In this document: positions 1 through 57,277 of the stretch, piece after piece | How the letters are laid out: each line of letters starts with the position of its first letter | Numbering within the stretch: position 1 is the first letter of the stretch | Source of the DNA: a virus | Taxonomy: Duplodnaviria > Heunggongvirae > Uroviricota > Caudoviricetes | Reading direction: 5' to 3' (one strand) | DNA length: 57,277 nucleotides | IMG/VR virus record: IMGVR_UViG_2721755643_000007 | The notes under the pieces: generated by a model | The model's database searches: none | Told to the model about the DNA's origin: nothing | Seen by the model: only the letters and a program-made list of their open reading frames with translations | Made by a program: the position numbers and the translations under genes

Positions 1-426
1 TCACTGGCTACCTGCATCAGGCTGTTTTTTTGTTTCTTCCGCCTCCCGGATCCGGAATAGTTTTTCTGCTTCCGTATCCTTCACCCAGGCTGTGCCGTTC
101 CACTTCTGATATTCCCCTTCCGGCGATAACCAGGTGACATTTTCCGGTAACGAGCCAAGTTCAGAAATAAATAACGCGTCGCCGGAAGCCACGTCATAGA
201 CGGTTTTTCCCCGATGATCTTCAACGAGATGCCACGATGCCTCATCACTGTTGAAAACAGCCACAAAGCCAGCCGGAATATCTGGCGGTGCAATATCGGT
301 ACTGTTTGCTGGCAGACCTGTATGAGGCGGAATATATGCGTCACCTTCACCAATAAATTCATTAGTTCCGGCCAGCAGATTATAAATTTTTATGGTCCGT
401 GGTTGTTCACTCATTCTGAATGCCAT
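1..426 (-). CDS. tfa: tail fiber assembly protein (lambda Tfa-like, variant C-terminus)
   Basis: 141 aa ORF; N-terminus [24 protein letters not shown] matches recalled lambda Tfa; stop codon at 1-3; directly downstream of stf. Confidence 0.85.
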
Positions 427-3400
427 TATGCAAGCCTCACAATATAGTTAAATGCGATGTTTTTGACGGTGTTTTCCGCGTTACCAGCAGCGTTAACGGT
501 GATGGTGTGTCCATGTGAACCAATCGCAACGGAGTGCGTGTGTGCACCAATACCGACAGTATGTGCGTGTGCACCTGCAGATGCTGCTGTGCCGGACAGT
601 GAGTGGCTATGGTTACCATCTGTACTGGTATTAGCTAACGCCCCCGTAGACATACCTACTGAGCCTTGTACACCCCAGGTATTTTGACCTGAGCTTGTAT
701 AACCATATTGATAAGTATCTTTAAAAACACTGGGGTTAAATCGACGGCCATCTCTATGGCTGTGATTACCAGCTGCATTCGTGCTGCCACTTAAACTATG
801 GGTATGCGCACCAGTGTTATTCGTGGATTTAGTGCCGTAATCAAACGACGATGTGGTTTTCGTCCCCAAATCAGTACTGGATGCGCTGGCGCTGTGGGTA
901 TGCGATTTTATGCCGTCCTGTTCCTGAGACAATACGGCACGACCACTGGCGGGCTTGCCCTTAATCGTCCAGCCACACATATCAGGGATCACGCCTGACG
1001 GATAAGCAACTGCAAGTTTCGGGTAAGCAGATTTGTCAAAAGTCTGCCCCTGCATCAGGGCATAACCAGACGGAACGGTATCTGATGGCCACGGGATTGG
1101 TGCACCGACTGGATAAAACTCTGCAGGAGGATGAGCCGAGGTGTAAAGCTGCGCCCACGGCGACCAGTTTGCGTCGGTCGTATCCCGTCGTGAACGAATA
1201 AATGCCGGAGCATGAGCACCGCTTGTACCACTCCAGCCGATGAGTAACTCACCTTCGCCAACGGCTGTCATCCCTTTCAGGTGAATGATATTTCCATACG
1301 CTGTTGGATATCCGTTGTTATACACCTCGTATAACTCAAGACCTGTTGCCCCCTGCGTATTGTCTGTCAGCGCGGTTACCCGACCTTTTGAAGACAGATT
1401 AACTGATGATACTGCTGTTCCACCTGACGGTAACGCCCCGATCTCTGATGCCGTTGGCTTATTTCTGGAGTTATAGTCCCTTCGCCAGCCAGGTGAATAA
1501 TCTGTTCCGTGATTAATATAGGTAAACTGGGCGTTAGTTGTTCCACCACCAGTGGAGGTGGTCGGTGTGGTAATGCGGATCGTCATCGCTGACTTTATCC
1601 CCATTACTTCAATGACAGCTCCGGCGAGATGAATATTACCGCAGCCAGTATCAGTAATGATTTTATTATTGCCATAAGACCAGGAACCCTTGCACATCCA
1701 GTATGGATGGTTAAATGCTCCCTGAGAATCCAGCCACTCGATAAACTGTGCAGTCGTCCAGTTTCCTGTTGTTGTGCTTACTGACCCACCGAAGGCACGG
1801 CAGGCACCAATATTTTTCGTAAAGGTGTCTTTGCCAGGGATATCCGCACCGTTCTGATCTTTCTGCAGACGTTTCTCAGCATTGTCATTGGCTGCTTTTA
1901 CTGCCTTTGGCGTTGCCGCCAGCGTTTCAGACGTGCTGTTGGTCGCGCTGCTTAGCTGGATTATCCCTTTCTGTGCTGTCGTTGCATCCTGTGCGGTGTA
2001 TTTCCCGTTAGCCAGGTCATACGCGGCCTTAACGGCTTTTGGCGTTGCCGCCAGTGACTCGGAAGTGCTGTTGGTCGCACTGCTGAGCTGTACTATCCCC
2101 TTTTTCGTCGTGCTCGCATCCTCAAGCGCCACAGCGGATGCAATATCCTCTGCCCGTTTTGCTGCTGTCTCGGCGCGCGTTGCTGCGGATTCCGCCGTAC
2201 TTTTGCTCTGTGCTGCCGCCGTCGCACTGCCAGCTGCCTCTGTCGCCTTCGTGGATGCTGTCGTGGCGCTGCCCTTCGCTGCTGACGCTTGTCTGGTCGC
2301 CTCATCTTTTGAAGCAGACGCCGATGAGGCCGATGACGCCGCCGAACTGGCGGACGATGCGGCAGCCGTTTTTGAGGATTCTGCGCTGGTTTCCGACGCT
2401 TTCGCGTTCGTTTCGGATGTCTTCGCTGCGGAAGCTGACCTCGCTGCTGCGCTGGCCTGTTCAGTGGCTTCGCCAGCCTTCGTTGTGGCTGTTGAAGCGG
2501 ATGATGCGGCGCTTTCTGCCGACTTTCCGGCAGCGGTGGCACTGGCTGAGGCCTGCCCGGCACTTGTTGACGCGGCACTGGCAGACGACGCAGCCGCTGT
2601 TTTTGAGCCTGCCGCAGCTGAGGCGCTCTGTCCCGCTGCCGTCTCAGAAGACCTGGCGTTCGTCTCGGACGTTTTTGCCGCCTTCGCGGAATTTGCTGCC
2701 GCCGTTGCCGAGGAAGCTGCGCTACTGGCGCTCGAGGATGCGTTCGTTTCTGATGATTTTGCCGCCTCTTTTGAAGCCGACGCATCCCGGGCTGAGGTGG
2801 CAGCTTCTGACGCTTTCGTAGTCGCGGTGGATGCAGAAGTGGCTGCTGATTGTTGTGACGCTGCAGCATTCGTTTCTGACGTTTTCGCGGCTCTGGCACT
2901 GGTAGCTGCCGCGCTTTTTGAGGACTCTGCAGCGGCAGCACTTTTTTCCGCTTCAGTGGCCTTTGTTGATGCCGTTCCTGCGCTGGAAGTCGCTGACTGA
3001 GCCGACGACGCGGCCTGTCCGGCTGACGTGCTGGCTGCGCGTGCTGAGCCTGCAGCATCAGTCGCATGGGTTGCCGCCTCACGGGCTGATGTGCTGGCAT
3101 CACTGGCTGACTTCTTCGCGGCTGCCGTGTTCTGTGCCACCACGGACGCGTTACGCGCCACCTCTTCCACCATCAGCTCAAAACGGCGCAGTGCCTCCGG
3201 ACGGGCATCATCCTCCGTCATGGCACCGAGAAAATCATTCAGCGTACCGGGTCGGGAATCTTCATACACTGTGATGGTCCCGGCATGTGACGGCGGGAAT
3301 CCTTCCACCAACAGACTGACGCTGTACTGACCGTACTCAACGTCCATACTGTAACGCCCGGCTTCATCCGGATTTTCAGATGCCAGCGTGTTCACCACCA

Positions 3401-3497
3401 CCGTGGTACTGTTACGTTTTGCTTTCAGCTGGATTGTGCAGTTCTGTACCGGTTTTCCTGTGCCGTCTTTCAGTACACCTGAAATTTTTACTGCCAT
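426..3497 (-). CDS. stf: side tail fiber protein (lambda Stf-like)
   Basis: Start [17 protein letters not shown] matches lambda Stf; long Ala/Ser/Thr-rich repetitive shaft; C-terminal HxH repeats (HSHS, HAHT, HTHS, HGHT) and ending [11 protein letters not shown]. Confidence 0.85.
1880..3130. repeat. GC-rich periodic Ala/Ser-rich coding repeats inside stf, giving long spurious ORFs in several frames
   Basis: Reiterated [13 protein letters not shown] peptide units in the Stf translation; overlapping ORFs on both strands in the same span (1882-3000 +, 2093-3103 -, 2138-2821 +). Confidence 0.5.
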
Positions 3498-3508
3498 ATT
3501 CACCCCAC

Positions 3509-3537
3509 AAAAAAGCCCGCCTGAACCGGCGGGCTGT
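3509..3537 (-). terminator. putative rho-independent terminator between lom and stf
   Basis: Minus strand reads GCCCGCC-GGTTCA-GGCGGGC followed by TTTTTTG. Confidence 0.5.
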
Positions 3538-3561
3538 CATAACACTGTGTTACCTGGCTAA

Positions 3562-4161
3562 TCAGAATTTATAACCAACACCCACGATGAACCCGTCAGT
3601 GCGCCAGTCACCACTGCCGGAGCCTTCATAAGCGACATCAATGGCCACGGATTCGGTCGGGTTAAACTGCACGCCAGCTCCCCACGCCAGAGACGTGTTG
3701 CTGTGGCGACCGTCATCACTTCCGGTCAGCACATCGTGCTTTTTCCCCTTGTTGTCAGTTACGCGGAGATAATCCCCGGAGAAAGTCGACACACGGCTGT
3801 AAGCCACACCCGCCATCGCATACGCGCTGAACCATTCATTCACGCGCACAGACGGCCCCGCCATTACGCTGAACCAGCGGTTACGAACGGAATCTTCATG
3901 CCAGCGGGTATCGCTGTAACGGGTAAGCTGGCGATTCTTGTCTCCTGCATAGCTGAACGACGTCACCATCCCCAGTGTGTCCGTAAACTCATAACGGTAT
4001 TTCACGTTAATCCCGTTCAGATCATCACTGCCGGGAACGTTCGTCCGGGCATGAAGATACCCCGCGCTCAGCGTGGACTGATGTTCAGACGCCCATGCAG
4101 GCGCACCGGATACGGCCAGACAAATGGCTGCGGACAAAATGGCGGCATAAAGTTTACGCAT
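3562..4161 (-). CDS. lom: Lom outer membrane protein (Ail/Lom family)
   Basis: 199 aa with signal peptide, beta-barrel-like sequence ending GVGYKF; position between J and stf as in lambda. Confidence 0.9.
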
Positions 4162-4231
4162 AATTACCTCTCGCTTTTCTGCAATAAAAAAGGCGTCATT
4201 CCTGACGCCCTTTATTGGGGTTATAAATATT

Positions 4232-7200
4232 TCAACGAATACTGATGCCGGAAGCGGCTTTTTTGGTCACAATCACCGTACAGTCGGTGATATTGCCTGC
4301 CCCCTGATTGCCTTTCTGGAAAACCTTAAACTCCAGAGTGACGCTTCCCCTGCCACTCGGCATATCAATAACCGCACTGTAGCTACCGGGAATGGCCCCT
4401 TTAGTTTCTCTGGATGCGATTAATACACCGTTTTTGCGAACTTCAAAACCATAACCCGTGTATCTTGTACCTCCCGGGTTATTACCACTTCCCGGATCGC
4501 TATACGCTATTCCGTTAAAGATAATGGGCGGAATAATGATTTGACGGTCAAAGTTATGATCATCGCTGATGGTGACTGTAACCGTCCCGTTTGGTGTTTC
4601 CGTGTTACCCCACGTACCAGCCTGTTTCGGGAATGATTTGGATACAGCTTTAACGAAGTCACCTCTGACCTGAGTCGCCTCCAGCATGCCCTTAATCGTA
4701 CAGTTTTCATTTACCGTGACATTGTTGAGCGTCCCGGCGTTCGCATTCACGTTACCGCTGATATCGGCATTTTTCGCCGTCAGCCGCCCGTCCGGTGTCA
4801 GGGAAAATACCGGAGGATTACCGCCGCTGGTAATGGTGGGAGCCGTCAGGCGTTTCAGGAACACTTCGTTCATGAATATCTGATCGCCCTGACCAACAAA
4901 CATCGGCTTTGTGTTGCCATTCGCAGGATTAATCATCGCAATCCTGTCTGCCGCCAGCAGCACCTGACTCTGCATGCCGCCAGGGGTGTTCTCAATACCG
5001 GCACCAATACCCGCGATATAAAGGCGTCCGTCCTGCATCTGCTGCAGCTTCACAGCCCACATGCTGTTCAGGTTATTATTTGTATCAACCTGAACCTTCT
5101 GTATCTGCTGAATTGCCGCACTCTGGTCTTCCAGTTTCTTATTGACGGTCTGTGTGATTTCATTGCTGACATCCGTAATGGATGTCCTGATTTCAGCCAG
5201 GTCAGGCGCAAGCTGACCGTTATCAATCTGCGTCCACAGCTCCTGAGCCAGATGGGTTTTCCCTATCTCGCCTTTGAAAAAATCCAGATAGCCGGATGCG
5301 TCATCACTCGGCTGACCAACAGCCTCCACGAATGCCGATTTGCCAACGGTGTTCACACTGCGAACGTAAAAATAATAATCATGGCCCGGTTTGATATTGA
5401 TACTGGCGGCTATCCAGTACAGCGCCGTGCCAAGATAGCGGGCTGTGGTTTCAACCTGCCTGATATCCGCAATCCGCTTTTCCGAGAACCAGAACTCAAA
5501 CTGTACCGTCGGATCATAAACGGCAAGATGCGGCGTGGCGGTTATCTGAAAATAGCCCGGCGTCAGCTCAATCCGCGACGGCGCTGCCGGTGCGGCAATC
5601 CGGAACGATACCGACGCCGGATCGCCCTGCTGTCCCCATGCATTTACTGCCCGGACTGTCAGCCTGTAGTTCCCCAGAGCCAGTTGTGTGAAGCGGTAAG
5701 TGGTTTCCGTCGTCCGGGCCGTGCTGACCAGCCGCTCACTGCCGTCATCCGCTGCCACGGTCAGGCGAAGCATAAAGCTCACCCCCTTCACCACCTTCGG
5801 CGTGTCCCAGCGGGCCAGCACCTGGTATTCCCCGCTGTCTGCGGTGACTTCGGCGGTCAGATGCTGCACTGCTGGCGGCGTGACACCATTCACCGTGCCG
5901 CTCTGGTTACCGTCAAAGTGCGCCCCGTTATCCACGATGGCTTCTTTCTCCGGTACATGCTGCACTGCAGTGATGGCATACGTACCGTCGTCGTTCTCAC
6001 GGATACTCACACAGCGGAACAGGCGCTGGCGCAGCGTCGGCAGCTTCAGCCCCCACACGCTGTACTCGGCAACGCCGTCAGGAACCCGGCTCACTTTCAC
6101 CTTCACGCCGTCGGTGATGGACTGGACCTCCACGCTGACCGGACTCCCCTGCCCGTCAACCAGGCTTATCAGCGTGGTGCCGGAAGATGGCAGCGTGATT
6201 TCACGGTCGAGCGTCAGCGTCCGGGTCTGGCTGTTTACCGCCAGCACGCGCCCGCCGGTGCGGATACCGGCATAGTCATCATCGCAGATTTCAATGACAT
6301 CGCCCGGTACATGGCGAAGCCCTTCGGCACCCACGCTGAAGTCCACGGTCTGCGTTTCCAGCAGTTCTGTTTTAATCAGCCACAGCCCGGCGCGGTGTGC
6401 CTGCCCCCGGCTGGTACAGCCAAAGGCATCCATCTTCGTGACGTTACGACCGTAACGGGCAATGGCCTGCGTGTCCTCCACAAGCTCTGTCGCCGTCTCC
6501 CAGCCGTTATTCGGGTCAATCCAGTTCACCTCAACGGCATTATGGCGGTCCTTCAGGGCGCTGAAGCTGTAGCGGAACGGCGCACCATCATCCGGCATCA
6601 CCACATTACTGCGGTTATAGGTCCACACCTTATCCGACGGTCGGTCCTGCACGAACGTCAGCGTCTGCCCGTTCCATACCGGCATACAGCGCATCGCAGA
6701 GCAGAAATCACTGAGCACATCCCACGCCTTGCGCTGTGTGGTCAGGTACGCATTACAGGTGATGCGCGGCTCCGTGCCGCCAAAACCGTCCGGCACCGAC
6801 TGATCGCAATGCTGGCCGATGACATACAGCGCCCATTTGTCCACATCCGCCGCACCAAGACGTTTCCCCATGCCGTAGCGCGGATGGGTCAGCATATCCC
6901 ACAGACACCAGGCCATGTTGTTGCTGTATGCTGGCTTAAACGTTCCGTCCCAGATACCGCTGTATTGCCGCGTCTGCGGGTTATAGTTCGACGGCACCTG
7001 CAGAATGCGCCCGCGCAGATGATAATTACGGCTCACCTGCTGGCTGCCGAACTGCTCCGAATCCACCTGCACGCCGACCAGTGCCGTGTTCGGGTAGCAC
7101 TGTTTCACATCGATGATTTCGGTGTATGACGACCAGAGCGTTTTGTTCTGCAGCTGGTCTGTGGTGCTGTCCGGCGTCATCCTGCGCATCCGTATATTGA

Positions 7201-7729
7201 ACGGGCGCGGCGGCAGGTTACCCACCACCACCGAGGCCAGATACTGCGAGGTGGTTTTGCCCTTAATGGTGATGTCTTTTTCCGTCACCCAGCCACCATT
7301 ACGCTGGATCTGAACCAGCAGGCGGACTTCCGACGGATTCCGGTCCCCCTTTGAGGTGGTTTCCACCAGTGCCTGCACACCGAAGGTAAAGCGCAGACGG
7401 TCGATGTTTGCAGACGTGATGGTCCGGGTGATCGGCGTGTCGTATTTCACTTCCGTACCCAGCACCGTCTCGGAACCGGAGGATTCAAATCCCTCCGGCG
7501 GTGTCTGCTCTTGCTCACCTGCCCGGAACACCACCGTGACACCGGAGATGTTGGTATTCCCCTCACTGTCCAGCACCGGTGTACTGTTCAGCAGCACGCT
7601 TTTTAATCCATCCACCGGACCTTCAATCGGCCCTTCGCTGATGGCATCGATCACACTCAGCAGCTGCGTGGATTTCAGGTTATCCTTCGCTTCGCGCGGG
7701 GTATGCCCCTTACTGCTGCCTTTACCCAT
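4232..7729 (-). CDS. J: host specificity / central tail fiber protein J
   Basis: 1165 aa; N-terminus [37 protein letters not shown] typical of lambda J; position after I. Confidence 0.95.
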
Positions 7730-7789
7730 TCGTCATGCTCCATAAACGACAAAACCGCCCGGAGGCGGTTTCACATAAAACATTTTGCA

Positions 7790-8461
7790 TCAGCGACCAA
7801 TCACCACAACCTGACCACCGTCCCCTTCGTCTGCCGTGCTGATCTCCTGAGAAACCACCCGCGACCCCACACGCATTTCACCGTACAGAACAGGCAGAAC
7901 ATTGCCCTGAGCAACCATGTTATCCAGTGAGGAAAAATAGGTGTTCTGTTTGCCGTTATCCGTTGTCTGTGTACGGGGAGTTCTGGCTTTCGGTGCCAGC
8001 ATCTGCGCCACACCACCGAGCACCATACTGGCACCGAGAGAAAACAGGATGCCGGTCATACCACCGGCCCCAATGGCTGCCCCCCATGCTGCAAGGGTGG
8101 CTCCGGCAGTAAAGAATGATCCGGCAATGGCGGCAGCTCCCAGGACAATCTGGAATACACCACCTGACTTGGCCCCGGCGACTCTGGGAACAATATGAAT
8201 CACAGCGCCATCAGGCAGAGTCTCATGTAACTGCGCCGTTAATCCGGACGTGCTGACATCCCGCCCGGCAATCCGTACCTGATACCAGCCGTCGCTCAGT
8301 TTCTGACGAAACGCCGGGAGCTGTGTGGCCAGCGCCCGGATAGCTTCAGCCCCCGTTTTCACACGAAGATCGATGCGGCGGCCAAATCGTTGCAAATCCC
8401 CGTAAAGGCAGATGCGTGCCATGCCCGATGACGCCAGAGGGAGTGTGTGCGTCGCTGCCAT
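7790..8461 (-). CDS. I: tail assembly protein I
   Basis: 223 aa; MAATHTLPLASSGMARICLYGDLQRFG matches lambda I. Confidence 0.9.
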   Translation of the reverse strand: MAATHTLPLASSGMARICLYGDLQRFGRRIDLRVKTGAEAIRALATQLPAFRQKLSDGWYQVRIAGRDVSTSGLTAQLHETLPDGAVIHIVPRVAGAKSGGVFQIVLGAAAIAGSFFTAGATLAAWGAAIGAGGMTGILFSLGASMVLGGVAQMLAPKARTPRTQTTDNGKQNTYFSSLDNMVAQGNVLPVLYGEMRVGSRVVSQEISTADEGDGGQVVVIGR

Positions 8462-9102
8462 TTGTCGGTATACCTCTCTCGTTTGCTCAGTTGTTCAGGA
8501 ATATGGTGCAGCAGCTCGCCATCACCACAGTAAATGGCGGCATGATTCGGCACCGATGAACCAAAACAGCACAGCAGCACATCGCCCGGCTGCGCCGCTG
8601 ACAACGGCACCTGATACAGCCCTGTGGCCTCCAGATTATCCAGATAGAGATTCTGACCGTTACGCCACCAGTCATCCCCGCGATGAAAATCCGGCATCTC
8701 AATTCCCGCCAGATGGTAAGCGTCCCGGAACAGCGTGTAACAGTCCGTTACCCCGTGCTCAAAGCGCCGCCCGGTGAGATGCGGCACACAGCGGAACTTA
8801 TGAATCGCCCCCCGGCAGACCAGCCACCACGGCAAATCACTCTGTACCTGCAGCCGCCGGTCGGCCTCACTCAGCCAGGGCAGACCACCGGGGTGGCTGT
8901 GGACCAGCGCCACAATCTCTCCCTGCATTTCTGCACTCAGCCAGTCCTCCGGCGACATCCGGAAATACTCCTCCGGCTCACCGGAGATATTCACGCAGGG
9001 AAAATATCTTTCCTCCTCCGGCGTTCTCACCACGAAGCCGCACGACTCCGCTGGCGCACATCGCCGGGCGTGCGCCAGAATCGCTGATTCTGTCTCTGTC
9101 AT
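8359..9102 (-). CDS. K: tail assembly protein K (JAB/MPN plus NlpC/P60 domains)
   Basis: HSHP JAMM-like motif and a Cys/His peptidase region; overlaps I by 103 nt as in lambda; an alternative internal start near 8958 would give the 199 aa form. Confidence 0.85.
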   Translation of the reverse strand: MTETESAILAHARRCAPAESCGFVVRTPEEERYFPCVNISGEPEEYFRMSPEDWLSAEMQGEIVALVHSHPGGLPWLSEADRRLQVQSDLPWWLVCRGAIHKFRCVPHLTGRRFEHGVTDCYTLFRDAYHLAGIEMPDFHRGDDWWRNGQNLYLDNLEATGLYQVPLSAAQPGDVLLCCFGSSVPNHAAIYCGDGELLHHIPEQLSKRERYTDKWQRRTHSLWRHRAWHASAFTGICNDLAAASIFV

Positions 9103-9107
9103 GGGAT

Positions 9108-9806
9108 TTACTGCGAAAGTTTGTTAATGGAAAGGAAGCTGCCAAAGTTGCCGACATTATTGCGAAACTTACAGCCACTCAGGCATTTGCTGCATTTATC
9201 CTTCGTGATATCGGACGTCGGCTGGTCATATTCATCCGCGACCGCCGGACCGCTATAACCGCACTCATCGCCGCGATAGGTCCAGGTGCAGGTGTTGGCC
9301 AGCATGATACGTCCCGGAAAAACAGCGCCATCCGTTTCAGTCGGCGTGGACAGTACAAAAGAGGCACTGACCGCGCTCAGTTCGCTGCACTGCTCGATGC
9401 GCCAGCGGCTGATCACCTCCTGCTCCGGATCGGCTTCGCTGTTTCCGTTGACGAAGTTCACCGCATCCAGAAAGCGGGCGTAAACCTTACGCCGGACCAC
9501 CGTTCCGCCGACCAGACTCTGCAGATCTTCCGCCATCCCGGTGATCATGCCGTGCAGGTTAGAGACCGTCAGTGTCGGACGGGCAGCACTGCCCTTGCCG
9601 TTCATCTCAAATCCACTCCCCTGAATGGGATAGGCCTGATACTGCCGACTCTGCCAGGTGACAGACTCACCTTTTTCGTTCTGCTCATTACAGAAAAAGT
9701 AGCGATCCCCGCCTACCTCGGTCAGGTCGATTTCCCAGAGCACCACGCTGGCCGACTGCTCCGCACGGGTGCATTCATTCAGTGTTTCCTGCCGGATATC
9801 CTGCAT
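9108..9806 (-). CDS. L: minor tail protein L
   Basis: 232 aa between M and K; lambda L-like sequence. Confidence 0.9.
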   Translation of the reverse strand: MQDIRQETLNECTRAEQSASVVLWEIDLTEVGGDRYFFCNEQNEKGESVTWQSRQYQAYPIQGSGFEMNGKGSAARPTLTVSNLHGMITGMAEDLQSLVGGTVVRRKVYARFLDAVNFVNGNSEADPEQEVISRWRIEQCSELSAVSASFVLSTPTETDGAVFPGRIMLANTCTWTYRGDECGYSGPAVADEYDQPTSDITKDKCSKCLSGCKFRNNVGNFGSFLSINKLSQ

Positions 9807-10135
9807 CAGTTCACCACCTGTTCAAACTCTGCGCTGAACTCAACACGCAGCATACTGACCCGCGACGACCATTTTGCGCAGGTCACCTTTATCTGCCGCC
9901 ACTCATAAGGCGGCGTCCACAGAAAGGCTTTCCAGCCCCCGTGCTCTTCCAGAAACGACTCCAGTACCGTGGCCTCCTCACGGGGGACAGAAAGCGTCAC
10001 GCTGTACGTTTTCAGGTTGGCATTCAGCCCGGCAGGCGCTCGCTGGGAACAGCCATCACCAAAGCGCACCTTTCTTACAGAAGGGGCCGAAGCCACATCC
10101 ATACCGGGTTTCACTTTCCAGCGGAAGGTTTTCAT
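9806..10135 (-). CDS. M: minor tail protein M
   Basis: 109 aa; MKTFRWKVKPGMDVAS...EFSAEFEQVVN matches lambda M. Confidence 0.9.
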   Translation of the reverse strand: MKTFRWKVKPGMDVASAPSVRKVRFGDGCSQRAPAGLNANLKTYSVTLSVPREEATVLESFLEEHGGWKAFLWTPPYEWRQIKVTCAKWSSRVSMLRVEFSAEFEQVVN

Positions 10136-12692
10136 CGTCCACCTCCGGAGAACAGACCACCATCACGCATCTGCCCGGTCACAACATCCATTGCCGCCTT
10201 ACGGGCTACGTCATAAACAGCCTTCAGCGCCTGTGGCCCTATCTGACCGTTCGTGCCGTCGTTGTTAATCACCACATGGTTATTCTGCTCAAACGTCCCG
10301 GACGCCTGCGACCGACTGTCCGCCATGCTGCCCGGTGTACCGACATAACCGCCGGTGGCATAGCCGCGCATCAGCCGGTAAAGATTCCCCACGCCAATCC
10401 GGCTGGTTGCCTCCTTCGTGAAGACAAATTCACCACGGTGAACAATCCCCGCTGGCTCATATTTGCCGCCGGTTCCCGTAAATCCTCCGGTTGCAAAATG
10501 GAATTTCGCCGCAGCGGCCTGAATGGCTGTACCGCCTGACGCGGATGCGCCGCCACCAACAGCCCCGCCAATGGCGCTGCCGATACTCCCGACAATCCCC
10601 ACCATTGCCTGCTTAAGCAGAATTTCTGTCATCATGGACAGCACGGAACGGGTGAAGCTGCGCCAGTTCTGCTCACTGCCGGTCAGCATCGCCGCCATAT
10701 TCTGTGCAATACCATCAAAGGTCTGCGTGGCTGCACTTTTAACCTGCGACATACTGTCCGTGGCGCTCTCTTCCCACTCACTCCAGCCGGACTTCAGGCC
10801 TGCCATCCAGCTCCCGCGAAGCTGGTCTTCAGCCGCCCAGGTCTTTTTCTGCTCTGACATGACGTTATTCAGCGCCAGCGGATTATCGCCATACTGTTCC
10901 TTCAGGCGCTGTTCCGTGGCTTCCCGTTCTGCCTGCCGGTCAGTCAGCCCCCGGCTTTTCGCATCAATGGCGGCCCGTTTTGCCCGTTGCTGCTGTGCGA
11001 ATTTATCCGCCTGCTGCGCCAGCGCGTTCAGGCGCTCCTGATACGTAACCTTGTCGCCAAGTGCAGCCAGCTGGCGTTTGTACTCCAGCGTCTCATCTTT
11101 ATGCGCCAGCAGGGATTTCTCCTGTGCAGACAGCTGGCGACGTTGCGCCGCCTCCTCCAGTACCGCGAACTGGCTCTCCGCCTTCCACAAATCCCGGCGC
11201 TGCTGGCTGATTTTCTCATTTGCTCCGGCATGCTTCTCCAGCGTCCGGAGTTCTGCCTGAAGCGTCAGCAGGGCAGCATGAGCACTGTCTTCCTGACGAT
11301 CGCCCGCAGATACCTTCACGCCGGACTGTTTCGGCTTTTTCAGCGTCGCTTCATAATCCTTTTTCGCCGCCGCCATCAGCGTGTTGTAATCCGCCTGCAG
11401 GATTTTCCCGTCTTTCAGTGCCTTGTTCAGTTCTTCCTGACGGGCGGTATATTTCTCCAGCGGCGTCTGCAGCCGTTCGTAAGCCTTCTGCGCCTCTTCG
11501 GTATATTTCAGCCGTGACGCTTCGGTATCGCTCTGCTGCTGCGCATTTTTGTCCTGTTGAGTCTGCTGCTCAGCCTTCTTTCGGGCGGCTTCAAGCGCAA
11601 GACGGGCCTTTTCACGATCATCCCAGTAACGCGCCCGCGCTTCATCGTTAACAAAATAATCATCCTTGCGCAGATTCCAGATGTCGTCTGCTTTCTTAAA
11701 CGCAGCCTCTGCCTTAATCAGCATCTCCTGCGCGGTATCAGGACGACCAATATCCAGCACCGCATCCCACATGGATTTGAATGCCCGCGCAGTCCTGTCT
11801 GCCCAGGTCTCCAGCGTGCCCATGTTCTCTTTCAGGCGGCGGGTCTGGTCATCAAACCCTTTCGTTGCGGCCTCGTTCGCCGCCTGCAATGCCCCGGCTT
11901 CATCGCCGGAACGCTGCAACTGAGCAACATACGCAATCTGCTCCGCCGTCACGTTATGGAACTGGCGTGCCATCGCCGTCAGCCCCGACGTCGGGTCTGT
12001 GGTCAGCTTCCCGAAGGCTTCAGCGACCTTGTCCACCTCCACGCCGGATGCAGAGGAGAAACGCGCCACACTCTGGCTGATGGACGCAATCTGAGCCTCA
12101 CCGCTTACCCCCGCCTTAACCAGTGCGCTGAGTGACTCGCTGGTCTGGTTAAACGTCAGCCCTGCCGCCTGCCCGGCTCTGGACAGGACCAGCATACGAT
12201 CTGCCGTCAGTCCCGCCTGATTGCCGGAAAGGACCAGCGTTTGTTGAAATCGGACAGGGTTGAGTTGCCCTGATACCAGGCATACGCCAGCGCTCCGGTC
12301 GCCACCGCCAGCGAGGTAGCCCCGACCATCGGCAGGGTGATCGCACCGGCAAGCCCCCTGAACATGGGGATCATCCCGCCGAAGGAGTCCTTCACCTGAC
12401 CACCCTGTTGCAGCAGGATCAGCCACGGACTCTGCCCGCCTGCAAGCTGCGTGGCCACGTCAGTGAACTGCGCAGGCAGCATACGCATGGCGGCTTTATA
12501 CTGCCCGACGGAAATTCCCGCTTTCTGTGCAGCCAGCGCCTGCCGGTTCATCGACTGTTCAACGACTGCCGCTGTTTTTTTCGCATCACTTTCCGTACCG
12601 GAAAAATGACGCCTGACTCTGGCCATCTGCTCGTCAAATCTGGCCGCATCCAGACTCAAATCAACGACCAGATCGCCTACCGGTTCAGCCAT
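10132..12692 (-). pseudogene. H: tail tape measure protein H, disrupted by a single-base frameshift in a poly-A run
   Basis: ORF 12207-12692 encodes the H N-terminus (MAEPVGDLVVDLSLDAARFDEQ...STLSDFNK) then leaves frame; ORF 10132-12426 resumes H in another frame at TLVLSGNQAGLTADRM; junction at minus-strand TTCAACAAACGCTGG (plus ~12238-12245). Confidence 0.75.
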
Positions 12693-13119
12693 ACCGGACT
12701 CCTCCTGCGATCCCTTCTGATACTGTCATCAGCATTACGTCATCCTCCGTCATGTCCGCCACATCCGGGGAAGCGGGGATAACTTCATTCCCGTCCGGAC
12801 CAAAGCGGACGCCTCCGGCAAGCCCTGCCGCTTTCTGCATCAGCACATCATCTTCAGGCTCTTCGTCAGCCTCGCGCCGGTTCAGCAGACTGAAATCCAG
12901 CGGATGCATATCCGGATCGCTGAAAAACAGGCTGAGTACGGTGTACGTCAGCCCGGAAAAGTGCATATCCAGCAGAACATCATGAAAATAATGGGTACTG
13001 TAAAAGCGGTGCCAGTCGGCATACTCCGTGGATGACATCCCGGCAAGCATGGCGCGCCAGTCGGGTCGCCCCATCTCACGCGCCAGTTTCAGGGCAAAAC
13101 TCAGCTCACCGTCGAACAC
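12685..13119 (-). CDS. T: tail assembly chaperone T region (expressed as G-T fusion by -1 frameshift)
   Basis: 144 aa ORF beginning at the end of G; lambda T-like sequence. Confidence 0.8.
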   Translation of the reverse strand: MFDGELSFALKLAREMGRPDWRAMLAGMSSTEYADWHRFYSTHYFHDVLLDMHFSGLTYTVLSLFFSDPDMHPLDFSLLNRREADEEPEDDVLMQKAAGLAGGVRFGPDGNEVIPASPDVADMTEDDVMLMTVSEGIAGGVRYG

Positions 13120-13523
13120 TTTCCCGCAGAAACAGGCTCTGCTGGCCCGGCGTCATCTGCCTGTTCAGGTGCATCATTCACAACAAACTCAGACATACCG
13201 GACAGACGCATTACCACATTTTCAGCCTGAGCAATTGCCTCTGTGGGCCAGGTGGTAAGCACTTCCTGCTCAATTTGTTTAACGGCTTCATTCATGGACG
13301 GCATCTTTGTCTTCTGCGGATGGCTATGCCACAGGGACATCGCCACCAGAAAAGCACCGGTTCTGACGAGATCTTCCACGCTCACCTGTCGATTGAGACT
13401 GGATCCCGCCTGTTCTGCCTGTCGTTTCAGCAGGGCGAGATGCTCAATTCGCTGCAGGGCTGACAGTTCAGAAAGCGTGACGCTCACACCGTTATATTCA
13501 AATGATTCGGTTTTCAGGAACAT
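13101..13523 (-). CDS. G: tail assembly chaperone G
   Basis: 140 aa; MFLKTESFEYNGVSVTLSELSALQRIEHLALLKRQAEQ...SAGKCSTVS matches lambda G. Confidence 0.9.
   Translation of the reverse strand: MFLKTESFEYNGVSVTLSELSALQRIEHLALLKRQAEQAGSSLNRQVSVEDLVRTGAFLVAMSLWHSHPQKTKMPSMNEAVKQIEQEVLTTWPTEAIAQAENVVMRLSGMSEFVVNDAPEQADDAGPAEPVSAGKCSTVS
13119..13125 (-). other. programmed -1 ribosomal frameshift slippery heptamer GGGAAAG (G to G-T)
   Basis: Minus-strand CTGCGGGAAAGTG at the 3' end of G where the T frame opens. Confidence 0.6.
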
Positions 13524-13538
13524 CGCTGACTCTCCGGA

Positions 13539-14279
13539 TTAACTGTCGGTGACGGTGATTTCTGCAACCACAGCAAGTTCACCATTACCGGATACAACCG
13601 GAATGTTGACCTTGCCTGCAGCAACACCTTTCACGGTGATGGTCATACCACTGACCGACACGGTGGCTTTTGTTTTATCCGCAGACACCGCACGGAAGCT
13701 CTTGTCGGTTGCGCCTTCCGGCTGGAATGCCACGGTCAGCGTGGTGCTCTGCCCTTTCACCACCGAAGTGCTGGCAGGCGTCACGGTCATGCCGGTTGCC
13801 GCTGTTACCGTGCTGCGATCTTCTGCCATCGACGGACGTCTCACGTTGGTGACTTTCACCGTGCGGGTGATCACTTCCTTCGCCGTCACCGCCTTACCGA
13901 TACTGCTGACCCAGCCGCGGAACACATCGACCGTGCCGTTCGGGAAGCGGATTTTATAGGCACGGGTATCCCCTTCATTAAACCACGCCAGCAGCGCCTG
14001 CTGCCCCTGCTCTCCGGGCATCCACGCCAGCGTGAAGCTGGTATCTCCGGCAGATTTCTGCCCCTGCCCGGTCGCAGTCCAGTCCGCATCTTCATCATCG
14101 AGATAGCTGTCGTCATAGGACTCAGCGGTCAGTTCGCCGGGCGTCAGGTCTTTAACTTTAGCCAGACGCGACCAGTCAACGTCTGAAAGCGGGTTCGCAT
14201 AAGGGTCACCGTTCCCCTTATAAACCCACAGTGTGGTCCCGGCCCCTTTCACCGGCATTACTGGATTTGGTACAGGCAT
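13539..14279 (-). CDS. V: major tail protein V (with C-terminal Ig-like domain)
   Basis: Start [22 protein letters not shown]; lambda V-like throughout; ORF track extends 10 codons upstream to 14309. Confidence 0.9.
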
Positions 14280-14286
14280 ATCGTCC

Positions 14287-14682
14287 TCACATTTCATAGG
14301 TAATGACATAAGTCAGATCGGCTGAACTCCACAGGCCCGCATCATCGTCGCGCCGGTAGTCATAGCCACTGGCCACCATACTGGTGATCAAATCTGACAG
14401 TGCCGGGACATCGCTCATCACCGGATAAATCCGGGACTCCATCCACGAATCCAGCTCTGAATCCGGCACCTGAGCAGGCAGGAAAACTTCAATATGCAGC
14501 TCCGCCTGCCAGGTATCACTGTCCAGCTCTTCGCCCGTGTATTCAGCGCCGGTGAGATAAACGGCAATTGCCGGAAAATCCGCCTCATCAAAAACAGCGG
14601 GGCGACCATCAAAAAGTGTCGCCCCGGTGTCATGCTTCTCCAGTGCATCCAGTACGGCTGCACGGAGTTCAGTATGTTTCAT
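14287..14682 (-). CDS. U: tail terminator protein U
   Basis: 131 aa; position and sequence as lambda U. Confidence 0.9.
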
Positions 14683-15257
14683 CGCTTTATTACCATTCTC
14701 AGTTGATGCTGCAGCGCATAGCCCAGCTCTTTCGGAAGACGTTCACGCCGTATCCGTTCAATATTCTGTTTAAACGCCGTGGTAAGCGGCACCGCCATCG
14801 GGATTTTCACCACATCAATGGGGTAACGGTTTTTCCCGGCCACACGCTGCATGACATGCCACCGGCCATTTTTCAGTTGCTGAATAAACGCGCCGGGAAT
14901 ACGACGGTTTCCCACCACAAGCACGCTGCCGCCACCTTTCAGGGATGAACGCTGCCCCTTTTTACGACGTCTGCGGCGGGAAAGGACAACCCGCGCGTTA
15001 CCCAGCTTGATTACGGGCAAATCCCCCCGGTTAACCCTGATTCTGGCCTGCGGATTTTTGACCGTGGCCCTTTTCAGCCTGGCCCTTTCCTTTACCAGTT
15101 TCCGGCGTACCTTTGTCTCACGGGCAACCTGTGACGCAGACTGCGATATCGCGGATGACGCAACGCGGTTAATGGCCATTGCGGCGGCACTAGGCACCGC
15201 CGTTTTGCTGATACGGCTGAGGTTTTCAACGGCCTGCTCAAGACCTTTTATGGCCAT
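14679..15257 (-). CDS. Z: tail completion protein Z
   Basis: 192 aa; position between FII and U. Confidence 0.85.
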   Translation of the reverse strand: MAIKGLEQAVENLSRISKTAVPSAAAMAINRVASSAISQSASQVARETKVRRKLVKERARLKRATVKNPQARIRVNRGDLPVIKLGNARVVLSRRRRRKKGQRSSLKGGGSVLVVGNRRIPGAFIQQLKNGRWHVMQRVAGKNRYPIDVVKIPMAVPLTTAFKQNIERIRRERLPKELGYALQHQLRMVIKR

Positions 15258-15268
15258 ACATCCCCCTT

Positions 15269-15622
15269 TCAGCGGCGACGGTTAACGGCAGGCGGCACGC
15301 CACGCCCAAGCCAGAGATGACAGCTTCCGCCATCATCCGGCGAAATCCGGTCCACCCAGAAGTTTTCCTCGCCGATGGTCAGTGTGTCTCCACGCCGCAG
15401 CTGCCGCACATCATCAGTCCGGACAAACAGGGACGGGCTGGAGCCTTCAACGCGCACCCCCTGTCCGGCATAGCTGATATTTTCAGGGTCATCAAAAACA
15501 CCAAGTATCACAGCACCGGACAGCTCACCGGATGTCATGGTGGCTGACGTTCCCATGTACCCGCGTATCGTTTCATCGGCGCGGGCAATGGCAGCATCGA
15601 ACAGGTTATCGGAATCAGCCAC
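15269..15622 (-). CDS. FII: head-tail joining protein FII
   Basis: 117 aa; MADSDNLFDAAIARADETIRGYMG lambda FII-like. Confidence 0.85.
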   Translation of the reverse strand: MADSDNLFDAAIARADETIRGYMGTSATMTSGELSGAVILGVFDDPENISYAGQGVRVEGSSPSLFVRTDDVRQLRRGDTLTIGEENFWVDRISPDDGGSCHLWLGRGVPPAVNRRR

Positions 15623-15633
15623 AGCGCCTCCCG

Positions 15634-16029
15634 TTATTGCATTCTGGCCAGGCCATGTTCTGTCATTTCGGCTGCCACACCGGCAGAGACACGAAACGCC
15701 GTTCCCGGCAGCACAAATGCCACAGGCTCATCCCGCGTGGCGTGAAGTGCATCAGTATGCAGCGTCACCAGTGCCACGACCGTGACCAGAGCAGCCGTAT
15801 CAATCACGGTATCCGGCTGCGCTGATACCACCTCATTTTCATGTCCGGTCAGCGCATTTTCCGGGCTGACAGATGTGTCCTGACCGGCAGCGTCATCCGT
15901 GTCATCAAGCTCCTCTTCCAGCTCTGCCACACGGAGCACCAGTTCTTCTTTCGTCCCCGTCAGGCTGACATCACGGTTCAGTTGCTCACCCAGCACCTGA
16001 AGACGGGCAATCAGTTCATCTTTCGTCAT
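15634..16029 (-). CDS. FI: DNA packaging protein FI
   Basis: Start MTKDELIARLQ; position between E and FII. Confidence 0.8.
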   Translation of the reverse strand: MTKDELIARLQVLGEQLNRDVSLTGTKEELVLRVAELEEELDDTDDAAGQDTSVSPENALTGHENEVVSAQPDTVIDTAALVTVVALVTLHTDALHATRDEPVAFVLPGTAFRVSAGVAAEMTEHGLARMQ

Positions 16030-16070
16030 GGACTCCTCCACAGAGAGAAAATGGCCCCGAAGGGCCATGA

Positions 16071-17096
16071 TTACGCCAGTTGTACGGACACGAACGCATC
16101 AGGATCAGCCAGCAGCATCAGCGGTGCTGACTGAATCATGGTGAACTCACGCGCCGGATCGCCGGTGGTCACCCAGTTTTTCGGGTAGCGGGCAGAGGCG
16201 TTAATACCTTCGCGCTGTGCGTCCGCATCCTGAATGCAGCCATAGGTGCGCAGACCGCGTGCCTGAGTGTTCCCCAGCACCATCGTGTTGTCCGGCAGGA
16301 AGTTCTTTTTGACGTCGTTTTCCACGTACTGTCCGGAATACACGACGATCGCCGTATCGCCATACATCCCCTTATAGGACACCGCTTCGCCCAGGTCTTT
16401 TACCGCTGTCTCCAGCTCGGAATGAGAGCCGCGACGGGTATCCAGCTTCTCCTTGACGGCTTTGAAGGAACGGAACAGCGCCCAGCCTTTCGGATCAAAC
16501 ACGATGATATTCACCACGCCGCTGGCGTTCAGCGCATAGGCTTCGATATCGTCGGTCGGGTCATACGTGGACTTGTCACGCTTGCTCCACTCCGTACCAC
16601 CGGACTGTGTGATGTTGTTCGCCGCACTGCGGCCCATATCCACCTCAACCGGATCGAAGGCTTCACCGGTCATGGTGTATTTGCCCTTAAGCACAGCAGA
16701 AACTGCCTGCATCTCTTCGACCTGAGCAATGGCCAGCTCTTCGTCTCGCATGTTCTGCATGATGATGCGACGGCGGCGGTAAGCCGGGTCCGCCAGATTC
16801 TGCGGATCTTCATCCGGCAGGCGACGCAGGGTCATCTGCGGATTCACCTCATGCTTGGGTTTGACATATCCCGGCGTAAATTCAGAGGTGGAGCCGCCAC
16901 GGGAACGGATAACCTCACCGGAAACAATCGGCGAAACGTACAGCGCCATGTTTACCAGTCCCGGAATTTGTGAGAGATAGACTTTCTCCGTGGTGAAGGG
17001 ATAGCTCTCACGGAAAAAGAGACGCAGAAACAGCGGATCAAACTTAAATTTCTGCTCATTTGCCGCCAGCAGCTGGGCGGTTGTGTACATCGACAT
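16071..17096 (-). CDS. E: major capsid protein E
   Basis: 341 aa from MSMYTTAQLLAANEQKFKFDP to SVQLA; near-identical to recalled lambda gpE. Confidence 0.95.
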   Translation of the reverse strand: MSMYTTAQLLAANEQKFKFDPLFLRLFFRESYPFTTEKVYLSQIPGLVNMALYVSPIVSGEVIRSRGGSTSEFTPGYVKPKHEVNPQMTLRRLPDEDPQNLADPAYRRRRIIMQNMRDEELAIAQVEEMQAVSAVLKGKYTMTGEAFDPVEVDMGRSAANNITQSGGTEWSKRDKSTYDPTDDIEAYALNASGVVNIIVFDPKGWALFRSFKAVKEKLDTRRGSHSELETAVKDLGEAVSYKGMYGDTAIVVYSGQYVENDVKKNFLPDNTMVLGNTQARGLRTYGCIQDADAQREGINASARYPKNWVTTGDPAREFTMIQSAPLMLLADPDAFVSVQLA

Positions 17097-17151
17097 AAAA
17101 AAATCCCGTAAAAAAAGCCGCACAGGCGGCCTTTAGTGATGAAGGGTAAGG

Positions 17152-17484
17152 TTAAACGATGCTGATTGCCGTTCCGGCAAACGCGGTCCGTTTTTTCGTC
17201 TCGTCGCTGGCAGCCTCCGGCCAGAGCACATCCTCATAACGGAACGTGCCGGACTTGTAGAACGTCAGCGTGGAGCTGGTCTGGTCAGCATCAACCGCCA
17301 GAATGCCAACGGCAGTACCGTCGGTGGTGCCATCCCACGCAACCAGCTTACGGGTGGAGGTGTCCAGCATCAGCGGGGTCATTGCAGGCGCTTTCGCACT
17401 CAATCCGCCGGGCGCGGTTGCCGTATGTGCCGGGTCACTGTTGCCCAGCGGCTGGTAATGGGTAAAGGTTTCTTTGCTCGTCAT
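17152..17484 (-). CDS. D: capsid decoration protein D
   Basis: [27 protein letters not shown]...AISIV matches lambda gpD. Confidence 0.95.
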
Positions 17485-17493
17485 AAACATCCC

Positions 17494-18813
17494 TTACACT
17501 GGTGTGTTCAGCAAATCGTTAACGGCATCAGATGCCGGGTTACCTGCAGCCAGTGGTGCCGGTGCCCCCTGCATCAGACGATCCAGCGCAGTGTCACTGC
17601 GCGCCTGTGCACTCTGTGGTGCAGCTGCCAGAATGCGGCGGGCCGTTTCCACGGTCATACCGGGGGTTTCGGCCAGCACACGTGCCTGTTCTTCGCGTCC
17701 GTGAGCTTCCTCACAGTTGAGGATCCCCATAATGCGGCTGTTTTCTGCCGCAACCGCAGCGGTGATCTGCGCGTTCACGTCCGGCTGCGCCGCGCTGGCG
17801 TTTTCGCCCTCCGTCGCTTGCACCACGTCAGTAACGTCAGCCTGCGAAGCAGTGGCTGAAACAGTTGTTGATTGAGTCTCTTTGGTCATTCGCCCTCCTG
17901 AGAGACGGGATTTACGTGCATCCAGTGCATCACGCATAACGGTGATCGCATCGGTGCTGTTGACAAGTTCATCAGCCAGTCCGGCATCAATGGCCTCCTG
18001 ACCGCTGTACACTGCAGCCTCGGTATCCAGCACAGCCTGCACGGACAGGCCGGTATATGCCGACACCTTCTGCGCAAACATCCGGCGGGTTGCATCCATC
18101 CGGGACTGCAGTGTCTCCCGGACATCACCCGGTAGATGGCTGTAGGGGTTGCCATCCACCTTATGGCTGCCGCTGTAAATCAGCGTGATTTCCACGCCCT
18201 GTTTCTCCAGCGCAGCGCCGTAATTACTGTGAGCCATCATGACGCCGATGGAGCCTGTCCGGGCGGTCTGCGTGACCAGACGCCGGGAGGCGGCGCTGGC
18301 AAGCAGCTGACCTGCACTGCAGTTCATGTCGTTGGCCAGCGCCCATACCGGCTTTATGTCACGCACACGGGCGATGATGTCAGCACAGTCAAATGCTCCC
18401 GCCACCATCCCGCCCGGTGTGTCCATATCGAGCAGAATGCCGTCCACCATCGGATCGCTGGCAGCCTGTTGCAGACGAGCGATAATGCCGTTGTAACCGG
18501 TCATTCCCGAATACGGCTGCAGCGCCCGCGTCCGGCTGACCAGCGTACCGGACACCGGCAGCACGGCGATGCCGTTCATGACCTGATAACTGCGGGCCTG
18601 TCGTGGTCCGTCATCATCACCGGATAACGCCAGCGCCGCGGGTGCCTCTCCGGCAGTCAGGCTGTCGCCGGATACTGCATCCGTCAGGCGACTGATCCCA
18701 AGCTGGCCTGCAAGCGCACAAAAGAAAACCCGCGCATAGGCGGGTTCAAGCATCAGCGGCTCATTAAAAGCCATGCTGGCAATATGCGGGAGATTACGCA
18801 GCTCTGCTGTCAC
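17494..18813 (-). CDS. C: capsid protease/scaffold protein C (Nu3 nested in-frame)
   Basis: 439 aa lambda C-like from (V)TAELRNLPHIASMAF; GTG start preceded by AGGAGG; overlaps the end of B by 20 nt. Confidence 0.9.
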   Translation of the reverse strand: MTAELRNLPHIASMAFNEPLMLEPAYARVFFCALAGQLGISRLTDAVSGDSLTAGEAPAALALSGDDDGPRQARSYQVMNGIAVLPVSGTLVSRTRALQPYSGMTGYNGIIARLQQAASDPMVDGILLDMDTPGGMVAGAFDCADIIARVRDIKPVWALANDMNCSAGQLLASAASRRLVTQTARTGSIGVMMAHSNYGAALEKQGVEITLIYSGSHKVDGNPYSHLPGDVRETLQSRMDATRRMFAQKVSAYTGLSVQAVLDTEAAVYSGQEAIDAGLADELVNSTDAITVMRDALDARKSRLSGGRMTKETQSTTVSATASQADVTDVVQATEGENASAAQPDVNAQITAAVAAENSRIMGILNCEEAHGREEQARVLAETPGMTVETARRILAAAPQSAQARSDTALDRLMQGAPAPLAAGNPASDAVNDLLNTPV

Positions 18814-19567
18814 TCTTCTCCTCCTCTGTTGATTGTCGCAGTCCGGATTCAAATGCCGCAGCCGCCCAGGCGGGCGGTTTAAGACCGGCTGCACGGCGCT
18901 CCATCGTTTCACGGACCTGCTGGGCAAAAATTTCCTGATAGTCGTCACCGCGTTTCGCGCACTCTTTCTCGTAGGTGCTCAGTCCGGCTTCTATCAGCAT
19001 CACCGCTTCCTGAACTTCTTTCAGACCATCGATGGCCATACGACCGGAGCCTATCCAGTCGCAGTTCCCCCAGGCACTGCGGGCTTCCTGAAAGCTGAAG
19101 CGCGCTTTTGAAGGTAACGTCACCACGCGGCGAACGATGGCCTCTTCAAGCCAGCACAGAAACATCTGGCTCGCCTGACGGGATGCGACGAATTTTCGCC
19201 GCCCCATAAAGTACGCCCACGACTCGTTCGCACTGGCCCGTGCCGTGGAGTAGCTCATCTGGGCGTAATTCCGGGAAAGCTGCTCATACGAGACACCCAG
19301 CCCGGCAGCGATATACCGCAACAGTGACTGCTCAAACACGGAGTAGCCGTTATCCGTATCCTGAGCCGTCTGCAGGTTCAGTGAGTCCCCCGGCATCAGG
19401 TGCGGCACTTTTGCGCCTCCCAGACGGACCGGTGCTGCGGCGTAATACGCGGCAATTTCACCAATCCAGCCCGTCAGCCTTTCCCGCTGCTCCTGACTGT
19501 TCGCGCCCAGAATAAAATCCATCGCTGACTGCGTATCCAGCTCACTTTCAATGGTGGCGGCATACAT
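18794..19567 (-). pseudogene. B: portal protein B, C-terminal fragment (gene split by the island insertion)
   Basis: 257 aa MYAATIESELDTQSAMDFILGANSQEQ...EEEKSDSRAA matches the C-terminal part of lambda gpB; begins exactly at the insertion junction. Confidence 0.9.
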
Positions 19568-19645
19568 CGCCTTTATGAAAAGACAGGAAAAAATAAAATT
19601 TAAAAACAGTACATTACGAATGCTCAGACCTATCGTTTAAAGGAG

Positions 19646-19670
19646 TCGCAATACACACTGCAATACACGA
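19646..19670. repeat. direct repeats GCAATACAC(A) near the island left end, candidate integrase arm-type sites
   Basis: CGCAATACACA and CTGCAATACACGA in tandem; same motif occurs three times at the right end. Confidence 0.5.
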
Positions 19671-19702
19671 TTATTTATAAGATGAGCGGCATCCGTCATA
19701 AA

Positions 19703-19941
19703 GCTGGTGGATGCTTTTTCTATGCATATATGCACAGTTTTAGTGGGCGTTAATGTCGATATAGGGATCCCCATATCGAGATTGGATACCTGGCTTTTTT
19801 CCGGTTAACCTTTAATCAGGCTGGTGGGCTTTACCTGTTTTGTATGAGTGGTCATCATGACCATGTCATAACAAAAACCCCATATTCGTGGTTTTTCTGT
19901 GTCGGGCTATTCTGTCGTTGCTGTGCTGATTTGGCTGGTGG
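19703..19941 (+). other. cluster of three Chi sites (5'-GCTGGTGG-3') within 240 bp, same orientation
   Basis: Exact octamers at 19703-19710, 19820-19827 and 19934-19941 on the plus strand in non-coding DNA, interleaved with palindromes (TGCATATATGCA, TCGATATAGGGATCCCCATATCGA, TGGTCATCATGACCA). Confidence 0.7.
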
Positions 19942-20009
19942 GCTGAATCATCATTACGGCGATGCAGCTATGTAGACGTTCCGGCCTCCTCAAATTGAGG
20001 ATTGTGGAA

Positions 20010-20400
20010 GAATCAATGGGTTAGTCTTACTTTCCCGACATCCCCCAATGGGGGTTTTCGAAACAATCAATAGCTTAGGCTTACTTCCCCGATTTCCTGC
20101 ATTGCAGGTTTTCGAAATAATCAATGGGTTAGGCCATCGTGCAATTTTGCACTTTGCCAGCCAGCGCAATGTCGCGTTATCAGTCCTCAGATGTGAGGGA
20201 TGTAGCCAGCTTTTCCCCCAGTGGGGGATATCCAGCACCGACGGCTTAACTGTGCGTGCCAGCACAAGGTAGCCTTGAACTACTTACTGCATCCCATCTT
20301 ACAGGCCGTGCCTTCCTGCTTAACTTTTTGCAATGCAACAAGTCAGCCAGCGCAATTTTGCGTTATCGGGAATATCAGCAAGTTACCGCCGCAATCGTTC
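20010..20400. repeat. array of imperfect direct repeats each carrying a short GC-stem hairpin
   Basis: Recurring ATCAATGGGTTAG / ATCAATAGCTTAG and GTTTTCGAAA flanks around hairpins CCCCCAATGGGGG, CTGCATTGCAG, GTGCAATTTTGCAC, CCCCCAGTGGGGG; GCCAGCGCAAT(N)TTGCGTTATC present twice. Confidence 0.55.
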
Positions 20401-20664
20401 CGGCTTCTTCCACTGGTAAGTATTTTTCGCGCTCTCCCTCCGTTGTTGAGAACGGCGACGATATGCCAGCAACTCAAGGACTCTTGTTCGTATGTTGCGC
20501 ATATCCACGCCGTTAAGCTCAATACCGTCACGGCGCATCACCTCAGCCACTACACGCACATAATTATCTGCGGTCACGCTGTCCGGCTGCGTGGCCTGTT
20601 CGTCATGCTGCTTGCTGATTCCACAAGCACGGCGGATTAATCGCAGTATTTCGGATTCAGTCAT
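20383..20664 (-). CDS. hypothetical protein (93 aa) immediately downstream of the island small terminase
   Basis: ORF MTESEILRLIRRACGISKQHDEQ...; basic C-terminus; no family recognised. Confidence 0.5.
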   Translation of the reverse strand: MTESEILRLIRRACGISKQHDEQATQPDSVTADNYVRVVAEVMRRDGIELNGVDMRNIRTRVLELLAYRRRSQQRRESAKNTYQWKKPERLRR

Positions 20665-20675
20665 AGCGTACTACG

Positions 20676-21230
20676 TTACTTATCTTTATTCGGCTGCAAC
20701 TTATCCGGTACGTTTCCGGCAGTTTCCATCAGATAATCGGACAGCATCAGCGGTATGTTTTCGTCAAGTTTTGCGCATGCGTTACAGGCTCTGATAACTT
20801 CTTTTTTCAGTCCATCCAGCATAGACGGCTTCATGTCGGGAAACTTCCTTGTCATGGCAAGCGGCAGGCTGTCCATGATTGAAGAAATCTGACTCGCCAA
20901 TTTTGAAAGCACGTATATACAAAACGCTGTATCAATAACGTCGCCGCGTTCGCGCTCGTTTTTAAGCTCCTGCGCCTCTGCCTGTGCTGTCAGCAATCTG
21001 ATCCTGACTCGTAGGAGTTCATCATCATCAATCTCGCCTTTGTCGTCTGTAATCTGGTTAATTGCATTGCTAACCCGATTGTCTATTACGCTGGCAACAT
21101 CATAAAACGCCTCGCGGCCTTTACGTTCAACGGGAGTCACTCCCCACTTGTCGAACGCTGTCGCACTTACACGGCAGCTTTGCGCCATGTTTTTTTTGTT
21201 CATCAGGTGCGATTTCATCAATATCCCCAC
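20676..21230 (-). CDS. terminase small subunit paralog (lambda Nu1-like) encoded by the island
   Basis: C-terminal two thirds align to helper Nu1 (RLLTAQAEAQELKNERERGDVIDTAFCIYVLSKLASQISSIMDSLPL versus [47 protein letters not shown]); adjacent to the island cos; true start may be the internal MNKK. Confidence 0.8.
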   Translation of the reverse strand: MGILMKSHLMNKKNMAQSCRVSATAFDKWGVTPVERKGREAFYDVASVIDNRVSNAINQITDDKGEIDDDELLRVRIRLLTAQAEAQELKNERERGDVIDTAFCIYVLSKLASQISSIMDSLPLAMTRKFPDMKPSMLDGLKKEVIRACNACAKLDENIPLMLSDYLMETAGNVPDKLQPNKDK

Positions 21231-21329
21231 TTAAGTAATGTTTCAGGTTGGTGTATTGGCTTTATCTTTTCCTTTTTATTCATAGAGATAGAGCGAACAA
21301 CAAAACCACCACCAGCACCCGAAAAAGGC

Positions 21330-21394
21330 TCATAAATAGCGAAAACCCGCGAGGTCGCCGCCCCGTAGCCTACCGGATCGCCGGAAAGGACCCG
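21330..21394. other. island cos site: cosN and cosQ-side sequence shared with helper cos, cosB side divergent
   Basis: 65 bp block nearly identical to 34091-34154 (3 mismatches); contains AGGTCGCCGCCC at 21352-21363, the reverse complement of the lambda cohesive end GGGCGGCGACCT; flanks diverge toward the TerS gene. Confidence 0.8.
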
Positions 21395-21419
21395 CCAGCC
21401 AGAACGGGCCCTAATTTCA

Positions 21420-21803
21420 TCAACCAATCAACTTATAGCGACCATCCCGTGCATTGCGACGTACACGCTCAATCTTGAGGCATAGCGCCGCATCTGGCTT
21501 TTTTGGGACAGGTACGCGGCAATATTCAGAAGATCGAGGAATATTGTTTATCCAGTCGATCACTTCACTTAAATACCAGGCCTTACGCCCTTCCGTAACC
21601 TGTACGCGTTCGGGGAACTCTCCGCGAGCCTCAAGGTTTAGCAATGTGCGACGGCTAAGGGTAGTAAGTTCCATCACCTGATTCATATCAACAAGGCGTT
21701 CACTTAAACGCATTTTGTCAGCAATAGCCTTTAATTCCTCTACTGCTGGATCCGGATACATCATTTCGGCAATTGGCTTAAGGTCATTGTAATGATTCTG
21801 CAT
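21420..21803 (-). CDS. AlpA-family HTH DNA-binding protein (second copy in the island)
   Basis: 127 aa with MELTTLSRRTLLNLEARGEFPERVQVTEGRKAWYLSEVIDWINN resembling AlpA-type motifs. Confidence 0.6.
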   Translation of the reverse strand: MQNHYNDLKPIAEMMYPDPAVEELKAIADKMRLSERLVDMNQVMELTTLSRRTLLNLEARGEFPERVQVTEGRKAWYLSEVIDWINNIPRSSEYCRVPVPKKPDAALCLKIERVRRNARDGRYKLIG

Positions 21804-21814
21804 TGTATCCCCCT

Positions 21815-22156
21815 TTACACACGAGCCAGCGGCTGAACAGAAATACCTGAGCCAACAAACGCGGCAACCTTTGCCGACAGTTCTTTTACAGACTCAGGCC
21901 AGTTCAGAGCATCAACATTTAAAACACCTGTCTTATAAACCTGTGCCTGTGTTTTTTTCACTGTGTCGATTTGTACAGCGGAAACATAAACCGCTTTACC
22001 TACGCTCGAACCATCCCATACCACCAGTGCACCTGTTGCATCTTCCTGCATCAGTGGCGTAAATGCAGGAATTACCCCTTTATTAGCTGAAAATATCCCC
22101 AGCGTAGTCACCAGTGCTTCAGTGCCAGCCATGAGTTCAGTGTAATGAGTAGCCAT
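21815..22156 (-). CDS. capsid decoration protein paralog (gpD-like) encoded by the island
   Basis: 113 aa; shares spaced motifs with helper D (TPLM.D, LV.WDG, YK.G, WPE, AF.G..IS) at low identity. Confidence 0.7.
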   Translation of the reverse strand: MATHYTELMAGTEALVTTLGIFSANKGVIPAFTPLMQEDATGALVVWDGSSVGKAVYVSAVQIDTVKKTQAQVYKTGVLNVDALNWPESVKELSAKVAAFVGSGISVQPLARV

Positions 22157-22165
22157 TGCTCCCCC

Positions 22166-23212
22166 TTAGCCAATGCGAACGGTAACAAAACGATTGATGC
22201 GGGCCGGTATTGGCTGTGGTGCTGAATGTGTCTGCACATATTCAATAGCCGGATCACCAGGCACAATATAGTTTTTCGGTGCAAGTTCGGCTTTAGTCAG
22301 CCCCATTCGGATTAGCTCCGGATCCTGAATACCGCCATAGGCGACAATCCCCTGAAGAGCCGTATTGCCAAGCACCATCAAATCAGGATCAAGGAAATGT
22401 TTTTCTGTTCCGTCCTCGTCGGTATAACGCCCGCTGTAAACAACAATCGCAACATCGCCCATATACCCTTTAAAACTCACCGAATCACCAAGGTCTTTAA
22501 GGGCCGTTTCCAGTTCGGAATTAGAACCACGACGGGTATCCAAAGCCTCTTTTATCGCTCTGAATGAACGGTATTTCTTCCATACATTACCACCCATAAT
22601 GATGATATTAGTGACGCCCTCACTAAATTCTGCGTAGCTCTCAATATCATCATTTGGATCAAAAGTTTCTTTATCCTTACCTGACCACTCAGTACCGCCA
22701 GACTGAGTGATGATATTTTGTGGTTTTATATTCCAGTCCAGCTCATAACGTTCAATACCATCGCCCTCAATGATATTTTTCCCCGTTGTGATTGCCTGAA
22801 CAGCAAGCCATTCAATACGTGCACGAATAGCTTTAGCCTGATTTACAATCGCCTGTTTAACTTTAATATTACGCGCCCCAAAAGCATTGTATTGCTCAGG
22901 TGACACACCAGCAGGGCGCACAGCTAACTTATTTGGATCAATGCTGCTTTTCGGCTTCATATAACCTGGACGAATTGTTTTTGATTCGTATCCCTCATCT
23001 CGTGAAACTTTACTGCCCACCATAGGAGAGCAAAACGCCGCGATCGGGATATTTGGATCGTCGATCGTATCAAGAATAATGTCTCTCGATTCAAACATTA
23101 CCGAGCGAGTGAAAAACAAACTGGTAAACAACGCATTTAATTTTTTTTGCACATCTTCAGCATTAGCCACCTGCACAAGCTGTGTAGGCGAATATAAATC
23201 AACCATACTCAT
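22166..23212 (-). CDS. major capsid protein paralog (gpE-like) encoded by the island
   Basis: Start MSMVDLYS; shares ITQSGGTEWS, DTRRGS.SELETA.KDLG and AIVVYSG with helper gpE; rough by-eye identity 35-40%. Confidence 0.85.
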   Translation of the reverse strand: MSMVDLYSPTQLVQVANAEDVQKKLNALFTSLFFTRSVMFESRDIILDTIDDPNIPIAAFCSPMVGSKVSRDEGYESKTIRPGYMKPKSSIDPNKLAVRPAGVSPEQYNAFGARNIKVKQAIVNQAKAIRARIEWLAVQAITTGKNIIEGDGIERYELDWNIKPQNIITQSGGTEWSGKDKETFDPNDDIESYAEFSEGVTNIIIMGGNVWKKYRSFRAIKEALDTRRGSNSELETALKDLGDSVSFKGYMGDVAIVVYSGRYTDEDGTEKHFLDPDLMVLGNTALQGIVAYGGIQDPELIRMGLTKAELAPKNYIVPGDPAIEYVQTHSAPQPIPARINRFVTVRIG

Positions 23213-23423
23213 CCTCTTTACATTCATTACAAATAATTGTGAATATATTCTATTACCGATGTCTGCTATGCGAATACATGCAACCAAGTGCAATGTTGTA
23301 TAAAATATGCCGTAACAACTTCAGTGCTGATAATTCGTGTTAATGTATTTACTTCCTTTGGTCGGGATTTATGTAGCATGCCGGAAAATCTATTTTTTTC
23401 CGGCATCTTTTTGTTTGCAGAAT

Positions 23424-23846
23424 TTAAAACGGTATATTATCGCCGTACGGATCATCATTCCCCGACTGTTGTTTTGCCCTGTTCAGTGCGTCAGTGGCCT
23501 GCCCCTGCTGGCCTTTTTTGCCGCCCGGTCGCGCCGTTCGCGCACTGATTACGCTGTCTGCGATAACCTGCCAGCCCCGCCGCGTTTCGCCGTTCTGGCC
23601 TGTCCACTGGCTTACCTGCATGTTACCCGCCACGCTCACCAGTTCGCCTTTGTGGTGTTTTGCCAGTGCGTCGGCCTGTCTGCCAAACGCCAGGACGGAT
23701 AACCACATCGTCGCCGTTCCGTCATCTGCCTGGCTGCACGGCAGGGGAACCGCCATACTCGCCATCGCCATTTGTGTCCCTTTGCTGGTGGTCTTTAACT
23801 GCGGGTCAGCCACCAGCCGCCCGTAAGCCGCTATCTGTGCTGTCAT
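23424..23846 (-). CDS. single-stranded DNA-binding protein (SSB-like)
   Basis: 140 aa; OB-fold-like N-terminus, Gly/Gln-rich linker, acidic tail ending DDPYGDNIPF. Confidence 0.75.
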   Translation of the reverse strand: MTAQIAAYGRLVADPQLKTTSKGTQMAMASMAVPLPCSQADDGTATMWLSVLAFGRQADALAKHHKGELVSVAGNMQVSQWTGQNGETRRGWQVIADSVISARTARPGGKKGQQGQATDALNRAKQQSGNDDPYGDNIPF

Positions 23847-24157
23847 GCTGTCTGCTCTCCGGTTTTAACATTGATGGTTGTCACCTGTTCCGCTTCGGCA
23901 ATCTCCCGTTCTGTCAGCGTGGCAAAGTTTGCCGCTGCTGTGGTCATGAATGCGCTTATCAGGTCGGGATGTTCCTTCGCGTATCCTGCCCGTGTGTGGT
24001 GGTCTATCGCTTTGATTGCCACCTTTAAGGAAAGCTCTGTCATGTCTAACGCTTTATATTTTGCCTGTGTTCTGTCTCTGCGAATTTTGGTCATTTGTCG
24101 CCCCTGATTCATGTTTTCGGCTGGCATGTTTGTTAAGTGATTTTTATGTATGCGCAT
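23843..24157 (-). CDS. hypothetical protein (104 aa)
   Basis: ORF with stop/start overlap to SSB, downstream of the ori iterons. Confidence 0.45.
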   Translation of the reverse strand: MRIHKNHLTNMPAENMNQGRQMTKIRRDRTQAKYKALDMTELSLKVAIKAIDHHTRAGYAKEHPDLISAFMTTAAANFATLTEREIAEAEQVTTINVKTGEQTA

Positions 24158-24169
24158 TTATTTTCACCC

Positions 24170-24440
24170 CCCCTCGTTTAAAAAGTTTTTAGTTGTGCCT
24201 CCCCCCCTCTACCCATCTACCCGAATGCTCACCATGTCAGTAATGGCGCGGCTTTCAGCGGGTAGATAGCTTTTTGACTCCTCTACCTGCCGTCTACCCT
24301 GCTACCTGAAACTGATAAAATCAGGTAGAAGAGGTAGAGAGCTTTTATTAGCCTTCTACCTAGCCCTATACCCACTTATCATGTTGAATAATATGCGTTT
24401 ATTTTGTTCAGGTAGATGGGGTAGATGGCTTTTACAAAAA
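24170..24440. repeat. iteron array (GGTAGA / TCTACC motifs), candidate island replication origin
   Basis: Many copies in both orientations (CTCTACCCATCTACCC, GGGTAGATAG, CAGGTAGAAGAGGTAGAGAG, CAGGTAGATGGGGTAGATGG) immediately 3' of the primase-helicase gene. Confidence 0.65.
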
Positions 24441-24441
24441 A

Positions 24442-26196
24442 TTATAAAAACGCGTCGCAATCGTCTGTTGTAATTGCGTTGGTCTGCGTTACTCCCTTAA
24501 CTTTTCGCGTAATATATTCATGCCCGTAAACTTTCGCCGCTGGCTTCATGGCCTTGCTGAACTCAGCCACGTTTAGCGGTTTGCTCCTGCCCGCGTATGC
24601 CATAAACGCCAGATAGACGCGGTAAAGGCTGTTCCTGGTCGTGTACTTCACTGAATCACCACCGCCACCCATCATCAGGCCGCGCGCTTCCTCCAGAAAA
24701 TTCAGGAACTGGCAAAACTCAATAACCGGATCCGTCTGTTGCTTTATTGCCAGTGCTTCATCACCGTCACGCTGTTCCAGTAGTAAAGCCCGTGCCTTCT
24801 CAGGGTCGGTAAAGTTCGCCAGCAATCGGCGGATAATAACGGGGATTTCAGCCGCAATCTTTTCCGGTAGCTCCCTGTCTTTTTCGGCCTCACTGACGAT
24901 ATTGTCGAAACGGAAAATCACGCGACGACGTGCCACACCTCCGGCCCGTTCGGTGAATATCATCGGGTTGTTGTTGGTCGCCAGCACCACCGCCCTGATT
25001 ACCGCCGTGAAACGCTTTTCATATTTCGGGTTAATTTCCACGGGGTCGCCGCCTGTGATTTTCTTGATGCCCGTTCCTTCGCCTGTATATTTCGGCTGGT
25101 CAGCCAGGACGATAAGACGACTCCCGACAACCTGCGCACGTCCACCAGCATCATCAAGCGATGTCATTTCAGCGCTTACCGTGTTCTGTTTCCCTGCCAG
25201 AAGGCTGGCTATGTGTGTGAATGTACTTTTACCGCTCCCGCCGTCTCCGGTGGCCTCAATAAACATCTGCCAGTCGTACCGATTCGCCATAATCATGTAC
25301 AGCGCGGCACATATACGCATCATCTTGCGCGGGTCTTTTCCGGCTGCGTGCTCAAGCCATTTATGAAAGTTTGGCGCGTTATCGCGGATGTTCTCCCCTG
25401 GTGCTGGTGGCGTGTACTCAATGCCGTTGTGCGTGGTGATCCAGTTCTCCGGCGTGTGCGGGGAAAATTCCCCCGTTTTCAGGTCAAGCGCACCATTGGC
25501 GAACGGCAGCAAATCGCCAGACGGCTCGCCCATTGGTTCGGCAATAACTTTTAACGCTTCCACGGCGTTATTGATTACGCGCTTGCTGAAAGTGGCCCTG
25601 TGCTCTGAATAGATCGCCACCATTTCGCGGCTAAGTTCCATTGTGCTGACCGGACACCATACCCCGCCGCGCCATACGTGAACGATTTCACTTTCAGGAT
25701 GTACGCAAACGCCATCAAAGCGATCGGCAAGCAACTGCGCGCGCTCACTGTCCGCCATCTGCGAAAGTTGCGCCTTTTGCTTTACCGGAAGCTCAATGAC
25801 CAGACCATCAGAAAGATTCTGGCGTTCACGGGCCAGATATTCGCGCCAGTTCTGCACCTCCTGGCCGTGCATACCCTCAGGATAAAAATTTGCATCCTGT
25901 ACGCCTGCTGCCGCCAGCTTCTGACCAATCGCCTTTATCATTACAGGCGCAAGATATCCGGCCCTGTATATGCGTGCTGATTTTCGGCCTTCCGGCACAA
26001 TTTGCAGATTATCCAGTTCGGATAGCTGCTGCTCCCCAAGCCACACAGGAGGCTCATTATCTCCGGCCATACGCGCATCATGTTCCTGCCATTGTTTCGC
26101 GTGTGCCCAGGCATCACTACCCGCAAAAATAATGACTTCTGTTCCTTTGTGTTTTATGCCGCGTGACTGCTGTTTTACGTTCGGTGCCAGTTTCAT
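24442..26196 (-). CDS. primase-helicase (D5 / P4 alpha-like NTPase with Walker A)
   Basis: 584 aa; Walker A GDGGSGKST; size and domain order typical of satellite and plasmid primase-helicases. Confidence 0.8.
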   Translation of the reverse strand: MKLAPNVKQQSRGIKHKGTEVIIFAGSDAWAHAKQWQEHDARMAGDNEPPVWLGEQQLSELDNLQIVPEGRKSARIYRAGYLAPVMIKAIGQKLAAAGVQDANFYPEGMHGQEVQNWREYLARERQNLSDGLVIELPVKQKAQLSQMADSERAQLLADRFDGVCVHPESEIVHVWRGGVWCPVSTMELSREMVAIYSEHRATFSKRVINNAVEALKVIAEPMGEPSGDLLPFANGALDLKTGEFSPHTPENWITTHNGIEYTPPAPGENIRDNAPNFHKWLEHAAGKDPRKMMRICAALYMIMANRYDWQMFIEATGDGGSGKSTFTHIASLLAGKQNTVSAEMTSLDDAGGRAQVVGSRLIVLADQPKYTGEGTGIKKITGGDPVEINPKYEKRFTAVIRAVVLATNNNPMIFTERAGGVARRRVIFRFDNIVSEAEKDRELPEKIAAEIPVIIRRLLANFTDPEKARALLLEQRDGDEALAIKQQTDPVIEFCQFLNFLEEARGLMMGGGGDSVKYTTRNSLYRVYLAFMAYAGRSKPLNVAEFSKAMKPAAKVYGHEYITRKVKGVTQTNAITTDDCDAFL

Positions 26197-26492
26197 TTTT
26201 TACCTCTGAATCCGTTAATCATGGTTTTCATTTTCTGGATATTTCCCCACGCTTTTTCCCTGCTGATGGGCTTACTGCGGGGTGCGGCATATACCAGGGA
26301 AAAATCACGCCGGAACTGATAAACAGGCATCACGCAGTCATAGCTATACCCCTCACGGCGGTAAGTGATGCGCCGTTCTGCCACGCCTTTAATCGTTACC
26401 GTGCCGCCGTATTTATCGCGGTAAATATCGCCGTTCATAAATTCAGGTCGAGCGGGGCCGCTGGCAATAAAGCCAGAATTTTTCATTTCCAT
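26193..26492 (-). CDS. hypothetical protein (99 aa)
   Basis: ORF overlapping the primase start by 4 nt (operon-like). Confidence 0.45.
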   Translation of the reverse strand: MEMKNSGFIASGPARPEFMNGDIYRDKYGGTVTIKGVAERRITYRREGYSYDCVMPVYQFRRDFSLVYAAPRSKPISREKAWGNIQKMKTMINGFRGKK

Positions 26493-26509
26493 ATTATTTA
26501 TTCCTCGAC

Positions 26510-26731
26510 TTAACTCGACTTATTTGATAGCAGGGCACTATTTATTGCGTCATTGAGTTTTTCTGCTGATTCATCAATAAGTGACAACAGGCCATAAGCA
26601 ATATTTGCATCTTCATTGTCATTTATGCAATCAAGCCACATATTTAATATTGCTTTTGCTGAATTATTTAAAGTTAATGAACTTTCTGCACATGCTAACA
26701 ATTTAAAAAAGACTTCCCGTTCTGTATTCAT
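26510..26731 (-). CDS. hypothetical protein (73 aa)
   Basis: Small ORF in a tightly packed co-oriented cluster. Confidence 0.4.
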   Translation of the reverse strand: MNTEREVFFKLLACAESSLTLNNSAKAILNMWLDCINDNEDANIAYGLLSLIDESAEKLNDAINSALLSNKSS

Positions 26732-26923
26732 TTAATCCCCCACCAGCTTACTTTCTTCCTCAATCAAAAAACTAGCGACACTTCCCGAAAGACGCGCCAG
26801 TAGGCTCGCCAGTGCGGATATATCAGCATCTGTAATTTTGTTCGGGTATACCTCAAGAAGGCGGCAAATAATTTCTGTCTGGTGCGCACGTTCAGCGGCT
26901 TCGTGTAATGTAATTTCCTGCAT
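26732..26923 (-). CDS. hypothetical protein (63 aa)
   Basis: Small ORF, abutting its neighbours. Confidence 0.4.
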   Translation of the reverse strand: MQEITLHEAAERAHQTEIICRLLEVYPNKITDADISALASLLARLSGSVASFLIEEESKLVGD

Positions 26924-27108
26924 TAATGCACCTCTTTTAATTCATACACTGCTGAAATAATGACTTGTGATAAGCCATATTCTGATGATTCGCTTCTCAC
27001 CGCAGCAATAGCCGTCTGAACATTAACAGCCTTCACATTCTGAGCGATACCAATTGTGTGGCCTATTGGGTTAACAGCTCGGGCAAATACACGGAAGGTT
27101 TTAAGCAT
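26923..27108 (-). CDS. hypothetical protein (61 aa)
   Basis: First gene of the leftward small-ORF operon, facing the divergent control region. Confidence 0.4.
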   Translation of the reverse strand: MLKTFRVFARAVNPIGHTIGIAQNVKAVNVQTAIAAVRSESSEYGLSQVIISAVYELKEVH

Positions 27109-27389
27109 GACTCACTCCCTGGCGGATTTTTGCAGCGAATACAGCAACACAACCGGACGGGCAACGGCTACGCGCTTCGCGTTCCGTCCAGGCGGTTACG
27201 TGGATGATTTGAGATTCTCCGGCACTCAGTGCCAGAAAACGCCACACAAAGGCCGTTTGTGTGTGTACAAGGTGTGGTATATGATTTACAGCAACCATAA
27301 CGGCTCCTAGTTTACGTTGTTGGTTAGACGCCCCGTATGTGTTCCCAGCACTGCGGGGCGTTGCTCTTTGTATTTCAACAATCCTTTCG

Positions 27390-27468
27390 GTGTGTTTCAT
27401 GTTATGAGCGCATGAAACACACGTCAAGGCTTTTTGTATTTCTTTTTTTGTGTATACTGAAACACACC
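27390..27468. promoter_or_regulatory. candidate operator/promoter: 12-bp perfect inverted repeat plus an extra half-site overlapping a -10-like TATACT
   Basis: GTGTGTTTCATG-(9 nt)-CATGAAACACAC at 27390-27422; half-site TGAAACACACC at 27458-27468; TATACT at 27453-27458; AGGAG before the ATG at 27489. Confidence 0.5.
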
Positions 27469-27488
27469 GATGATTAGGAGTTTCAGAA

Positions 27489-27794
27489 ATGGCAACGGCT
27501 AACAAAAACGCAAAATCACAACTGACAACTGTCAGAGTCCCACTAGATGTTATGCAAGGGATGGAATCCGTTAAGCTGGACGGTGAAAGCAATGCCGGAT
27601 TTATCGTAACCGCCATGCGCGGAGAAATAGCCCGCCGCCAAGCAGAAGGCAGCGGAGAAAATCCCCTTGTGTCGTCACTGGATGCCCTGGCTAAGGTCGA
27701 ACAAATCGGCATCAAAGCAGCCGAGGAGATCGGGCAACTCGTCACCGTCGCGCGTGAAGAACTCCAGCGACGCAAGGTCAAAGAGCATGAATAG
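27489..27794 (+). CDS. putative ribbon-helix-helix DNA-binding regulator (candidate island repressor)
   Basis: 101 aa; N-terminal TTVRVPLDVMQGMESV fits the RHH beta-strand/helix pattern; transcribed opposite to the replication operon. Confidence 0.5.
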   Translation: MATANKNAKSQLTTVRVPLDVMQGMESVKLDGESNAGFIVTAMRGEIARRQAEGSGENPLVSSLDALAKVEQIGIKAAEEIGQLVTVAREELQRRKVKEHE

Positions 27795-27851
27795 CCAATA
27801 TCAGCGCCATAGTTTGAGGAACGCAGGCGCATTGCTTTACAGGACAGCACC

Positions 27852-28031
27852 ATGAGCGACACAGAATCAACCAAAACACCATCACCAACTCGTAAGAGAC
27901 GACGCAAAAATATAGCGCATGAACATGAATCAGAAAGATTCGCACCTTGTTCGTTTGCTCTTGAGAAATTCCTTAAAGAGCACAGGAAAAAGCTCTCGTT
28001 GCAAACCTTGGAACGAACCAAATCTGACTGA
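27852..28031 (+). CDS. small hypothetical protein (59 aa)
   Basis: ORF MSDTESTKTPSPTRKRRRKNIAHEHE... co-oriented with the RHH gene; below the ORF-track length cutoff. Confidence 0.3.
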   Translation: MSDTESTKTPSPTRKRRRKNIAHEHESERFAPCSFALEKFLKEHRKKLSLQTLERTKSD

Positions 28032-28127
28032 TCACATTGCCCACCAGCCGCAAATGTGGCATTGTTGGTGATGCTTTTGTTTTCCCTTGTTTCCACTGGC
28101 GACCCTTTTGCGGTCGCCTTTGTTTTG

Positions 28128-28706
28128 TCACTGAATGCGGTTACCAAAGTAAAACTCAGGCTGATATTCACGTATCAGCGTTTTTTCTTCTTCCTCCAGC
28201 TCACGCTTTTTGCGCTTACATGCCTGTAGCTCCCTCCCCTTCTCGCTGGCACTTATTTGATATTGCTCTTTACGGCGGGAAAAATCCTGTAATGCACCCC
28301 ACGGGATACCATAAGTCCCCGTTTTTCTGATACCTGGTATCACATTTCTGAATACCCAGTTACTGAAACGATGAGCAAATGTGCCAGGCGTCGTTGCTTT
28401 GCGGCTGCGGGCTATTAGTTTGTAGAAACCTGACTCAGAGATAATTCTCATATTCTGATTTCCTCCTGGGGTGTAAGTTAAATTTACTCCCTTTTCATCA
28501 TCATCAAGCATCTGCAACGCCGTACGCGAATTGGTTAGTTCCAGCGCAGCACAAACATCTTTTGCAACAAACCACGGATCGCCGTTCAGATACACCACAC
28601 GAACGTTCACACTATCAAAGCGCAGAACGACGAGATCACGAATATCGCAGAATTTTTTCACTGGACGAGCGTACCCCTTGCCCGTCACGGCAATATTTTT
28701 ATTCAT
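28128..28706 (-). CDS. Bro-N domain protein (antirepressor-like)
   Basis: 192 aa; N-terminal FDSVNVRVVYLNGDPWFVAKDVCAALEL typical of Bro-N. Confidence 0.75.
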   Translation of the reverse strand: MNKNIAVTGKGYARPVKKFCDIRDLVVLRFDSVNVRVVYLNGDPWFVAKDVCAALELTNSRTALQMLDDDEKGVNLTYTPGGNQNMRIISESGFYKLIARSRKATTPGTFAHRFSNWVFRNVIPGIRKTGTYGIPWGALQDFSRRKEQYQISASEKGRELQACKRKKRELEEEEKTLIREYQPEFYFGNRIQ

Positions 28707-28762
28707 CGCGTTTTTACCTTATAGACAAAAAACCCCTCGTGATGAGGGGCATTATTTACTGG

Positions 28763-29020
28763 TTATTGCTGTTTTGTTTTTCCAGGTTTCCATCCAGGAT
28801 GCCACTCACCACGGATCCATGCCTGAACCTCTGAAAGTCGATACCCTGCAGCACGTTCACCGATCTTGATACGTCGCGGGAATTTACCTGCCTGCTCCAT
28901 TTTCCAGCGTGTTGAGTTTGCCAGCGTGGTAAGTGCTATGCACTCTTTTTCACGAATGAACCGATCAATGTCCTTCATTGTGCGCAAATCGTTTTCATCA
29001 ACAAGAGAATAAATTGTCAT
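28763..29020 (-). CDS. AlpA-family transcriptional regulator / excisionase-like protein
   Basis: 85 aa; CIALTTLANSTRWKMEQAGKFPRRIKIGERAAGYRLSEVQAWI matches the AlpA pattern; immediately downstream of int. Confidence 0.8.
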   Translation of the reverse strand: MTIYSLVDENDLRTMKDIDRFIREKECIALTTLANSTRWKMEQAGKFPRRIKIGERAAGYRLSEVQAWIRGEWHPGWKPGKTKQQ

Positions 29021-29021
29021 A

Positions 29022-30263
29022 TCACACCACCTCTTTATTAAGCTCGATAACGTTGTTGTTAAATCCTGCTATCGTATTAAGGTAATTAACCCACATATTA
29101 AGCACCTCAAGTTTTTTCTTTATATGCCTGCTTTTATTGTAAACACCAGCAACCCCTTTCACTTTATGACCTAAAAGAAGTTCGACAATATAAGGATCCG
29201 CCCCCATATCATTAAGCGTAGTGGAAAATGTGCGCCTGAAATCATGTATGCACCACAAGCCATTAGTATCATGACCAAGACGCCTGCATATTCTGTTTGC
29301 AGCCCCTGTTATTGTCGCCCTTTGCAAAGCACAACCGACAACATAACCGCGATTTTTTGTTTCTGCGTAAAGATTAACGATCCATTGTTTTATTCCGTCA
29401 GGAACAGGCCTTACTATAGCCTCCTTGTTTTTGCTGTGCTCTTTTGGGACTGTCCATACCCAGTTTTTTAAATCCCATTCGTCCCAGGTGGATAGCCTCG
29501 CCTCCTGCTGTCGGCAACCAAACACCAGGCAGATAACCATTATTCTTCGGTTATATATTGATGACAGAGTTAGCAAATTATTACCGTAAGCATAAGACCA
29601 TACATCAGCGGTTTCATTGATATTAAGAACGCGATCCCTTATACCGGATGAGCGCCCGACATAACTTACGTTAATATCTCCAAAGGGATCGCACGCGATG
29701 TATTGCCTGACGCGACAAAAACGCAACGCCTGTTTGATATCAAGAAAAATTGCACCAGACATAACAGGCGCATTTTTTTTGATCCTGTCAAAGACGGTAA
29801 GCCATGTGTGTAATTTGCACTGTTCTATAGCCATATCACCGATATAGGGGAAGATATGCTTTTCAAATCGTTTTATTAAATATTCATGCTCTTTTCTGGC
29901 TGTTGTGGCGTGATTGTCGTACCAGTAAAACAGCGCATCCCTTACGGTCACTGGTTGCATAGTTTTTTCGGCAGCAAGTTTTATTTGCCTGCGGGGGTCC
30001 AGATTTTCAGCCAGCCATTCACGGCACTGATCACGCATGCGCCTGGCCGTTGCAAGAGACATGTCAGGATAGCGACCAAGTGTAAGCCATACCGGAGGGG
30101 ATTCCCTGCCACCAAGACGATAGTAAAAAACAAAGCTGATCCCCCCAACCATGCTTACACGCACAGACAACCCGCGCCCATCCGCTATTGTTTTTTGTTT
30201 GTCCTGCCGTTTTCCGACAAGACTCTTTAACAGTTTGTCACTGAGTTTGTTTTCAATAGCCAT
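29022..30263 (-). CDS. tyrosine integrase (P4-type, with N-terminal arm-binding domain)
   Basis: 413 aa; N-terminal DGRGLSVRV / YRLGG / LGRYPDMSLATAR motifs; C-terminal HDFRRTF ... LLGH ... VYNKS. Confidence 0.9.
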   Translation of the reverse strand: MAIENKLSDKLLKSLVGKRQDKQKTIADGRGLSVRVSMVGGISFVFYYRLGGRESPPVWLTLGRYPDMSLATARRMRDQCREWLAENLDPRRQIKLAAEKTMQPVTVRDALFYWYDNHATTARKEHEYLIKRFEKHIFPYIGDMAIEQCKLHTWLTVFDRIKKNAPVMSGAIFLDIKQALRFCRVRQYIACDPFGDINVSYVGRSSGIRDRVLNINETADVWSYAYGNNLLTLSSIYNRRIMVICLVFGCRQQEARLSTWDEWDLKNWVWTVPKEHSKNKEAIVRPVPDGIKQWIVNLYAETKNRGYVVGCALQRATITGAANRICRRLGHDTNGLWCIHDFRRTFSTTLNDMGADPYIVELLLGHKVKGVAGVYNKSRHIKKKLEVLNMWVNYLNTIAGFNNNVIELNKEVV

Positions 30264-30281
30264 TAAAAGCCCTCAAGAGAT

Positions 30282-30335
30282 TTGCAATACACACCCATCC
30301 CGATCGCCAATTTGCAATACACATTGCAATACACA
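30282..30335. repeat. three direct copies of TTGCAATACACA between int and the right junction, candidate arm-type sites
   Basis: Copies at 30282-30293, 30312-30323 and 30324-30335; same motif as at 19646-19670. Confidence 0.5.
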
Positions 30336-30411
30336 AAACCGCGAAAAACTGGAAGGGTGATGAACGGTCATCAAAAGCATGGAAAACGACATTCCAGACG
30401 CAGCAAGGGTT

Positions 30412-33392
<2,981 letters not shown>

Positions 33393-33418
<26 letters not shown>

Positions 33419-33938
33419 TCAGCAACCCCGGTATCAGTTCATCCAGCGCGGCTGCTTTGTTCATGGCTTTGATGATATCCCGTTTCAGGAAATCAACATG
33501 TCGGTTTTCCAGTTCCGGAAAACGCCGCTGCACCGACAGGGGGATCCCGTCGAGAATACTGGCAATTTCACCTGCGATCCGCGACAACACGAAAGTACAG
33601 AATGCGGTTTCCACCACTTCAGCGGAGTCTCTGGCATTCTTCAGTTCCTGTGCGTCGGCCTGCGCACGCGTAAGTCGATGGCGTTCGTACTCAATAGTCC
33701 CTGGCTGGAGATCTGCCTCGCTGGCCTGCCGCAGTTCTTCAACCTCCCGGCGCAGCTTTTCGTTCTCAATTTCAGCATCCCTTTCGGCATACCATTTTAT
33801 GACGGCGGCAGAGTCATAAAGCACCTCATTACCCTTGCCACCGCCTCGCAGAACGGGCATTCCCTGTTCCTGCCAGTTCTGAATGGTACGGATACTCGCA
33901 CCGAAAATGTCAGCCAGCTGCTTTTTGTTGACTTCCAT
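33393..33938 (-). CDS. Nu1: terminase small subunit Nu1
   Basis: 181 aa MEVNKKQLADIFGASIRTIQNWQEQGMPV matches lambda Nu1. Confidence 0.95.
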
Positions 33939-34160
33939 TGTTCATTCCACGGACAAAAACAGAGAAAGGAAACGACAGAGGCCAAAAAGCTCGCTTTCAG
34001 CACCTGTCGCTTCCTTTCTTTTCAGAGGGTATTTTAAATAAAAACATTAAGTTATGACGAAGAAGAACGGAAACGCCTTAAACCGGAAAATTTTCATAAA
34101 TAGCGAAAACCCGCGAGGTCGCCGCCCCGTAACCTGTCGGATCGCCGGAAAGGACCCGCA
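33939..34160. other. helper prophage cos site (cosB-cosN-cosQ)
   Basis: AGGTCGCCGCCC at 34116-34127 is the reverse complement of the lambda cohesive end; flanking sequence matches the recalled lambda left end toward Nu1. Confidence 0.85.
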
Positions 34161-34326
34161 AAATGATAATAATTATCATCTGCATGTCACAACGTGCATC
34201 TACGCCATCAAACCACGTCAAATAATCAATTATGACGCAGGTATCATATTAATTGATCTGCATCAACTTAACGTAAAAACAACTTCAGACAATACAAATC
34301 AGCGACACTAAATACGGGACAACCTC

Positions 34327-34560
34327 ATGTCAACGAAGAACAGAACCCGCAGAACAACAATCCGCAACATCCGCTTTCCTAACCAAATGATTGAACAAAT
34401 TAACATCGCTCTTGATCAAAAAGGGTCCGGGAATTTCTCAGCCTGGGTCATTGAAGCCTGCCGCCGGAGACTGTGCTCAGAAAAAAGAGTTTCTCCTGAA
34501 GCAAACAAAGAAAAGAGTGACATTACTGAATTGCTCAGAAAACAGATCAGACCAGATTGA
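34327..34560 (+). CDS. small DNA-binding protein, ribbon-helix-helix-like
   Basis: 77 aa; IRNIRFPNQMIEQINIALDQ...NFSAWVIEA fits an RHH fold. Confidence 0.45.
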   Translation: MSTKNRTRRTTIRNIRFPNQMIEQINIALDQKGSGNFSAWVIEACRRRLCSEKRVSPEANKEKSDITELLRKQIRPD

Positions 34561-34601
34561 AGCAATTTAGATAATCGTGCAGACTACGCCCCTCATATCA
34601 C

Positions 34602-35027
34602 ATGGAAGGTACTACAATGGCTCAGGTTGCCATTTTTAAACAAATATTCGATAAAGTGCGAAATAATTTAAACTATCACTGGTTTTATTCTGAACTAAAA
34701 CGTCACAATGTCTCACATTACATTTACTATTTAGCTACAGAGAATATTCATCTTGTTCTTGAAAACGATAATACGGTTTTAATAAAAGGACAGGGTAAGG
34801 TTGTAAATGTAAGATTTTCAAAAAATAAATGCCTTATAGAAGCCACCTTAAAAGGATTCAAATCAGGAGAGTTATCATTTTACGAATACAGGAAAAATCT
34901 TGCTACAGCAGGGGTTTTCAGATGGATTACAAATATCCACGAAAACAAAAGGTATTACTATACCTTTGATAATTCATTACTCTTTACTGAGAACATTCAG
35001 AACACTACACAAATATTTCCGCACTAA
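34602..35027 (+). CDS. hypothetical protein (141 aa) in the post-lysis moron region
   Basis: ORF in AT-rich DNA; no family recognised. Confidence 0.4.
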
Positions 35028-35376
35028 ATCATAACGTCCGGTTTCTTCCGTGCCAGAACCGGACTCGCTGGCATGATGAAATATGTGTACCCGGTAACCC
35101 CGGTGTGCATCGTTTTTGATTATTCCCGCACACTCGCGCAGAAGGAGTTCCCCGTCGGGCTACGGTCTCTGTTAATACGGGAATACGGCGACGATACAGC
35201 GCATGATGTGTCAGGCTTGAATGCCTTTATCCGTTAAAAGGGATATCAGTTAAGTTATCCCGTGCAGGGTATAAGCCATTATCAAGCCCACCCGTAGATG
35301 GGCTTTGTAATGGATAGCCGTTGCTCAGTTCTAGTAATGCTTTGATTTTTTCGATAACGCAGTTTTGCGTTTGCCA

Positions 35377-35898
35377 TCAGCACGCGATATCGAGAGTCAA
35401 CTGCAGTTGCTCGCGCCAGTACTCAACATTTGCTTCAATAACCGGCTTATCCCATCGCCAGCGAGCCATCTCTCTTGCCCCATTGCTGGCTTTTGATTTC
35501 CGGTCATCGCGAATGCGACATGCTTGCTCATATTTCTGCTGCTCAGTCAGTTCACCGCGAAGCAGACTATCAATGTGCAGGTCGCACCACACAGCAAAAC
35601 GAGCATCACACCAACGGGCAAATGCAACTGAAAGTTTTGGATGTAGCCACGTACCACCACCCCTGTCCTTTCGTGCCTTGCTGGTTTTTACATACCTCGA
35701 TTGTGAGGGATGTAAAATTTGAGATTCTTTCCCGGTCAACGCTTCGTCTAAAGCACGAACGTATTCAAGCGTTTCTGCCAAACGCATCCAGTTATCAATG
35801 CGTTTCCCAAATCTCTCAGCAACACCTGTGACGTTGATCCAACCATCAGTGTTGAAACTGACAATTTCACCTTTGTAATTAAGTGGCACGATATTCAT
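35377..35898 (-). CDS. putative KilA-N / antirepressor-like domain protein
   Basis: 173 aa; N-terminal region resembles KilA-N domains; assignment tentative. Confidence 0.4.
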   Translation of the reverse strand: MNIVPLNYKGEIVSFNTDGWINVTGVAERFGKRIDNWMRLAETLEYVRALDEALTGKESQILHPSQSRYVKTSKARKDRGGGTWLHPKLSVAFARWCDARFAVWCDLHIDSLLRGELTEQQKYEQACRIRDDRKSKASNGAREMARWRWDKPVIEANVEYWREQLQLTLDIAC

Positions 35899-36102
35899 AA
35901 CGTTTACCTACCATTTGAAATGAACCTTTGCCGCACAGGAAACCAGCCCACCGAGGCTCGCCAGCACTAACTGGTATCCTCAAAGGCCCATTCCAAAGGG
36001 GCAGGTTCGGTGTAAAAAAAACATGCGTTGCGGTACGCATTTATTGCAAAAAAGCCCCGCATCGCGAGGCTCATTAAATGGACTTTGTGATTTGCAAAAA
36101 AA

Positions 36103-36552
36103 TTATTTCAGACATTGCGTCCTGATGTACTCCTGCAGGTAGTTAACCTGCGCGGTTATCCTGTCGATTCCACTTCGGAGACGGTAATAATTGAGTTCAG
36201 CATCTGCTGTAAGTCTTGGGCTTTCTCCATCGCCCATGCTGCTGGCTCCGGTCTTTGACTTTGCACAGGAGGCGGCGACTTGCAGCCGCTTACGCCCAGC
36301 AGAAACATCATCACGGAAACTTTCGATAGTCGCGTTAGCATCAGCAAGCTCCTTTGTATATCTGGCATCGAGTTCTGCTACGTCACGTTGACGCTTCTGC
36401 ATGTCAGCGATGATGGATGTGGCTTTGTCGCGCTGTTCTTTGTAGGTCATGGCGTTATCACGGTAATGATTAACAGCCCATGACAGGCAGACGATGATGC
36501 AGATAACCAGAGCGGAGATAATCGCGGTTACTCTGTTCATTGCTGACCCCAC
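36103..36552 (-). CDS. Rz: i-spanin Rz
   Basis: N-terminal [29 protein letters not shown] and coiled-coil like lambda Rz. Confidence 0.9.
36156..36341 (-). CDS. Rz1: o-spanin Rz1 (lipoprotein embedded in the +1 frame of Rz)
   Basis: Embedded ORF with lipobox LLGVSGC and a Pro-rich segment. Confidence 0.65.
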
Positions 36553-37034
36553 AAACAGATTTCACGCTCAATCTCACGACGAGTCATGAGACCTTTCCAT
36601 TGCTTACCGCCAGCATATGTCCAGCGACGTAGCTGATCACATGCGCCTTTGATATCGCCCTGGTTTATTTTGCGAAGAAGCGTCGATGTTCTGAAATTGC
36701 CAGCACCCACGTTGTAAACGAATGAGTAAAGAGCGCCGCGCATTGTTTCCGGTATATCGACTTTGATGTACGGGTTAATTTGTCTGGCGACCGTGGCAAG
36801 GTCTTTATTCAGGAGGGCTTTGCATTCTGCTTTGGTATACGTTTTACCGAGCATGATGTCTTTTCCTGTATGCCCGTGACATACAGTCCATACACCAACA
36901 ATATCTTTGTATGGTATGTAGCTGACACCTTCCAGACCATCGTTACCACTTGGGCCAGTAATTAACACTGATGCTATAGCAATTGCTCCGCCACCAATAG
37001 CAGCAGCAACGGCTTTTCGTAATGATGGAGGCAT
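36537..37034 (-). CDS. R: SAR endolysin (phage 21 R-like lysozyme)
   Basis: 165 aa [27 protein letters not shown] with Gly/Ala-rich SAR segment; matches recalled phage 21 endolysin. Confidence 0.9.
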
Positions 37035-37249
37035 TATTCACCTCTCGCAGCCTTGTGCTTATCTTCTTTAATCTTGAAATAAAGGTTTGTCAGGTACGTC
37101 AGCAGGCCAAATACCAGGCTACCCAGCACACCTATTGCTGCCCACTGTGAGGGCGTGACTTTATCGAGCAGCTGTAAAAACCAGTAACCGGCACTACCTG
37201 CTGAGGTGCCATAGGCGACACCCGTTGTTAACTTATCCATGGATTTCAT
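37034..37249 (-). CDS. S: pinholin (S21-like)
   Basis: [29 protein letters not shown]...; two TM segments, dual-start MK..M motif. Confidence 0.85.
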
Positions 37250-37294
37250 AACCCCACCTCGCAGACAAAGCGGGTGTAAATTGAGGGAATACAA

Positions 37295-37837
37295 CGTATC
37301 GCAAAAAAGCAGAAACGTAACAGACTCGGAGTCAGTGAATAACTCAGGTATTGAGTTATCAGCTAATATCGAGACTCAAAAAATGGAAAAACCAGCTCGA
37401 CGGCGGGTTTAAGCTGTGTGACGAAGTAACCACTCTTAACAGCATAACCAATTTTTTACGTACGTAAACCACTGAATGATATTTATGAGAATGCTACCGA
37501 GTGTTCAAAACACCACCACAAATACATAAGAAAACCTCAACAAATAACCAATAAATAATTTCAGAGGTTATTTTTAGTTGATTTAAATTAAACTGCCGAA
37601 TTATAGAACCCCCATAAATAACAGCCATTAATATAAATTAGCTAATAGGTTTATTTTTGTTCAAATAAGAGCCATAAATAGGTTTCGATAGAAAAAGTTC
37701 AGATAAAAATAGAGATCTACTTCACAAATTAAATGAGAAACTAAAACTTACATCTTGAAATAATCACATTGATTAGATGAATATTTATCGCGCAGTGACA
37801 TCATTTTTTAATAATAGTTCAAAAAAAAGGGCTCACG
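37295..37837. promoter_or_regulatory. AT-rich upstream region of the porin gene
   Basis: About 540 bp of AT-rich non-coding DNA with curved-DNA-like A/T tracts. Confidence 0.35.
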
Positions 37838-38920
37838 ATGAAAAAATTAACAGTGGCAATTTCTGCTGTAGCTGCATCAGTACTGATGGCGATGTCTGCT
37901 CAGGCAGCTGAAATTTATAATAAAGACAGTAACAAGCTGGATCTGTACGGGAAAGTTAATGCTAAGCACTACTTCTCCTCTAATGATGCAGATGATGGTG
38001 ATACTACTTATGCCCGTCTTGGCTTCAAAGGTGAAACCCAAATCAACGATCAACTGACTGGTTTCGGTCAGTGGGAATATGAATTCAAAGGCAACCGCGC
38101 TGAATCTCAAGGTTCCTCCAAAGACAAAACCCGTCTTGCATTTGCAGGCCTGAAATTCGGTGACTACGGCTCAATCGATTACGGCCGTAACTACGGTGTA
38201 GCATACGACATCGGTGCGTGGACTGACGTTCTGCCAGAATTCGGTGGCGATACCTGGACCCAAACAGATGTATTCATGACTGGTCGCACCACAGGTGTTG
38301 CAACTTATCGTAACAACGACTTCTTTGGTCTGGTTGATGGCCTGAACTTTGCAGCTCAGTATCAGGGCAAAAATGACCGAAATGAAGTAACTGAAGCTAA
38401 TGGCGATGGTTTCGGTTTCTCAACTACTTATGAGTATGAAGGATTCGGCGTGGGTGCAACCTATGCTAAATCTGATCGCACTAATAATCAGGTTATCTAC
38501 GGTAACAACGGTCTGAATGCTTCTGGTCAAAATGCTGAAGTATGGGCAGCTGGTCTGAAATATGATGCGAACAACATCTATCTGGCCACCACCTATTCTG
38601 AAACCCAGAACATGACTGTTTTTGGTAATAACCATATTGCCAACAAAGCACAAAACTTCGAAGCTGTTGCACAATATCAGTTCGACTTCGGCCTGCGTCC
38701 ATCCGTTGCTTACCTGCATTCTAAAGGAAAAGACTTGGGTGTTTGGGGTGATCAGGACCTGGTTGAATATGTTGATGTAGGTGCAACCTATTACTTCAAC
38801 AAAAATATGTCCACTTTTGTTGACTACAAAATCAACCTGATTGATAAGAGCGATTTCACGAAAGCATCTGGCGTTGCTACCGATGATATCGTTGCTGTAG
38901 GTATGGTTTACCAGTTCTAA
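37838..38920 (+). CDS. nmpC: outer membrane porin (NmpC/Lc family, lysogenic conversion)
   Basis: 360 aa with signal peptide; OmpC-family sequence ending VAVGMVYQF; sits between Q and the lysis genes in opposite orientation as in DLP12. Confidence 0.85.
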
Positions 38921-39056
38921 TTTGATTACTAAAAGATATGTTGCGGGAGGCTTTGCCTCCCCAACATATAAGTGGCTCCCTCAAGCCACTTCCTTTAGGA
39001 GCACAACCTTGCTTCTAACTATATAAACCTTCTGTTATATATTACCCTTTATTTTT

Positions 39057-39082
39057 GGGGGCGTCTCAACGCCCCATTTTTA
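39057..39082 (+). terminator. rho-independent terminator downstream of the porin gene
   Basis: GGGGCG-TCTCAA-CGCCCC followed by ATTTTTAATAATTTTT. Confidence 0.55.
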
Positions 39083-39108
39083 ATAATTTTTAGTAAACAA
39101 TTGGCATA

Positions 39109-39492
39109 TTAATTAGAGTTATTAACAACGATATCCATCTCTAACCGGATATCTAATGCCATTAACATCCCTTCAATTATACCCTCAGCCTTCTGTAACC
39201 TTTTCCCGATATAACCATCAGAGCAGCAATGCTTACCTGCCAGTGACATGAATGTCATACCGACTACATAATAATCTACTAATAAATCGTGCAAATCGCT
39301 GTTGTTCTTTTTCAGACGGGCCATGCACCCGCAAATGATCATCGCGTCATCGTCACAACATTGCGGGCGAGATTTTACTTTTGAAGGAATTAATCCCTTA
39401 AAACCGGCGGCAATGGACGACCAGGTCACATCTTCATGATTATTAGCCGCCCACGCTCCCCAACGCTCAAGAACCATCTGAATATCACGCAT
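39109..39492 (-). CDS. Q: late-gene antiterminator Q (82/21 type)
   Basis: [33 protein letters not shown] matches recalled DLP12 quuD-type Q; ORF track extends 5 codons upstream. Confidence 0.85.
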
Positions 39493-39714
39493 CAACTTAC
39501 TCCACAAAAATCAGACCAGAACGCCAATTACAAGCAAAAATCAATAAAACAGTATTAGTTGATTGTTATCTCTGACTTCATACTCCTGCTCCTGTCAGGG
39601 TTTTGGCGTAATTCCTCAGTATTCGGTAATCGGTCAAAACAGAACCGGGGAAACGATATAAGCGCAGGCGCATCCAGCGGTGGCGAAGACGTTCTGCCAT
39701 ATAAGACTCAAACA

Positions 39715-40077
39715 TCATTCATCTCCCAGTTCAGTGATGGTCAGTTCCAGCTTCCCACCTTTGGTAACAGGCATCTTCACAACGCGGTAATCAACGACCA
39801 GCTCATCATCCAGCCAGAAACCTGCTTTAGTGAGTGCGTCAAAAGCGGCTTTTTGCAGATTATCCAGGTCACGGCGACAGCGATCCGGCATGTGGCACTC
39901 AATGCGGATTTTCACAGGCATAGCCAGGCCGATATCCAGCATTGCGTTTTTAATGATTCGGGCGACGTTATCGCGGTATGCCTGCCCCTCTGCGCTGACG
40001 TGCGTGCGCCCGCGATTATGGCGGTAATAGCGATTATTGCTCGGAGGCCAGGGTAATGTGATGCTGTAGGTATTCAC
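39715..40077 (-). CDS. rusA: Holliday junction resolvase RusA
   Basis: 120 aa [36 protein letters not shown] matches RusA. Confidence 0.9.
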
Positions 40078-40364
40078 GCCTTAATAACCCCCTCTTTCAG
40101 CCAGATAACCTGTATTCTCGCCATACCTTCCAGCGCGCATTCTTTTGCATATGCAGCATCGACAAAATGCGTGCGGCGGTCGATTTCGTCGTGGCAGGCA
40201 GAACATGCAATGGTGGCAATCAGGTCTGGCGGTTTGGTACCGGTGCCGCACAATCCAGTCAGCCGGATATGTGCCAGTACAGACGTTTCAGGGTTGCCAT
40301 TACATACGCCAGGGATTCTTACCTGGCATTCCCGACCACGCGCTGCTTTTCTCAAATCAGCCAT
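40074..40364 (-). CDS. YbcO-like protein (DUF1364)
   Basis: Start [23 protein letters not shown]; start overlaps the ninE stop (ATGGCTGA). Confidence 0.75.
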
Positions 40365-40527
40365 GATTCCTCCTTGCTGCCAGTCGCAACCATTTTTTAT
40401 CAACCAGGCTGGCGGTATATCCGAGCAGTGTTGGTATTTCGGATGGTTTCAGCTCAGGCTTACGCTTACGACGATTTGGTACTCTGTAGATGTGTCCGTT
40501 CATGACACGAATAAGCGGTGTAGCCAT
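40357..40527 (-). CDS. ninE: NinE
   Basis: 56 aa [56 protein letters not shown] translated by hand from the minus strand; below the ORF-track cutoff. Confidence 0.75.
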   Translation of the reverse strand: MATPLIRVMNGHIYRVPNRRKRKPELKPSEIPTLLGYTASLVDKKWLRLAARRNHG

Positions 40528-40982
40528 TACGCCTCCTGCTTGTCGCGCAGCAGCTGGAACTCGCAGCTCTGCGGAATAGTCAGGTGGCAGCCAATATTCA
40601 TCGCCCAGGCTTCAACCTTACACAGGAAGACATACATCTCTCCGGTATCAAGATTGGAGGTATGACGTAATGACTGAATGGTGGTGATTTCACCGGTTAC
40701 GACATCAACCAGTTCTTTGGTTTCATAACCGAGATAAGTGTGTTTGAGAGCATCTTTTACCCAAGCTGGAGTGGCGAACGTTTTACCCCTGCTGATGAGG
40801 TATTCACTGATTTCGCTGTACCACATGTGGCTGAGTGCATTCTGGGAAAGACTGCGTCTCTCGCGCCACGGTTTAAGCACCATGCGAAAGCATTTGCCGT
40901 CCTCCAGATAAGGCTGGATCTGCCGACCGATAGCGGTGAAGTTACCGCGATGCAATTTGATACCATCTTGTGGGAGGTTCAC
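40527..40982 (-). CDS. YbcN-like protein (nin region)
   Basis: 151 aa [30 protein letters not shown] matches recalled DLP12 YbcN. Confidence 0.8.
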
Positions 40983-41174
40983 GCTTCACCTCCGCAGAGA
41001 TCAAACGCTGGATGCAAAATATCGCAGGTGCATTTCTGCATCTGTGAATGGAGAAGAGAGGTTGGATTGTATGTGCGCATAAACGTCCCCGTTTAGCGCA
41101 GAAGTCACCGGAGGAGTTCAAACTCCGGTGACTTAATTATGGCAAGTTGATTGTTGAAAATCAATTTAGTGGAT

Positions 41175-41957
41175 TTAGGCGCAATACAAAGGATCATTAG
41201 CAGCTCTAATACCGCCCTGAATCGCAAGCCCTGTATGGCAATTTGACATTGAGCATGATTGCCATCTGTGCAAGGGACCTCCATTAATCGAAACTTCCAG
41301 CAGATCTTTATCTCCTTTCATCCTGACCCCTTCATACAACATATCAAGACGCTCAACAATCAATCCTGTTGGAGGTTCCATTTTTAGAACGAGGGCAAAC
41401 TCTCCTGGCCCACGTCGTATTGTTATACGCGGGCCGGTACACTCCACATCCCAATTGTCTGATTTAGCTTTCCATTCATTTTCATCTATCAGTAAAGTCT
41501 CCTTACCAATAGAATTACAGAAAATTCCTGATAAAAGCATCGGTCCATGTGGTATGGGTGAAGGTTTCACAGAAAGAATGGGTTGTTCGTTGACTACAAT
41601 CAAATTTTGACAGTTATGAAACGTCACTCCTGCAAATTTTACTGTTATAGGCTCATTATGAAAATCAAACATTTCATTTGCAAAACCAGCCTGTAAGCAC
41701 TTGGGATTTCTGTCAGCTATTTCCACTGTCTGTGCTGAAAGTCTACCACGAGCTCTTTTTTGATTGCATTGGGAGCAAAGAAGTGTCATTCCATTCGGAT
41801 CATGTATTTTGGCATCAACGAAGTCAGGTTTAAAATGCTCATAATCATAAAATCCAAATCCACAAATTACACAGCCAAAGCCGCACCTTTGCCTTATCTG
41901 ACGTTTTATTGTCTCAGGTATTCTTCTTGAGAGCCCGTGTTTATTAATATTGTCCAT
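41175..41957 (-). CDS. HNH endonuclease domain protein with an unknown C-terminal domain
   Basis: 260 aa; N-terminal Cys pairs CGFGCVIC ... CSQCNQ with YDYEHFKP and HDPNG between; AT-rich flanks. Confidence 0.6.
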   Translation of the reverse strand: MDNINKHGLSRRIPETIKRQIRQRCGFGCVICGFGFYDYEHFKPDFVDAKIHDPNGMTLLCSQCNQKRARGRLSAQTVEIADRNPKCLQAGFANEMFDFHNEPITVKFAGVTFHNCQNLIVVNEQPILSVKPSPIPHGPMLLSGIFCNSIGKETLLIDENEWKAKSDNWDVECTGPRITIRRGPGEFALVLKMEPPTGLIVERLDMLYEGVRMKGDKDLLEVSINGGPLHRWQSCSMSNCHTGLAIQGGIRAANDPLYCA

Positions 41958-42131
41958 ATGGTTAGTACGCTATAAGTTTGTTTCTATAATTTTACCACAA
42001 TAGATAAGTTTGTATCAGAAATCGCTATATGGAGTGAGCGGAATATTTATATTATTCATGCAATTGCTCTCCCGTACGCAGCCCGCACTTCCGTCATCGC
42101 AGAATGACGGAAGCCTTACTAACTAGCGCCT

Positions 42132-42455
42132 TTATTGAAACAGATTCTGAGGTAAATGCGGCAATACTTGACTCCACTTATCATCCTGCCACGGCTGAAG
42201 TTTTACATGTGCCGTTTCTCGGGCGAGGATTGCTCGCGCTCTGTTGAGTCTCTGGGGATATTCTTGCTCGATGGAAGTGAAGTGACCAGCCTCACCATGC
42301 TCCGCATCCTGAAGAAGATGAGTAACGTTCTGGTAGGCAATTAACATCACATTCCCTGCTCGCCATAACCAGGCGAGTGTGCAAAGTTCGTTATCAGTGA
42401 ATTGTTTTGTGATTGGGAATTGTTGAACTGCTAGAACGGGAACGCCAGCATCCAT
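42132..42455 (-). CDS. hypothetical protein (107 aa)
   Basis: ORF between the HNH gene and the serine recombinase; 10-bp stem-loop CTTCCGTCAT..ATGACGGAAG just downstream. Confidence 0.4.
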   Translation of the reverse strand: MDAGVPVLAVQQFPITKQFTDNELCTLAWLWRAGNVMLIAYQNVTHLLQDAEHGEAGHFTSIEQEYPQRLNRARAILARETAHVKLQPWQDDKWSQVLPHLPQNLFQ

Positions 42456-42566
42456 TGGCAGTCCCTATAGTAAAACCATAGCTCAGGACGCTTCGTTCAG
42501 GATAGATACTTTTATTGTACTTACCTAACTTTCTTACTATAGCACGGTTGGAAAAGTGATTATTAC

Positions 42567-44093
42567 TCAAAAATAAACCTCACCATCAACCATATATTTG
42601 AGAGTACTTATCGCCTGCTGGGCGGATATTGTTTTCATTAAAGGATAGTGTTTAAAAACAATGCCATTCATAAAATAGATATCACAGGTTTTATTATCTG
42701 TATTGATTATGATTTTTTCGAATGTTTTATAGGCAAGTGTACGACATAGCTCTCGCCCATTTTTACTGGTTAAGTCAATAGCATGAAAATCACCAAGTGA
42801 ACTCACCGCTTTACTCTTCAAAGTTTTTAATGATACCGAAGCCCTTCGTAATTCCTTATCTAATACTCTGATTTTTTCTGCTATAGCGGTAACTTCAGGC
42901 GCAACAGATAATGCAGCAATTAAATTATTAATTTTCATCTGGAGCTCAATAATTTTCAACTCTAAAGTTTCATTAGCATCTTTCTTGTTTTCAACTGGTT
43001 GGATTTTACTACAATTAAAAAGCAACTCATTAATGATATTATAATCAACCAAATCTCTCTTTATTGATGGCCTGTCACATCGATGCAGTCTTCTCATCGG
43101 ACAAACATAATAGCCATGCAAACTTCCAGATACCGCATGAACAATCATGGTATTACCACAAGCCTCGCACTTCATAACTGTTCGAAGTAGATTTATCAAC
43201 ATAGGATTTTTGCTACTATTGCTAATACCAAAAGGTGCCAACCGAATTTCCTGCACAGCGTAAAACAAATCATCTGATATGACTCTGGGATAATAGCCAG
43301 CGATTTCACTTATTCCTTTACCTCTTGCACGATATGAAGGTACGCATATACCTATCAGAGCTTTATTCGCTAATAATTTTTCAATTACAGAAGGCCCCCA
43401 TGCACTTTCTTTGCCTGAGAAATTTTTTACAGCATGATCATTTAAATACTTGGCTATTGCATTCAATGATCGCCTTTCCATCCTGAGTTTAAAAATTAGC
43501 TCAATCGTTTTCACCCTGTCGGGGTCTGGAATAAAAGCTGTTCTTTTGTCATCCAATGAGAGCCATCTCGGACAAGACGCCGTCATAATCGTGCCTGACT
43601 CCAGTGCATCCTGCCGTTTTTTCTTCCATGATAATTTAACCCGACTTGACTTTATCTCGCTTTCTTCATTTGCCCTTTGTGCTATAAGTATGGCTTTTAT
43701 TAATGAATATGGATCATTCAAAGAGTCAATGTTATAGACTGTATTATCGCAAAGAGTTATAACATCAATACCGTGATTCAAAATCAATTTCAGACGCTCA
43801 ATCGCTTCACCGACTTTTTCTCTTGAAAGTCTGTCCAAACTTTCAACTAACAATGTAGTTCCTGGCAATATATAACCATGCTCTATAGCATCTAAAAATT
43901 CCGAAAAAGCTCCTGATTGTGCATGCTTTCCTTTGAATGCACTTAATCCTAAATCTTCATATGTTATGGTATCAAGATAATAATTACTATTTACCTTTAA
44001 CCATTCAGCAATAAGTCTTCTCTGTCGGTTCAATGAGTCGCCAGACATCTGACCTGGTGATGAAAATCGCATATATGCTATGGCTTTTTTCAT
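42567..44093 (-). CDS. large serine recombinase (YbcK-like)
   Basis: 508 aa; N-terminal resolvase motif AIAYMRFSSPGQ, recombinase domain and Cys-rich zinc ribbon. Confidence 0.85.
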   Translation of the reverse strand: MKKAIAYMRFSSPGQMSGDSLNRQRRLIAEWLKVNSNYYLDTITYEDLGLSAFKGKHAQSGAFSEFLDAIEHGYILPGTTLLVESLDRLSREKVGEAIERLKLILNHGIDVITLCDNTVYNIDSLNDPYSLIKAILIAQRANEESEIKSSRVKLSWKKKRQDALESGTIMTASCPRWLSLDDKRTAFIPDPDRVKTIELIFKLRMERRSLNAIAKYLNDHAVKNFSGKESAWGPSVIEKLLANKALIGICVPSYRARGKGISEIAGYYPRVISDDLFYAVQEIRLAPFGISNSSKNPMLINLLRTVMKCEACGNTMIVHAVSGSLHGYYVCPMRRLHRCDRPSIKRDLVDYNIINELLFNCSKIQPVENKKDANETLELKIIELQMKINNLIAALSVAPEVTAIAEKIRVLDKELRRASVSLKTLKSKAVSSLGDFHAIDLTSKNGRELCRTLAYKTFEKIIINTDNKTCDIYFMNGIVFKHYPLMKTISAQQAISTLKYMVDGEVYF

Positions 44094-44348
44094 GGTGACA
44101 CCTGCTAACGTATGCTTTTATAAACCTTAGTGGTGAGATATAACTTTTGTTTAATTTTTATTTAAAAAGACAATTAAGGTCACATTATCTTGAATATACA
44201 ACAATAATCGTATTGCAATTTTCTCACGCCATAATCTTGAAAGCACAAAAGAATACATAAAAAATAAAGACATTAACAAAAAGCATAAAACGAGGCTCAT
44301 ATAAATATAAGAGCCTCCATATTTTAGTCGTTTAAAAACAAATTATTT

Positions 44349-44681
44349 TTAATGTGGTGTGCTTCGTGACAATAAATTAATAACCAACACACCGGCACAA
44401 ATCAACATCATGCCTATAATGGCTGGCAGGTCCAGCCGTTGGCCGAAAAATCCCCATGACAGTAAGCTAATCAGGACAATACCGACTCCTGACCAGATAG
44501 CATAAGCAATCCCTGTAGGAATATAAGCCAGCGTCTGAGCTAATAACCAGAATGATGCACAATAACAAATAATTGTACCAACAGATGGCCATAACCGTGT
44601 AAAACCTTCTGAAAACTTCATTAAGGTTGTACCAATGACCTCTGCAAGTATTGCACCACCAAGATAAATATAAGGGTTCAT
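44349..44681 (-). CDS. emrE: small multidrug resistance efflux transporter EmrE
   Basis: 110 aa MNPYIYLGGAILAEVIGTTLMKFSEGFTRLWPSVGTIICY matches recalled EmrE; four TM helices. Confidence 0.9.
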   Translation of the reverse strand: MNPYIYLGGAILAEVIGTTLMKFSEGFTRLWPSVGTIICYCASFWLLAQTLAYIPTGIAYAIWSGVGIVLISLLSWGFFGQRLDLPAIIGMMLICAGVLVINLLSRSTPH

Positions 44682-44818
44682 AGCATATTCTTTCCTGTTC
44701 AAACTGGAGAGAATTGTACTACAGTTTGAAATCAACTCACCTGTTTCATCATTGTGTACCCATTGATGTTCTTTTATATACCCTCAATACGCGTTTCATC
44801 GCGGCACTGGATTTGCCC

Positions 44819-45724
44819 CTATATTTCCAGACATCTGTTATCACTTAACCCATTACAAGCCCGCTGCCGCAGATATTCCCGTGGCGAGCGATAACCCAGC
44901 GCACTATGCGGATGCCATTCGTTATAATGCTCGAACGCCTCTGCAAGGTTCTTTGCTGCCGTTAACCCGTCTGGTTTGGGCATGATACTGATGTAGTCAC
45001 GCTTTATCGTTTTCACGAAGCTCTCTGCTATTCCGTTACTCTCCGGACTCCGCACCGCCGTGTTCTTCGGTTCAAGTCCCAACATCCGGGCGAACTGGCG
45101 TGTTTCATTAGCCCGGTAGCATGAACCATTATCCGTCAGCCACTCCACTGGAGACGACGGAAGATCGTTGCCGAAGCGGCGTTCCACCGCTCCCAGCATG
45201 ACGTCCTGTACTGTTTCACTGTTGAAGCCGCCGGTAGTCACCGCCCAGTGCAGTGCCTCACGATCACAGCAGTCCAGCGCGAACGTGACACGCAGTCTCT
45301 CTCCGTTATCACAGCAGAACTCGAACCCGTCAGAGCACCATCGCTGATTGCTTTCTTTCACGGCCACTCTGCCTGTATGTGCCCGTTTCGATGGCGGTAC
45401 AGCAGGTTTTCGCTCAAGCAACAGCGCATTCTGGCGCATGATCCGGTAAACACGTTTGGCATTGATCGCAGGCATACCATCAAGTTCTGCCTGTCTGCGA
45501 AGCAGCGCCCATACCCGACGATAACCATACGTGGGCAGCTCTCCGATAACATGGTGTATACGGAGAAGCACATCCGTATCATCAGTGTGACGACTGCGGC
45601 GGCCATCCATCCAGTCATCGGTTCGTCTGAGAATGACGTGCAACTGCGCACGCGACACCCGGAGACAACGGCTGACTAAGCTTACTCCCCATCCCCGGGC
45701 AATAAGGGCGCGTGCGCTATCCAC
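44819..45724 (-). CDS. insD: IS2 transposase OrfB (InsD)
   Basis: 301 aa with DDE integrase-like core; IS2 InsD-like sequence. Confidence 0.9.
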
Positions 45725-46047
45725 TTTTTTGCCCGTCCATATTCAACGGCTTCTTTGAGGAGTTCATTTTCCATCGTTTTCTTGCCGAGCAGGCGCTGGA
45801 GTTCTTTAATCTGCTTCATGGCGGCAGCAAGTTCAGAGGCAGGAACAACCTGTTCTCCGGCGGCCACAGCAGTAAGACTTCCTTCCTGGTATTGCTTACG
45901 CCAGAGAAATAACTGGCTGGCTGCTACACCATGTTGCCGGGCAACGAGGGAGACCGTCATCCCCGGTTCAAAGCTCTGCTGAACAATTGCGATCTTTTCC
46001 TGTGTGGTACGCCGTCTGCGTTTCTCCGGCCCTAAGACATCAATCAT
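45682..46047 (-). CDS. insC: IS2 OrfA (InsC)
   Basis: Start [41 protein letters not shown]; HTH protein overlapping insD. Confidence 0.9.
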
Positions 46048-46383
46048 CTGTACTCCAATGACTAGTCTAAAAACTAGTATTAAGACTATCACTTATTTAA
46101 GTGATACTGGTTGTCTGGAGATTCAGGGGGCCAGTCTAGGCACTCTGGCGACACTCCTTAAAAATCAGATTCGTGCTCACCTTTCCTTCCCGTTCTTCTC
46201 TGGTAGCGAACCGGTAATACACCGTTCGCCAGACCTTACCATCAACGACCAGGATTCCTGCCCGCGTCATTTTAGCCGCAGCCTGATTTATGCTGGTTAC
46301 GGTTGCGCCTGTTACCGCGGCAACGTCCTGTGCACAGAAGCTCTTATGCGTCCCCAGGTAATGAATAATTGCCTCTTTGCCCG

Positions 46384-47085
46384 TCATACACTTGCTCCTT
46401 TCAGTCCGAACTTAGCTTTAATTTCTGCGATCTTCGCCAGAGCCTGTGCACGATTTAGAGGTCTACCGCCCATAACAGGAAGTTGTTTTACTGGTTCAGG
46501 TATCGTCTCACCACGGTTAATTCGCGCTGTCATACAGGTCAGTTCATCGGCAGCCTTGCGCCGTAATTCCGCGTCAGTCAGCGCATTGGCCCGCATGTTC
46601 TGGTACAAGTTGGTAACCAACCAGTAATGCGCGTTCGATTTCCACGGATAAGACTCTGCATCCGGATACAGGCCACGCTTCCGGCAATACTCGTAAACCA
46701 TATCAACCAGCTCGCTGACGTTTGGCAGCCCGGCGTTAACAGATGCTTCTTCCCGGCACCAGGCGACAAACTGCCCGGGTGATGGCAGGAATGGTCGATT
46801 CTGCCGACGGGCTACGCGCATTCCAGCGTTAACCTGTTCCATTGTGGTGATCCCGTTTTCCCGGAAAGCCAGAACCCACTGGCGGCGGATTTCGTTCAGT
46901 TCATTCTGGTCACGGTTAGCCAGGCTCGCCGGGAAAGTTGCCAGTAACTGGCTGAACACACCGTTGATGATCTGCGCTACCTGCTGTACCTGTGGCTTTT
47001 CGTCGTACTGTTCCGGCATGTTGTTGGCGATCCGGCGCATCTGCTCACAGTCAAAGTTAACCATCTGTGCGGCGATGTTTTTCAT
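46384..47085 (-). CDS. P: replication protein P (DnaB helicase loader)
   Basis: 233 aa MKNIAAQMVNFDCEQMRRIANNMPEQYDEKPQ matches lambda P. Confidence 0.95.
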   Translation of the reverse strand: MKNIAAQMVNFDCEQMRRIANNMPEQYDEKPQVQQVAQIINGVFSQLLATFPASLANRDQNELNEIRRQWVLAFRENGITTMEQVNAGMRVARRQNRPFLPSPGQFVAWCREEASVNAGLPNVSELVDMVYEYCRKRGLYPDAESYPWKSNAHYWLVTNLYQNMRANALTDAELRRKAADELTCMTARINRGETIPEPVKQLPVMGGRPLNRAQALAKIAEIKAKFGLKGASV

Positions 47086-48011
47086 AGCTCCACCCCGTAA
47101 ATCCAGTCAGTGTTCGTCAGGTCGAGTTTTGGTTTGCCGGCTATCACGCCAGCCTGTTGCTTGTTTCGGTTGATTTCGAGCTGGGTCCACTTGTCGCGGA
47201 GTTTGGCCGGACTTAGCACGTTACCGGACCAGAAGTTGTCCTGGCATGCCCAGCGGAACAGCACACACATGTCGCGGTGGTTACGTCCGTCACGTTCACG
47301 CATCAGGCGGATATCGTTAGCCCACCCTGCAAAATTCGGTTTTCTGGCTGATGGCGCGATGGTCTTCACCATGTCAAACATCCACTCTGCGGCGGTCAGG
47401 TCTTCTGCTGTCCCCCACTTGCTGCCGCTCTGAATTGCAGCATCCGGTTTCACCACAGGAAGATCGTTTTCTGGTTGGTCAGAGGATTCGCCAGAATTCT
47501 CGGACGAAAAAGGTTTTATATTGTCTTTTGTTAGTTTGTCTTTTGTGTTTACCTGATTCGGGTAAACGCCTTTACCTGATTTGGGTAAACTTTTTTTACC
47601 TGATTCAGGTAAATTTACCTCTTTCAGGTAAACTTTATTTTTCTTACCTGATTCGGGTAATGTTGACCATTCACTGACCACATTATTAATGCCGGTATTC
47701 CGCCCGCTCTGAATAAAAATCCCACGCTTTACCAGAACACTTTTTGCAGCAGAACACTTGTGCGGCAATATCCCGGTTAATTCGGAAAGTTGCTCGTTGC
47801 TAACCCAATCCAGTTTTTTATTAAAGCCATATGTTTTGCGCATGACAGCCAGAAAGACCAGAAGCTGGTGCTGTGTTAATCCGGCCAGCATCACAGCTTC
47901 CAGCAACTCATTTGCAATGCGCGTATAACCATCATCGAGATCTGCCACGCGCGGCTCCTTTTGTGCCGCATCCGGCACTGGAAAATTGAATATCTCAGCA
48001 GTGTTTGCCAT
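47082..48011 (-). CDS. O: replication initiator O
   Basis: Start MANTAEIFNFPVPD; ori iterons embedded in the gene; ORF track extends 30 codons upstream. Confidence 0.85.
   Translation of the reverse strand: MANTAEIFNFPVPDAAQKEPRVADLDDGYTRIANELLEAVMLAGLTQHQLLVFLAVMRKTYGFNKKLDWVSNEQLSELTGILPHKCSAAKSVLVKRGIFIQSGRNTGINNVVSEWSTLPESGKKNKVYLKEVNLPESGKKSLPKSGKGVYPNQVNTKDKLTKDNIKPFSSENSGESSDQPENDLPVVKPDAAIQSGSKWGTAEDLTAAEWMFDMVKTIAPSARKPNFAGWANDIRLMRERDGRNHRDMCVLFRWACQDNFWSGNVLSPAKLRDKWTQLEINRNKQQAGVIAGKPKLDLTNTDWIYGVEL
47530..47660. repeat. ori iterons within gene O
   Basis: Four or more copies of TACCTGATTCGGGTAA-like repeats (GTTTACCTGATTCGGGTAAACG, TTTACCTGATTTGGGTAAAC, TTACCTGATTCAGGTAAA ...) next to an AT-rich tract. 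Confidence 0.8.
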
Positions 48012-48097
48012 AATTCCTCCCGCAATGAGTGTGTTACGATTTGCACCTGAAAGTCGGTTCTGTTCCAGCAGACCGGCTTTCGCCATTTCTGAACCTG

Positions 48098-48637
48098 TCA
48101 TATCGCCCCCAGCATGGTAGTAACCATCGCCATCAATGGACCAGCCAGATCTGGGTCCACACGAAACATCGACACAATACCTTCACTAATTTCCTTCAGT
48201 TTCTGGTGGCGTGGTGCGTTGAGAATGACAGCCTGTTTTGCCTCACTGAGTTCCTTTTCCATTTCAGCCAACCTAGCCATGAAGCTATCCTGCTCAACCA
48301 GGTAACCGCGATATTCCAGCGGTAGTACCGCCAGAATTGCCGGGGTCAGTTCACGCACGTTATTTCGGTATTTTTCAGAATCGAATTTGTTATCGAGGAA
48401 GCGGAACAGCTTCTGGCGTGCACGGCTGACATCATCAGGGAAATCGATGGTGCCGCCGCCCTGCTCCCGATACTCATTCACAATGAGTGTGGCAACGACA
48501 TCCTGATTATCTACAGCCGACCAGGCGCGGACGGCATCACGGATTTTTTCGTGGCCTGGCACCTGTTTTGTTTGAGAACGATTTATCACCGCAGTCGGGC
48601 TAAATCCGCTAGTCTGTTGGTATGTAAGTGGTTGCAT
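48098..48637 (-). CDS. hypothetical early regulatory protein (possibly YdaT/CII-like)
   Basis: 179 aa between the cro-like gene and O, where CII-type regulators sit; family assignment tentative. Confidence 0.4.
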   Translation of the reverse strand: MQPLTYQQTSGFSPTAVINRSQTKQVPGHEKIRDAVRAWSAVDNQDVVATLIVNEYREQGGGTIDFPDDVSRARQKLFRFLDNKFDSEKYRNNVRELTPAILAVLPLEYRGYLVEQDSFMARLAEMEKELSEAKQAVILNAPRHQKLKEISEGIVSMFRVDPDLAGPLMAMVTTMLGAI

Positions 48638-48706
48638 AATTGACTCCTTTAGTTTGAATTGACTGTTAAGTTGATTGCTTATTGTTAAAGAGCGTGAAAT
48701 GGAAAT

Positions 48707-48937
48707 TTAAGCTGCGTTCTTTTCGGTGTGTGGAAACAACTTCGGAAGATCCGGGCGAATCTGGTATGCCTTCACTACTCCACCAGTAGCCGTAACAATG
48801 CTGCCGACATGTTCAGGGGATACCTTTGCTTTGTTGTGAAGCCACTTATAGACGGCCTGCTGTGAAACTTCGCAAGCAGCGCCCAGTTTCTTTTGTGAAC
48901 CAACGATATTGATCGCTGTTTTGATAGCTGGGTTCAT
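48707..48937 (-). CDS. Cro-like HTH repressor
   Basis: 76 aa with HTH GSQKKLGAACEVSQQAVYKWL; divergent from cI. Confidence 0.75.
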   Translation of the reverse strand: MNPAIKTAINIVGSQKKLGAACEVSQQAVYKWLHNKAKVSPEHVGSIVTATGGVVKAYQIRPDLPKLFPHTEKNAA

Positions 48938-49041
48938 AACAACCTCCGTGGTTAATTTGAATCAAGATTAAAACTATGGTTGTTTTTAGTCAACAACCAT
49001 TTTCGTTTGATGGGATAAAACCTTGGTTGTACATTTGGACT
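48938..49041. promoter_or_regulatory. immunity-region operators/promoters (OR-like) between cro and cI
   Basis: Inverted repeat ATGGTTGTT-tttagtc-AACAACCAT plus a further CCTTGGTTGT half-site in the divergent intergenic region. Confidence 0.6.
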
Positions 49042-49731
49042 ATGAAAACAACACTCTCAGAAAGACTTAAAGAAGCCAGATTAGCGCGAGGCCTTACACA
49101 AAAGGCGCTTGGGGATTTGGTCGGGGTTAGCCAGGCTGCTATTCAGAAAATCGAAACAGGGAAAGCTAATCAAACAACTAAAATCGTGGAGATCGCGAAC
49201 GCTTTGGGTGTGCGCGCAGAATGGTTATCTTCTGGCGTTGGAAATATGTCAGACAGTACAGTGCAACCAATACAATCAACTGTCAGCCATTCCAAATACT
49301 TCAAGATTGACGTTCTTGATATAGAAGTCAGTGCTGGGCCGGGAGTCATCAACCGTGAGTTTGTAGAAGTTCTACGCTCGGTTGAGTACTCGTTTGACGA
49401 TGCTCGTCACATGTTCGATGGTAGGAAGGCGGAAAATATCCGCATCATTAACGTGCGTGGTGACAGCATGTCAGGAACGATCGAACCAGGTGATCTGCTG
49501 TTCGTTGATATCACAGTTAAATCTTTCGACGGTGATGGTATCTATGCGTTTCTGTACGACGACACAGCCCATGTAAAGCGCCTGCAAATGATGAAGGATA
49601 AGCTGCTGGTCATCTCTGATAACAAAAGCTACTCACCGTGGGACCCGATCGAGAAAGACGAGATGAACCGGGTGTTCATCTTCGGTAAGGTTATTGGGAG
49701 CATGCCGCAGACATATAGGAAGCATGGGTAG
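49042..49731 (+). CDS. cI: CI-type repressor (HTH plus S24 LexA-like peptidase domain)
   Basis: Start MKTTLSERLKEARLARGLTQKALGDLVGVSQAAIQKIE; C-terminal GDSM ... K catalytic-dyad region; ORF track extends 22 codons upstream. Confidence 0.85.
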   Translation: MKTTLSERLKEARLARGLTQKALGDLVGVSQAAIQKIETGKANQTTKIVEIANALGVRAEWLSSGVGNMSDSTVQPIQSTVSHSKYFKIDVLDIEVSAGPGVINREFVEVLRSVEYSFDDARHMFDGRKAENIRIINVRGDSMSGTIEPGDLLFVDITVKSFDGDGIYAFLYDDTAHVKRLQMMKDKLLVISDNKSYSPWDPIEKDEMNRVFIFGKVIGSMPQTYRKHG

Positions 49732-49852
49732 TACCAATTAAAAATTATCAACTGGGCATTGTGCTCATTCAGTAAAGAACTAATTCCTATCTTTGCTCTA
49801 GGTAGTAATATTAAGCCACCGCAATAATATCTTTACCTAACGGCGTAAGAAT

Positions 49853-49879
49853 CCCGGTCACCGTGCCGGGTTTTCTTTT
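49853..49879 (+). terminator. rho-independent terminator downstream of cI
   Basis: CCCGGTCACCGTGCCGGG followed by TTTTCTTTT. Confidence 0.6.
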
Positions 49880-50010
49880 GCCCTCCCCTCATCACACACA
49901 CACCGTTAAAAAAACCACCATAACCTCGCTTCAGTTATCGCTATGCGATTCAAGTCACAAAATAAATCCATCCTAAATACAACCAGTTATATCTAAAACA
50001 ACCAATAAAA

Positions 50011-50053
50011 CAACTTTTGTTGTTGACGATAAAACAACTATAGTTTTAAATAA
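50011..50053 (+). promoter_or_regulatory. pL-like promoter with OL-like operator
   Basis: AACAAC-TTTT-GTTGTT inverted repeat overlapping TTGACG (50025-50030), 17-nt spacer, TTAAAT (50048-50053); shares the ACAAC half-site with the OR region. Confidence 0.45.
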
Positions 50054-50244
50054 GTTCATCGCAACAACACAACGATACGGCAACTACCTGATTCACCGTT
50101 GCGATGACCGCTTAGATCCGCAGTTTGAATTTCAGCAGGCTTCGGGGAGTGCGAGGGGTGAAACGGACGCGTGAACGTCGGTGTGACCAGCTGAAATTAA
50201 CTCAACATTTCATACCTTAGTCGCTTCAACGAGGCGGCTTAGTT

Positions 50245-50535
50245 ATGACAACCGGCGGCCATCCACCGCCTGAATACGCGCAGAAGTCTCTATATGTTCA
50301 GCAGCCCAGCTTACGGGCAGGAGTTTTTATGGTTCATCAACATTATGGAACGCAGACCGTTAATCGAGGTGCGGTCATGCCAGGAATGCTGGTCAAACAC
50401 AAAGATGGTACCTGGACTGCATCAGCTAATTTACGCGGACGGCTTTATCTGCATCGCGGCATCGAGCGCACTTATACCCGTGATTTGCTCGTGGAAGTTT
50501 TTCTCGACGGACGCGGTAACGGCCTGAATCACTAA
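50245..50535 (+). CDS. hypothetical protein (96 aa), first ORF of the leftward early operon
   Basis: ORF upstream of gam; not similar to recalled lambda N, cIII or kil. Confidence 0.35.
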
Positions 50536-50610
50536 TCCCCTTTCCTGTTTTCCTAATCAGCCTGGCATTTCGCGGGCGATATTTTCACAGCCATTTTCAG
50601 GAGGTCAGCC

Positions 50611-50907
50611 ATGAACGCTTATTACATTCAGGATCGTCTTGAGGCTCAGAGCTGGGCGCGTCACTACCAGCAGATCGCCCGTGAAGAGAAAGAGGCAGAA
50701 CTGGCAGACGACATGGAAAAAGGCCTGCCCCAGCACCTGTTTGAATCGCTATGCATCGATCATTTGCAACGCCACGGGGCCAGCAAAAAAGCCATTACCC
50801 GTGCGTTTGATGACGATGTTGAGTTTCAGGAGCGCATGGCAGAACACATCCAGTACATGGTTGAAACCATTGCTCACCACCAGGTTGATATTGATTCAGA
50901 GGTATAA
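50611..50907 (+). CDS. gam: Gam (RecBCD inhibitor, short form)
   Basis: 98 aa [56 protein letters not shown] matches lambda GamS. Confidence 0.95.
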
Positions 50908-50912
50908 AACGG

Positions 50913-51698
50913 ATGAGTACAGCACTCGCAACGCTGGCAGGGAAGCTGGCTGAACGTGTCGGCATGGATTCTGTCGACCCACAGGAACTGATCACCACTC
51001 TTCGCCAGACGGCATTTAAAGGTGATGCCAGCGATGCGCAGTTCATCGCATTGTTGATCGTCGCCAACCAGTACGGCCTTAATCCGTGGACGAAAGAAAT
51101 TTACGCCTTCCCTGATAAGCAGAACGGCATCGTTCCGGTGGTGGGCGTTGATGGCTGGTCCCGCATCATCAATGAAAACCAGCAGTTTGATGGCATGGAC
51201 TTTGAGCAGGACAATGAATCCTGTACATGCCGGATTTACCGCAAGGACCGTAATCATCCGATCTGCGTTACCGAATGGATGGATGAATGCCGCCGCGAAC
51301 CATTCAAAACTCGCGAAGGCAGAGAAATCACGGGGCCGTGGCAGTCGCATCCCAAACGGATGTTACGGCATAAAGCCATGATTCAGTGTGCCCGTCTGGC
51401 CTTCGGATTTGCTGGTATCTATGACAAGGATGAAGCCGAGCGCATTGTCGAAAATACCGCATACACTGCAGAACGTCAGCCAGAACGCGACATCACTCCG
51501 GTTAACGATGAAACCATGCAGGAGATTAACACTCTGCTGATCGCCCTGGATAAAACATGGGATGACGACTTATTGCCGCTCTGTTCCCAGATATTTCGCC
51601 GCGACATTCGCGCATCGTCAGAACTGACACAGGCCGAAGCAGTGAAAGCTCTTGGATTCCTGAAACAGAAAGCCACTGAGCAGAAGGTGGCAGCATGA
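50913..51698 (+). CDS. bet: Bet (Red beta single-strand annealing protein)
   Basis: 261 aa [50 protein letters not shown] matches lambda Bet. Confidence 0.95.
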
Positions 51699-52375
51699 CA
51701 CCGGACATTATCCTGCAGCGTACCGGGATCGACGTGAGAGCTGTCGAACAGGGGGATGATGCATGGCACAAATTACGGCTCGGCGTCATCACCGCTTCAG
51801 AAGTTCACAACGTGATAGCAAAGCCCCGCTCAGGAAAGAAGTGGCCTGACATGAAAATGTCCTACTTCCACACCCTGCTGGCTGAGGTTTGCACCGGTGT
51901 GGCTCCGGAAGTTAATGCTAAGGCGCTGGCCTGGGGAAAACAGTACGAGAACGACGCCAGAACCCTGTTTGAATTCACTTCCGGCGTGAATGTTACTGAA
52001 TCCCCGATCATCTATCGCGACGAAAGTATGCGCACCGCCTGCTCTCCCGATGGTTTATGCAGTGACGGCAACGGCCTTGAACTGAAATGCCCGTTTACCT
52101 CCCGGGATTTCATGAAGTTCCGGCTCGGTGGTTTCGAGGCCATAAAATCGGCTTACATGGCCCAGGTGCAGTACAGCATGTGGGTGACGCGAAAAGATGC
52201 CTGGTACTTTGCCAACTATGACCCGCGTATGAAGCGTGAAGGCCTGCATTATGTCGTGATTGAGCGGAATGAAAAGTACATGGCGAATTTTGACGAGATG
52301 GTGCCGGAGTTCATCGAAAAAATGGACGTGGCACTGGCTGAAATTGGTTTTGTATTTGGGGAGCAATGGCGATGA
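51695..52375 (+). CDS. exo: Exo (lambda exonuclease)
   Basis: 226 aa [51 protein letters not shown] matches lambda Exo. Confidence 0.95.
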
Positions 52376-52554
52376 AGCATCCTCACGATAATATCCGGGT
52401 AGGCACGATCACTTTCGTCTACTCCGTTACGAAGCGAGGCTGGGTATTTCCCGGCCTTTCTGTTATCCGAAATCCCCTGAAAGCACAGCGGCTGGCTGAG
52501 GAGATAAATAATAAACGGGGAGCTGTATGCACAAAGCATCTCCCGTTGAGTTAA
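52366..52554 (+). CDS. small hypothetical ORF (62 aa)
   Basis: Small ORF overlapping the exo stop, co-oriented with the operon. Confidence 0.35.
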
Positions 52555-52718
52555 GAACGAGTATCGAGATGGCACATAGCCTCGCTCAAATTGGAGTCAG
52601 GTTTGTGCCAATACCAGTAGAAACAGACGAAGAATTTCATACGTTAGCCGCATCCCTTTCACAAAAGCTGGAAATGATGGTGGCGAAAGCAGAAGCAGAT
52701 GAGAGAGACCAGGTATGA
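52527..52718 (+). CDS. small hypothetical ORF (63 aa)
   Basis: Small co-oriented ORF. Confidence 0.35.
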   Translation: MHKASPVELRTSIEMAHSLAQIGVRFVPIPVETDEEFHTLAASLSQKLEMMVAKAEADERDQV

Positions 52719-53010
52719 CAACCACGGAATGCATTTTTCTGGCAGCGGACTTCATATTCTGTGTGCTTATGCTTGCCGACATGGGACTTGTTCAATGACA
52801 CCTCAGCAGGAAAACGCCCTTCGCAGCATTGCCCGTCAGGCTAATTCTGAAATCAAAAAAGCCAGACAGCAGTTTCCGGATAAAAACGTCGATGACATTT
52901 GCCGTAGCGTACTGAAGAAGCACCGCGAAACGGTAACGCTGATGGGATTCACACCGACTCATTTAAGCCTGGCAATCGGCATGTTAAACGGCGTCTTTAA
53001 GGAACGATGA
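52699..53010 (+). CDS. small hypothetical protein (true start possibly the internal MTPQQENALRSIARQ)
   Basis: Co-oriented ORF in the ea-type region. Confidence 0.4.
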   Translation: MRETRYDNHGMHFSGSGLHILCAYACRHGTCSMTPQQENALRSIARQANSEIKKARQQFPDKNVDDICRSVLKKHRETVTLMGFTPTHLSLAIGMLNGVFKER

Positions 53011-53108
53011 ACATGAAAAGCAAAATCATCAGGGAGCTACAGGCTCCTTTTTTATTATTCGCATTCACCCTCAAGCGTATTAACCAACAATTCAGGGATT
53101 AATGGAAG

Positions 53109-53330
53109 ATGGCAGACATCATTGATTCAGCATCAGAAATTGAAGAATTACAGCGCAACACAGCAATAAAAATGCGCCGCCTGAACCACCAGGCTATATC
53201 TGCCACTCATTGTTGTGAGTGTGGCGATCCGATAGATGAACGAAGACGCCTGGTCGTTCAGGGTTGTCGGACTTGTGCAAGTTGCCAGGAGGATCTGGAG
53301 CTTATCAGTAAACAGAGAGGTTCGAAGTGA
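53109..53330 (+). CDS. DksA/TraR-family C4 zinc-finger protein
   Basis: 73 aa with CCECGDPIDERRR ... CRTCASCQ four-Cys motif. Confidence 0.8.
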   Translation: MADIIDSASEIEELQRNTAIKMRRLNHQAISATHCCECGDPIDERRRLVVQGCRTCASCQEDLELISKQRGSK

Positions 53331-53540
53331 GCGAAATTAACTAGAAGCCAAAGATAAAATCATCGCTGAGCAGGAGAAAATCGCTAACGGAGAAAAGACA
53401 GTAAGTCAGTATATGAAAACCGCATGATATCATCAGATAAAAATCGGTCGTAAAGCGAAATATTAATACCAGAACAAACGAGTCGAGGTAAATTATATTA
53501 CCTCGATAAATTAACTAAAACTTGCCCGCTATATACTATA

Positions 53541-54143
53541 TCATTCAGTATCATCACGCGCGGTCTGTGCATATGTCACTACCGCACCTAATATATTAAT
53601 TTTCTTTTCAACATAGATAATATTATCGTACTCATAATTGCCATACGGATAGCAAATGCGAATATTCTCATGTAGTTCGGGGTCATCCACCTCAGCTCCA
53701 GAACAACTTTTTGAACTACCGGAAGTATACCGATACGGTGCAACATAAGACGATGTCTCTCCAGGCAAAAAATAAGTTAGTGTCGTAAGGGGTATAATCA
53801 GAAAAAATCCAGCAAATATGCACATCCCTGCATAAACCTTAAGGTATGCTGACAGACTCTTCCAGCCTCTTTGTTTTACTATCCCCTTCTTAACCCAAAA
53901 CAGAGATAACAGAAAAGCTATTCCCATGCTAAACAGAATGTAATAGTGGGATATACTCTGATTAAGAAACGTGACCCTGTAGATATCTGCCCGCCACCAG
54001 AAGAAAAGGAAAATAAAGATCAGCCCTGAAACTGTCATGCAAATCAAATAAGGATACGAATCTTTTTTCATGTTTAGCGCCCATAAAATTTTTCCTGACC
54101 CGGACAAATTTACCATCCATTTTTTGCGCAGAAAATAGCTCAT
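53541..54143 (-). CDS. integral membrane protein (4 predicted TM segments), moron-like
   Basis: 200 aa with hydrophobic segments LICMTVSGLIFIFLFFWW, YYILFSMGIAFLLSLFWV, MCIFAGFFLIIPLTTLTYF; AT-rich; opposite to neighbours. Confidence 0.55.
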   Translation of the reverse strand: MSYFLRKKWMVNLSGSGKILWALNMKKDSYPYLICMTVSGLIFIFLFFWWRADIYRVTFLNQSISHYYILFSMGIAFLLSLFWVKKGIVKQRGWKSLSAYLKVYAGMCIFAGFFLIIPLTTLTYFLPGETSSYVAPYRYTSGSSKSCSGAEVDDPELHENIRICYPYGNYEYDNIIYVEKKINILGAVVTYAQTARDDTE

Positions 54144-54385
54144 TACTTACTGCACAATAATACACAAAATTGCGTAAATTTTTTGCATGGATTTTAGCTC
54201 TTTCAGCCGAAATTTAAGGGGTAAATAGCATTTCCTAAAAGCAACTGCACCAACCCAACAGAATGGGCTACCGCTTACGTTGAGAGCAAAAAAGTGTATA
54301 GCAGCAATGAACAGCATCCTCGCACTGACGAGGATTTCTTTTATCTGAACTCGCTACGGCGGGTTTTGTTTTATGGAGATGATAA

Positions 54386-54553
54386 ATGCACTTCCGAGTC
54401 ACAGGTGAATGGAATGGAGAACCATTCAACAGAGTTATCGAAGCCGAGAACATCAGCGACTGCTATGACCACTGGATGCTGTGGGCGCAGATAGCACATG
54501 CAGACGTAACCAATATTCGAATTGAAGAACTGAAAGAACACCAAGCCGCCTGA
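54386..54553 (+). CDS. small hypothetical protein (55 aa) upstream of xis
   Basis: MHFRVTGEWNGEPFNRVIEAENISDCYDHWMLWAQIAHADVTNIRIEELKEHQAA; GGAG 7 nt upstream; translated by hand. Confidence 0.45.
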   Translation: MHFRVTGEWNGEPFNRVIEAENISDCYDHWMLWAQIAHADVTNIRIEELKEHQAA

Positions 54554-54566
54554 TGGCGGTTTTTTC
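54545..54566 (+). terminator. putative rho-independent terminator overlapping the end of the small ORF
   Basis: CCGCC-TGAT-GGCGG followed by TTTTTTC. Confidence 0.5.
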
Positions 54567-54592
54567 TTGCGTGTAATTGCGGAGACTTTGCG

Positions 54593-54811
54593 ATGTACTT
54601 GACACTTCAGGAGTGGAACGCACGCCAGCGACGCCCAAGAAGCCTTGAAACAGTTCGTCGATGGGTACGCGAGTGCAGGATATTCCCTCCTCCGGTTAAG
54701 GATGGAAGAGAGTATCTGTTCCACGAATCAGCGGTAAAGGTTGACTTAAATCGACCAGTAACAGGTAGCCTTTTGAAGAGGATCAGAAATGGGAAGAAGG
54801 CGAAGTCATGA
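54593..54811 (+). CDS. xis: excisionase Xis
   Basis: 72 aa MYLTLQEWNARQRRPRSLETVRRWVRECRIFPPPVKDGREYLF matches lambda Xis. Confidence 0.95.
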   Translation: MYLTLQEWNARQRRPRSLETVRRWVRECRIFPPPVKDGREYLFHESAVKVDLNRPVTGSLLKRIRNGKKAKS

Positions 54812-55859
54812 GCGCCGGGATTTACCCCCTAACCTTTATATAAGAAACAATGGATATTACTGCTACAGGGACCCAAGGACGGGTAAAGAGTTTGGATTAG
54901 GCAGAGACAGGCGAATCGCAATCACTGAAGCCATACAGGCCAACATTGAGTTATTTTCAGGACACAAACACAAGCCTCTGACAGCGAGAATCAACAGTGA
55001 TAATTCCGTTACGTTACATTCATGGCTTGATCGCTACGAAAAAATCCTGGCCAGCAGAGGAATCAAGCAGAAGACACTCATAAATTACATGAGCAAAATT
55101 AAAGCAATAAGGAGGGGTCTGCCTGATGCTCCACTTGAAGACATCACCACAAAAGAAATTGCGGCAATGCTCAATGGATACATAGACGAGGGCAAGGCGG
55201 CGTCAGCCAAGTTAATCAGATCAACACTGAGCGATGCATTCCGAGAGGCAATAGCTGAAGGCCATATAACAACAAACCCTGTCGCTGCCACTCGCGCAGC
55301 AAAATCAGAGGTAAGGAGATCAAGACTTACGGCTGACGAATACCTGAAAATTTATCAAGCAGCAGAATCATCACCATGTTGGCTCAGACTTGCAATGGAA
55401 CTGGCTGTTGTTACCGGGCAACGAGTTGGTGATTTATGCGAAATGAAGTGGTCTGATATCGTAGATGGATATCTTTATGTCGAGCAAAGCAAAACAGGCG
55501 TAAAAATTGCCATCCCAACAGCATTGCATGTTGATGCTCTCGGAATATCAATGAAGGAAACACTTGATAAATGCAAAGAGATTCTTGGCGGAGAAACCAT
55601 AATTGCATCTACTCGTCGCGAACCGCTTTCATCCGGCACAGTATCAAGGTATTTTATGCGCGCACGAAAAGCATCAGGTCTTTCCTTCGAAGGGGATCCG
55701 CCTACCTTTCACGAGTTGCGCAGTTTGTCTGCAAGACTCTATGAGAAGCAGATAAGCGATAAGTTTGCTCAACATCTTCTCGGGCATAAGTCGGACACCA
55801 TGGCATCACAGTATCGTGATGACAGAGGCAGGGAGTGGGACAAAATTGAAATCAAATAA
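54789..55859 (+). CDS. int: lambda integrase (tyrosine recombinase)
   Basis: 356 aa MGRRRSHERRDLPPNLYIRNNGYYCYRDPRTGKEFGLGRDRR matches lambda Int. Confidence 0.95.
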   Translation: MGRRRSHERRDLPPNLYIRNNGYYCYRDPRTGKEFGLGRDRRIAITEAIQANIELFSGHKHKPLTARINSDNSVTLHSWLDRYEKILASRGIKQKTLINYMSKIKAIRRGLPDAPLEDITTKEIAAMLNGYIDEGKAASAKLIRSTLSDAFREAIAEGHITTNPVAATRAAKSEVRRSRLTADEYLKIYQAAESSPCWLRLAMELAVVTGQRVGDLCEMKWSDIVDGYLYVEQSKTGVKIAIPTALHVDALGISMKETLDKCKEILGGETIIASTRREPLSSGTVSRYFMRARKASGLSFEGDPPTFHELRSLSARLYEKQISDKFAQHLLGHKSDTMASQYRDDRGREWDKIEIK

Positions 55860-55955
55860 TGATTTTATTTTGACTGATAGTGACCTGTTCGTTGCAACAA
55901 ATTGATAAGCAATGCTTTTTTATAATGCCAACTTAGTATAAAAAAGCAGGCTTCA
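55860..55955. other. attL (B-O-P') of the lambda-like prophage
   Basis: Reverse complement reads CCTGCTTTTTTATACTAAGTTGGCATTATAAAAAAGCATTGCTTATCAATTTGTTGCAACGAACAGGTCACTATCAGTCAAAATAAAATCA, i.e. the lambda core GCTTTTTTATACTAA (within 55932-55947) joined to the P' arm; host DNA begins beyond. Confidence 0.85.
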
Positions 55956-55993
55956 ACGGATTCATTTTTCTATTTCATAGCCCGGAGCAACCT

Positions 55994-57277
55994 GTGAACA
56001 CATTTTCAGTTTCCCGTCTGGCGCTGGCATTGGCTTTTGGCGTGACGCTGACCGCCTGTAGCTCAACCCCGCCCGATCAACGTCCTTCTGATCAAACCGC
56101 GCCTGGTACCTCTTCTCGCCCGATTCTGTCGGCAAAAGAAGCGCAGAATTTCGATGCTCAACACTATTTTGCATCCCTGACACCAGGTGCTGCAGCGTGG
56201 AATCCTTCCCCGATTACCCTGCCTGCGCAACCTGACTTTGTTGTCGGCCCGGCGGGCACTCAAGGTGTAACGCATACCACGATTCAGGCGGCGGTAGATG
56301 CGGCAATTATCAAGCGTACCAACAAGCGCCAGTATATTGCCGTGATGCCTGGTGAGTATCAGGGAACGGTATATGTCCCTGCCGCTCCGGGTGGAATTAC
56401 TCTGTACGGTACAGGTGAAAAACCGATTGATGTGAAGATTGGGCTTTCCCTTGATGGTGGCATGAGCCCTGCCGACTGGCGTCACGACGTCAACCCGCGC
56501 GGCAAATATATGCCAGGTAAACCAGCGTGGTATATGTACGATAGCTGCCAGAGCAAACGCAGCGACAGTATCGGTGTTCTCTGCTCTGCGGTCTTCTGGT
56601 CACAAAACAATGGCCTGCAACTGCAAAATCTGACCATCGAAAACACGCTGGGCGATAGCGTAGATGCAGGTAACCATCCGGCGGTGGCACTGCGTACTGA
56701 TGGTGACCAGGTACAGATTAACAACGTTAACATTCTCGGTCGTCAGAACACCTTCTTTGTCACCAACAGCGGTGTGCAGAACCGTCTGGAAACCAACCGT
56801 CAGCCGCGTACGCTGGTGACCAACAGCTACATTGAAGGGGATGTGGATATCGTTTCTGGTCGCGGCGCAGTGGTGTTCGATAACACCGAATTCCGCGTGG
56901 TGAACTCACGTACTCAGCAAGAAGCGTATGTGTTTGCACCGGCTACGCTGTCCAACATTTACTACGGTTTCCTCGCCGTAAACAGCCGTTTCAATGCTTT
57001 CGGTGATGGTGTGGCGCAACTGGGCCGCTCGCTGGATGTTGATGCCAATACCAACGGTCAGGTGGTGATCCGTGATAGCGCCATCAACGAAGGTTTTAAC
57101 ACGGCTAAACCGTGGGCCGATGCGGTGATCTCTAATCGTCCGTTTGCGGGTAATACCGGCAGCGTAGATGATAACGACGAAATACAGCGCAATCTGAATG
57201 ACACTAACTACAACCGCATGTGGGAATACAATAACCGCGGCGTGGGTAGTAAAGTGGTTGCAGAGGCGAAGAAGTAA
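55994..57277 (+). CDS. ybhC: host lipoprotein YbhC (pectinesterase-family thioesterase)
   Basis: 427 aa with lipoprotein signal MNTFSVSRLALALAFGVTLTACSS; known neighbour of the lambda attB. Confidence 0.85.
   Translation: MNTFSVSRLALALAFGVTLTACSSTPPDQRPSDQTAPGTSSRPILSAKEAQNFDAQHYFASLTPGAAAWNPSPITLPAQPDFVVGPAGTQGVTHTTIQAAVDAAIIKRTNKRQYIAVMPGEYQGTVYVPAAPGGITLYGTGEKPIDVKIGLSLDGGMSPADWRHDVNPRGKYMPGKPAWYMYDSCQSKRSDSIGVLCSAVFWSQNNGLQLQNLTIENTLGDSVDAGNHPAVALRTDGDQVQINNVNILGRQNTFFVTNSGVQNRLETNRQPRTLVTNSYIEGDVDIVSGRGAVVFDNTEFRVVNSRTQQEAYVFAPATLSNIYYGFLAVNSRFNAFGDGVAQLGRSLDVDANTNGQVVIRDSAINEGFNTAKPWADAVISNRPFAGNTGSVDDNDEIQRNLNDTNYNRMWEYNNRGVGSKVVAEAKK

Follow-up and report, generated by a model that had tools for sequence, protein, structure and literature searches.

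The tail tape-measure gene H of the prophage analysed here is read in two overlapping frames, which raises the question of whether this layout is an error of the sequence, a gene that is still expressed across its break, or a genuine loss of an essential tail function. The window, that is the whole stretch of 57,277 nucleotides that was analysed, is a complete lambdoid prophage of E. coli integrated at the lambda attachment site, where its integrase gene (annotated at 54789–55859) is followed by ybhC on one flank and the other flank faces the ybhB/bio side. The tail genes of the window are arranged in the order V-G-T-H-M-L-K-I-J, with H located between the chaperone genes G/T and gene M (9806–10135), and the genes M, L, K, I and J downstream of H are intact as per the annotation. 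The parts of H that concern the break are the following.

10132–12692, minus strand: gene H, tail tape-measure, pseudogene of 2561 bp against the normal 2562 bp.
12240–12242, minus strand: site of the 1-bp deletion, with A3 in place of the ancestral A4, directly after codon K151.
12207–12692, minus strand: truncated N-terminal product of 161 aa, made of gpH residues 1–151 and RWSFPAIRRD.
10132–12195, minus strand: remaining H frame, the 687-aa ORF as called, which starts at Met167.

The minus strand of the window at the lesion reads GATTTCAACAAACGCTGGTCC, with a plus-strand run of TTT, whereas the same place in lambda (J02459), ST866 and HCM-24C-3 reads GATTTCAACAAAACGCTGGTCC. In codons, the coding strand of the window is GAT TTC AAC AAA CGC TGG TCC as against GAT TTC AAC AAA ACG CTG GTC in lambda, ST866 and HCM-24C-3. 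A single uninterrupted frame of ~853 codons is absent in the H of the window, as the frame is lost after codon 151. The ORF at 12207–12692(-) encodes 161 aa and terminates in ...STLSDFNK followed by RWSFPAIRRD, and the remainder of H, from ...TLVLSGNQAGL up to the regular stop, is encoded by the ORF at 10132–12426(-). The region 12207–12426 is the exact overlap of these two ORFs (220 nt) and the lesion lies inside it. The ATG of Met167 (12195) comes 11 nt past the premature TGA, with the frame free of stops upstream as far as 12426. The first-pass annotation had named the gene, the site and the type of change, and was right in all three; it had described two overlapping H frames with the rest of H resuming at TLVLSGNQAGL in the other frame, as these ORFs bear out, and the one A fewer than in lambda that it noted agrees with A3 against A4 in J02459. 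It placed the break correctly and miscounted the native N-terminal codons as 152, there being 151 (M1–K151). The same gene is labelled by PGAP in E. coli VL46 and RMDEC364 as “phage tail tape measure protein, frameshifted.”

The ancestral state of the site was sought by comparison with intact H genes. When one A was put back, the window H encoded a protein of 853 aa that is identical to WP_069915119.1 of ST866 and matches lambda gpH at all but 14 positions (98.4% amino acid identity). A comparison with the H of close relatives had been proposed along with the first description of the break; in it, the deletion is the sole difference between the intact H of ST866 and that of the window, with 0 SNPs in 10132–12692. 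Over its full length, the window H showed nucleotide identity of 97.9% with lambda H and 98.6% with phage 434 H. The best 30 phage records, which include lambda, 434, HK629/HK630 and DE3, all span 2562 bases against the 2561 of the query. When a 61-bp probe centred on the lesion was used, and complete E. coli genomes were counted as matched at ≥80% of the probe length, the deletion was found in 2 of ~2,861 genomes, namely VL46 and RMDEC364, and the rest (~2,860) keep A4. Thus, the deletion is rare and A4, which is kept by all the others, is the ancestral state. Because the lesion is a defined single-base difference from ~2,860 orthologous copies, chance is not an issue in this comparison. The two-frame layout of H is likewise not conserved, being present in two of these ~2,861 complete genomes and in none of the 30 best phage records.

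An intact H allele that is 99.9% identical to that of the window was also seen in HCM-24C-3 (locus L016) and N-01 (locus L018), at positions 20001–22562 of these loci, where it sits in a different prophage that adjoins appY/ompT/nfrA. Such a near-identical H at another prophage site shows that tail modules have been exchanged between lambdoid prophages at different sites. The prophages of HCM-24C-3 and N-01 carry frameshifts of their own, in rusA in both and in FI in HCM-24C-3.

The first possibility weighed was that the missing base is a homopolymer error made in the sequencing or assembly of VL46 and that the real H is intact. The window matches E. coli VL46 (NZ_CM177010.1, 3344401–3401677) at every base. 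Speaking for an error, the change falls in a mononucleotide run, a second homopolymer frameshift (in tfa, 7 against 6) occurs in the same prophage, and VL46 and RMDEC364 apparently come from one submitter and one country. Against an error, RMDEC364 shares the deletion and is set apart from the window by one ISCro1 and two ISEc60 insertions, and the identical deletion was present in two further draft assemblies at NCBI (GCA_902501735.1, GCA_902501855.1) and in at least eight assemblies of different read runs in Logan (ERR3610389, SRR4181492, SRR31933614, SRR22490105, ERR3329295, SRR15416927, ERR921009, and SRR10605683), the independence of which was judged from accession ranges and small SNP differences. 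The contig from SRR4181492 was the same in nine samples. The exact 161-aa product was found on 24 contigs in one exact-sequence look-up and on 17 in a second, which also gave the 687-aa downstream product on 14. In the loci fetched, the mutant 21-mer occurred in 10 of 10 and the wild-type 21-mer in 0 of 10, so that the intact single H frame, which resequencing was expected to reveal if the break were an artefact, appeared in none of them. The contigs bearing the deletion differ from the window by 0–3 SNPs (per 5–20 kb), and some of the Logan and NCBI contigs have SNPs of their own, which argues that they are not all the same DNA. Furthermore, a run of four is short for such mistakes, and the A4 read in ~2,860 complete genomes of the same context indicates that the site is not systematically error-prone. 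A sequencing error, which the first-pass annotation had named as equally possible, was set aside on the strength of these independent assemblies, and is the least probable of the explanations considered. The deletion is therefore taken as real and as the mark of a single young lineage.

Another protein of 161 aa (P0004, 47 contigs) was considered as a second frameshift allele and was found to be a contig-end fragment of intact H. In the locus from ERR3610389 (L005, 602–1181), the tail gene Z appears as two ORFs, 86 and 81 aa long, and its comparison with the window shows a 1-base gap; the cause is either one more frameshift of this isolate or a fault of the assembly. More generally, single-base prophage frameshifts in complete assemblies can be checked in this manner against assemblies of independent read runs.

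With the deletion accepted as real, the possibility that translation bypasses it was considered, either by −1 frameshifting in the overlap or by re-initiation at Met167 to give the 687-aa product, so that tails would still be templated and would possibly be shorter. In-frame deletions in lambda H were reportedly found by Katsura and Hendrix in 1984 and by Katsura in 1987 to give shorter tails that nevertheless assembled, and this speaks for a bypass. So do the downstream H frame, which is fully open and otherwise identical to intact H, and the ATG 11 nt past the stop. The translational “correction” of indels is moreover a known phenomenon, as described in a published account (PMC5009743). The sequence around the break was scanned for signals that could serve either route. 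No heptamer of the type X XXY YYZ was found in the 220-nt overlap, nor any homopolymer longer than five; the longest run there is G5, with the A7 run of H situated upstream of it. There was no convincing match to a Shine–Dalgarno sequence before Met167. Also standing against a bypass are the two-frame layout, seen in so few of the genomes compared, and the conserved TMP_2 domain, which would be cut in two with residues 152–166 lost. Since the lineage is so young, the undamaged state of the downstream frame says nothing either way. The only genuine slippery site in the neighbourhood belongs to the programmed frameshift between G and T, and is placed as follows.

13119–13125, minus strand: G GGA AAG slippery site of the G-T programmed frameshift, intact, ~880 nt upstream of the lesion and unrelated to the defect.
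13101–13523, minus strand: ORF of G.
12685–13119, minus strand: ORF of T.

Programmed recoding at the H lesion, for which the overlap offers no slippery site, was thus rejected as a candidate, and a bypass of any kind appears quite improbable. Complementation in trans by a second H of the same genome was another candidate to be rejected, as neither VL46 nor RMDEC364 was found to have a second lambda-type H at megablast sensitivity, with one copy in each. A stronger form of the bypass would have the split H alive, such that a re-initiated 687-aa tape measure, perhaps together with the 161-aa piece, nucleates tails of ~80% length; we regard this as more improbable still. If it were true, the tape measure of the window would be a natural one in two pieces or truncated at its N-terminus, and the phage-inducible satellite embedded in this prophage would be transmissible on short-tailed particles.

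What the break would do to the protein was judged from its domains and from the role of gpH. Classical H-defective mutants of lambda are tail-defective. The Pfam domains TMP_2 (PF06791) and Tape_meas_lam_C (PF09718) were found in the H of the window. TMP_2 covers residues 54–256 and the break falls at profile position ~102 of 208, so that this domain is divided between the two ORFs, the 161-aa ORF having its first half and the 687-aa ORF its second half together with Tape_meas_lam_C. Even with both pieces made, the 15 residues 152–166 are missing. The best-predicted membrane helix of lambda gpH spans residues 116–140 (PMC12617516), which fall within the 161-aa fragment. In lambda, the gpV tube wraps a gpH oligomer that sets the tube length, the C-terminus of gpH (818–849) sits on the gpI trimer in the tail tip, and the tape-measure protein initiates tube polymerisation together with chaperones (PMC10721106). 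A stop after residue 151, taken with this role of gpH in tube initiation, should abolish tail assembly. As the overlap has neither a slippery heptamer nor a long homopolymer and no second lambda-type H was found in VL46, the lesion is best read as a putative null mutation of an essential tail gene. From the 98.4% identity to gpH, the known H mutants of lambda and the finding of neither a recoding signal nor another copy of H, we infer that the prophage would be unable to make tails.

The late operon of this prophage is interrupted a second time, by a phage-inducible chromosomal island (PICI).

19566–30471, minus strand: helper-embedded PICI of ~10.9 kb, the second interruption of the helper's late operon.

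It splits the portal gene B into fragments at 18794–19576 and 30460–31293, and its two ends share an 8-bp core, atcgcctt (aaggcgat when read on the coding strand), at 19566–19573 and 30464–30471. The PICI genes, all of which are co-oriented with the late operon, include those for an integrase, a Bro-N protein, a primase, SSB, a gpE-like capsid protein, a gpD-like decoration protein, an AlpA-type regulator, and a Nu1-like small terminase. The PICI shares 99.8% identity with its counterpart in APEC O2-211 (CP006834.2/1830842-1841738), which is listed as the helper-embedded PICI Eco4623.11.B_Phage_portal_2_241 with core aaggcgat and with its helper at ybhC (PMC10111431, Supplementary file 3). By its sequence, the PICI of the window is assigned to the published site group B:Phage_portal_2:241 (PMC10111431). 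The word “helper”, by which the first-pass annotation had called the prophage, is therefore apt, as the PICI in its portal gene is of a helper-embedded type already published. A 12-kb query made of the PICI and both its junctions was covered to at least 80% by 52 complete E. coli genomes. Many helpers of such PICIs look truncated, leaving “abandoned” satellites behind (Tommasini, Mageeney and Williams, 2023; PMC10111431), and the VL46 lineage stands early on the way to such an abandoned helper-embedded PICI.

In RMDEC364, IS insertions were seen in the satellite region (locus L001, 1937–4431 and 10225–12840), with the two ISEc60 inside the primase gene of the PICI and ISCro1 (IS66 family) between the small-terminase region of the PICI and the portal fragment. 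The same genome showed 0 SNPs relative to the window in the 27 kb compared, and IS activity outpaces point mutation in the VL46/RMDEC364 lineage.

Two other lesions were located in the helper.

25–31, minus strand: tfa frameshift, a run of 7 against 6 in ST866, labelled “frameshifted” by PGAP.
44819–46047, minus strand: IS2 transposase gene (annotated extent and not the limits of the element), between ren and emrE.

The IS2, which could be polar on Q expression, occupies the helper's delayed-early (nin-like) region. In the early-left region, no ORF of the size of an N antiterminator was found between the S24-type repressor gene and the kil-like gene (49732–50328), and both N and cIII are annotated in the related composite of APEC O2-211. 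The immunity/early-left region of the window is either a different module (repressor, cro-like gene and YdaT) or the result of a deletion. Cargo genes were also observed, for an OmpC-type porin (37838–38920, between Q and the lysis genes) and for the multidrug transporter emrE (44349–44681). Regarding the nearest genomes with an intact H, ST866 is without the PICI, and HCM-24C-3 and N-01 carry their H in another prophage. No sister lineage that has the same composite with an intact H, and that could order the acquisition of the PICI, the IS2, and the H frameshift, was thus found among them.

These results together suggest, with high probability, a genuine and recent lineage-specific slippage deletion in H that inactivated tail assembly in a decaying helper/satellite composite. 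In the mechanism proposed, replication slippage would have removed one A from the A4 run of H, after which translation from the normal H start would end with 151 native and 10 foreign residues and TMP_2 would be halved. The N-terminal segment with the predicted membrane helix would be parted from the ruler region and the gpI-docking C-terminus, tails would no longer be built, and induction would yield at best tailless, non-infectious heads. The helper-embedded PICI would likewise remain tailless, unless another lambdoid phage supplied tails. The frameshifts in H and tfa together with the IS2 would place the composite in early mutational decay.

It was also considered that the inactivation was selected and not neutral, through a gain to the host from a lysogen that retains immunity and cargo genes and releases no infectious phage or satellite, or as the outcome of a conflict between satellite and helper. 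The composite has possible host-benefit cargo (the OmpC-like porin, emrE, and lom), and several independent hits have fallen on late or structural functions, i.e. H, tfa, and the portal gene. Selection on these grounds is nevertheless unlikely, as the allele is rare and limited to one near-clonal lineage and the site shows no recurrence in other lineages. The loss of H would spare the cell neither induction nor lysis once induced, and frameshifted prophage genes were frequent among the few relatives that were looked at, such as rusA and FI of HCM-24C-3. The slippage deletion in H is ordinary prophage decay, already flagged in the public annotation by the RefSeq term “frameshifted.” For the VL46/RMDEC364 lineage, it means that the helper of a helper/satellite composite has come to be minus an essential tail gene. 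With such a helper, induction is expected to give neither plaques nor transduction of the satellite unless tails are provided in trans. The lineage would thus offer a clean and datable case of the abandoned state of a helper-embedded PICI, which Tommasini et al. had inferred from truncated helpers.

Among the known systems, the closest are the amber mutants of lambda H, the protein-ruler gene. The window has the same H (97.9% at the nucleotide level and 98.4% at the amino acid level when repaired) within the same V-G-T-H-M-L-K-I-J order, and its early premature stop, like those of the lambda H mutants, should prevent tail initiation. Unlike the laboratory nonsense mutants of lambda, the window has a frameshift that arose naturally in a resident prophage, and the phenotype of this frameshift is a predicted one. 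A second parallel is the stf gene. The stf lesion that distinguishes lambda PaPa from Ur-lambda is said, after Hendrix and Duda in 1992, to be a single-base change. That laboratory lambda has a disrupted stf is documented (PMC10721106), and there too a structural gene of a lambdoid tail has been frameshifted and fixed in a lineage, to which the tfa of the window is the closer parallel. The difference is that stf and tfa are dispensable for plaques, whereas the H of the window is essential for any tail. The arrangement also resembles that of G-T, another tail-assembly gene of this operon that is read in two overlapping frames. Unlike G-T, which has a conserved slippery G GGA AAG and a universal arrangement, the H site has no slippery sequence and its layout is confined to 2 of ~2,861 genomes. 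Finally, the window is like the composites described by Tommasini and co-workers (PMC10111431) in having a PICI that is co-oriented within the late gene B at the core aaggcgat. In the APEC O2-211 composite the H of the helper is intact, whereas the helper in the window has lost its H, and has done so by a point frameshift instead of a truncation.

Follow-up and report, generated by a model that had tools for sequence, protein, structure and literature searches.

The window, by which we mean the whole stretch of 57,277 nucleotides that was analysed, carries a lambda-like prophage at the argU/DLP12 site, and the portal gene B of this prophage is interrupted by a 10.9-kb helper-embedded PICI satellite at 19574-30458 (minus strand; delimited by annotation and alignment to phage HK630). 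The two pieces of the portal gene, 18794-19573 and 30459-31293, flank the co-oriented satellite, and the insertion is marked by an imperfect 13-bp att repeat. All genes of the island lie on the minus strand and encode an integrase, AlpA, a Bro-N protein, an Icd-like protein, a P4/D5-type primase and SSB, followed by an E-like capsid protein, a D-like decoration protein, an AlpA-like regulator, a Nu1-like TerS and a 93-aa ORF, with cosN placed before TerS. The element has the gene zones, the size of about 11 kb, the co-oriented position in a lambdoid late gene and the att repeats of helper-embedded PICIs. Loci identical to that of the window (100% identity) are found in the chromosomes of 49-59 complete E. 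coli genomes, hosts whose enteric RecBCD reads the Chi octamer GCTGGTGG. In the O157-type relatives (L127-L136) it is the terminase large-subunit gene that is split instead, and these islands have a protease-capsid fusion gene, as does their helper.

The island cosN, AGGTCGCCGCCC at 21352-21363 (minus strand), is the reverse complement of lambda cosN and is co-oriented with the helper cosN at 34116-34127. A second cosN was absent from the window island when up to 2 mismatches were allowed. The terS gene adjoins the 93-aa gene, for whose product a search of genome contigs gave no confirmed relative. Searches with Pfam and PHROGs matched no Gam or other RecBCD inhibitor, nuclease or annealase family in the island, and SSB is present; several of the island proteins are small and could include an inhibitor. 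The carrier prophage encodes Gam, Bet and Exo. In the Bro zone, a 356-aa ORF (27101-28171, minus strand), whose C-terminus is Icd-like/repressor-like, overlaps a YlcI/YnfO-family gene on the plus strand (27489-27794), and in relatives the RefSeq annotation covers this ORF in fragments only.

From the 93-aa gene to attL extends a non-coding arm of 0.8 kb (19574-20382), which contains integrase arm-type repeats at 19648 and 19660, three Chi octamers, palindromes and hairpin repeats (19981-20142). The repeat TGCAATACAC occurs at both island ends (19648 and 19660; 30284, 30314 and 30326) and is probably an integrase arm-type binding site; such repeats account for some of the left arm. The segment 19981-20382 begins with three 54-nt tandem units, each with a short GC stem that differs between them (CCTC/GAGG, CCCCC/GGGGG and CCTGC/GCAGG), continues with further hairpins and folds better than shuffled sequences on both strands (z = -4.2 and -3.8). 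An Rfam scan of 19000-31000 at E<=1 returned no match, and comparison of the arm with a phage collection gave a 50-bp match within roi/antirepressor genes and nothing else.

An octamer scan of the 57-kb window placed exact copies of GCTGGTGG on the plus strand of the arm at 19703-19710, 19820-19827 and 19934-19941. The original prediction of three co-oriented Chi in non-coding DNA is therefore borne out; the interval 19574-19990 is free of any ORF of at least 50 aa. The first of these Chi lies 130 bp from the att core. Seven other copies are scattered over the island. One, on the gene-sense strand at 21309-21316 (minus), stands on the cosB side of cosN and 36 bp from it, as had also been noted, and relative L158 has a Chi at the same position. 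An opposed pair, also kept in relatives, lies in the SSB gene (23784-23817; 23784 plus, 23810 minus), two copies lie in the primase gene (25142-25410; 25142 minus, 25403 plus), one in a small ORF at 26732-26923 (26740-26747, minus) and one in the Bro-zone ORF (28041-28048, minus). The plus-strand copies are thus at 19703, 19820, 19934, 23784 and 25403, and the minus-strand copies at 21309, 23810, 25142, 26740 and 28041.

Counted on both strands, the window contains 10 Chi, a number reached by none of 100 dinucleotide shuffles (1.94 expected), and all 10 fall within the island while the other 46 kb has none. The earlier characterisation of the island as a gam-less satellite with its own cos holds as far as recognisable genes go: a lambda-type cosN is present and no recognisable Gam was detected, and the surrounding prophage is Chi-free and encodes Gam. 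The statement that about 0.004 copies would be expected in 240 bp is correct for random sequence but not for this island, where Chi occurs about once per kb. When 10 sites were placed randomly in 10,885 bp, a same-strand triple within 240 bp arose with P = 0.039. The triple is therefore only modestly unusual given the Chi density of the island itself, and the cluster may have arisen by chance. A scan of viral contigs for the triple-Chi pattern yielded at least 120 matches and is uninformative as a background.

The enrichment is a property of the whole island and of its relatives. Chi, with 10 copies, outnumbers every other octamer in the window island, and it also ranks first in E. coli 042, Nissle 1917, O157-phoQ, cf-PICI 10671, the O157 TerL-embedded island (two types from O157:H7), Salmonella L156 and L157, which include another portal-embedded island; in L158 it comes third, after the P4-type replication iteron TGTTCACC. 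Chi therefore tops the octamers in 7 of 8 related islands, with 9-13 copies per ~11 kb, and the first six islands together contain 69 copies versus 32 of the next octamer, although the compared islands share homologous segments and are non-independent samples. The flanking chromosome has about 0.22 Chi per kb, so that the island exceeds its host flanks 4-5-fold in density; host-level density and poor conservation of the sites, which had been named as grounds for rejecting the idea, are both contradicted, the latter by conserved Chi-bearing arm modules. Codon usage was rejected as the cause of the enrichment: synonymous-codon shuffling predicts 0.43 coding Chi versus 6 observed (P<0.001), and the coding copies are spread over several reading frames and both strands. 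Four more Chi lie within the 1,874 nt of non-coding island DNA. No bias toward the orientation active from the right end of cos was found, the strands being split 5 plus to 5 minus in the window island and 55 versus 45 across nine islands. The arm cluster is a local peak of an island-wide, strand-balanced Chi enrichment and no unique device.

The arms of the relatives are mosaics of short modules, and each of the three arm Chi belongs to one of them. Module A, ATCCGTCATAAAGCTGGTGGATG, with the first Chi, occurs in five variants, one of which (cf10671) has a mismatch, GCTGGTTG. Module B, CCGGTTAACnnTTAATCAGGCTGGTGGGYTTTAC, with the second Chi, was found in eight distinct variants with unrelated outer flanks, and the octamer is invariant in 8/8. 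Module C, with the third Chi, has two forms in the relatives, and both retain Chi despite an indel. The octamer is the sole element common to modules A, B and C. L149/L157, another portal-embedded island, has its own co-oriented arm triple (intervals of 106 and 117 bp), and the arm of relative L140 is Chi-free. The P4-type iteron is present in 9-10 copies in some relatives (L127, L156-L158) and missing from the window island, whose origin repeats are therefore probably different ones.

Several known systems share features with the island. Helper-embedded PICIs (Tommasini, Mageeney and Williams 2023, PMC10111431) and E. coli cos PICIs such as EcCICFT073 have the same order of integration, Bro, replication and late zones, a co-oriented insertion in a lambdoid late gene and lambda cosN; those compared carry Rpp-type genes and two cos, whereas the island encodes a Nu1-like TerS and has just one cos. 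The Rec-less lambdoid phages of the LLS class (Zheng et al. 2025, PMC12315714; Bobay et al. 2013, PMC3784561) likewise have a lambda-type cos and no recognisable RecBCD inhibitor or recombinase. In both, Chi is the commonest octamer at a density above that of the host, the combination expected of Rec-less, Chi-rich elements, and both contrast with Chi-free relatives that encode Gam. The island, however, is a 10.9-kb satellite and LLS is a phage; Chi occurs once per 1.1 kb in the island versus once per 1.86 kb in LLS, and its strands are split 5:5 in the island, whereas 20/23 Chi of LLS are active from the right end. Unlike LLS, the island has a local cluster that is non-coding, near the left end and oppositely oriented, and it has access to Gam and Red in trans from its helper. 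Phage P1 carries 50 Chi in 94.8 kb, and its circularisation via terminal redundancy requires RecA and RecBCD. Chi is the top octamer in P1 as in the island, and the island, if packaged as multimers like EcCICFT073, would enter the cell as linear and terminally redundant DNA; P1 differs in headful packaging from pac, while the island has its own capsid and decoration genes. Satellite P4 resembles the island in its P4-family primase, its Icd-like gene and an integrase with an arm-binding domain, and some island relatives share its type of iteron, TGTTCACC. In contrast to the island, P4 has zero Chi. It is packaged by the P2 terminase from monomeric circles.

We propose, with a probability of about 0.7, that the arm triple consists of functional Chi and that selection has enriched Chi across whole islands in a family of E. 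coli and Salmonella PICI satellites, with the triple as the non-coding maximum. E. coli cos PICIs need no helper to form concatemers, and multimers of EcCICFT073 are packaged into full-size heads (PMC6092414); Chi outranks all other octamers in Rec-less lambdoid phages and in P1, and phage LLS grows better with RecBCD (PMC12315714, PMC3784561). On the basis of these precedents, we read the island Chi as cis-acting RecBCD switches and infer that they interact with RecBCD to protective or recombinogenic effect. A satellite that forms concatemers, relies on a lambda-type cos for packaging and encodes no RecBCD inhibitor or recombinase module that can be recognised would be open to RecBCD at any free double-strand end, such as the tails of concatemers or rolling circles, ends cut at cos, injected linear DNA and restriction breaks. 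Chi would switch the enzyme from degradation to RecA loading, and satellite DNA would thereby be kept and recombined, with possible roles in multimer formation and resolution, in the circularisation of packaged multimers and in exchange with related islands. Three co-oriented Chi in a row would make it likelier that an enzyme coming from the cos/terS side stops before attP and int, and the arm offers a place for antisense-oriented Chi without coding cost. Helper Gam would inhibit RecBCD in the lytic cycle, so that the benefit would most likely be limited to the stage at which a new cell is entered or to helpers without Gam.

The geometry of the cos ends bears on what the arm cluster in particular may do. 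Decreasing window coordinates follow the direction of the lambda map, and the end that begins at 21351 and runs downward is the Nu1/cosB (left) end. An enzyme travelling from cosN through terS to att would approach the three arm Chi from the 3' side, in the active orientation, as the original prediction held. It is conceivable, though we consider it rather unlikely, that the triple serves specifically as an end guard, with RecBCD entering the left cohesive end at cosN and the Chi, 1.4 kb inside, protecting attP, int and the remaining genome. Beyond the correct orientation, arm Chi in 15 sampled relatives are oriented like those of the window in 21 cases versus 6 opposite, a count that comes from homologous modules and non-independent events; in lambda map orientation, moreover, three of the five bottom-strand Chi fall within the leftmost 15% of the genome and the top-strand Chi lie rightward. 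In the lambda model (Kobayashi 1982), as summarised in PMC12315714, however, terminase occludes the left end and RecBCD enters the right end, so that by the lambda standard the three arm Chi count as inactive in orientation. On entry from the canonical right end, the minus-strand Chi are the active ones, the first of them 2.4 kb in. Furthermore, an enzyme entering from the left would remove cos, terS and the 93-aa gene before the arm Chi were reached, and the cluster has a P of just about 0.04 at the island's own density. The orientation on which the proposed guarding role was built stands, but a guard specific to the cos end is one possibility among several, since Chi are strand-balanced and the end that it invokes is the occluded one in that model. 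By analogy with lambda, the fact that the triple faces this end would also count against our preferred reading. A different source of free ends is suggested by the second, inverted cosN that most relatives carry about 75 bp upstream of the 93-aa gene (position 9925 in L156-L158; position 13623 in L003, the 042 island); a free end there would face the arm, and the arm Chi would then have the canonical active orientation. EcCICFT073 has two functional cos sites, their orientation aside (PMC6092414). That the arm Chi evolved to serve such a cos, and that the window island kept its arm after losing it, nevertheless seems unlikely to us, as this island retains three Chi with no second cosN.

The remaining alternatives deny the octamers in the arm a role as Chi. 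They may be parts of longer elements acting at the protein or RNA level, in the attP arm or at the operon 3' end, that match Chi incidentally; the candidates include sites for a recombination directionality factor, IHF-type sites and a terminator. Modules A and B are conserved over ~23-45 nt, beyond the octamer, and integrase arm-type sites and palindromes adjoin them, so these modules may have a second function as well. As the whole explanation this appears improbable, because modules A, B and C have only Chi in common and Chi is the top word across coding regions, in several frames and on both strands. Passive amelioration or chance, by which a long-resident element would have drifted to a host-like Chi content, finds some room in the caveat that Bobay's prophage data may include cryptic, Chi-accumulating elements (PMC12315714), but has hardly any likelihood here: the island exceeds its host flanks several-fold, Chi ranks first in nearly every island, the enrichment survives the codon shuffle, and the prophage around it at the same locus has no Chi at all. 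Functional Chi within a selected, island-wide enrichment is the reading that we retain.

We found no literature report on Chi in PICIs or other satellites, only a general review, and the paper on helper-embedded PICIs (PMC10111431) mentions neither Chi nor RecBCD. The Chi-rich principle is known for phages; new here are the balanced orientation, the density of about 1 per kb and the Chi-bearing arm modules. As a tentative generalisation, to which we give somewhat less than even odds, PICIs as a class (cos and capsid-forming) may have evolved a Chi density above any other known from E. coli DNA, on both strands and with dedicated non-coding Chi modules beside attP, because they rely on host RecBCD and RecA to produce, protect or resolve the multimers as which they are packaged. 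If true, this would be a helper-independent counter-strategy, opposite to that of the helper's Gam and open to direct testing and engineering, and the dichotomy of encoding Gam or carrying Chi would extend from lambdoid phages to their satellites, with a nested parasite and its host phage showing opposite solutions to RecBCD at one locus. It would also point to RecBCD and RecA as host factors in PICI transfer, which is relevant to PICI-based DNA delivery tools, and Chi as top octamer could serve as a simple sequence signature for spotting such islands. Finally, the two Chi of the SSB-gene pair are opposed and 26 bp apart, an arrangement that is conserved, for example in L127 (6802 and 6828), and several arms also contain opposed Chi pairs, about 46 bp apart.

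Follow-up and report, generated by a model that had tools for sequence, protein, structure and literature searches.

A tandem array of candidate Roi- and IHF-binding sites at the integrase-distal end of a helper-embedded PICI

A lambda-like prophage has its portal gene interrupted by a satellite of 10.9 kb, a helper-embedded PICI (HE-PICI), whose integrase-distal end carries the non-coding array studied here. The array probably consists of Roi/IHF-binding modules that act as double-stranded DNA and not as RNA; judged from comparison of sequences, we give this reading a probability of about 0.6. The array was studied within a stretch of viral DNA of 57,277 nucleotides, called the window below. 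The original prediction, made on the same DNA, had described hairpin-bearing imperfect repeats, for which it named three candidates: a structured ncRNA or sRNA cluster, a type III toxin-antitoxin-like RNA repeat, or multiple protein-binding sites. The last of these is the one that the evidence appears to favour.

A palindrome scan (5-bp arms with at least 3 G/C, loops of 1-4 nt) detected 11 palindromes, 8 of them distinct, in 19975-20400, compared to about 1.1 expected at the average density of the window. This is the top count among all 426-bp windows of the 57 kb, the 95th percentile being 4. The hairpin sequences listed in the original prediction are all present in the region, and the hairpin richness that it reported is real, as this is the densest stretch of GC-armed palindromes in the window. 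The feature had been placed at 20010-20400. Its location is right, but its start was set too late: the array begins about 30 bp upstream, at 19981, and the first unit had been missed. The recurring flanks of the hairpins, which had also been noticed, are borne out, since they form a tandem repeat of 54 bp and hold an IHF consensus. Three head-to-tail copies of the repeat are found at 19981-20034, 20035-20088 and 20089-20142, with a pairwise identity of 65-72%, and TRF run on the array gave a period of 54 with 2.3 copies, 80% matches and a score of 164.

The three units of the window, all on the plus strand, share one layout, in which a 13-bp palindrome without mismatch is followed, after a spacer of 10 nt, by a perfect IHF consensus, WATCAANNNNTTR. 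In unit 1 (class A, 19981-20034) the palindrome CCTCAAATTGAGG at 19988-20000 is followed by the spacer ATTGTGGAAG and by the IHF sequence AATCAATGGGTTA at 20011-20023. The corresponding elements of unit 2 (class B, 20035-20088) are CCCCCAATGGGGG at 20042-20054, TTTTCGAAAC and AATCAATAGCTTA at 20065-20077, and those of unit 3 (class C, 20089-20142) are CCTGCATTGCAGG at 20096-20108, TTTTCGAAAT and again AATCAATGGGTTA, at 20119-20131. The flank ATCAATGGGTTAG, with copies at 20011, 20065 and 20119, is the perfect IHF consensus; the array holds three of the five perfect matches to this consensus in the window, 2.4 being expected over the whole 57 kb. A site for a dimer and one for IHF would together take up about 54 bp, the length of a unit, and the spacing from unit to unit is close to five helical turns.

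The last unit is followed by a conserved block at 20139-20181, of sequence GGCCATC-GTGCAATTTTGCAC-TTTGC-CAGCCAGCGCAATGTCGCGTTATC, which contains two more A/T-centred palindromes; the palindrome GTGCAATTTTGCAC was located at 20139-20152. An optional insert then occupies 20182-20343. It is bounded by a 24-bp direct repeat, D3 (20158-20181 and 20344-20367), and carries the palindromes CCTCAGATGTGAGG (20185-20198) and CCCCCAGTGGGGG (20215-20227), the latter being a fourth, B-like palindrome without an IHF site. This insert is present in the satellite loci L004 and L007 and absent from L006 and L010. Two further palindromes, CAAGGTAGCCTTG and CGCAATTTTGCG, lie at 20265-20277 and 20351-20362, and a second copy of CAGCCAGCGCAATTTTGCGTTATC (20344-20382) leads to the junction with the stop codon of orf93. 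Against the phage collection the conserved block 20139-20181 matched nothing at E<=1, the palindromes of 20139-20382 likewise lacked phage counterparts, and BLAST of 20089-20400 and of 19570-19985 against phages returned nothing besides roi. When viral contigs were scanned with a 15-mer for the GTGCAAWTTTGCAC palindrome, the matches were mostly scattered and were taken as chance.

Each of the three units corresponds to the same internal segment of roi, of about 50 nt (codons ~41-58, sense strand), with a different allele per unit. Over 50 nt, unit 1 and the roi/'anti-repressor' gene of phi330 are 96% identical, as are unit 1 and KilAC genes of E. coli prophages; the unit has the sequence of roi allele class A2. 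Unit 2 matches roi of VT2-Sakai, of HK629 and of many Stx phages (90.6% identity, 53 nt). Unit 3 matches roi of CP-1639 (87.8%, 40 nt) and KilAC/Rha genes (90%); the palindrome of unit 3 is that of roi allele class C (L060) and nearly that of HK022 roi (CCTGCATTGCAGC). In phage genomes, BLAST of the units found only the interior of roi, a gene of the lambdoid nin region that annotations call 'anti-repressor' or 'KilAC', while E. coli genomes contain non-coding copies in satellites and coding copies in genes of the 'phage antirepressor KilAC' or 'Rha family' type. The roi gene was found in 985 of 5426 E. coli genomes, and its product combines a Phage_pRha-like N-terminus, scoring just under the Pfam cut-off, with a KilAC domain. 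That the units are copies of an internal roi segment, and that the recurring flank is an IHF site, are facts that the original prediction did not contain.

In HK022 roi, CCTGCATTGCAGC is followed, after 10 nt, by AATCAATGATTTA, which is the sole perfect IHF consensus in the 8.7 kb examined. In the same way, all palindrome-bearing roi alleles present a perfect WATCAANNNNTTR exactly 10 nt downstream of the palindrome. Clerget and Boccard reportedly observed in 1996 that HK022 Roi binds within its own gene, and a closely linked IHF site is said to stabilise this binding. Rha-family proteins harm or block lytic growth in IHF-deficient hosts, and rha is regulated by IHF (PMC4936722). The roi site of lambdoid phages (HK022 Roi; Rha PF09669 and KilAC PF03374) and the satellite array have in common their palindromes, the 10-nt spacing to the IHF site and 88-96% identity over 40-53 nt. 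The phage site is single-copy, coding and linked to its own Roi allele, whereas the satellite has three allelic sites in tandem, which are non-coding, without any encoded Roi and with a perfected class B dyad.

The roi genes of 80 loci from viral contigs and of HK022 were compared. The Roi proteins are near-identical save for residues ~18-63, which comprise the presumed recognition helix and the segment of the module. The class B helix, ...HDKVKQSIERL (VKQS), pairs with CCCCCAATGGTGG, and the class A helix, ...HDNVKRTIE(T/M)L (VKRT), pairs with CCTCAA(A/T)TTGAGG and occurs with two different spacers. Class C includes two alleles with differing spacers, ...PDNVKISIERL (L060) and ...HSNVKVSIDRL (HK022), i.e. 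VK(I/V)S, that pair with CCTGCATTGCAG. A fourth type of helix, class D (L088), lacks both the palindrome and the module. Across the 80 phage loci and HK022 the palindromes A, B and C thus correspond to the helix classes VKRT, VKQS and VK(I/V)S, a co-variation that could partly reflect linkage, as the helix is encoded at most 60 bp from the palindrome. The three near-perfect palindromes occupy the same roi codons, and the residues encoded there differ (PPMV, PQIE and PALQ). Since different palindromes are found at the same codons and specify different amino acids, these alignments indicate that, in this roi segment, selection acts on the DNA dyad.

The prophage that carries the satellite is integrated at ybhC, and fragments of its portal gene flank the satellite, which is co-oriented with it. 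All satellite genes are on the minus strand, in the order integrase, AlpA-like, Bro-N, primase/helicase and SSB, continuing into late genes for major capsid and decoration proteins, a second AlpA-like protein, the small terminase and orf93. The same order of zones (int/AlpA, Bro-N, primase/SSB, late zone) has been described for HE-PICIs, with late-gene insertion, co-orientation and a doubled TGTATTGC motif at ~81 and ~132 bp from the att centre as hallmarks (Tommasini, Mageeney & Williams 2023, PMC10111431). The carrier of the array shows portal insertion, co-orientation and the doubled motif at the described distances: attL (19566-19669) has its core ATCGCCTT at 19566-19573 and two arm motifs TGTATTGC at 19648-19667 on the minus strand, the 8-bp core identity block recurs at 30464-30471, and the doubled motif is found again at 30314-30333. 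The array differs from this type of element in its range, being found beyond HE-PICIs too, and the main text of PMC10111431 contains no roi, Rha or hairpin, with a single mention of IHF that concerns att sites.

The surroundings of the array are as the original prediction had them. RefSeq, in identical E. coli genomes, annotates no gene in 19568-20382, in keeping with a non-coding array, and the array adjoins the orf93/terS operon, both genes being on the minus strand, i.e. it does lie beside the island terminase. It was also rightly distinguished from the replication origin, the short repeats sitting elsewhere, at 24204-24428, between the primase and SSB genes. The small terminase gene terS (20676-21218, minus strand) is Nu1-like in its C-terminal part only, residues 66-148 aligning with positions 80-162 of the Pfam model Phage_Nu1. 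Downstream of it, orf93 (20383-20664, minus strand) is a conserved hypothetical gene without Pfam family that converges on the array and is kept beside it in most HE-PICI-type loci. The resident prophage has no roi or ant gene, so that the array cannot serve a partnership with this prophage, and the partner would be another lambdoid phage.

Part of this layout would suit an architectural or packaging element belonging to the satellite itself, in which phased IHF bends, possibly together with a binder from the satellite, would contribute to cos recognition, to excision/integration or to insulating the late operon from outside transcription, helper Roi being uninvolved. Three perfect IHF sites recur every 54 bp, the array sits between the terminase operon and att, and both cosB and attP of lambda use IHF. 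However, the satellite cosN, an exact copy of lambda GGGCGGCGACCT at 21352-21363 on the minus strand, is 1.2 kb off and directly upstream of terS, as in lambda, and the att arm motifs are confined to ~135 bp from the core while the array starts ~410 bp away. Such an element would also leave unexplained why the dyads copy three roi allele classes, and no Rha-type protein is encoded in the satellite. We consider this explanation unlikely. The array is not a cos site either: no cosN is present in 19500-20400, and the prophage's own cosN is at 34116-34127.

The array was examined in 33 satellite loci (25 viral contigs and seven loci of E. coli besides the window), and counting satellite arrays and roi genes together, array matches are present in 831 of 5426 complete E. 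coli genomes. The carriers are HE-PICIs in portal or capsid genes and PICIs adjoining clpS, phoQ, dinD and ykgR; some have large terminase and capsid genes, some PerC or captured P22 ejection-protein genes. The 33 loci comprise 17 array architectures with 1-4 units (A-B-C, A-B, A-C, A, A-B-A, A...B-C with an insert, and others), usually with one unit per class. In all satellite loci examined the array is at the integrase-distal end of otherwise different PICIs, and the block GGCCATCGTGCAAWTTTGCAC...CAGCCAACGCAATTTTGCGTTATC follows the last unit in 33 of 33. Scans of genome contigs did not turn up the array beyond E. coli-type genomes: with the terS protein none of 79 pattern matches was confirmed as a relative, and with an 18-mer (17 specified bases) only chance matches in unrelated phyla were obtained.

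Several features of these copies are signs of selection and suggest that they behave like binding sites. Among the 28 distinct satellite units, 21 have kept a perfect IHF consensus at the 10-nt spacing. All satellite copies of the class B dyad but one (sB7, CCCCCAATGGGTG) are the perfect CCCCCAATGGGGG, whereas every phage copy has the imperfect CCCCCAATGGTGG, in which GGTGG is imposed by a Val codon. The dyad arms are complementary in 98% of cells, compared to 53% or less in slid controls, and three of the six arm positions change on both sides while none changes on one side only. The array is hence conserved in related elements, with covarying dyad arms, which the original prediction had left to be checked.

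A neutral origin was weighed against these data, the units being then functionless scars of repeated illegitimate or homologous recombination between satellites and the nin region of lambdoid phages, or patches of homology that aid exchange with Chi. PICIs are known to capture helper genes (PMC10111431), and a prophage roi remnant truncated right after the module (L261, 4880-5062) hints at breakpoints there. Three Chi sites GCTGGTGG (plus strand, at 19703, 19820 and 19934, cluster 19703-19941) stand beside the array, between it and the att arm; all ten Chi sites of the window are within the satellite. Given the known polarity of Chi, however, RecBCD would cross the array before reaching these sites. 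Scars would, moreover, hardly be expected to trim three alleles to the same 54-bp segment of a 720-bp gene, in register, to perfect the class B palindrome and retain the IHF consensus across lineages, or to hold one position in hundreds of genomes with unrelated PICI backbones. This origin is, in our judgement, improbable.

We then considered readings in which the array works as RNA. If the hairpins were RNA stem-loops of a structured ncRNA, of an sRNA cluster or of a type III toxin-antitoxin repeat, compensatory changes in the stems and a folding energy below that of shuffled sequences would be expected, and both are seen, with z = -3.6 on the plus strand and -4.5 on the minus strand. The z-score is nevertheless symmetric between strands, and palindromic DNA yields such values regardless of transcription. 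The compensatory changes track the phage allele classes, G-U intermediates were not seen, and the same sequences sit in a protein-coding gene of phages. A search of Rfam 15 gave no hit at gathering thresholds in the whole window and none at E<=1 in 19500-20700, and no sigma-70-like promoter was predicted in or beside the array. The stems have just 5 bp with loops of 3 nt. Both RNA candidates of the original prediction are accordingly disfavoured, the ncRNA or sRNA cluster also by the occurrence of the array in both orientations, and we regard an RNA of this kind as very improbable.

Short tandem units with small inverted repeats are shared with ToxI repeat RNAs and with CRISPR arrays. The units of the array are, in contrast, divergent, without adjacent co-oriented toxin or cas genes and without RNA family match. 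The type III toxin-antitoxin (ToxI-like) reading was rejected as the units, 65-72% alike, are not near-identical repeats and the adjacent orf93 is convergent, not a co-oriented toxin gene, with no match to a nuclease family. The array is not a CRISPR, as had been stated: there is no alternation of repeats and spacers and no cas gene is adjacent, and whole 54-bp units are homologous to one another.

Another possibility is that minus-strand read-through from terS-orf93 produces an antisense RNA, which would pair with roi mRNAs of the three classes and so silence these mRNAs or make them less stable. In the window, and in over 20 HE-PICI-type loci, the roi-sense strand of the array is indeed antisense to the satellite genes, the minus strand has no strong terminator after orf93, and a complementarity of 40-53 nt at 88-96% to the phage alleles is ample for pairing. 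However, the PerC-type PICI L158 has its primase, captured late genes, perC and array on one and the same strand, so that a transcript would be roi-sense, and the gene order of L008 and L009 points to the same; the PerC-type array also comes after a terminator-like hairpin behind perC. The orientation of the array is therefore not fixed, as expected of DNA sites, whereas a read-through antisense RNA needs a fixed orientation, and this comparison is the most informative one on the question of RNA or DNA. Besides, the class B palindrome has shifted off the phage sequence towards symmetry and the IHF consensus has been kept, neither of which pairing requires, and the absence of a predicted promoter and of an Rfam family applies here as well. 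An antisense RNA is, on balance, a poor candidate with a low probability.

For the Roi/IHF reading, the 13-bp dyad would be the candidate operator of phage Roi (a Rha-type winged helix with KilAC), with its IHF site 10 bp on; binding of Roi and IHF to the units is what we infer from these alignments. The satellite of the window would then hold one module per Roi specificity class (A, B and C), in tandem. When a roi-carrying lambdoid phage enters lytic growth, Roi would be made from the early nin region, and Roi of any of the three classes would assemble with IHF on its cognate module at the integrase-distal end of the satellite. As to the outcome, a decoy or a sensor, we can only speculate. 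The favoured consequence is that Roi would be titrated from the autoregulatory site of the helper, upstream of Q, with a decoy dose that would grow with satellite replication. In the main alternative, the binding of Roi would be the satellite's cue of an active helper, analogous to P2 Cox on P4; no promoter or gene under the control of such a complex was identified in or beside the array. The presence of one unit per class suggests selection for breadth of helper range and not for dose.

The carrier type, HE-PICI, and the existence of satellite sites for a helper regulator, as in P4 and Cox, are already known. The Cox boxes of P2 in satellite P4 share with the array the concept of satellite cis sites for a DNA-binding regulator encoded by the helper. 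They have no sequence relationship to it, and the P4 sites are at a defined promoter, P_LL, while none is evident at the array. To our knowledge, nothing in P4 corresponds to the tandem sites for several alleles or to the obligatory IHF partner. Titration loci, e.g. datA of E. coli for DnaA and the iteron incompatibility loci of plasmids, are clusters of regulator sites with IHF. By analogy, the array may resemble them in clustering regulator sites with IHF and in plausibly sequestering a DNA-binding protein. The regulators are unrelated, however, and the sites of the array differ in specificity, which gives breadth and not dose; titration by the array is hypothesised. In the literature searched, we found no account of a tandem array that mimics the Roi/IHF sites of several alleles, and text searches linking Roi, IHF and satellites returned nothing relevant.

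How Gram-negative PICIs perceive or manipulate lambdoid helpers is only partly understood, and Fillol-Salom et al. reported the equivalent helper activator of Gram-negative PICIs as unidentified (PMC6092414). It is conceivable, though we would rather doubt it at this stage, that Gram-negative PICIs carry an 'operator library' of tandem Roi/IHF site mimics for several roi alleles, with which the Roi of whichever type of helper is active is detected or sequestered. If true, this would be a route of DNA mimicry for sensing the helper or interfering with it, and might answer the question of how helpers are perceived by the PICIs of E. coli. The array is a widespread DNA element, carried by many different satellite backbones, that would tie satellites to the helper regulator Roi and to host IHF. 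If it binds Roi, a parasite would have copied the operator of its host virus in several allelic versions, widening its helper range, and the array would offer a functional handle on the part of the Rha/Roi family in phage development. For annotators, the case is a caution that palindrome-rich 'hairpin arrays' in mobile elements can mimic protein sites and not RNAs.

Two other readings of the array were tried and rejected. As intrinsic terminators (GC-rich stem of at least 5 bp, loop of 3-8 nt, then a T-run), none of the unit hairpins was called by the scan; the plus-strand tails are just TTTT, and the sequences lie within the roi frame in phages. A small protein could be encoded by a plus-strand ORF at 20048-20272 (74 aa), in which tblastn reads units 2-3 as Roi-like peptide repeats. 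This ORF is not in the RefSeq annotation and starts at an ATG inside the class B palindrome, which is missing in class-A-only arrays (L010, L155), and it was taken as a by-product of the homology to roi.

A lambda-like prophage at ybhC carries the satellite, a helper-embedded PICI of 10.9 kb (window 19566-30471), inserted in its portal gene. Copies of the core repeat ATCGCCTT occur at 19566 and 30464; the doubled arm motif TGTATTGC occupies 19648-19667 and 30314-30333. In the host prophage, the major capsid gene is split by IS621, an IS110-family element at about 15366-16346 (7767-8747 in the numbering of locus L001), and the embedding helper is therefore defective in this strain.

Next to the dyad-IHF array, an optional insert of 162 bp was found at 20182-20343, flanked by a 24-bp direct repeat, CAGCCAGCGCAAT[G/T]T[C/T]GCGTTATC, the two copies of which are spaced 186 bp apart in the region 20158-20367. 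This insert contains a palindrome similar to the class B units, CCCCCAGTGGGGG, without an IHF site. Among the related loci, it is present in L004 and L007 and absent from L006 and L010. The closely related satellite of L004 (NZ_CP147611) interrupts the major capsid gene, not the portal gene, of a lambdoid prophage. Its array combines a class A unit in weakened form with one of class B, and a further, degenerate unit lies upstream of them. At 4880-5062 of another locus, L261 (NZ_CM160080), a roi/Rha pseudogene belonging to a prophage breaks off directly downstream of the dyad-IHF module, a hint that this module may serve as a breakpoint for recombination.

Covarying palindromes centred on A/T form a second family that recurs at PICI ends (GTGCAATTTTGCAC, GCGCAATTTTGCGC, GCTCAATTTTGAGC and CTACGAAAATTTCGTAG); its members are located at 20139-20181 and 20344-20367 of the window and in the loci L006, L007, L009 and L135. 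Phage counterparts were found for none of the four palindromes, which may be operators for other regulators. A near-perfect palindrome of 32 bp, AATGTCGATATAGGGA/TCCCCATATCGAGATT, lies at 19752-19783, between the att arm and a cluster of Chi sites, and is likewise recurrent at the ends of other PICIs (L005, L006).

The 57-kb window has 10 Chi sites (GCTGGTGG), every one of them inside the satellite (19703-28048), compared to 1.9 expected for the whole window; this concentration possibly protects the satellite DNA against RecBCD. The cluster consists of three plus-strand sites at 19703, 19820 and 19934, which lie in modules that are themselves repeated (…AATCAGGCTGGTGGGCTTTAC…). A minus-strand site (21309-21316) is found next to cosN.

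The satellite small terminase and cosN region extends over 20676-21363, with an exact lambda cosN ~130 bp upstream of the small terminase. The similarity of this protein to Nu1 of lambda is confined to its C-terminal part (residues 66-148), and no family match was found for the N-terminal part, presumed to bind DNA. This organization suggests that the satellite redirects the large terminase of the helper to the satellite's own cosB. Capture of helper late genes by a PICI is exemplified by the P22-type ejection genes of L158, a PerC-type PICI whose late zone (5595-7693) encodes homologues of P22 ejection proteins, namely gp7 and the injectosome translocase.

Finally, short tandem repeats (CCCATCTA, TAGCCCTATACC and GGTAGATGG) lie at 24204-24428, in the intergenic DNA that follows the primase gene, in agreement with the original prediction of origin iterons at 24170-24440.

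Follow-up and report, generated by a model that had tools for sequence, protein, structure and literature searches.

Packaging by E. coli PICIs has been worked out for one mechanism only, that of Rpp, an experimentally proven packaging redirector (Fillol-Salom 2019, PMC6739421). Rpp acts by heterodimerising with TerS, the small terminase (PMC6739421, PMC9026076), and Murialdo and Feiss (2022) have advanced the idea that the helper TerS is required solely to bridge Rpp to TerL, the large terminase (PMC9026076). The cos sites of Rpp-type PICIs have already been published as combining helper-like cosQ and cosN with a private cosB (PMC6739421, PMC9026076). A module consisting of a cos site and a TerS gene is common in these elements yet unstudied. 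TerS is a listed core PICI component in SatelliteFinder, and the 2018 ISME description reports that some Gram-negative PICIs have terS homologues. The literature covered, which was incomplete, contained no description of an E. coli PICI whose rpp slot is taken by a full-length lambda Nu1-type TerS that has its own cosB, nor of a cos site that follows the helper in cosQ-cosN and the island in cosB.

Pac-type SaPIs (SaPI1 and SaPIbov1) encode a TerS homologue without a TerL, use a satellite-specific site and pair the satellite TerS with phage TerL; their hosts are Gram-positive, they package by the headful pac mode, their TerS belongs to another family, and interference is the task of a distinct protein, Ppi. 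In the lambdoid specificity groups (lambda, 21, phi80 and N15), cosN is common while cosB and TerS differ, the N-terminal domain of TerS pairs with cosB and its C-terminal domain with TerL, and the phage TerS gene is always followed by the gene for its own TerL. The helper-embedded PICI (HE-PICI) model 11capE is described without terS and with 258 bp at 90% identity to the helper cos, cosB included; a Nu1 paralogue arrangement is not discussed in the HE-PICI paper (PMC10111431).

An island within a helper portal gene

The window analysed here is the whole of a 57,277-nt stretch, IMGVR_UViG_2721755643_000007 (Caudoviricetes), in which every gene discussed here is encoded on the minus strand. 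A satellite island of 10,898 bp, measured from att repeat to att repeat, splits the helper portal gene, both pieces of which are annotated as pseudogenes in RefSeq. A portal site near Pfam position 240 is among the listed HE-PICI insertion sites (PMC10111431). The features of the island outside its cos-TerS module, and those of the helper, are as follows:

18794-19567, minus strand: portal C-terminal fragment, Pfam portal positions 238-354
19566-19573, minus strand: att core AAGGCGAT (8 bp), adjoining the portal C-terminal fragment
20383-20664, minus strand: conserved 93-aa ORF, phrog_1561 (unknown function)
21420-21803, minus strand: second AlpA-like helix-turn-helix gene, directly upstream of the island cos
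21815-22156, minus strand: paralogue of head decoration protein D
22166-23206, minus strand: paralogue of major capsid protein E
28763-29020, minus strand: AlpA, next after the integrase
29022-30263, minus strand: tyrosine integrase of the island
30412-31293, minus strand: portal N-terminal fragment, Pfam portal positions 2-242
30464-30471, minus strand: att core AAGGCGAT (8 bp), adjoining the portal N-terminal fragment
31493-33418, minus strand: helper gpA (TerL), 641 aa, the sole large terminase gene near the island
33393-33938, minus strand: helper Nu1, a lambda-type TerS of 181 aa with a full-length Pfam Phage_Nu1 match
33939-34090, minus strand: helper lambda-type cosB with visible CGTTTCC-type R elements, laid out as in PMC9026076
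34091-34154, minus strand: helper cosQ-cosN block, cohesive end at 34116-34127

As an insertion in the portal gene, a position that the original prediction passed over, the island belongs to a published HE-PICI type (PMC10111431), with a lambda-like prophage as its helper. Its genes run from integrase, AlpA, a Bro-N protein, an Icd-like protein, DUF4222, a D5-type primase (D5_N/DUF5906) and SSB to a late part made up of the capsid E-like gene, the decoration D-like gene, the second AlpA-like gene, cos, TerS and the 93-aa ORF. This is the zone order of 11capE (integration, Bro, replication, late; PMC10111431), and the size and gene content are those of a Gram-negative PICI, a class of about 10-15 kb without tail or lysis genes: integrase, AlpA and a primase/replication module are unidirectional, and the structural genes are confined to the E-like and D-like ones. 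In a pairwise comparison, the integrase is 53% identical over 410 aa to that of a Kosakonia HE-PICI. An Rfam search of 19400-34400 gave no match.

Composition of the island cos site

The cos-TerS module of the island comprises the following features, numbered in bp from the left end of the cohesive sequence where this is helpful:

20676-21218 (stop included), minus strand: small terminase TerS, 180 aa, Nu1 family by BLASTP, Pfam and PHROG
21219-21329, minus strand: island-specific cosB, bp +35 to +145, unlike the helper cosB and conserved among TerS-type PICIs
21245-21258, minus strand: conserved block CAATACACCAACCT, bp 106-119, an inverted R2-like element by cross-genus conservation; ACACCAACC lies at bp 110-118
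21296-21316, minus strand: conserved block GCTGGTGGTGGTTTTGTTGTT, bp 48-68, candidate TerS binding site by cross-genus conservation and R3 position
21330-21394, minus strand: cosQ-spacer-cosN block, 62/65 identical to helper 34091-34154 by gapless alignment
21352-21363, minus strand: cosN cohesive end GGGCGGCGACCT, bp 1-12, identical to that of the helper at 34116-34127
21387-21393, minus strand: cosQ, GGGTCCT, bp -30 to -24, read from the sequence

The original prediction, made from the letters of the window, was that the island combines a helper-type cosN with a private cosB and a private Nu1-like small terminase. Its starting point, a 65-bp block with three mismatches to the helper cos, is borne out by the alignment. 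On the minus strand this shared block takes in cosQ, a spacer and cosN and extends to bp +34 of the left end. The heptamer GGGTCCT, which we take to be cosQ from the position and sequence of its lambda counterpart, is unchanged across every island and helper cos site compared. All three mismatches (bp -9, -8 and -4) fall in the cosQ-cosN spacer, outside both cosQ and cosN, the latter being defined in the literature as bp -2 to +14. The cohesive-end sequence is present in both cos sites, as had been claimed: AGGTCGCCGCCC, which reads as lambda GGGCGGCGACCT on the opposite strand, has exactly two copies in the window, one at 21352-21363 and the other at 34116-34127. The predicted ends of packaged island DNA would lie at 21352-21363, and the enzyme cutting there is presumably the helper gpA.

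The island cos is of the lambda type, with a 12-nt cohesive-end sequence, and is not a headful (pac) site in the SaPI style. Unlike in SaPIs, the cutting site must match the helper and the recognition site alone is private. The order cosQ-cosN-cosB-TerS is the same as in lambda, with the TerS ATG at bp 146 in the island versus 191 in lambda and 89 in N15. Compared with 11capE, only 65 bp are held in common with the helper cos, and the island has a TerS of its own.

Beyond the shared block the two cos sites part company. The break had been placed exactly at the start of cosB, which is only roughly right; identity ends at bp +34/35, and R3 (bp 50-65) would begin about 15 bp further on. Island and helper are identical at 39/91 positions between bp +35 and +125, which is background. 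Across islands, cosB is identical at 58-88/91 positions, versus 31-45/91 between islands and helpers. The combination of a private cosB with a helper-type cosN is supported by these figures.

Two blocks within the island cosB, GCTGGTGGTGG(T/G)TTGTTGTT at bp 48-68 and CAATACACC(A/C)AC(C/T)TG at bp 106-119, are nearly invariant in islands from E. coli, Superficieibacter and Kosakonia, and the flanks of both have diverged. R3 lies at bp 50-65 in lambda and bp 48-60 in N15 and has been predicted likewise for PICIs (PMC9026076), and the block at bp 48-68 coincides with all of these positions. An O157-type relative (L058) has a set of R3, inverted R2 and R1 sites, in which TTCAGGGTGGTG pairs with TTCAGGTTGGTG and AATACACCAAC with GTTGGTGTATT; its R2-like block forms a perfect 11-nt inverted pair with the R1-like site and a 92% pair with the R3 region. 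Such repeats set the relatives of the island apart from Rpp PICIs, which reportedly lack R repeats. A repeat search detected no R-type repeats in the window's own island cosB, and because none are detectable there, the R sites of this copy are assigned from conservation alone. The R consensus GGTTGGTGTATTG, searched through the whole window with up to three mismatches, gave 14 matches versus 16 expected and was not enriched. Between the R3 and R2 positions, a conserved TATC...TGAAT matches the IHF consensus weakly, and we do not claim an IHF site.

A contig scan led to another, independent island/helper pair: in Kosakonia sp. S29, an HE-PICI occupies the capsid gene of a lambda-like prophage whose Nu1 and gpA are 86% and 88% identical to those of the window helper. 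The Kosakonia island has the same late module, with a TerS 59% identical to the window's. The cosQ-cosN block of the E. coli island matches its own helper at 62/65 positions versus 53/65 for other islands; that of the Kosakonia island matches its own helper at 58/65, while islands among themselves agree at 47-53/65. The variant cohesive end GGGCGGCAGACT is common to the Kosakonia island and its own helper. In chromosomal relatives of the island, a further cos, inverted and with a phage-type cosB, lies at a distance of about 880 bp, and in L058 cos1 and the phage-type cos2 of the same element agree at 61/65 positions of the cosQ-cosN block. In summary, both of the independent pairs have a cosQ-cosN that follows the helper, and cosB and the DNA-binding domain of TerS follow the island lineage across three genera. 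This pattern supports a shared cosN used with a private cosB and a private TerS. By natural variation, the mosaic cos separates the parts read by TerL (cosQ and cosN) from the part read by TerS (cosB), which is useful for PICI-based delivery vehicles of chosen packaging specificity.

The island TerS and its family

The gene next to the island cos had been called a diverged Nu1 paralogue, and BLASTP against the helper Nu1 confirms this (37% identity, E = 4e-36). Its start is likely ATG 21218, as in RefSeq and in relatives from other genera, in preference to the GTG at 21230 given originally. Pfam Phage_Nu1 (PF07471) matches with 85.7 bits against a cut-off of 30, at profile positions 80-162 only, and phrog_57 ("terminase small subunit") covers the full length (E = 5e-51). 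By segment, the identity to helper Nu1 is 38% in the DNA-binding domain, 32% in the middle and 44% at the C-terminus. The asymmetry to be looked for, a helix-turn-helix N-terminus more diverged than the C-terminus, is therefore marginal. The strongest conservation between the two proteins is central (RIRLLTAQAEAQELKN, at positions invariant across the family) and includes the motif AQA(E/D)AQELKN, invariant in both, and the C-terminal half of the island TerS retains the invariant residues of the Nu1 family.

The closest phage TerS in a collection of 50,697 phage records is N15 gp1 (47.6% identity), and the DNA-binding domain of the island protein is 55-59% identical to those of N15-type phages. 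The island TerS combines an N15-like winged-helix N-terminus with a Nu1-like C-terminal half. PDB sequence searches returned only spurious DARPin/ankyrin matches, whether the query was the full protein or its residues 1-79, and Foldseek against the PDB returned nothing significant, its best weak matches being MerR-type winged helices. As in the lambdoid specificity groups, the island has its own cosB and TerS beside a common cosN, the DNA-binding domain and cosB being nearest to the N15 type. Unlike in those groups, its TerS stands alone in a satellite and shares less than 60% identity with any phage TerS in the collection. The gene lies downstream of cos as in Nu1 phages, and at none of the eight loci inspected (the window and seven related ones) is it followed by a TerL gene.

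Within the TerS family, the N-terminal 50 residues are the best conserved (94-98% identity in E. coli, 68-74% across genera) and the C-terminal 73 residues the least (64-81% and 48-49%, respectively). The family dN/dS is 0.17-0.26 overall, with purifying selection in all segments. Between the window TerS and those of two relatives (L057 and L058), dS is about 1.05-1.14 in the C-terminal segment and 0.14-0.29 in the N-terminal and middle segments, a pattern that suggests recombination in the C-terminal segment. We considered whether the TerS C-terminus tracks the TerL or Nu1 type of the helper and ruled this out, since near-identical lambda-like helpers host islands that are 49% alike there.

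Of 5426 complete E. coli genomes, 763 contain the cos-TerS segment at a coverage of at least 80%, about one in seven, O157 strains included; the whole island-in-helper composite occurs in 53 or more complete E. coli genomes. Chromosomal examples sit between phoQ and roxA or between clpS and cspD, so that several integration sites are represented. In all six of those examined, one from an O157 strain, the capsid, decoration, small gene, cos, TerS and 93-aa ORF recur in this order, and none of the six has a large terminase gene. A scan of genome contigs with TerS returned mostly ordinary lambda Nu1 genes along with two loci of the island family, one of them the Kosakonia pair; the many lambda Nu1 matches in unrelated assemblies are probably lambda contamination.

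The Nu1-like gene and cos could in principle be captured leftovers of helper late genes with no role in the spread of the island. Capture of helper late genes is known in HE-PICIs, and deletion of the capsid or decoration genes of EcCICFT073 left phage plaquing abnormal. The low dN/dS indicates that the gene is intact and not a pseudogene, a possibility raised at the outset, and also speaks against inert cargo, as do the number of genomes and integration sites, the conservation of the cosB blocks and the DNA-binding domain across genera, and the distance of this TerS from any helper Nu1 (37% identity). We regard inert cargo as unlikely and give it hardly any weight.

The affinity to N15 raises a different alternative, namely that the module came from, and is tuned to, N15-like lambdoid phages, in which case packaging of the island would be driven in some other way or the island would be stranded. 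Besides the TerS resemblances given above, 150 bp of the island cosB region align at 78% identity with the cos region of an N15-like E. coli prophage, which has its own TerS and TerL, an R3/inverted R2/R1 layout and the R sequence GGTTGTTGT; given this likeness, the island cosB may not be strictly private. Many HE-PICI helpers, moreover, look truncated according to the authors who described them (PMC10111431). Set against a mismatch with the resident helper is the cosQ-cosN block, which in both independent pairs is closer to that helper than to any other island, with a variant cohesive end common to one pair. The TerS family is never found beside a TerL gene and has no phage member at 60% identity or more in the 50,697 records, which points to an old satellite lineage and not to a recent capture. 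On balance, a mismatched helper appears rather improbable.

Possible packaging by an island TerS or through the helper TerS

The slot beside cos1 invites comparison with Rpp-type PICIs. In these (EcCICFT073 cos1-rppA), as in the island, the order is capsid E-like, D-like, small gene, cos1, redirector and 93-aa ORF; the redirector gene lies directly 3' of cos1, which has helper-like cosQ and cosN and a different cosB, and redirected packaging would be the expected outcome in both. The 93-aa ORF is 3' of TerS every time and 3' of Rpp in Rpp-type PICIs. In another HE-PICI (L064), inserted in gene A, the rpp slot holds a 146-aa Rpp (E = 5.7e-31 to RppC) with its start codon at bp 102, as in the published PICI-C. 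Rpp and the island TerS are alternative occupants of one slot beside cos1.

The original prediction had contrasted the island with a strategy of "a helper-identical cos plus an interfering protein". This contrast was mistaken, as Rpp PICIs themselves have a private cosB (PMC6739421, PMC9026076); the real difference is that a full-length TerS takes the place of Rpp. The island protein has 180 aa with a C-terminal half, whereas Rpp has 135-154 aa and lacks that region, so that the two agree in position downstream of cos1 and differ in size and homology. BLASTP of Rpp against the island TerS gave nothing, and the island TerS has no PDB sequence match to RppC, which the Rpp of L064 does match (E = 5.7e-31). 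The N-terminus of Rpp is 29-30% identical to the lambda-type Nu1 domain.

The locus combines a mosaic cos, an intact TerS gene under selection, no TerL gene of its own and occupancy of the rpp slot, and it is widely distributed. We favour, with moderate confidence, a model whereby the TerS of the island recognises the island cosB, brings the helper gpA to the helper-matched cosN and so redirects packaging. Upon helper induction, the island would leave the portal gene and replicate as concatemers. The N15-like winged-helix domain of the island TerS would then bind the island cosB, with bp 48-68 and bp 106-119 as candidate sites, and the Nu1-like C-terminal half of the protein would bring the helper gpA to the neighbouring cosN. 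The island cosN and cosQ would be held identical to those of the helper so that gpA can nick and terminate there. Pairing of a satellite TerS with phage TerL would resemble the SaPI arrangement; use of the helper TerL by the island is suggested by the matching cosQ and cosN. Island DNA would be packaged over helper DNA, probably as four units (about 43.6 kb) per lambda-size head. From the sequences compared, we infer DNA binding at the conserved blocks, interaction with gpA and preferential packaging. The lack of detectable R repeats in the window's island cosB and the likeness of that cosB to an N15-like one count against this model. Its main weakness is the C-terminus of the island TerS, which is 44% identical to that of helper Nu1, whereas N15 gp1 is 85% identical to lambda-type Nu1 there. 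Because this segment does not track the helper either, recruitment of gpA by the island TerS is put forward here as a proposal.

The same evidence bears on an Rpp-like mode of action, in which mixed oligomers of the island TerS and helper Nu1 would read the island cosB and not the helper cosB, gpA being recruited wholly or partly through Nu1, which the island would then still need. The position of the gene in the rpp slot and a C-terminus that is not helper-like both fit such a mode, the central stretch conserved between TerS and Nu1 could mediate hetero-oligomerisation, and heterodimerisation with TerS is how Rpp acts. The island TerS, however, keeps a full-length, selected C-terminal half that Rpp has dispensed with; its DNA-binding domain is of the N15 type, while Rpp mimics a lambda-type domain; and the two have no detectable sequence similarity. 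We therefore see an Rpp-like mode as a lesser possibility, albeit one to be weighed.

If the island TerS alone recruits the helper TerL, as in the favoured model, a cos-type satellite can bypass the helper small terminase, and the island would provide a natural control for the hypothesis that Rpp needs TerS as a bridge. More tentatively, TerS-type PICIs could represent a third way of capturing the cos-type motor, independent of the helper TerS, in which that protein is replaced outright, cosQ and cosN are kept in step with each helper, and the DNA-binding domain and cosB form a portable pair. The fast-evolving C-terminal half of TerS may reflect an arms race with the helper TerL. Finally, TerS-type and Rpp-type islands may read one 9-mer in opposite orientations, which would put the bridging idea of Murialdo and Feiss to a natural test; the 9-mer is seen as GGTGGTGGT at bp 51-59 in the present island and as ACCACCACC at bp 55-63 in an Rpp island.

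Insertion within the helper portal gene

The island interrupts portal gene B of the helper prophage, leaving a gene fragment on either side:

18794-19567, C-terminal fragment of helper portal gene B
19566-30471, island
30412-31293, N-terminal fragment of helper portal gene B

The junction between island and portal gene is a core sequence of 8 bp, AAGGCGAT; there is no replacement sequence, and the insertion point agrees with the published portal site of helper-embedded phage-inducible chromosomal islands (HE-PICIs). The helper is unable to produce portal protein before the island excises. A short motif, GCAATACAC, occurs five times in the window, always at one or other island end and doubled at both (19648-19668, 30284-30292 and 30314-30334). 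Chance alone would give about 0.7 copies, and none of 100 shuffles reached five. The motif probably corresponds to the 'doubled motif' described in the attP regions of HE-PICIs. Within the R2-like block of the island cosB sits a related sequence, CAATACACC.

Tandem hairpin units and the cos regions of related islands

Three tandem 54-nt units lie at 19981-20142, in a stretch that extends to about 20260. Each unit contains a short hairpin whose stem varies in sequence and stays complementary (CCTCAAATTGAGG, CCCCCAATGGGGG and CCTGCATTGCAGG), and more hairpins of a similar kind are found beside the three units. When folded as RNA, the minus strand of this stretch gave z = -3.8; the stretch matches no Rfam family and is unannotated.

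In relatives, the position of this stretch is occupied by a second, inverted cos, which is absent from the window island. Many related PICIs have such a site, with a phage-type cosB whose R3, R2 and R1 repeats represent several phage specificities:

L057 and L058 (E. coli relatives with an island-family TerS), L061 and L062 (further related PICIs), about 880 bp away from cos1 on the other strand, inverted second cos
L064 (Rpp-type HE-PICI), 9120(-), inverted second cos

The second cos of the known Rpp-type E. coli island EcCICFT073 parallels these sites. In cos1 of the Rpp-type island L064 (8350(+)), ACCACCACC is found at bp 55-63. Its reverse complement in TerS-type islands, GGTGGTGGT, occupies bp 51-59 (21305-21313 in the window); the two may be one recognition core read in opposite directions, or the match may be due to chance.

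Island-encoded paralogues of helper genes

The island has its own paralogues of lambda capsid protein E and decoration protein D (21815-23206), both of which the helper also encodes nearby; the E paralogue is about 40-42% identical to helper-type E (tblastn, related loci). In EcCICFT073, phage plaquing did not return to normal when either the capsid E-like or the decoration D-like gene was deleted, and these genes are therefore not the source of interference.

Within the family of the island TerS (20676-21218), synonymous divergence is several-fold higher in codons 95-167 than in codons 1-94 (for example, 1.05-1.14 versus 0.14-0.29 between family members). This excess in the C-terminal segment points to exchange of the C-terminal half by recombination.

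Genes of the YlcI/YnfO family are present in both elements, each opposing the strand of the remaining genes:

27489-27794, +, island YlcI/YnfO-family gene
34327-34560, +, helper YlcI/YnfO-family gene, just past the helper cos

Other loci from the contig scan

Lambda Nu1 was found on short, low-coverage contigs from Kitasatospora, Paenibacillus, Bradyrhizobium, Oceanobacillus and other unrelated genomes (L012-L021, L029, L035, L037-L039, L041, L051 and L052), which looks like assembly contamination with lambda DNA. A second HE-PICI was identified in Kosakonia sp. S29 (contig FONB01000025.1; loci L003, 9851(+), and L036, 1985(+)), where it interrupts the capsid gene of a lambda-like prophage close to codon 83. 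This island and its helper have in common an unusual cohesive end, GGGCGGCAGACT.

Follow-up and report, generated by a model that had tools for sequence, protein, structure and literature searches.

The window analysed here, a stretch of 57,277 bp, contains an E. coli phage-satellite island of 10.9 kb in which all genes except one are on the minus strand. The island encodes an integrase (int), AlpA, BRO-N, an Icd-like protein, DUF4222, Rep, SSB, capsid-E and decoration homologues, a second AlpA-like protein and a Nu1-like small terminase (TerS). In its size of about 10 kb, the presence of int and alpA, its unidirectional transcription and the lack of tail and lysis genes, it has the composition of a PICI (phage-inducible chromosomal island). 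It interrupts the portal gene of the host prophage, and a search of a limited literature collection found no paper on PICI insertion into a portal gene. The replication module is centred on the rep ('pri-rep') gene (24442..26196, minus strand), an ORF for a helicase-initiator of 584 aa. Directly upstream is a DUF4222 gene (26193..26492, minus strand; PF13973), a possible accessory of the module, which overlaps the start of rep by 4 bp (ATGA). The same gene is found directly upstream of rep in the window, in CFT073 and in 8 of 9 other loci, whatever the helicase class. On the other side, 284 bp of intergenic DNA (24158..24441), assigned here as the origin of replication, separate the rep stop codon from a small conserved ORF (23843..24157, minus strand; phrog_1231). 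It is followed by the SSB gene of the island (23424..23846, minus strand; Pfam SSB, TIGR00621), whose product has a C-terminal D-x-IPF tip that is kept in every island SSB examined (9 loci).

An earlier note on this DNA had described a 584-aa NTPase with the Walker A motif GDGGSGKST. The motif was located at residues 317-325 of Rep (nt 25222-25248, with K323) in the minus-strand ORF 24442-26196. The domain organization of Rep was then resolved by Pfam and PDB matches. A D5_N domain spans aa 153-282 (25351..25740, minus strand; PF08706, E 1.1e-15). It is followed by the SF3 ATPase core at aa 291-480 (24757..25326, minus strand), which was matched by Pfam DUF5906 and by the structure of SaPI5 PriRep (7OLA, E 3.7e-15). 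The ATPase motifs LIVLADQ, VVLATNNNP and ARRRV start at residues 361, 403 and 422, respectively. The C-terminal region, aa 487-576 (24469..24738, minus strand), corresponds to a winged-helix origin-binding domain and is the putative iteron reader; the origin-binding domain of P4 alpha (1KA8) matched residues 488-576 with an E value of 8.2e-6, and Pox_D5 matched exactly at the Pfam cut-off. The score of TIGR01613 ('primase_Cterm') was also at its cut-off. Rep showed 40% identity over 434 aa to residues 324-756 of P4 alpha, and Walker A, Walker B, motif C and the Arg finger are conserved between the two proteins. These matches support the label 'helicase-initiator' for Rep as read from its sequence.

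The N-terminal part of Rep gave a different picture. The cassette of aa 1-140 (25777..26196, minus strand) has at best a Toprim-like fold, apparently without the Toprim acidic residues. No Zn-ribbon, Toprim or AEP domain was detected in Rep by Pfam. A homologue search returned only near-identical E. coli sequences of no use for diversity, and a diverse N-terminal set was obtained from a search of 50% representatives with the N-terminal 160 aa. Among the resulting 17 N-terminal sequences (Rep and 16 homologues), no primase or Toprim family was found by Pfam at E values up to 10. In the same Pfam test P4 alpha scored 1.9e-18 for Zn_Ribbon_Prim (residues 30-66) and 1.2e-12 for Toprim_3 (residues 210-299), both located before the part that aligns with Rep, which begins at residue 324. 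Residues 1-150 of Rep contain no cysteine. The comparison of the N-terminal family with the Toprim region of P4 alpha by hhalign gave a probability of 0.1, a weak test because the template was a single sequence, and Foldseek of the N-terminal domain against the PDB returned no significant match. The signal for a Toprim-like fold in these 140 aa is weak. In a hand alignment to the P4 alpha segments IAEGYATA and LAADRD, the Toprim Glu and DxD are absent from the family and their positions are occupied by invariant A25-G26 and A79-G80; the register of this alignment was set by eye, with the hhalign-aligned segment GDWNDAF/QNWREYL as its sole support. Across the family E20 is invariant and D46 nearly so, and these two residues could form an unconventional active site. 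Overall, the cassette looks like a Toprim-like domain whose catalytic site has degenerated.

Both NCBI and PHROGs call Rep a 'DNA primase'. For annotators it is relevant that the widespread names 'DNA primase family protein' and 'pri-rep' derive from the helicase part of the protein (TIGR01613 'primase_Cterm'), and that no primase catalytic domain is detectable. The label 'primase' is not supported by the sequence of Rep. Accordingly, the term 'primase-helicase' of the earlier note stood in its second half, with D5_N, DUF5906, Pox_D5, 7OLA and 1KA8 all pointing to the helicase, and failed in its first; the domain search which that note had proposed returned the D5_N and helicase domains and no primase domain.

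The intergenic region 3' of rep is marked by a dense cluster of GGTAGA repeats. The window has 14 exact GGTAGA sites, and the shuffle mean was 14.4, showing no overall excess above chance. Ten of the 14 fall within the 218 bp of the iteron core (24208-24425); under a Poisson model with the site density found elsewhere in the window, 10 or more sites in 218 bp have a probability of about 2e-25, uncorrected for about 263 such windows. The ten copies are divided equally between the strands, with GGTAGA on the plus strand at 24261, 24324, 24333, 24411 and 24420, and TCTACC at 24208, 24216, 24282, 24293 and 24355. Two more copies have one mismatch, at 24301-24306 (GCTACC) and 24367-24372 (TATACC). 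Every exact copy of the cluster extends to the 7-mer [A/G]GGTAGA, which is absent from the rest of the window. The earlier description of dense repeats in both orientations within 300 bp of the NTPase gene is correct, because, read in the direction of the gene, the first copy begins 17 bp and the last 229 bp past the rep stop codon, with the end of the last at 234.

The arrangement of the repeats follows the PICI origin as described, which lies directly 3' of rep with short iterons in two sets around an AT-rich region (PMC6092414). The rep-proximal pair (24411..24425; copies at 24411-24416 and 24420-24425) is located at +17 and +26 after the stop codon, positions that are occupied in 4 of 4 GGTAGA-type origins. 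It is followed by an AT-rich spacer of about 38 bp (24373..24410, about 70-73% A+T), which is the putative DNA-unwinding element, and then by the distal group (24208..24372) with eight exact copies (24208, 24216, 24261, 24282, 24293, 24324, 24333 and 24355) and the two degenerate ones, up to +234. An AT-rich gap after the first iteron group was present in every related origin that was read. The AT richness of 24373-24410 is modest. When the origins were compared, 93% of the iteron columns were invariant versus 37% for the rest of the origin (Fisher p 1e-15), a pattern consistent with selection acting on the repeats. The origin also contains a conserved non-iteron block, AAGCCGCGCCATTACTG (24238..24254, minus strand), which occurs once in the window. 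Its core, CCGCGCCATTACTG, is invariant in 4 of 4 GGTAGA-type origins; the window, CFT073 and L005 share the complete 17-mer unaltered, one change is present in L006 (AACCCGCG...), and a C-to-T variant is found in the TGTTCAC-type L007. Rfam gave no match over the whole island at E values up to 1.

The position of the repeats also invites another explanation, in which they are operators through which Rep or another island DNA-binding protein regulates transcription from rep towards the ssb and capsid genes, with no role as an origin. The rep gene and the ORF after it, with the repeats in between, belong to one unidirectional operon that has no terminator there, and a conserved block located after the repeats ends in the Shine-Dalgarno sequence of that ORF. 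Iteron-binding plasmid initiators often regulate their own synthesis. A scan of 23800-24600 found no sigma-70 promoter-like or terminator-like site, so nothing indicates that the repeats also serve as a sigma-70 promoter or that rep is followed by a terminator of its own. Iteron groups around an AT-rich gap are also found behind helicases of three unrelated classes, an arrangement more in keeping with an origin than with an operator, and the equivalent region of EcCICFT073 is needed in cis for plasmid maintenance (PMC6092414). An exclusively regulatory function is therefore given very little credence, and a regulatory role may exist alongside origin function.

The origin reading draws on comparison with EcCICFT073, whose pri-ori segment allowed the plasmid pKO3-blue to be kept at 44 C in E. 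coli (Fillol-Salom 2018, ISME J, PMC6092414). In that study, the delta-pri plasmid gave zero colonies, and the delta-ori plasmid gave significantly fewer colonies, a reduction rather than an abolition; deletion of pri-rep lowered island transfer about 100-fold (PMC6092414). Rep of the window is identical to EcCICFT073 Pri-Rep (AAN79964) at 571 of 584 positions (98%), both proteins being 584 aa long and differing by 13 substitutions. The iterons of the two islands share order, orientation and stop-codon offsets, and in both an AT-rich gap follows the first pair. Ten copies are exact and two degenerate in the window, against 11 exact ones in EcCICFT073, and the origins are 79% identical with diverged spacers. 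The layout is superimposable on those of CFT073, L005 and L006, the four origins having 10-11 GGTAGA copies at matching offsets and orientations. The flanking genes are also alike, with DUF4222 upstream and a small ORF and SSB downstream. The rest of the island differs, as PerC is absent from the window, and the Nu1-like TerS and the second AlpA-like gene are absent from EcCICFT073. The integration sites differ as well, EcCICFT073 being situated next to roxA and phoQ and the window island inside the prophage portal gene. The claim of the earlier note that this is an island replication module with an iteron origin was thus borne out by the 98% identity and the matching layout with a tested pri-rep-ori. 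By its sequence, the view of the module as a Gram-negative PICI replicon of the EcCICFT073 type, a type already known, is largely right. The module is real but ordinary, since replication has already been demonstrated for a module with 98% identity to it.

Integration into the portal gene of a prophage, together with the degeneration of 2 of the 12 iterons, could mean that the module has lost the ability to replicate and persists as a relic in a defective prophage. Against this, rep is full length with every ATPase motif intact, and the count and layout of the iterons equal those of the functional CFT073 origin. The segment is present at 99% identity or more in 50 genomes, and at least 80% of rep in 560. 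The integrase, the arm-type sites and the flanking 13-bp repeats are also intact. Loss of function is hence considered very improbable. The island carries an intact copy of the replicon type already demonstrated for E. coli PICIs.

To relate the iterons to the proteins encoded beside them, iteron types were compared across 11 islands (the window, CFT073 and nine other loci), which represent few independent lineages. Four types were distinguished: GGTAGA, TGTTCACC (the P4 iteron), TAACCCGCA and AGTGGGGA. GGTAGA accompanies Rep C-termini that are at least 85% identical. TGTTCACC accompanies C-termini which are only 32-41% identical to that of the window, yet 40-49% identical to P4 alpha. Islands with a DUF927 helicase have TAACCCGCA and those with a RepA/AAA_25 helicase have AGTGGGGA. 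L007 has an ATPase core 73% identical to that of the window with a divergent C-terminus and another iteron, and L009 has an N-terminus 88% identical with a different iteron. The iteron type therefore covaries with the Rep C-terminus or the helicase class, independently of the neighbouring genes. The small ORF, SSB and DUF4222 were considered as iteron readers and rejected, their sequence classes being independent of the iteron class; the small ORF is 72-85% identical across iteron classes where it was found (no match in L007) and is therefore not the specificity determinant. From this covariation the C-terminal domain of Rep is predicted to read GGTAGA, and iteron specificity in these satellites appears to be modular, set by the C-terminal winged helix or by the helicase class.

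The same covariation bears on the proposal that the cluster serves DNA packaging, the small terminase binding its repeats as cosB- or pac-like sites. The island does encode a Nu1-like TerS, and terminase-binding sites are typically short repeats, as in lambda cosB. The cluster is about 3 kb away from terS, and it is a distinct repeat array (19987-20132) that adjoins this gene. The repeat sequence follows the Rep C-terminus or helicase class even in islands without this TerS, such as CFT073, and the homologous region acts as an origin in a plasmid assay free of phage (PMC6092414). Next to no weight is left for a packaging function.

The arrangement had also been likened to both PICI and P4-type replicons. 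The PICI layout was recovered, and the P4 analogy is only partial. Rep and P4 alpha have in common D5_N, the SF3 helicase and the C-terminal winged-helix origin-binding domain, and both genes have short iterons in both orientations immediately 3' of them. In place of the zinc ribbon and Toprim primase of P4 alpha (residues 1-323), Rep has the 140-aa domain, which is unrelated in sequence. The iteron is GGTAGA in the window and TGTTCACC (type 1) in P4. The repeats of P4, as given in its annotated record, comprise crr, just 3' of alpha, and ori, about 4.5 kb away, while the window island has a single cluster. A second cluster equivalent to the P4 pair of ori and crr was searched for in the window and not found; elsewhere, one-mismatch sites are enriched only at TTTACC/GGTAAA palindromes of the lambda-type ori of the prophage and, by chance, at about 54.7 kb, and neither enrichment is related. 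The 40% identity over 434 residues, the common origin-binding domain, the 'DNA primase' name in NCBI and PHROGs and the crr repeats just 3' of alpha could be taken to mean that the module belongs to the P4 alpha family proper, combining a working primase-helicase with an origin split into ori and crr. Rep lacks Zn_Ribbon_Prim and Toprim_3, however, and its alignment begins only at alpha residue 324; moreover, the island and the window have one cluster of a different iteron in the gene context of a PICI, with int, alpA, capsid and decoration homologues and a Nu1-like TerS. This reading is already contradicted on domain and iteron criteria, and scarcely any probability is assigned to it.

The logic of the module is also that of SaPIs (SaPI1, SaPI5), in which 6-12 short iterons lie directly 3' of the ORF with opposite directions on the two sides (PMC9371898). 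The winged-helix C-terminal domain of SaPI Reps binds these iterons just 3' of rep, the centre is AT-rich and the helicase loads itself (PMC9371898). The window has the same combination of an initiator-helicase with a C-terminal DNA-reading domain, iterons directly 3', an AT-rich centre and opposite iteron directions. The SF3 ATPase core of SaPI5 PriRep (7OLA) is homologous to that of Rep, the similarity being distant and confined to residues 190-432. The iteron sequences of SaPIs are unrelated to GGTAGA. In SaPIs, priming is the task of a separate primase or of a primase domain fused to the N-terminus, of which Rep shows no recognisable counterpart.

Taken together, the module is very probably a PICI replicon of the EcCICFT073 type in which Rep acts at an iteron origin. 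Upon induction and excision of the island, the 584-aa Rep would be made, and its C-terminal winged helix would bind the approximately 12 GGTAGA iterons that start 17 bp past its own stop codon and form oppositely oriented groups on either side of the AT-rich segment 24373-24410. On the model of P4 alpha and the SaPI Reps, we infer that Rep loads itself at this site and forms a hexameric SF3 helicase, which would then melt the AT-rich segment, the presumed site of opening, and unwind the DNA in the 3'->5' direction, and the single strands would be coated by the SSB of the island. Priming probably comes from the host, through DnaG or a transcript, because Rep has no recognisable primase motifs of the kind of the P4 zinc ribbon and Toprim. 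In this case the element should, after excision, multiply autonomously and then be packaged by a lambdoid helper. What is understood of PICI biology in general is unchanged by this result.

The N-terminal 140 aa may be given a more speculative reading as a mobile adaptor cassette, a catalytically dead Toprim-like domain which is neither a primase nor the relic of one. Such a cassette would travel with the upstream DUF4222 gene, be fused to three unrelated helicase classes (D5/SF3, DUF927 and RepA/AAA_25) in enterobacterial satellites and couple the helicase to a common partner. This proposal is tentative, and we hold it to be rather less than an even chance. The partner could be host DnaG or SSB, in the service of priming; alternatively, it could be a signal from the helper phage or the island by which initiation is licensed. 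A search of a limited literature collection found no papers on Toprim or DUF4222 in proteins of the Pri-Rep type. If the adaptor proposal is true, the 'Pri-Rep' proteins of Gram-negative PICIs would be initiators without a primase. A further observation concerns the iterons of other E. coli PICIs, since the P4 iteron was found in L007, L008 and L010-L012. Because some PICIs share the exact iteron of P4, questions arise of origin cross-talk or incompatibility between satellites residing in the same cell.

The rep gene occupies 24442..26196 on the minus strand and encodes a protein of 584 aa (Rep) with the Walker A sequence GDGGSGKST at residues 317-325. Between its stop codon and the minus-strand ORF that comes next (23843-24157) lie 284 bp of intergenic DNA (24158-24441). 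GGTAGA occurs 14 times on the two strands of the 57,277 bp, as predicted overall from shuffled sequence (mean 14.4), and ten of these sites fall within 24208-24425, five in each orientation. With the site density outside this cluster as reference, the probability of at least ten sites in 218 bp is about 2e-25. All ten clustered copies read [A/G]GGTAGA, a 7-mer absent from the rest of the window, and two more copies with one mismatch are found at 24301 and 24367. The earlier note had placed and described the gene and its repeats correctly.

Rep showed matches to D5_N (residues 153-282, E 1e-15), to DUF5906, the P-loop core of D5/SF3 helicases (316-417, E 5e-10), and to Pox_D5 (487-575, score at the cut-off) in Pfam. 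Among PDB entries, SaPI5 PriRep (7OLA) matched residues 190-432 (E 3.7e-15) and the origin-binding winged helix of the phage P4 initiator alpha (1KA8) matched residues 488-576 (E 8e-6). Rep residues 141-573 are 40% identical to residues 324-756 of P4 alpha, and Walker A, Walker B (LIVLADQ), motif C (VVLATNNNP) and the arginine finger region are conserved in this alignment. The domain matches and conserved motifs give good support to the helicase and initiator functions claimed for the protein. By analogy, the module would work like the replicons of P4 alpha and the SaPI Reps. Three hallmarks of P4 itself were not found in it: recognisable primase domains, iterons of the TGTTCACC type and an origin split into ori and crr.

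The closest characterised relative is EcCICFT073, the prototype phage-inducible chromosomal island (PICI), which was located in the CFT073 genome with its Pri-Rep (AAN79964) four genes before the capsid gene c1499/AAN79968. This Pri-Rep is also 584 aa long and identical to Rep at 571 of 584 positions (98%), while the 288 bp after pri-rep are 79% identical to the intergenic region of the window. When rep and the putative ori of EcCICFT073 were cloned into thermosensitive pKO3-blue, DH5alpha carrying the plasmid formed colonies at 44 C; none appeared with the rep mutant, and significantly fewer with the ori deletion (PMC6092414). Deletion of pri-rep also lowered transfer of the island about 100-fold (PMC6092414). 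As the EcCICFT073 module replicates in the plasmid test, the module in the window, judged by its 98% identity, is an allele of an experimentally characterised replicon. It belongs to the EcCICFT073-type PICI replicon family and shows every feature of it that can be examined in silico. The module is common: among 5,426 complete E. coli genomes, 560 carry 80% or more of the rep gene and 50 have the 2.4-kb segment at 99% identity or more. As an allele of a characterised replicon common in E. coli, the reported module is real, rightly located and essentially rightly interpreted, and it is already known. Only the apparent absence of a primase domain, the N-terminal cassette found with three helicase classes and the clean co-variation of iteron with Rep C-terminus, which extends to PICIs having the P4 iteron, are mildly new.

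The four GGTAGA-type origins (window, CFT073 and the related E. coli islands L005 and L006), compared in gene orientation, share one layout. Counted from the rep stop codon, an iteron pair of the same direction at +17 and +26 is followed by an AT-rich gap spanning roughly 38 bp (A+T 70-73%; 24373-24410 in the window). Beyond the gap, the orientation switches for one or two iterons in the range of about +70 to +82, and then come two or three around +94 to +114, two near +145 and +156 and a single one near +177. Two more iterons lie at about +222 and +232, followed by a conserved block ending in the Shine-Dalgarno of the next ORF. Between the +177 iteron and this last pair is a conserved non-iteron block, CTGAAAGCCGCGCCATTACTG / AAGCCGCGCCATTACTG (24238-24254, minus strand). 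All four origins have the core CCGCGCCATTACTG unaltered, and the full 17-mer is exact in three and differs once in L006; a variant with C changed to T is present in one TGTTCAC-type origin, that of island L007. When the four GGTAGA-type origins were aligned with MAFFT, 93% of iteron columns were invariant versus 37% of the others (Fisher p 1e-15), which indicates that selection is acting on the hexamers themselves. The layout also matches that of SaPI origins, where iterons lie directly 3' of rep and flank an AT-rich centre, facing opposite ways on its two sides (PMC9371898). No sigma-70-like promoter or intrinsic terminator was predicted in 23800-24600, and no Rfam family matched anywhere in the island.

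Nine further islands (L005-L013) were also examined in the stretch from the rep stop codon up to the gene that follows. Each has a short repeat there, in 7-12 copies and in both orientations, and the first group of copies is followed by an AT-rich gap. GGTAGA is found in the window, CFT073, L005 and L006, with D5/SF3 Reps whose C-termini are at least 85% identical to that of the window. TGTTCAC(C) is found in L007, L008, L010, L011 and L012, with D5/SF3 Reps whose C-termini are 32-41% identical to the window and 40-49% to P4 alpha. L009 carries TAACCCGCA with a DUF927 helicase and L013 carries AGTGGGGA with a RepA/AAA_25 helicase, neither having a domain homologous to the window C-terminus. 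Recombinant islands separate the parts further: L007 combines an ATPase core 73% identical and a divergent C-terminus with the P4-type iteron; L006 an N-terminus 44% and a C-terminus 83% identical with GGTAGA; and L009 an N-terminus 88% identical with another helicase and another iteron. The neighbouring genes are independent of iteron class. The window SSB is 97-99% identical to those of TGTTCACC-type islands and only 69% to that of CFT073; the small ORF, present in nine loci that represent all four iteron classes and without a match in L007, shows 72-85% identity; and DUF4222 is about 72% identical across islands of three classes. These three proteins were therefore ruled out as iteron readers. 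As the iteron follows the Rep C-terminus and not the neighbouring genes, the Rep C-terminal winged helix is its most probable reader, in line with P4 alpha and the SaPI Reps. The 'ori type 1 repeat' annotated in phage P4 is exactly TGTTCACC, so some E. coli PICI origins (L007:1835-2191, L008:1394-1680, L010:1608-2098, L011 and L012:1761-2047) are built from the same type-1 iteron as P4 ori/crr. The Rep C-termini of these islands are also nearer to that of P4 alpha than to that of the window, hinting that cross-recognition between P4-like and PICI satellites may be possible.

The earlier note had called the protein a primase-helicase, and the first half of this name was not supported: the domain search recovered D5_N and helicase domains, and neither the Zn-ribbon nor the Toprim of a primase. 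In P4 alpha the primase consists of Zn_Ribbon_Prim (30-66) and Toprim_3 (210-299), both upstream of the stretch aligning with Rep. Rep residues 1-140 matched no Pfam family, nor did 16 diverse homologues of this domain at E up to 10, and the first 150 residues contain no cysteine. Rep owes its NCBI name, 'DNA primase family protein', to TIGR01613 'primase_Cterm', whose match covers residues 229-495, the helicase part. The N-terminal family is small, since only 79 relatives of residues 1-160 were found among 1.84 billion representative proteins. An AlphaFold model built from 17 relatives (pLDDT 87, confident) gave a four-strand beta-alpha domain at residues 20-130 followed by a disordered linker. 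Hand alignment placed IAEGYATA and LAADRD of P4 alpha against IIFAGSDAW and IYRAGY of the window family, and GDWNDAF against QNWREYL, the only segment aligned by hhalign, agrees with this register. Judged by eye in the hand register, invariant Ala-Gly pairs occupy the positions of the Toprim Glu and DxD. We read this tentatively as a possible Toprim-like domain in which the canonical residues for metal binding have been lost; at the level of sequence, a primase catalytic domain appears to be absent.

Searching the rep gene by blastn against the 5,426 complete genomes revealed that its first 422 nt also occur, along with the DUF4222 gene upstream, in fusions with other genes annotated as DUF927 or 'helicase RepA family'. 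DUF4222 and the first 140 rep codons (25777-26492 in the window; L009:1790-4218; L013:2455-4151) behave as a single cassette with D5/SF3, DUF927 or RepA/AAA_25 helicases as partners. The nucleotide breakpoint at about codon 141 coincides with the start of P4 alpha homology and with the onset of disorder in the AF2 model. This N-terminal domain therefore appears as a cassette common to three helicase classes.

If it acts as P4 alpha and the SaPI Reps do, Rep would bind the iterons through its C-terminal domain, assemble as a self-loading SF3 hexamer, melt the AT-rich segment and then unwind 3'->5'. The single strands exposed by unwinding would be covered by the island SSB. E. coli SSB recruits replisome partners through its D-x-IPF tip, and this tip is kept in all nine island SSBs examined. 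With no recognisable primase active site in Rep, the simplest assumption is that the host supplies the primers. Plasmid maintenance in DH5alpha needed no more than the pri-rep-ori segment (PMC6092414), compatible with host priming or with an unconventional primase.

The window is Escherichia coli DNA, identical (100%) to strain VL46 over 24100-26500. The island spans 10.9 kb (19574-30458) and contains, in order, integrase, AlpA-type regulator, BRO-N, YlcI/YnfO, Icd-like, three small ORFs, DUF4222, rep, the repeat region, a small ORF, SSB, homologues of the lambda-E-type capsid and lambda-D-type decoration proteins, a second AlpA-like gene and a Nu1-like small terminase. Gram-negative PICIs have the same gene order (Fillol-Salom et al. 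2018, PMC6092414). The insertion point is inside the portal gene of the lambdoid prophage around the island; the two halves of this gene (18794-19567 and 30412-31293) are annotated as pseudogenes, and the match to uninterrupted portal genes ends at 19573 and restarts at 30459. As a 13-bp imperfect direct repeat, CATA[C/A]ATCGCCTT, flanks the island (19561-19573 and 30459-30471), precise excision would restore the portal ORF. Both junctions are present in 58-63 of the 5,426 genomes and the uninterrupted portal sequence in about 3,180; no paper on a PICI inserted in a portal gene was found in the literature collection searched.

Copies of (T)TGCAATACAC(A) lie at both island ends (19644-19670 and 30280-30335), two at the left and three beside int, and are probably arm-type integrase binding sites. 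At the end near the Nu1-like terminase gene, three 38-nt repeats with 54-bp spacing (19987-20132) each begin with a different self-complementary 6+6 palindrome (TCCTCAAATTGAGGA, CCCCCAATGGGGG, CCTGCATTGCAGG) and finish in a conserved ATCAATGGGTTAG-like tail. They gave no Rfam match and could represent a packaging/terminase-binding site or structured elements. For the island terminase small subunit (20676-21230, minus strand), the match to the Nu1 profile of 164 positions is limited to positions 80-162. Its Nu1 N-terminal DNA-binding part is not recognisable in this comparison, so the DNA specificity of the protein may differ. PICI packaging-redirection proteins have been reported with different DNA specificity. 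The prophage has its own replicon in the window, unrelated to the GGTAGA one, with a lambda O homologue (Phage_rep_O, 47082-48101, minus strand) and a P homologue (46384-47085, minus strand). Five palindromic TTACCTGATTCGGGTAA-like lambda-type iterons (47548-47662) lie inside its O gene, as in ori-lambda.

Follow-up and report, generated by a model that had tools for sequence, protein, structure and literature searches.

The analysed DNA (one stretch of 57,277 nucleotides, here called the window) carries a satellite island within a prophage, and the evidence points to a 101-aa protein of this island as an Arc/Mnt-type ribbon-helix-helix (RHH) repressor, which would act on the leftward promoter PL and on its own promoter through an array of five sites. 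We give this reading a probability of about 0.72. A preliminary description of the DNA had taken the divergent region and the 101-aa protein for the switch of the island, and this proposal gains support from the position of the sites on both promoters, from the covariation of the sites with the strand of the protein and from natural cassette swaps.

A periodic site array on divergent promoters

The control region contains an inverted repeat that is read directly from the sequence, with a left arm GTGTGTTTCATG (27390-27401), a 9-nt spacer (ttatgagcg) and a right arm CATGAAACACAC (27411-27422), the arms being perfectly complementary over 12 bp. A third copy, TGAAACACAC (27458-27467), has one base in common with the TATACT hexamer at 27453-27458 and forms with the left arm a longer perfect inverted repeat of 13 nt (TCGGTGTGTTTCA / TGAAACACACCGA). 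Both the 12-bp repeat with an N9 spacer at 27390-27422 and the half-site overlapping a -10-like TATACT had been claimed before, and both are present, the overlap amounting to that single base. Regarding the rarity of such a structure, the window contains three inverted repeats with perfect 12-bp arms and a spacer of up to 20 nt, and simulated windows contain 0.23 on average; this is weak evidence by itself, as it makes the repeat uncommon and not extraordinary, and it is conservation and covariation that carry the case. The other two repeats of this kind (41102-41134 and 55913-55948) are probably terminators or other elements of the helper phage.

A 9-bp core, TGTGTTTCA, has three perfect matches in the 57-kb window, all of them inside one 76-bp stretch. 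If one mismatch is allowed, 19 matches are found where 16.3 are expected, which is the chance level, so that the clustering of the sites counts and not their number. Beyond the three copies of the preliminary description, two degenerate sites are observed, TGTATTTCA at 27369-27377 and TGTATTTCT at 27435-27443, and the five sites (S0 to S4) start at 27369, 27391, 27413, 27435 and 27458, giving a period of 22-22-22-23 bp. S0 (27369-27377, + strand, one mismatch to the core) lies in the part of the leftward leader that is transcribed early, and its equivalent position, around -120 from the ATG, is also occupied in several other classes of islands described below. S1 (27391-27399, +) lies within the left arm and S2 (27413-27421, -) within the right arm, both with the perfect core. 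S1 is kept in the islands of the same class (C1) from Escherichia coli, Xenorhabdus, Photorhabdus and Serratia, where the spacer varies. S3 (27435-27443, +) is a weak site with two mismatches, located upstream of the rightward -10, and its degenerate form is identical in every class C1 island. Finally, S4 (27458-27466, -) has again the perfect core.

These sites lie on the core elements of two divergent promoters. A consensus scan places the -35 of PL at 27422-27427 (TTGACG, - strand) and its -10 at 27399-27404 (TAACAT), with a 17-nt spacer, and the two hexamers have 9 of the 12 consensus bases. Of 16 sister islands tabulated, 14 have TTGACn and 13 have TAnnnT with a spacer of 16-18 nt, these hexamers being conserved across classes although the surrounding repeats differ. 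S2 occupies the spacer of PL and abuts the -35, and S1 begins with the final base of that -10 and extends over the predicted start site. On the opposite strand, the -10 of the rightward promoter PR (TATACT, 27453-27458, +) is conserved, reads TATAAT in Xenorhabdus and Photorhabdus, and is bracketed by S3 and S4, the latter overlapping its last base and the predicted start site; PR lacks a good -35. Thus, S1 and S2 fall on TTGACG-17-TAACAT, and S3 and S4 on TATACT.

PR is followed by an AGGAG Shine-Dalgarno sequence (27476-27480, +) and by the 101-aa ORF (27489-27794, +), downstream of which are found a basic 59-aa ORF (27852-28031, +), poorly conserved and missing from many sister islands, and a terminator-like hairpin with a T-run (28098-28118, +) that ends the rightward transcription unit. 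In the preliminary description the control region was placed between a leftward replication operon and the rightward 101-aa gene. The rightward gene stands as given, whereas on the left a minus-strand Icd-like ORF intervenes before the replication genes. The operators had also been considered unrelated to the cI/cro sites of the helper, in agreement with the lack of any cluster of TGTGTTTCA-like sites near the helper repressor, a protein with HTH_3 and Peptidase_S24 domains encoded at 48976-49731.

The 101-aa protein and the joint inheritance of its strand and the sites

The protein encoded at 27489-27794 (+) belongs to the YlcI/YnfO family and consists of an RHH domain followed by a conserved C-terminal helical region (residues 59-100). 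In the predicted fold of the monomer, a β strand (residues 11-17, approximately) is followed by two helices (19-28 and 35-53) with a G-x-S/T/N-type turn between them, and the RHH proteins listed for this fold are SvtR, AmrZ, the RHH domain of HicB, omega, Arc and ORF56 in one group, and NikR, MazE9, MazE4, ParD, TraM, TacA and CopA in another. The structure prediction, which the preliminary description had suggested along with its RHH-like N-terminus, thus bears out that assignment. At the level of family models, the protein matches the N-terminal YlcI/YnfO model NF041551 of NCBIfam (63.3 bits, cutoff 30, residues 9-50), the identical protein annotated by PGAP (WP_000179580.1) carries the YlcI/YnfO name, and a match to phrog_6522 is found in PHROGs, where its function is unassigned. 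No Pfam family is found above threshold. The only curated RHH sequence model that appears is PF07704, below its threshold (16 bits, cutoff 28.3), with matches likewise sub-threshold in 28 of 37 relatives (best E 0.0011), and a PDB profile search with the 101-aa protein gives no RHH chain at E ≤ 10. We found no relevant study on the function of YlcI/YnfO proteins or on RHH proteins in PICIs.

In the alignments obtained with hhalign, the FN[LF]R[WM]P segment of Arc and Mnt is matched with TTVRVP of the 101-aa protein. This register would turn residues 12, 14 and 16 towards the DNA. Of the three, R16 is invariant and the other two vary between classes. The C-terminal two-thirds of the protein are highly conserved, with I73 and G74 invariant in 36 homologues. 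Residues 45-86 (LAKVEQIGIKAAEEIGQLV) show a marginal helix-hairpin-helix-like match to Hef (PDB code: 1x2i, E 0.0025), and AlphaFold renders this segment as a single continuous helix. Most likely, the C-terminal part brings RHH dimers together as tetramers or larger assemblies, a contact with the backbone being the other role considered.

A total of 216 homologues is found at E ≤ 1e-3, in E. coli, Salmonella, Citrobacter, Klebsiella, Enterobacter, Yersinia and Serratia, as well as in Edwardsiella, Cronobacter, Xenorhabdus and Photorhabdus. The scan of genome contigs gave 11 loci, and the wider diversity comes from contigs encoding homologues and from IMG/VR. The layout is constant: the integrase, alpA and a set of variable genes lie on one strand and the RHH gene faces them, with genes for Icd-like, DUF4222 and replicase proteins heading away from the RHH promoter on its other side. 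Residues 11-17 are hypervariable and fall into discrete classes, the rest of the protein being conserved (alignment A2), and the 18 strand variants present among 120 cluster representatives were grouped into about eight classes.

Every class has a 9-mer of its own, present in three to five copies at about -120, -98, -76, -53 and -31 from the ATG. The strands QLTTVRV and QLFTVRV (class C1, that of the window) go with TGTGTTTCA, QSLTARI with GTGTAAGAC, KQISIRI with TGTGATTCA, Q[LIV]KN[IV]RI with GTGTGTATT, QQLNARF (class C5) and QQINARF with TGGTATTCA / TGGGATTCA, QMTTIRV with GTGATATAC, QMISTRV with TGACTACAC and QAIAARV with TGTTTACAC. These consensus motifs were derived by eye and their counts were then tested against 2000 shuffles. 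The matrix of classes by motifs is nearly diagonal, and the count of the own motif is reached by at most one of the 2000 shuffles in 13 of the 14 regions tested, the exception being QMKNIRF (29 of 2000). Moreover, proteins from Serratia, Xenorhabdus and Photorhabdus that are only 66-76% identical to the query retain TGTGTTTCA, whereas E. coli proteins 80-93% identical to it, but belonging to another strand class, have other motifs; on these sequence comparisons, the motif tracks the strand class and not phylogeny. The reciprocal scan leads to the same association: the exact pattern GTGTGTTTC-N14-16-GAAACACAC occurs at 50 loci in 2.9 million IMG/VR contigs, and 48 of them have a gene with KSQLTTVR[VI]P just downstream, the remaining two being a contig end and an unrelated locus.

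The orientation of the sites is + - + - in most classes and + + - - in the KN[IV]RI class, with their positions unchanged. A change of orientation at fixed positions fits two-fold-symmetric RHH dimers and rules out a conserved RNA hairpin. Also, the covariation of the strand residues with the repeat sequence indirectly points to a homodimer that would insert a two-stranded antiparallel ribbon into the major groove.

Two pairs of islands behave as natural swaps of this region. For example, L015 (KQISIRI) and L069 (QMTTIRV) are 98-100% identical over 1.3 kb on the left and 0.8 kb on the right, and only 20-60% identical between -180 and +70 from the ATG. The second pair is formed by the window and the island of E. 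coli J-8, which share the same integrase protein and the same insertion in the portal gene. They are about 100% identical from +142 through the remainder of the RHH gene, the Bro-N gene, alpA and int; in icd the identity is about 85-100%, and between -230 and +140 it is only 30-60%, the J-8 island having a QQLNARF strand and TGGTATTCA sites, unlike the window. Since the flanks are identical and both the sites and the strand differ, the operators and the DNA-binding domain have been exchanged as one cassette, which on the protein side comprises residues 1-47. The putative recognition residues and the sites therefore co-vary and are inherited together.

The island and its leftward operon

The island extends from about 19568 to 30411 in a DLP12-like prophage, whose lambda-type portal gene it splits into an N-terminal part (30412-31293) and a C-terminal part (18794-19567, positions 238-354 of Pfam Phage_portal_2). 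The break corresponds to position 238 of that family, approximately, and the island is co-oriented with the late genes of the helper. The integrase (29022-30263), AlpA (28763-29020) and a Bro-N protein (28128-28706) are encoded on the minus strand, as are a D5_N/DUF5906 primase (24442-26196), an SSB, a major capsid protein, a decoration protein and a Nu1-type terS. Leaving aside the IS transposases of the annotated strain, PGAP gives the plus strand of the island one CDS only, the 101-aa gene. Integration into a prophage late gene, the int-alpA pair, the primase and a minus strand that carries Nu1, A, W and B place the element among the helper-embedded PICIs (HE-PICIs). A second AlpA-family HTH protein (127 aa, 21420-21803, -) is encoded between the capsid and decoration genes and the Nu1-type terS, and it may be a late regulator.

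All or part of the region is matched in 1366 of 5426 complete E. coli genomes. A blastn search with 27100-28130 against 50,697 phage records gives no match. The control region is identical in the best database match (E. coli RMDEC364, NZ_CM177020.1), where two tandem copies of ISEc60 interrupt the primase gene; that of the window is intact. A related island (sister islands L015 and L016) has the same control module and lies in a lambda-type major capsid (E) gene, with a truncated Phage_cap_E ORF beside the integrase, followed by D and C genes. The 49-kb region of CFT073 examined for EcCICFT073 corresponds to a lambdoid prophage. The helper has a YlcI-type protein of its own (Pfam DUF3950, NF041551; 34327-34560, +), encoded beside Nu1 and cos (about 34030-34130). 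With TIRNIRF as its strand, this protein is similar to the satellite class QMKNIRF, and no repeat array is seen upstream of its gene; the likeness hints at a shared ancestry of the satellite repressors and the helper protein.

The first gene of the leftward operon encodes a 65-aa protein similar to the cell-division inhibitor Icd (27101-27298, -), which matches NF033153 of NCBIfam with 63.7 bits (cutoff 25). It is followed on the same strand by small genes of 61, 63 and 73 aa, then by the gene for a DUF4222 protein of 99 aa and by the primase gene. The Icd-like ORF contains, 35 nt in, a hairpin with a U-run that looks like a terminator (CACACAAACGGCCTTTGTGTG GCGTTTTCTG, 27243-27263, -). This stretch also codes for a conserved HTQTAFVWRF motif, and the hairpin could be an early terminator or a coding coincidence. 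Just downstream of the primase, a dense cluster at 24200-24435 contains at least 12 copies of TCTACC / GGTAGA, placed in both orientations around AT-rich stretches, and this iteron cluster is probably the replication origin of the island.

Between PL and icd, the operon has a conserved, structured 5' leader (27299-27365, -) formed by a two-tier GC hairpin (27328-27361), an invariant UCUAACCA (27321-27328) and a small hairpin that presents the Shine-Dalgarno sequence (27299-27318). An RNAalifold analysis of 17 islands gives 13 base pairs, eight of them with compensatory changes. The whole 163-nt leader has no extra stability over shuffled sequence (z = -0.17), and only the alignment-based structure is informative. 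Rfam was searched with the complete window at the gathering threshold and with 26900-28200 at E ≤ 10; neither search gives a C4, isrK or int-alpA RNA or any other family of relevance, the single hit being a chance match to a snoRNA, so the leader of the icd operon has no C4/CI-type RNA that these models (RF01695, isrK) recognise. Among 16 sister islands scanned, a C4 RNA is present in one (L021, 2199-2286, -, 75.7 bits); it lies outside the leader, in the leftward operon, about 700 nt downstream. The int-alpA RNA motif is found in two other islands (L003, 9326-9394, and L022, 6026-6091, -). The stem of the icd leader followed by NCCA is reminiscent of a tRNA minihelix or an RNase P substrate, as in c4 of P1 and CI of P4, and by this analogy the leader may represent a second, post-transcriptional layer of control downstream of PL.

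Proposed switch, alternatives and relation to known systems

In the proposed switch, the N-terminal arm and the β-ribbon of the 101-aa protein would read sites of 9-10 bp with the core TGTGTTTCA, five of which, about 22 bp or two helical turns apart, are spread over the 120-bp divergent control region. PL would drive the Icd-like gene, the four small genes (one of them DUF4222), the primase, the SSB and the capsid and terS genes. S1 and S2 bracket the -10 of PL and fill its spacer, and with this placement their occupancy should exclude RNA polymerase and leave the island silent. The weak S3 and S4, around the -10 of the protein's own gene, would provide negative autoregulation; the PR operator is probably the weaker one, so that synthesis of the repressor would persist while PL is shut. 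If the C-terminal part joins dimers, binding to sites two turns apart would be cooperative, and S0 may lengthen the array into the leader, whose structure would act as the second layer downstream of PL. How repression is lifted we can only infer, and two speculative routes are considered: an anti-repressor, for example the Bro-N protein (28128-28706) or the products of the AntA genes often found after alpA, or an antisense read-through over the RHH gene, coming from int-alpA activated by the helper or from the helper late operon.

The same protein and sites could be read in another way, where the RHH protein binds the array as a Cro-like or fine-tuning autoregulator, or as an activator of its own weak promoter, the decision being left to AlpA and to late read-through. 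AlpA is required and sufficient for the activation of EcCICFT073 and EcCIMP1 (PMC6092414, PMC11773190), Q-antiterminated transcription could enter the island despite PL, since its other genes are co-oriented with the late genes of the helper (PMC10111431), and PR has no -35, as would be expected for an activator-dependent promoter. Nevertheless, the location of S1 and S2 on the -10 and spacer of a strong and well-conserved promoter is that of a repressor and not of an activator, and the module is also retained by islands that lie at ordinary chromosomal sites and not in prophages, and which no helper read-through would reach; we regard this role as unlikely, if still worth weighing. A smaller chance is given to a type II antitoxin, with the 59-aa ORF or Icd as the toxin and the repeats as an autoregulatory operator only. 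This would require a conserved toxin gene adjacent in the same operon, and none is found: the downstream ORF is variable and missing in many sister islands (L014, L017 and L019), and that of the window has no match to toxin or defence families, for which reasons a toxin-antitoxin system is judged unlikely. In addition, the strongest sites cover the divergent PL and not the promoter of the protein itself.

Periodic, oriented and AT-rich repeats beside a replication operon resemble an origin, and they could be iterons or sites for the primase or initiator, AlpA or the integrase. However, a separate and typical iteron cluster already exists at 24200-24435, and the motif does not follow any of these proteins. 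For example, the primase of L014 is 89% identical to that of the window and its island has class C2 sites, whereas the primase of L066 is only 28% identical and its island has class C1 sites. Likewise, L013 and L014 have common sites and replicases of different families, and L015 and L069 have AlpA, integrase and primase in common and different sites. The iteron explanation is rejected on this basis as very improbable. Finally, arms of 12-13 nt would give a stable stem if transcribed, and the inverted repeat could act as an RNA hairpin (attenuator or terminator) instead of a DNA operator. The repeat, however, coincides with or precedes both predicted start sites, and in the KN[IV]RI class the equivalent sites are direct and not inverted, so no hairpin is conserved although the position of the sites is; this explanation is scarcely credible and is likewise rejected. 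The repressor acting through a DNA operator array is the reading that we retain.

The closest precedent is the immI region of phage P22, where the repressors Mnt and Arc act at the divergent promoters Pant and Pmnt. The 101-aa protein has no significant sequence similarity to either of them (hhalign probability ≤ 8%), and five sites 22-23 bp apart are found here instead of one operator of 17-21 bp. The controlled operon also differs, being icd and replication genes in the island and an antirepressor in P22, and the element is a satellite and not a phage. The architecture is like that of Mnt, whereas the geometry of the sites is like that of NikR, an RHH tetramer that binds two half-sites about two helical turns apart; proteins of the omega/CopG type form RHH arrays. 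The 101-aa protein differs from these in that it has no ACT or metal-binding domain and ends in a short helical segment that is possibly HhH-like. As for Stl/Rpr of SaPIs and PICIs from Gram-positive cocci, the repressor gene is divergent from a replication and packaging operon, multiple specificities exist and control is independent of helper immunity. Nonetheless, Stl/Rpr are HTH proteins that a helper protein inactivates and whose genes are co-oriented with int and divergent from xis-pri-rep, whereas an RHH protein is encoded here by a gene that opposes int-alpA, and the protein falls outside that group.

As in the immI region of P1 (c4-icd-ant) and in P4 (CI RNA, kil/eta), an Icd-like ORF comes first in the operon, after a conserved, structured leader with ACCA at its end. 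Immunity in P1 and P4 is exerted by the leader RNA (PMC10111431), whereas no C4 or isrK match is found here and a repressor-operator pair of protein and DNA would be used instead of, or besides, an RNA. The island belongs to the HE-PICIs by its insertion in portal gene B near Pfam positions 238-241, int-alpA, the Bro zone, the primase and the captured late genes; the insertion site B:Phage_portal_2:241 was described for these elements by Tommasini, Mageeney and Williams in 2023 (PMC10111431). In that paper the opposite-strand gene is 'hypothetical', and immunity RNAs and Bro proteins are discussed with no RHH repressor or operators (PMC10111431).

The kind of switch is a classical one, known from Mnt/Arc of P22, in which divergent promoters carry an operator array for an RHH repressor, and the protein family already has a name. 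As an ordinary Arc/Mnt-like switch, it would be an advance for the biology of satellites and not for the principles of gene regulation. The global repressor of Gram-negative PICIs has been called 'unclear' in the literature, and the RHH protein with its site array is probably the repressor switch of Gram-negative islands of this class. A wider proposal, held tentatively and at somewhat less than even odds, is that YlcI/YnfO RHH proteins are the global repressors of Gram-negative PICIs, cf-PICIs and HE-PICIs, which would form at least eight hetero-immune groups, exchange cassettes of 250-370 bp with operators and recognition strand among islands identical elsewhere, and place this repressor upstream of a leader RNA layer that resembles a tRNA minihelix ending in ACCA, possibly an RNase P-processed analogue of P1 c4 and P4 CI. 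If the switch is as proposed, it would supply the missing off-switch of the icd-replication-packaging operon, and hetero-immunity would explain the coexistence of related islands in one cell. Moreover, it would allow thousands of islands to be sorted into immunity groups from their sequences, the natural cassette swaps being ready-made controls for a swap of specificity.

Follow-up and report, generated by a model that had tools for sequence, protein, structure and literature searches.

A Bro-N gene behind a conserved terminator in a helper-embedded satellite and its possible role as a late-expressed regulator

A gene encoding a short Bro-N protein (bro) was located within the window, which is the whole 57,277-nucleotide stretch of Caudoviricetes DNA that was analysed (IMG/VR record IMGVR_UViG_2721755643_000007). 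The question raised by this locus is whether the protein senses or triggers derepression of the helper prophage, as the initial annotation had supposed from domain identity, or whether it serves the satellite in another way. To our knowledge, only AlpA is known to be required for the induction of Gram-negative PICIs, and we know of no helper-encoded inducer or satellite repressor that has been identified. A defined role for the PICI Bro protein, if there is one, would supply a missing piece in the understanding of how Gram-negative satellites monitor their helper.

The satellite island and its Bro-N gene

The 10.9-kb island that carries bro is a helper-embedded PICI (HE-PICI) at the cognate of lambda B (portal). 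The features of the island and of its helper were:

19566..19573, unstranded: att core ATCGCCTT, 8 bp, distal junction with the 3' half of the portal gene
24442-26196: D5-type primase, end of the replication operon
27101..27298, minus strand: icd-like gene (NCBIfam), first in the replication operon
27301..27488, unstranded: switch region with a minus-strand promoter-like TTGACG-17-TAACAT at 27399-27427 and three GTGTGTTTCA repeats
27489..27794, plus strand: YlcI/YnfO-family gene that converges on bro and diverges from the icd-like operon; candidate island immunity repressor
28763..29020, minus strand: alpA (Phage_AlpA regulator/excisionase; Pfam)
29022..30263, minus strand: P4-type satellite integrase (Arm-DNA-bind_3 + Phage_integrase; Pfam)
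30464..30471, unstranded: att core ATCGCCTT, 8 bp, int-proximal junction with the 5' half of the portal gene
30472..31293, minus strand: 5' half of the helper portal gene, putative entry point of helper late transcription into the island
39109..39492, minus strand: helper Q-type antiterminator (quuD-like; RefSeq annotation of the identical region), placed ahead of both the late operon and the island and in their orientation
49042..49731, plus strand: helper CI repressor (HTH_3 + Peptidase_S24)

In-silico removal of the 10,898 bp between the two ATCGCCTT cores produced an intact 533-aa lambda-type portal gene. The element was therefore found to live inside its helper, as had been proposed at the outset, with the portal gene split by the island with no replacement sequence, restored by its excision and belonging to a late operon with which the island is co-oriented. 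Doubled GCAATACA was present at 19648/19660, 82 and 94 bp from the distal core, and at 30314/30326, 138-150 bp from the int-proximal core. The doubled TGTATTGC motif flanked the attP core on both sides here, and HE-PICIs have been described with doubled TGTATTGC motifs 81+/-2 and 132+/-2 bp from the attP centre (PMC10111431).

The P4-type integrase, alpA and bro followed one another on the minus strand, and all key genes of the island share this strand and orientation with the late operon of the helper. A convergent plus-strand pair, the YlcI/YnfO-family gene and a small ORF, was located after bro, and beyond this pair were the icd-like gene, small ORFs, the D5-type primase, SSB and a major capsid gene, followed by a decoration gene, a second AlpA-like gene and the small terminase. 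The zones for integration, Bro, replication and late functions were in the order of an HE-PICI, with the P4-type integrase, AlpA and primase. Both the element type and the 'Bro zone' that follows int-alpA are known from Tommasini, Mageeney & Williams 2023, who reported the zone as a general feature of Gram-negative PICIs, described domain swapping and left the function open (PMC10111431). Since the element class and the Bro zone have been published and the protein has been annotated, the occurrence of a Bro-N gene in this element class is already known and its novelty is low.

The features of bro and its borders were:

28128-28706, minus strand: bro, 192-aa ORF with an ATG start, stop codon at 28128-28130
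28335..28607, minus strand: Bro-N domain, aa 34-124; the predicted fold (beta-sheet and helices) spans aa 25-129
28431..28550, minus strand: variable central cassette, aa 53-92 (~40 residues), with at least three old allele types (A, B/B' and C)
28131..28304, minus strand: conserved charged C-terminal tail, aa 135-192, ~55 aa, with two predicted helices, supported by dN/dS, AlphaFold2 and homologues
28717..28720, minus strand: Shine-Dalgarno AAGG of bro, 10 nt 5' of the ATG (GAGG in other alleles)
28722..28750, minus strand: intrinsic terminator located after the alpA stop (28763) and before the bro start (28706), hairpin GCCCCTC-ATCAC-GAGGGGT then TTTTTTGTCT
28098..28128, plus strand: intrinsic terminator GGCGACC..GGTCGCC + TTTGTTTTGT, ending the convergent YlcI/YnfO transcript just short of bro

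The bro gene was confirmed as a real gene with a Bro-N-domain product inside the satellite, and the initial call of such a gene was upheld by the exact ORF and by matches in both Pfam and PHROG. Pfam Bro-N PF02498 matched aa 34-124 over model positions 1-96 of 96 (E=4.9e-20) with a score of 72.4 bits against a gathering cut-off of 25.6. PHROG 2593 'anti-repressor' matched with E=3.8e-85, and the identical protein is named 'BRO-N domain-containing protein' in RefSeq (WP_001038675.1). No second Pfam domain was found beyond Bro-N at E<=0.01, with neither KilAC/ANT nor P22_AR present. In addition, bro had no match among the PADLOC defence models and NCBIfam, and no solved relative was found by PDB sequence search.

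The AlphaFold2 model built on an alignment of 56 sequences, taken from a second homologue search, had a pLDDT of 71 overall and 80-89 within the Bro-N domain, while a shallow alignment of sequences 85-96% identical gave a pLDDT of 42 and that model was discarded. The retained model showed a beta-sheet with helices at aa 25-129, followed by helices at 136-155 and 160-181. The Bro-N fold is alpha/beta, winged and related to the KilA-N/APSES DNA-binding domains, and DNA-binding domains were the nearest solved folds. Binding of DNA by Bro is suggested by this fold similarity together with a prediction in the literature, and the helical tail may mediate oligomerisation or contact with a partner.

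Transcription, selection and distribution of bro

The terminator between alpA and bro had a predicted energy of -12.7 kcal/mol. The hairpin with its T6 tract was 26 nt before the bro ATG, and no promoter-like site was present in between. Each of the seven alleles compared, which followed three alpA types, had a hairpin and T-tract at this position, and the stem showed a compensatory change (CCCCTC/GAGGGG versus CCCCGC/GCGGGG). The upstream terminator and the lack of an own promoter imply that bro is transcribed by read-through.

Pairwise comparison of six intact alleles with 85-95% nucleotide identity gave dN/dS values of 0.10-0.26 at a dS of up to 0.58, which indicated that bro is not a chance ORF. 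Codons 93-192 were the most constrained part of the gene with a dN/dS of 0.05-0.15. The gene is under purifying selection, and this selection is strongest in the tail. For the central cassette, dS between the types was saturated while the flanks were almost invariant, which points to cassette exchange by recombination and not to detectable positive selection. Positive selection in the cassette was rejected on the saturated dS and on dN/dS values of 0.14-0.42 (all below 0.45).

A match to bro was present in 297 of the 5426 complete E. coli genomes and was near full-length in 182. Broken copies included a frameshift in GZEC065 and an IS100 disruption in tcmA_3, and EcCICFT073, a model PICI, held a 105-nt remnant, as did about 115 further E. 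coli genomes. The induction of this PICI by AlpA and its transfer by lambda and phi80 (PMC6092414), with a mere bro remnant, are consistent with a dispensable bro. Overall, the gene is maintained by selection yet dispensable for basic transfer, since part of the functional or sampled islands have a broken copy or none.

For the E. coli loci with a full-length or near-full-length bro, 14 of the 16 were HE-PICIs in portal or terminase genes, and the other two had an HE-PICI backbone (int, alpA and primase) next to chromosomal genes. Three different replication modules were found behind the constant int-alpA-bro block in E. coli. A profile search revealed many homologues of 190-200 aa with the domain and the tail, at 55-73% identity, in other genera; these were Proteus, Providencia, Morganella, Klebsiella, Enterobacter, Citrobacter, Yersinia, Edwardsiella, Plesiomonas and Aeromonas. 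Three of these genera (Proteus, Aeromonas and Enterobacter) were sampled for context and had chromosomally integrated satellites with the order int-alpA-orf-bro-Ash-...-primase. In these satellites an overlapping ORF preceded bro and the terminator was absent, and gating by a terminator is therefore not universal. The best matches in phages covered only aa ~25-133 at no more than 60% identity, and only four phage records, all from Paenibacillus, covered at least 80% of Bro (38-40% identity). The distribution over phages, other genera and E. coli loci indicates that Bro belongs to a satellite-specific 'short Bro-N + tail' family.

Possible roles of Bro

Lambda-type Q modifies late transcription and makes it terminator-resistant. 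A polymerase that ignores terminators would be the sole transcriber of bro, and the most plausible source is the Q-modified late transcription of the helper, which would start at the late promoter, cross terminase, W and the 5' portal half and then enter the island. This source is suggested by lambda biology and by Tommasini et al., who proposed that HE-PICIs are entered by late transcription from their helper (PMC10111431). Synthesis of Bro would then come after helper derepression. During the lytic phase Bro would bind nucleic acid and regulate gene expression or replication of the satellite and/or the helper, and would not be the trigger of helper induction. The reading of Bro as a late-expressed nucleic-acid-binding regulator of the satellite is a tentative one that falls somewhat short of an even chance, with its Q-dependence, DNA binding, role and targets all presumptive.

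Several results argue for such a late regulator; the Bro-N HMM match with the predicted domain fold and no second Pfam domain, the conserved and covarying terminator with no own promoter behind it, the co-orientation of the island with the late operon that it interrupts and with a helper Q gene upstream, and the purifying selection that is strongest in the tail. The alpA-bro arrangement recurs with three replication modules among HE-PICIs inserted in portal or terminase genes, homologues with the domain and the tail follow alpA in the Proteus, Aeromonas and Enterobacter satellites, and phages share only the Bro-N domain with Bro. There is also a precedent in CapR of PLE, a regulator that is encoded by a satellite, belongs to the same domain network and represses a gene of the helper (PMC10111431). 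However, no DNA target was found. Upstream of bro (1.9 kb) and downstream of it (4 kb), no cassette-specific 10-mer was present in the 12 islands compared, and any DNA site specified by the cassette should hence be outside the int-to-primase part of the island; the operators of the early promoter follow the YlcI/YnfO allele instead. Read-through of the terminator from the alpA promoter could also be substantial, terminator gating is confined to part of the genera with the gene, DNA binding is deduced from the fold and a literature prediction, and bro is lost or broken in some islands. The reduced lysogeny after overexpression of ZX5 ORF4 would fit an anti-immunity activity.

An antirepressor that binds the helper CI and triggers or reinforces helper induction is a quite improbable alternative, and the antirepressor reading of Bro stems from annotation transfer. 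PHROG and the source annotations name the family 'anti-repressor', satellites can derepress their helpers (P4 epsilon is annotated as 'helper derepression protein', Pfam 'Derepression' PF25738), and overexpressed ZX5 ORF4 lowered both lysogeny and repressor transcription (PMC9782041). Comparison with P22 Ant, P4 epsilon and PY54 AntA showed no homology of Bro to an experimentally characterised antirepressor. P22 Ant, the paradigm of the class, which is composed of P22_AR_N and P22_AR_C, gave a BLASTP E of 2.9, the P4 epsilon family PF25738 had no match in Bro, and PY54 AntA is an 87-aa protein, too short for a Bro-N domain; P4 Eta, also considered, is a Phage_ASH and not a Bro-N protein. Repressors with HTH and Peptidase_S24 domains are inactivated by RecA-stimulated self-cleavage, and the helper CI has Peptidase_S24 and is presumably SOS-cleavable without help. 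No LexA box was found in the island, and together with the terminator upstream this gives no indication of SOS/LexA or immunity control of bro. An HE-PICI needs a resident prophage as its target, and induction on arrival would be self-defeating.

The pairing of cassettes with helper repressors also spoke against the helper CI as the target. The helper CI of O157:H7 H6437 was 99% identical to that of the window, yet its HE-PICI had cassette type B and not A. The HE-PICI of O121 FWSEC0006 carried the cassette of the window, and its host prophage had an unrelated 154-aa Rac-type repressor with no S24 domain. These two pairings indicate that the variable cassette does not follow the repressor of the helper, and no covariation was found; the sample was small, and part of the host prophages may have ceased to act as helper. 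Overall, the supposition that Bro senses or triggers helper derepression was weakened, not refuted, by the lack of antirepressor homology (KilAC/ANT and P22_AR included), the terminator directly upstream with no own promoter, the S24 domain of CI, the lack of covariation and the induction of EcCICFT073 by lambda and phi80 despite its mere bro remnant.

An anti-immunity factor directed against another repressor, either the YlcI/YnfO-type protein of the island or the repressors of other resident prophages, is unlikely, though it has more than a slight chance. The variant with the island repressor would tie derepression of the replication operon of the satellite to late transcription of the helper. 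The region between the YlcI/YnfO and icd-like genes has the form of a classic divergent switch, in which three GTGTGTTTCA copies overlap the promoter-like TTGACG-17-TAACAT. Among eight related islands, the GTGTGTTTCA-type repeats over this icd-like/primase promoter kept their positions and changed in sequence with the N-terminal residues of YlcI/YnfO and not with the Bro allele. Upstream of the switch, bro would be the first gene expressed by terminator-resistant transcription. The set of alpA, a Bro-network gene, YlcI-YnfO and Icd recurs in PICIs and cf-PICIs, with AntA/AntB replacing Bro (PMC13612085). Furthermore, P1/N15-type immunity modules link icd with a Bro-N gene, and N15 gp30 has a Bro-N domain.

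The Bro alleles, however, do not covary with the YlcI/YnfO alleles (long or short forms, or different N-termini), and covariation of the Bro cassette with the island operators was rejected as well. EcCICFT073 is fully induced by AlpA alone with no intact bro. No Rfam match to a C4, CI or isrK immunity RNA was obtained at the gathering score in the window, and at E<=10 the region 26800-29100 gave only two chance snoRNA matches. The module order of P1 immI, N15 immA and P4, with icd co-transcribed upstream of an ant-type gene, was not found; here the icd-like gene comes after bro, is separated from it by a convergent gene and is served by a promoter of its own. The telomere-phage literature describes the function of N15 AntB as not elucidated (PMC4488713, PMC10612081), and gp30 is probably AntB, judging from gene order and size. 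A further extension, decidedly unlikely, would make Q antitermination the induction signal of the satellite. Only Q-modified polymerase would pass the alpA-bro terminator, and Bro, as the first protein made, would neutralise the YlcI/YnfO-type repressor or otherwise open the replication operon. If Bro did read the Q signal in this way, it would supply a repressor/anti-repressor switch so far missed in Gram-negative PICIs.

It is highly doubtful that Bro is a protein-targeting interference or Kil-like effector on host or phage machinery with no sequence-specific DNA binding, which would favour packaging of the satellite or block competing phages, the latter an effect that the initial annotation had also raised. 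PICIs strongly interfere with helper reproduction and the EcCICFT073 genes responsible were not identified (PMC6092414), the conserved tail could be a protein-binding module and the variable cassette could reflect an arms race. However, no PADLOC defence model matched, the dN/dS within the cassette at saturated dS indicates old alleles and not detectable positive selection, and the nearest solved folds are DNA-binding domains. A decaying passenger with no current function is hardly credible. The remnants in EcCICFT073 and the other E. coli genomes, the GZEC065 frameshift and the tcmA_3 IS100 disruption would fit decay, but this reading is contradicted by the selection analysis of the whole gene and its tail, and by a length and architecture conserved from E. 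coli to Aeromonas and a conserved RBS and upstream terminator.

Comparison with known systems

Two-domain AriS-like or 'Ant' proteins such as AriS of Listeria phi10403S and Lin2418 of L. innocua have Bro-N among their interchangeable N-terminal modules (PMC9043618). Their other N-terminal modules are AntA/B and pRha, the C-terminus is ANT/KilAC, and the SOS-inhibiting activity of AriS-like proteins resides in the C-terminal KilAC domain (PMC9043618). In Bro this KilAC domain is absent and a short helical tail is in its place. ZX5 ORF4 and the epsilon15-like/Kapi1 'anti-repressors' have a Bro-N domain 54-55% identical to Bro over aa 24-132, with 54% for ZX5 ORF4, whereas the C-terminal halves are unrelated and these are phage immunity-region genes and not satellite genes. 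Overexpression of ZX5 ORF4 pushed the phage toward lysis and reduced lysogeny (PMC9782041), and this was the only supportive experiment found.

The N15/phiKO2 immA protein gp30/gp27, encoded downstream of icd, has a Bro-N domain 45% identical to that of Bro (E=2e-28) and both genes are icd-linked. Gene order and C-terminus differ between them (264 aa for gp30 versus 192 aa), and no C4/CA-type RNA was detected here. P4 epsilon and Eta resemble Bro in their position in a satellite early operon between a Vis/AlpA-type gene and primase, and epsilon serves as the model of an antirepressor encoded by a satellite, but neither epsilon (PF25738) nor Eta (Phage_ASH) is homologous to Bro. An Ash gene follows bro in the satellites of other genera and none is present in this island. 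CapR of Vibrio PLE is a DNA-binding regulator encoded by a satellite; it is drawn from the same domain-swapping network and represses a late gene of the helper. Its likeness to the proposed late regulator is one of functional analogy; CapR is a domesticated T5orf172 endonuclease-type protein and not a Bro-N protein, and Bro had no Pfam match to a T5orf172 or GIY-YIG-type nuclease-derived domain.

The closest system is the HE-PICIs of Tommasini et al. (PMC10111431), which have the same portal site, the same int-alpA-Bro-replication-late order and the doubled TGTATTGC arm motifs. Nothing essential differs between them and the island described here, and that paper tests no function. The present analysis adds to published work the gating terminator, the internal cassette, the covariation tests and the evidence against helper-CI specificity, as well as the recognition of short Bro-N + tail proteins as a satellite-specific family under purifying selection.

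Divergent switch region and its antisense ORF

The island, a helper-embedded PICI (HE-PICI) which splits the portal gene of a lambdoid helper prophage, has a divergent switch region, in and around which the following features were identified.

27301-27794: divergent switch region, including the YlcI/YnfO gene and preceding the replication operon of the icd-like and primase genes
27427 to 27399, minus strand: promoter-like site TTGACG-17-TAACAT, preceding the icd-like/primase operon
27101-28171, minus strand: open ORF of 356 aa

Three GTGTGTTTCA repeats overlapped the promoter-like site and one pair of them formed a perfect 12-bp palindrome. The positions of the repeats were constant in eight related islands, while the repeat sequence varied jointly with the N-terminal residues of the YlcI/YnfO protein. 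From its sequence, the divergent YlcI/YnfO protein reads like a ribbon-helix-helix repressor, a reading for which neither Pfam nor PDB gave support. The protein is a candidate for the master repressor of Gram-negative PICIs, the existence of which has been termed unclear in the literature.

The 356-aa ORF was antisense to the YlcI/YnfO gene and to a small plus-strand ORF, and terminated within the icd-like gene. A related frame was also open in EcCICFT073, the model PICI with a bro remnant, and part of the same stretch was annotated by PGAP in strain PEC240 as a frameshifted Icd-like pseudogene. The ORF may have been left behind by an icd-like region that was duplicated, or it may be artefactual, owing to conservation of the opposite strand.

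The bro cassette and related loci

28431-28550: central cassette of bro (aa 53-92), within the Bro-N domain

At least three deeply diverged cassette types (A, B/B' and C) were found between near-identical flanks, and both type A and type C were present among islands at the portal site that share int and alpA. In the Proteus, Aeromonas and Enterobacter satellites (L011-L015), an uncharacterised ORF of 131-144 aa was located upstream of the bro homologue and overlapped or directly abutted alpA; no terminator was found ahead of the bro homologue in these loci. An Ash-family (P4 Eta-like) gene directly followed the bro homologue in the Proteus and Aeromonas loci. The island of E. coli RMDEC364 (L001, 6835-11197) was identical except for its primase gene, and this satellite copy is probably immobile since two ISEc60 copies were inserted in that gene.

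Island ends, late zone and helper genes

19566-19573 and 30464-30471: 8-bp att cores ATCGCCTT, bounding the island of 10,898 bp
19648/19660 and 30314/30326: doubled GCAATACA motifs
30284: single GCAATACA copy
20676-23293: the island's own genes for a major capsid protein (375 aa), a head decoration protein and a small terminase
21420-21803: second AlpA-family gene (127 aa), late zone
35377-35898: helper KilA-N protein gene (173 aa), near the lysis genes
37838-38920, opposite strand: porin gene (ompC in the RefSeq annotation), with helper Q on one side and the lysis genes on the other
42132-42455: helper P22_AR_C fragment (107 aa), nin region

In-silico excision of the island regained a lambda-type portal of 533 aa, and the GCAATACA set of two doubled motifs and one single copy matches the HE-PICI attP signature. 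The KilA-N protein and the P22_AR_C fragment are the helper prophage's own Bro-network genes. The porin gene is a moron, as likewise present in DLP12-type prophages. The second AlpA-family gene is flanked by the island's decoration and small terminase genes. The capsid, decoration and small terminase genes of the island are additional to those of the helper and correspond to the 'late zone' genes of HE-PICIs, which are proposed captures from helpers.
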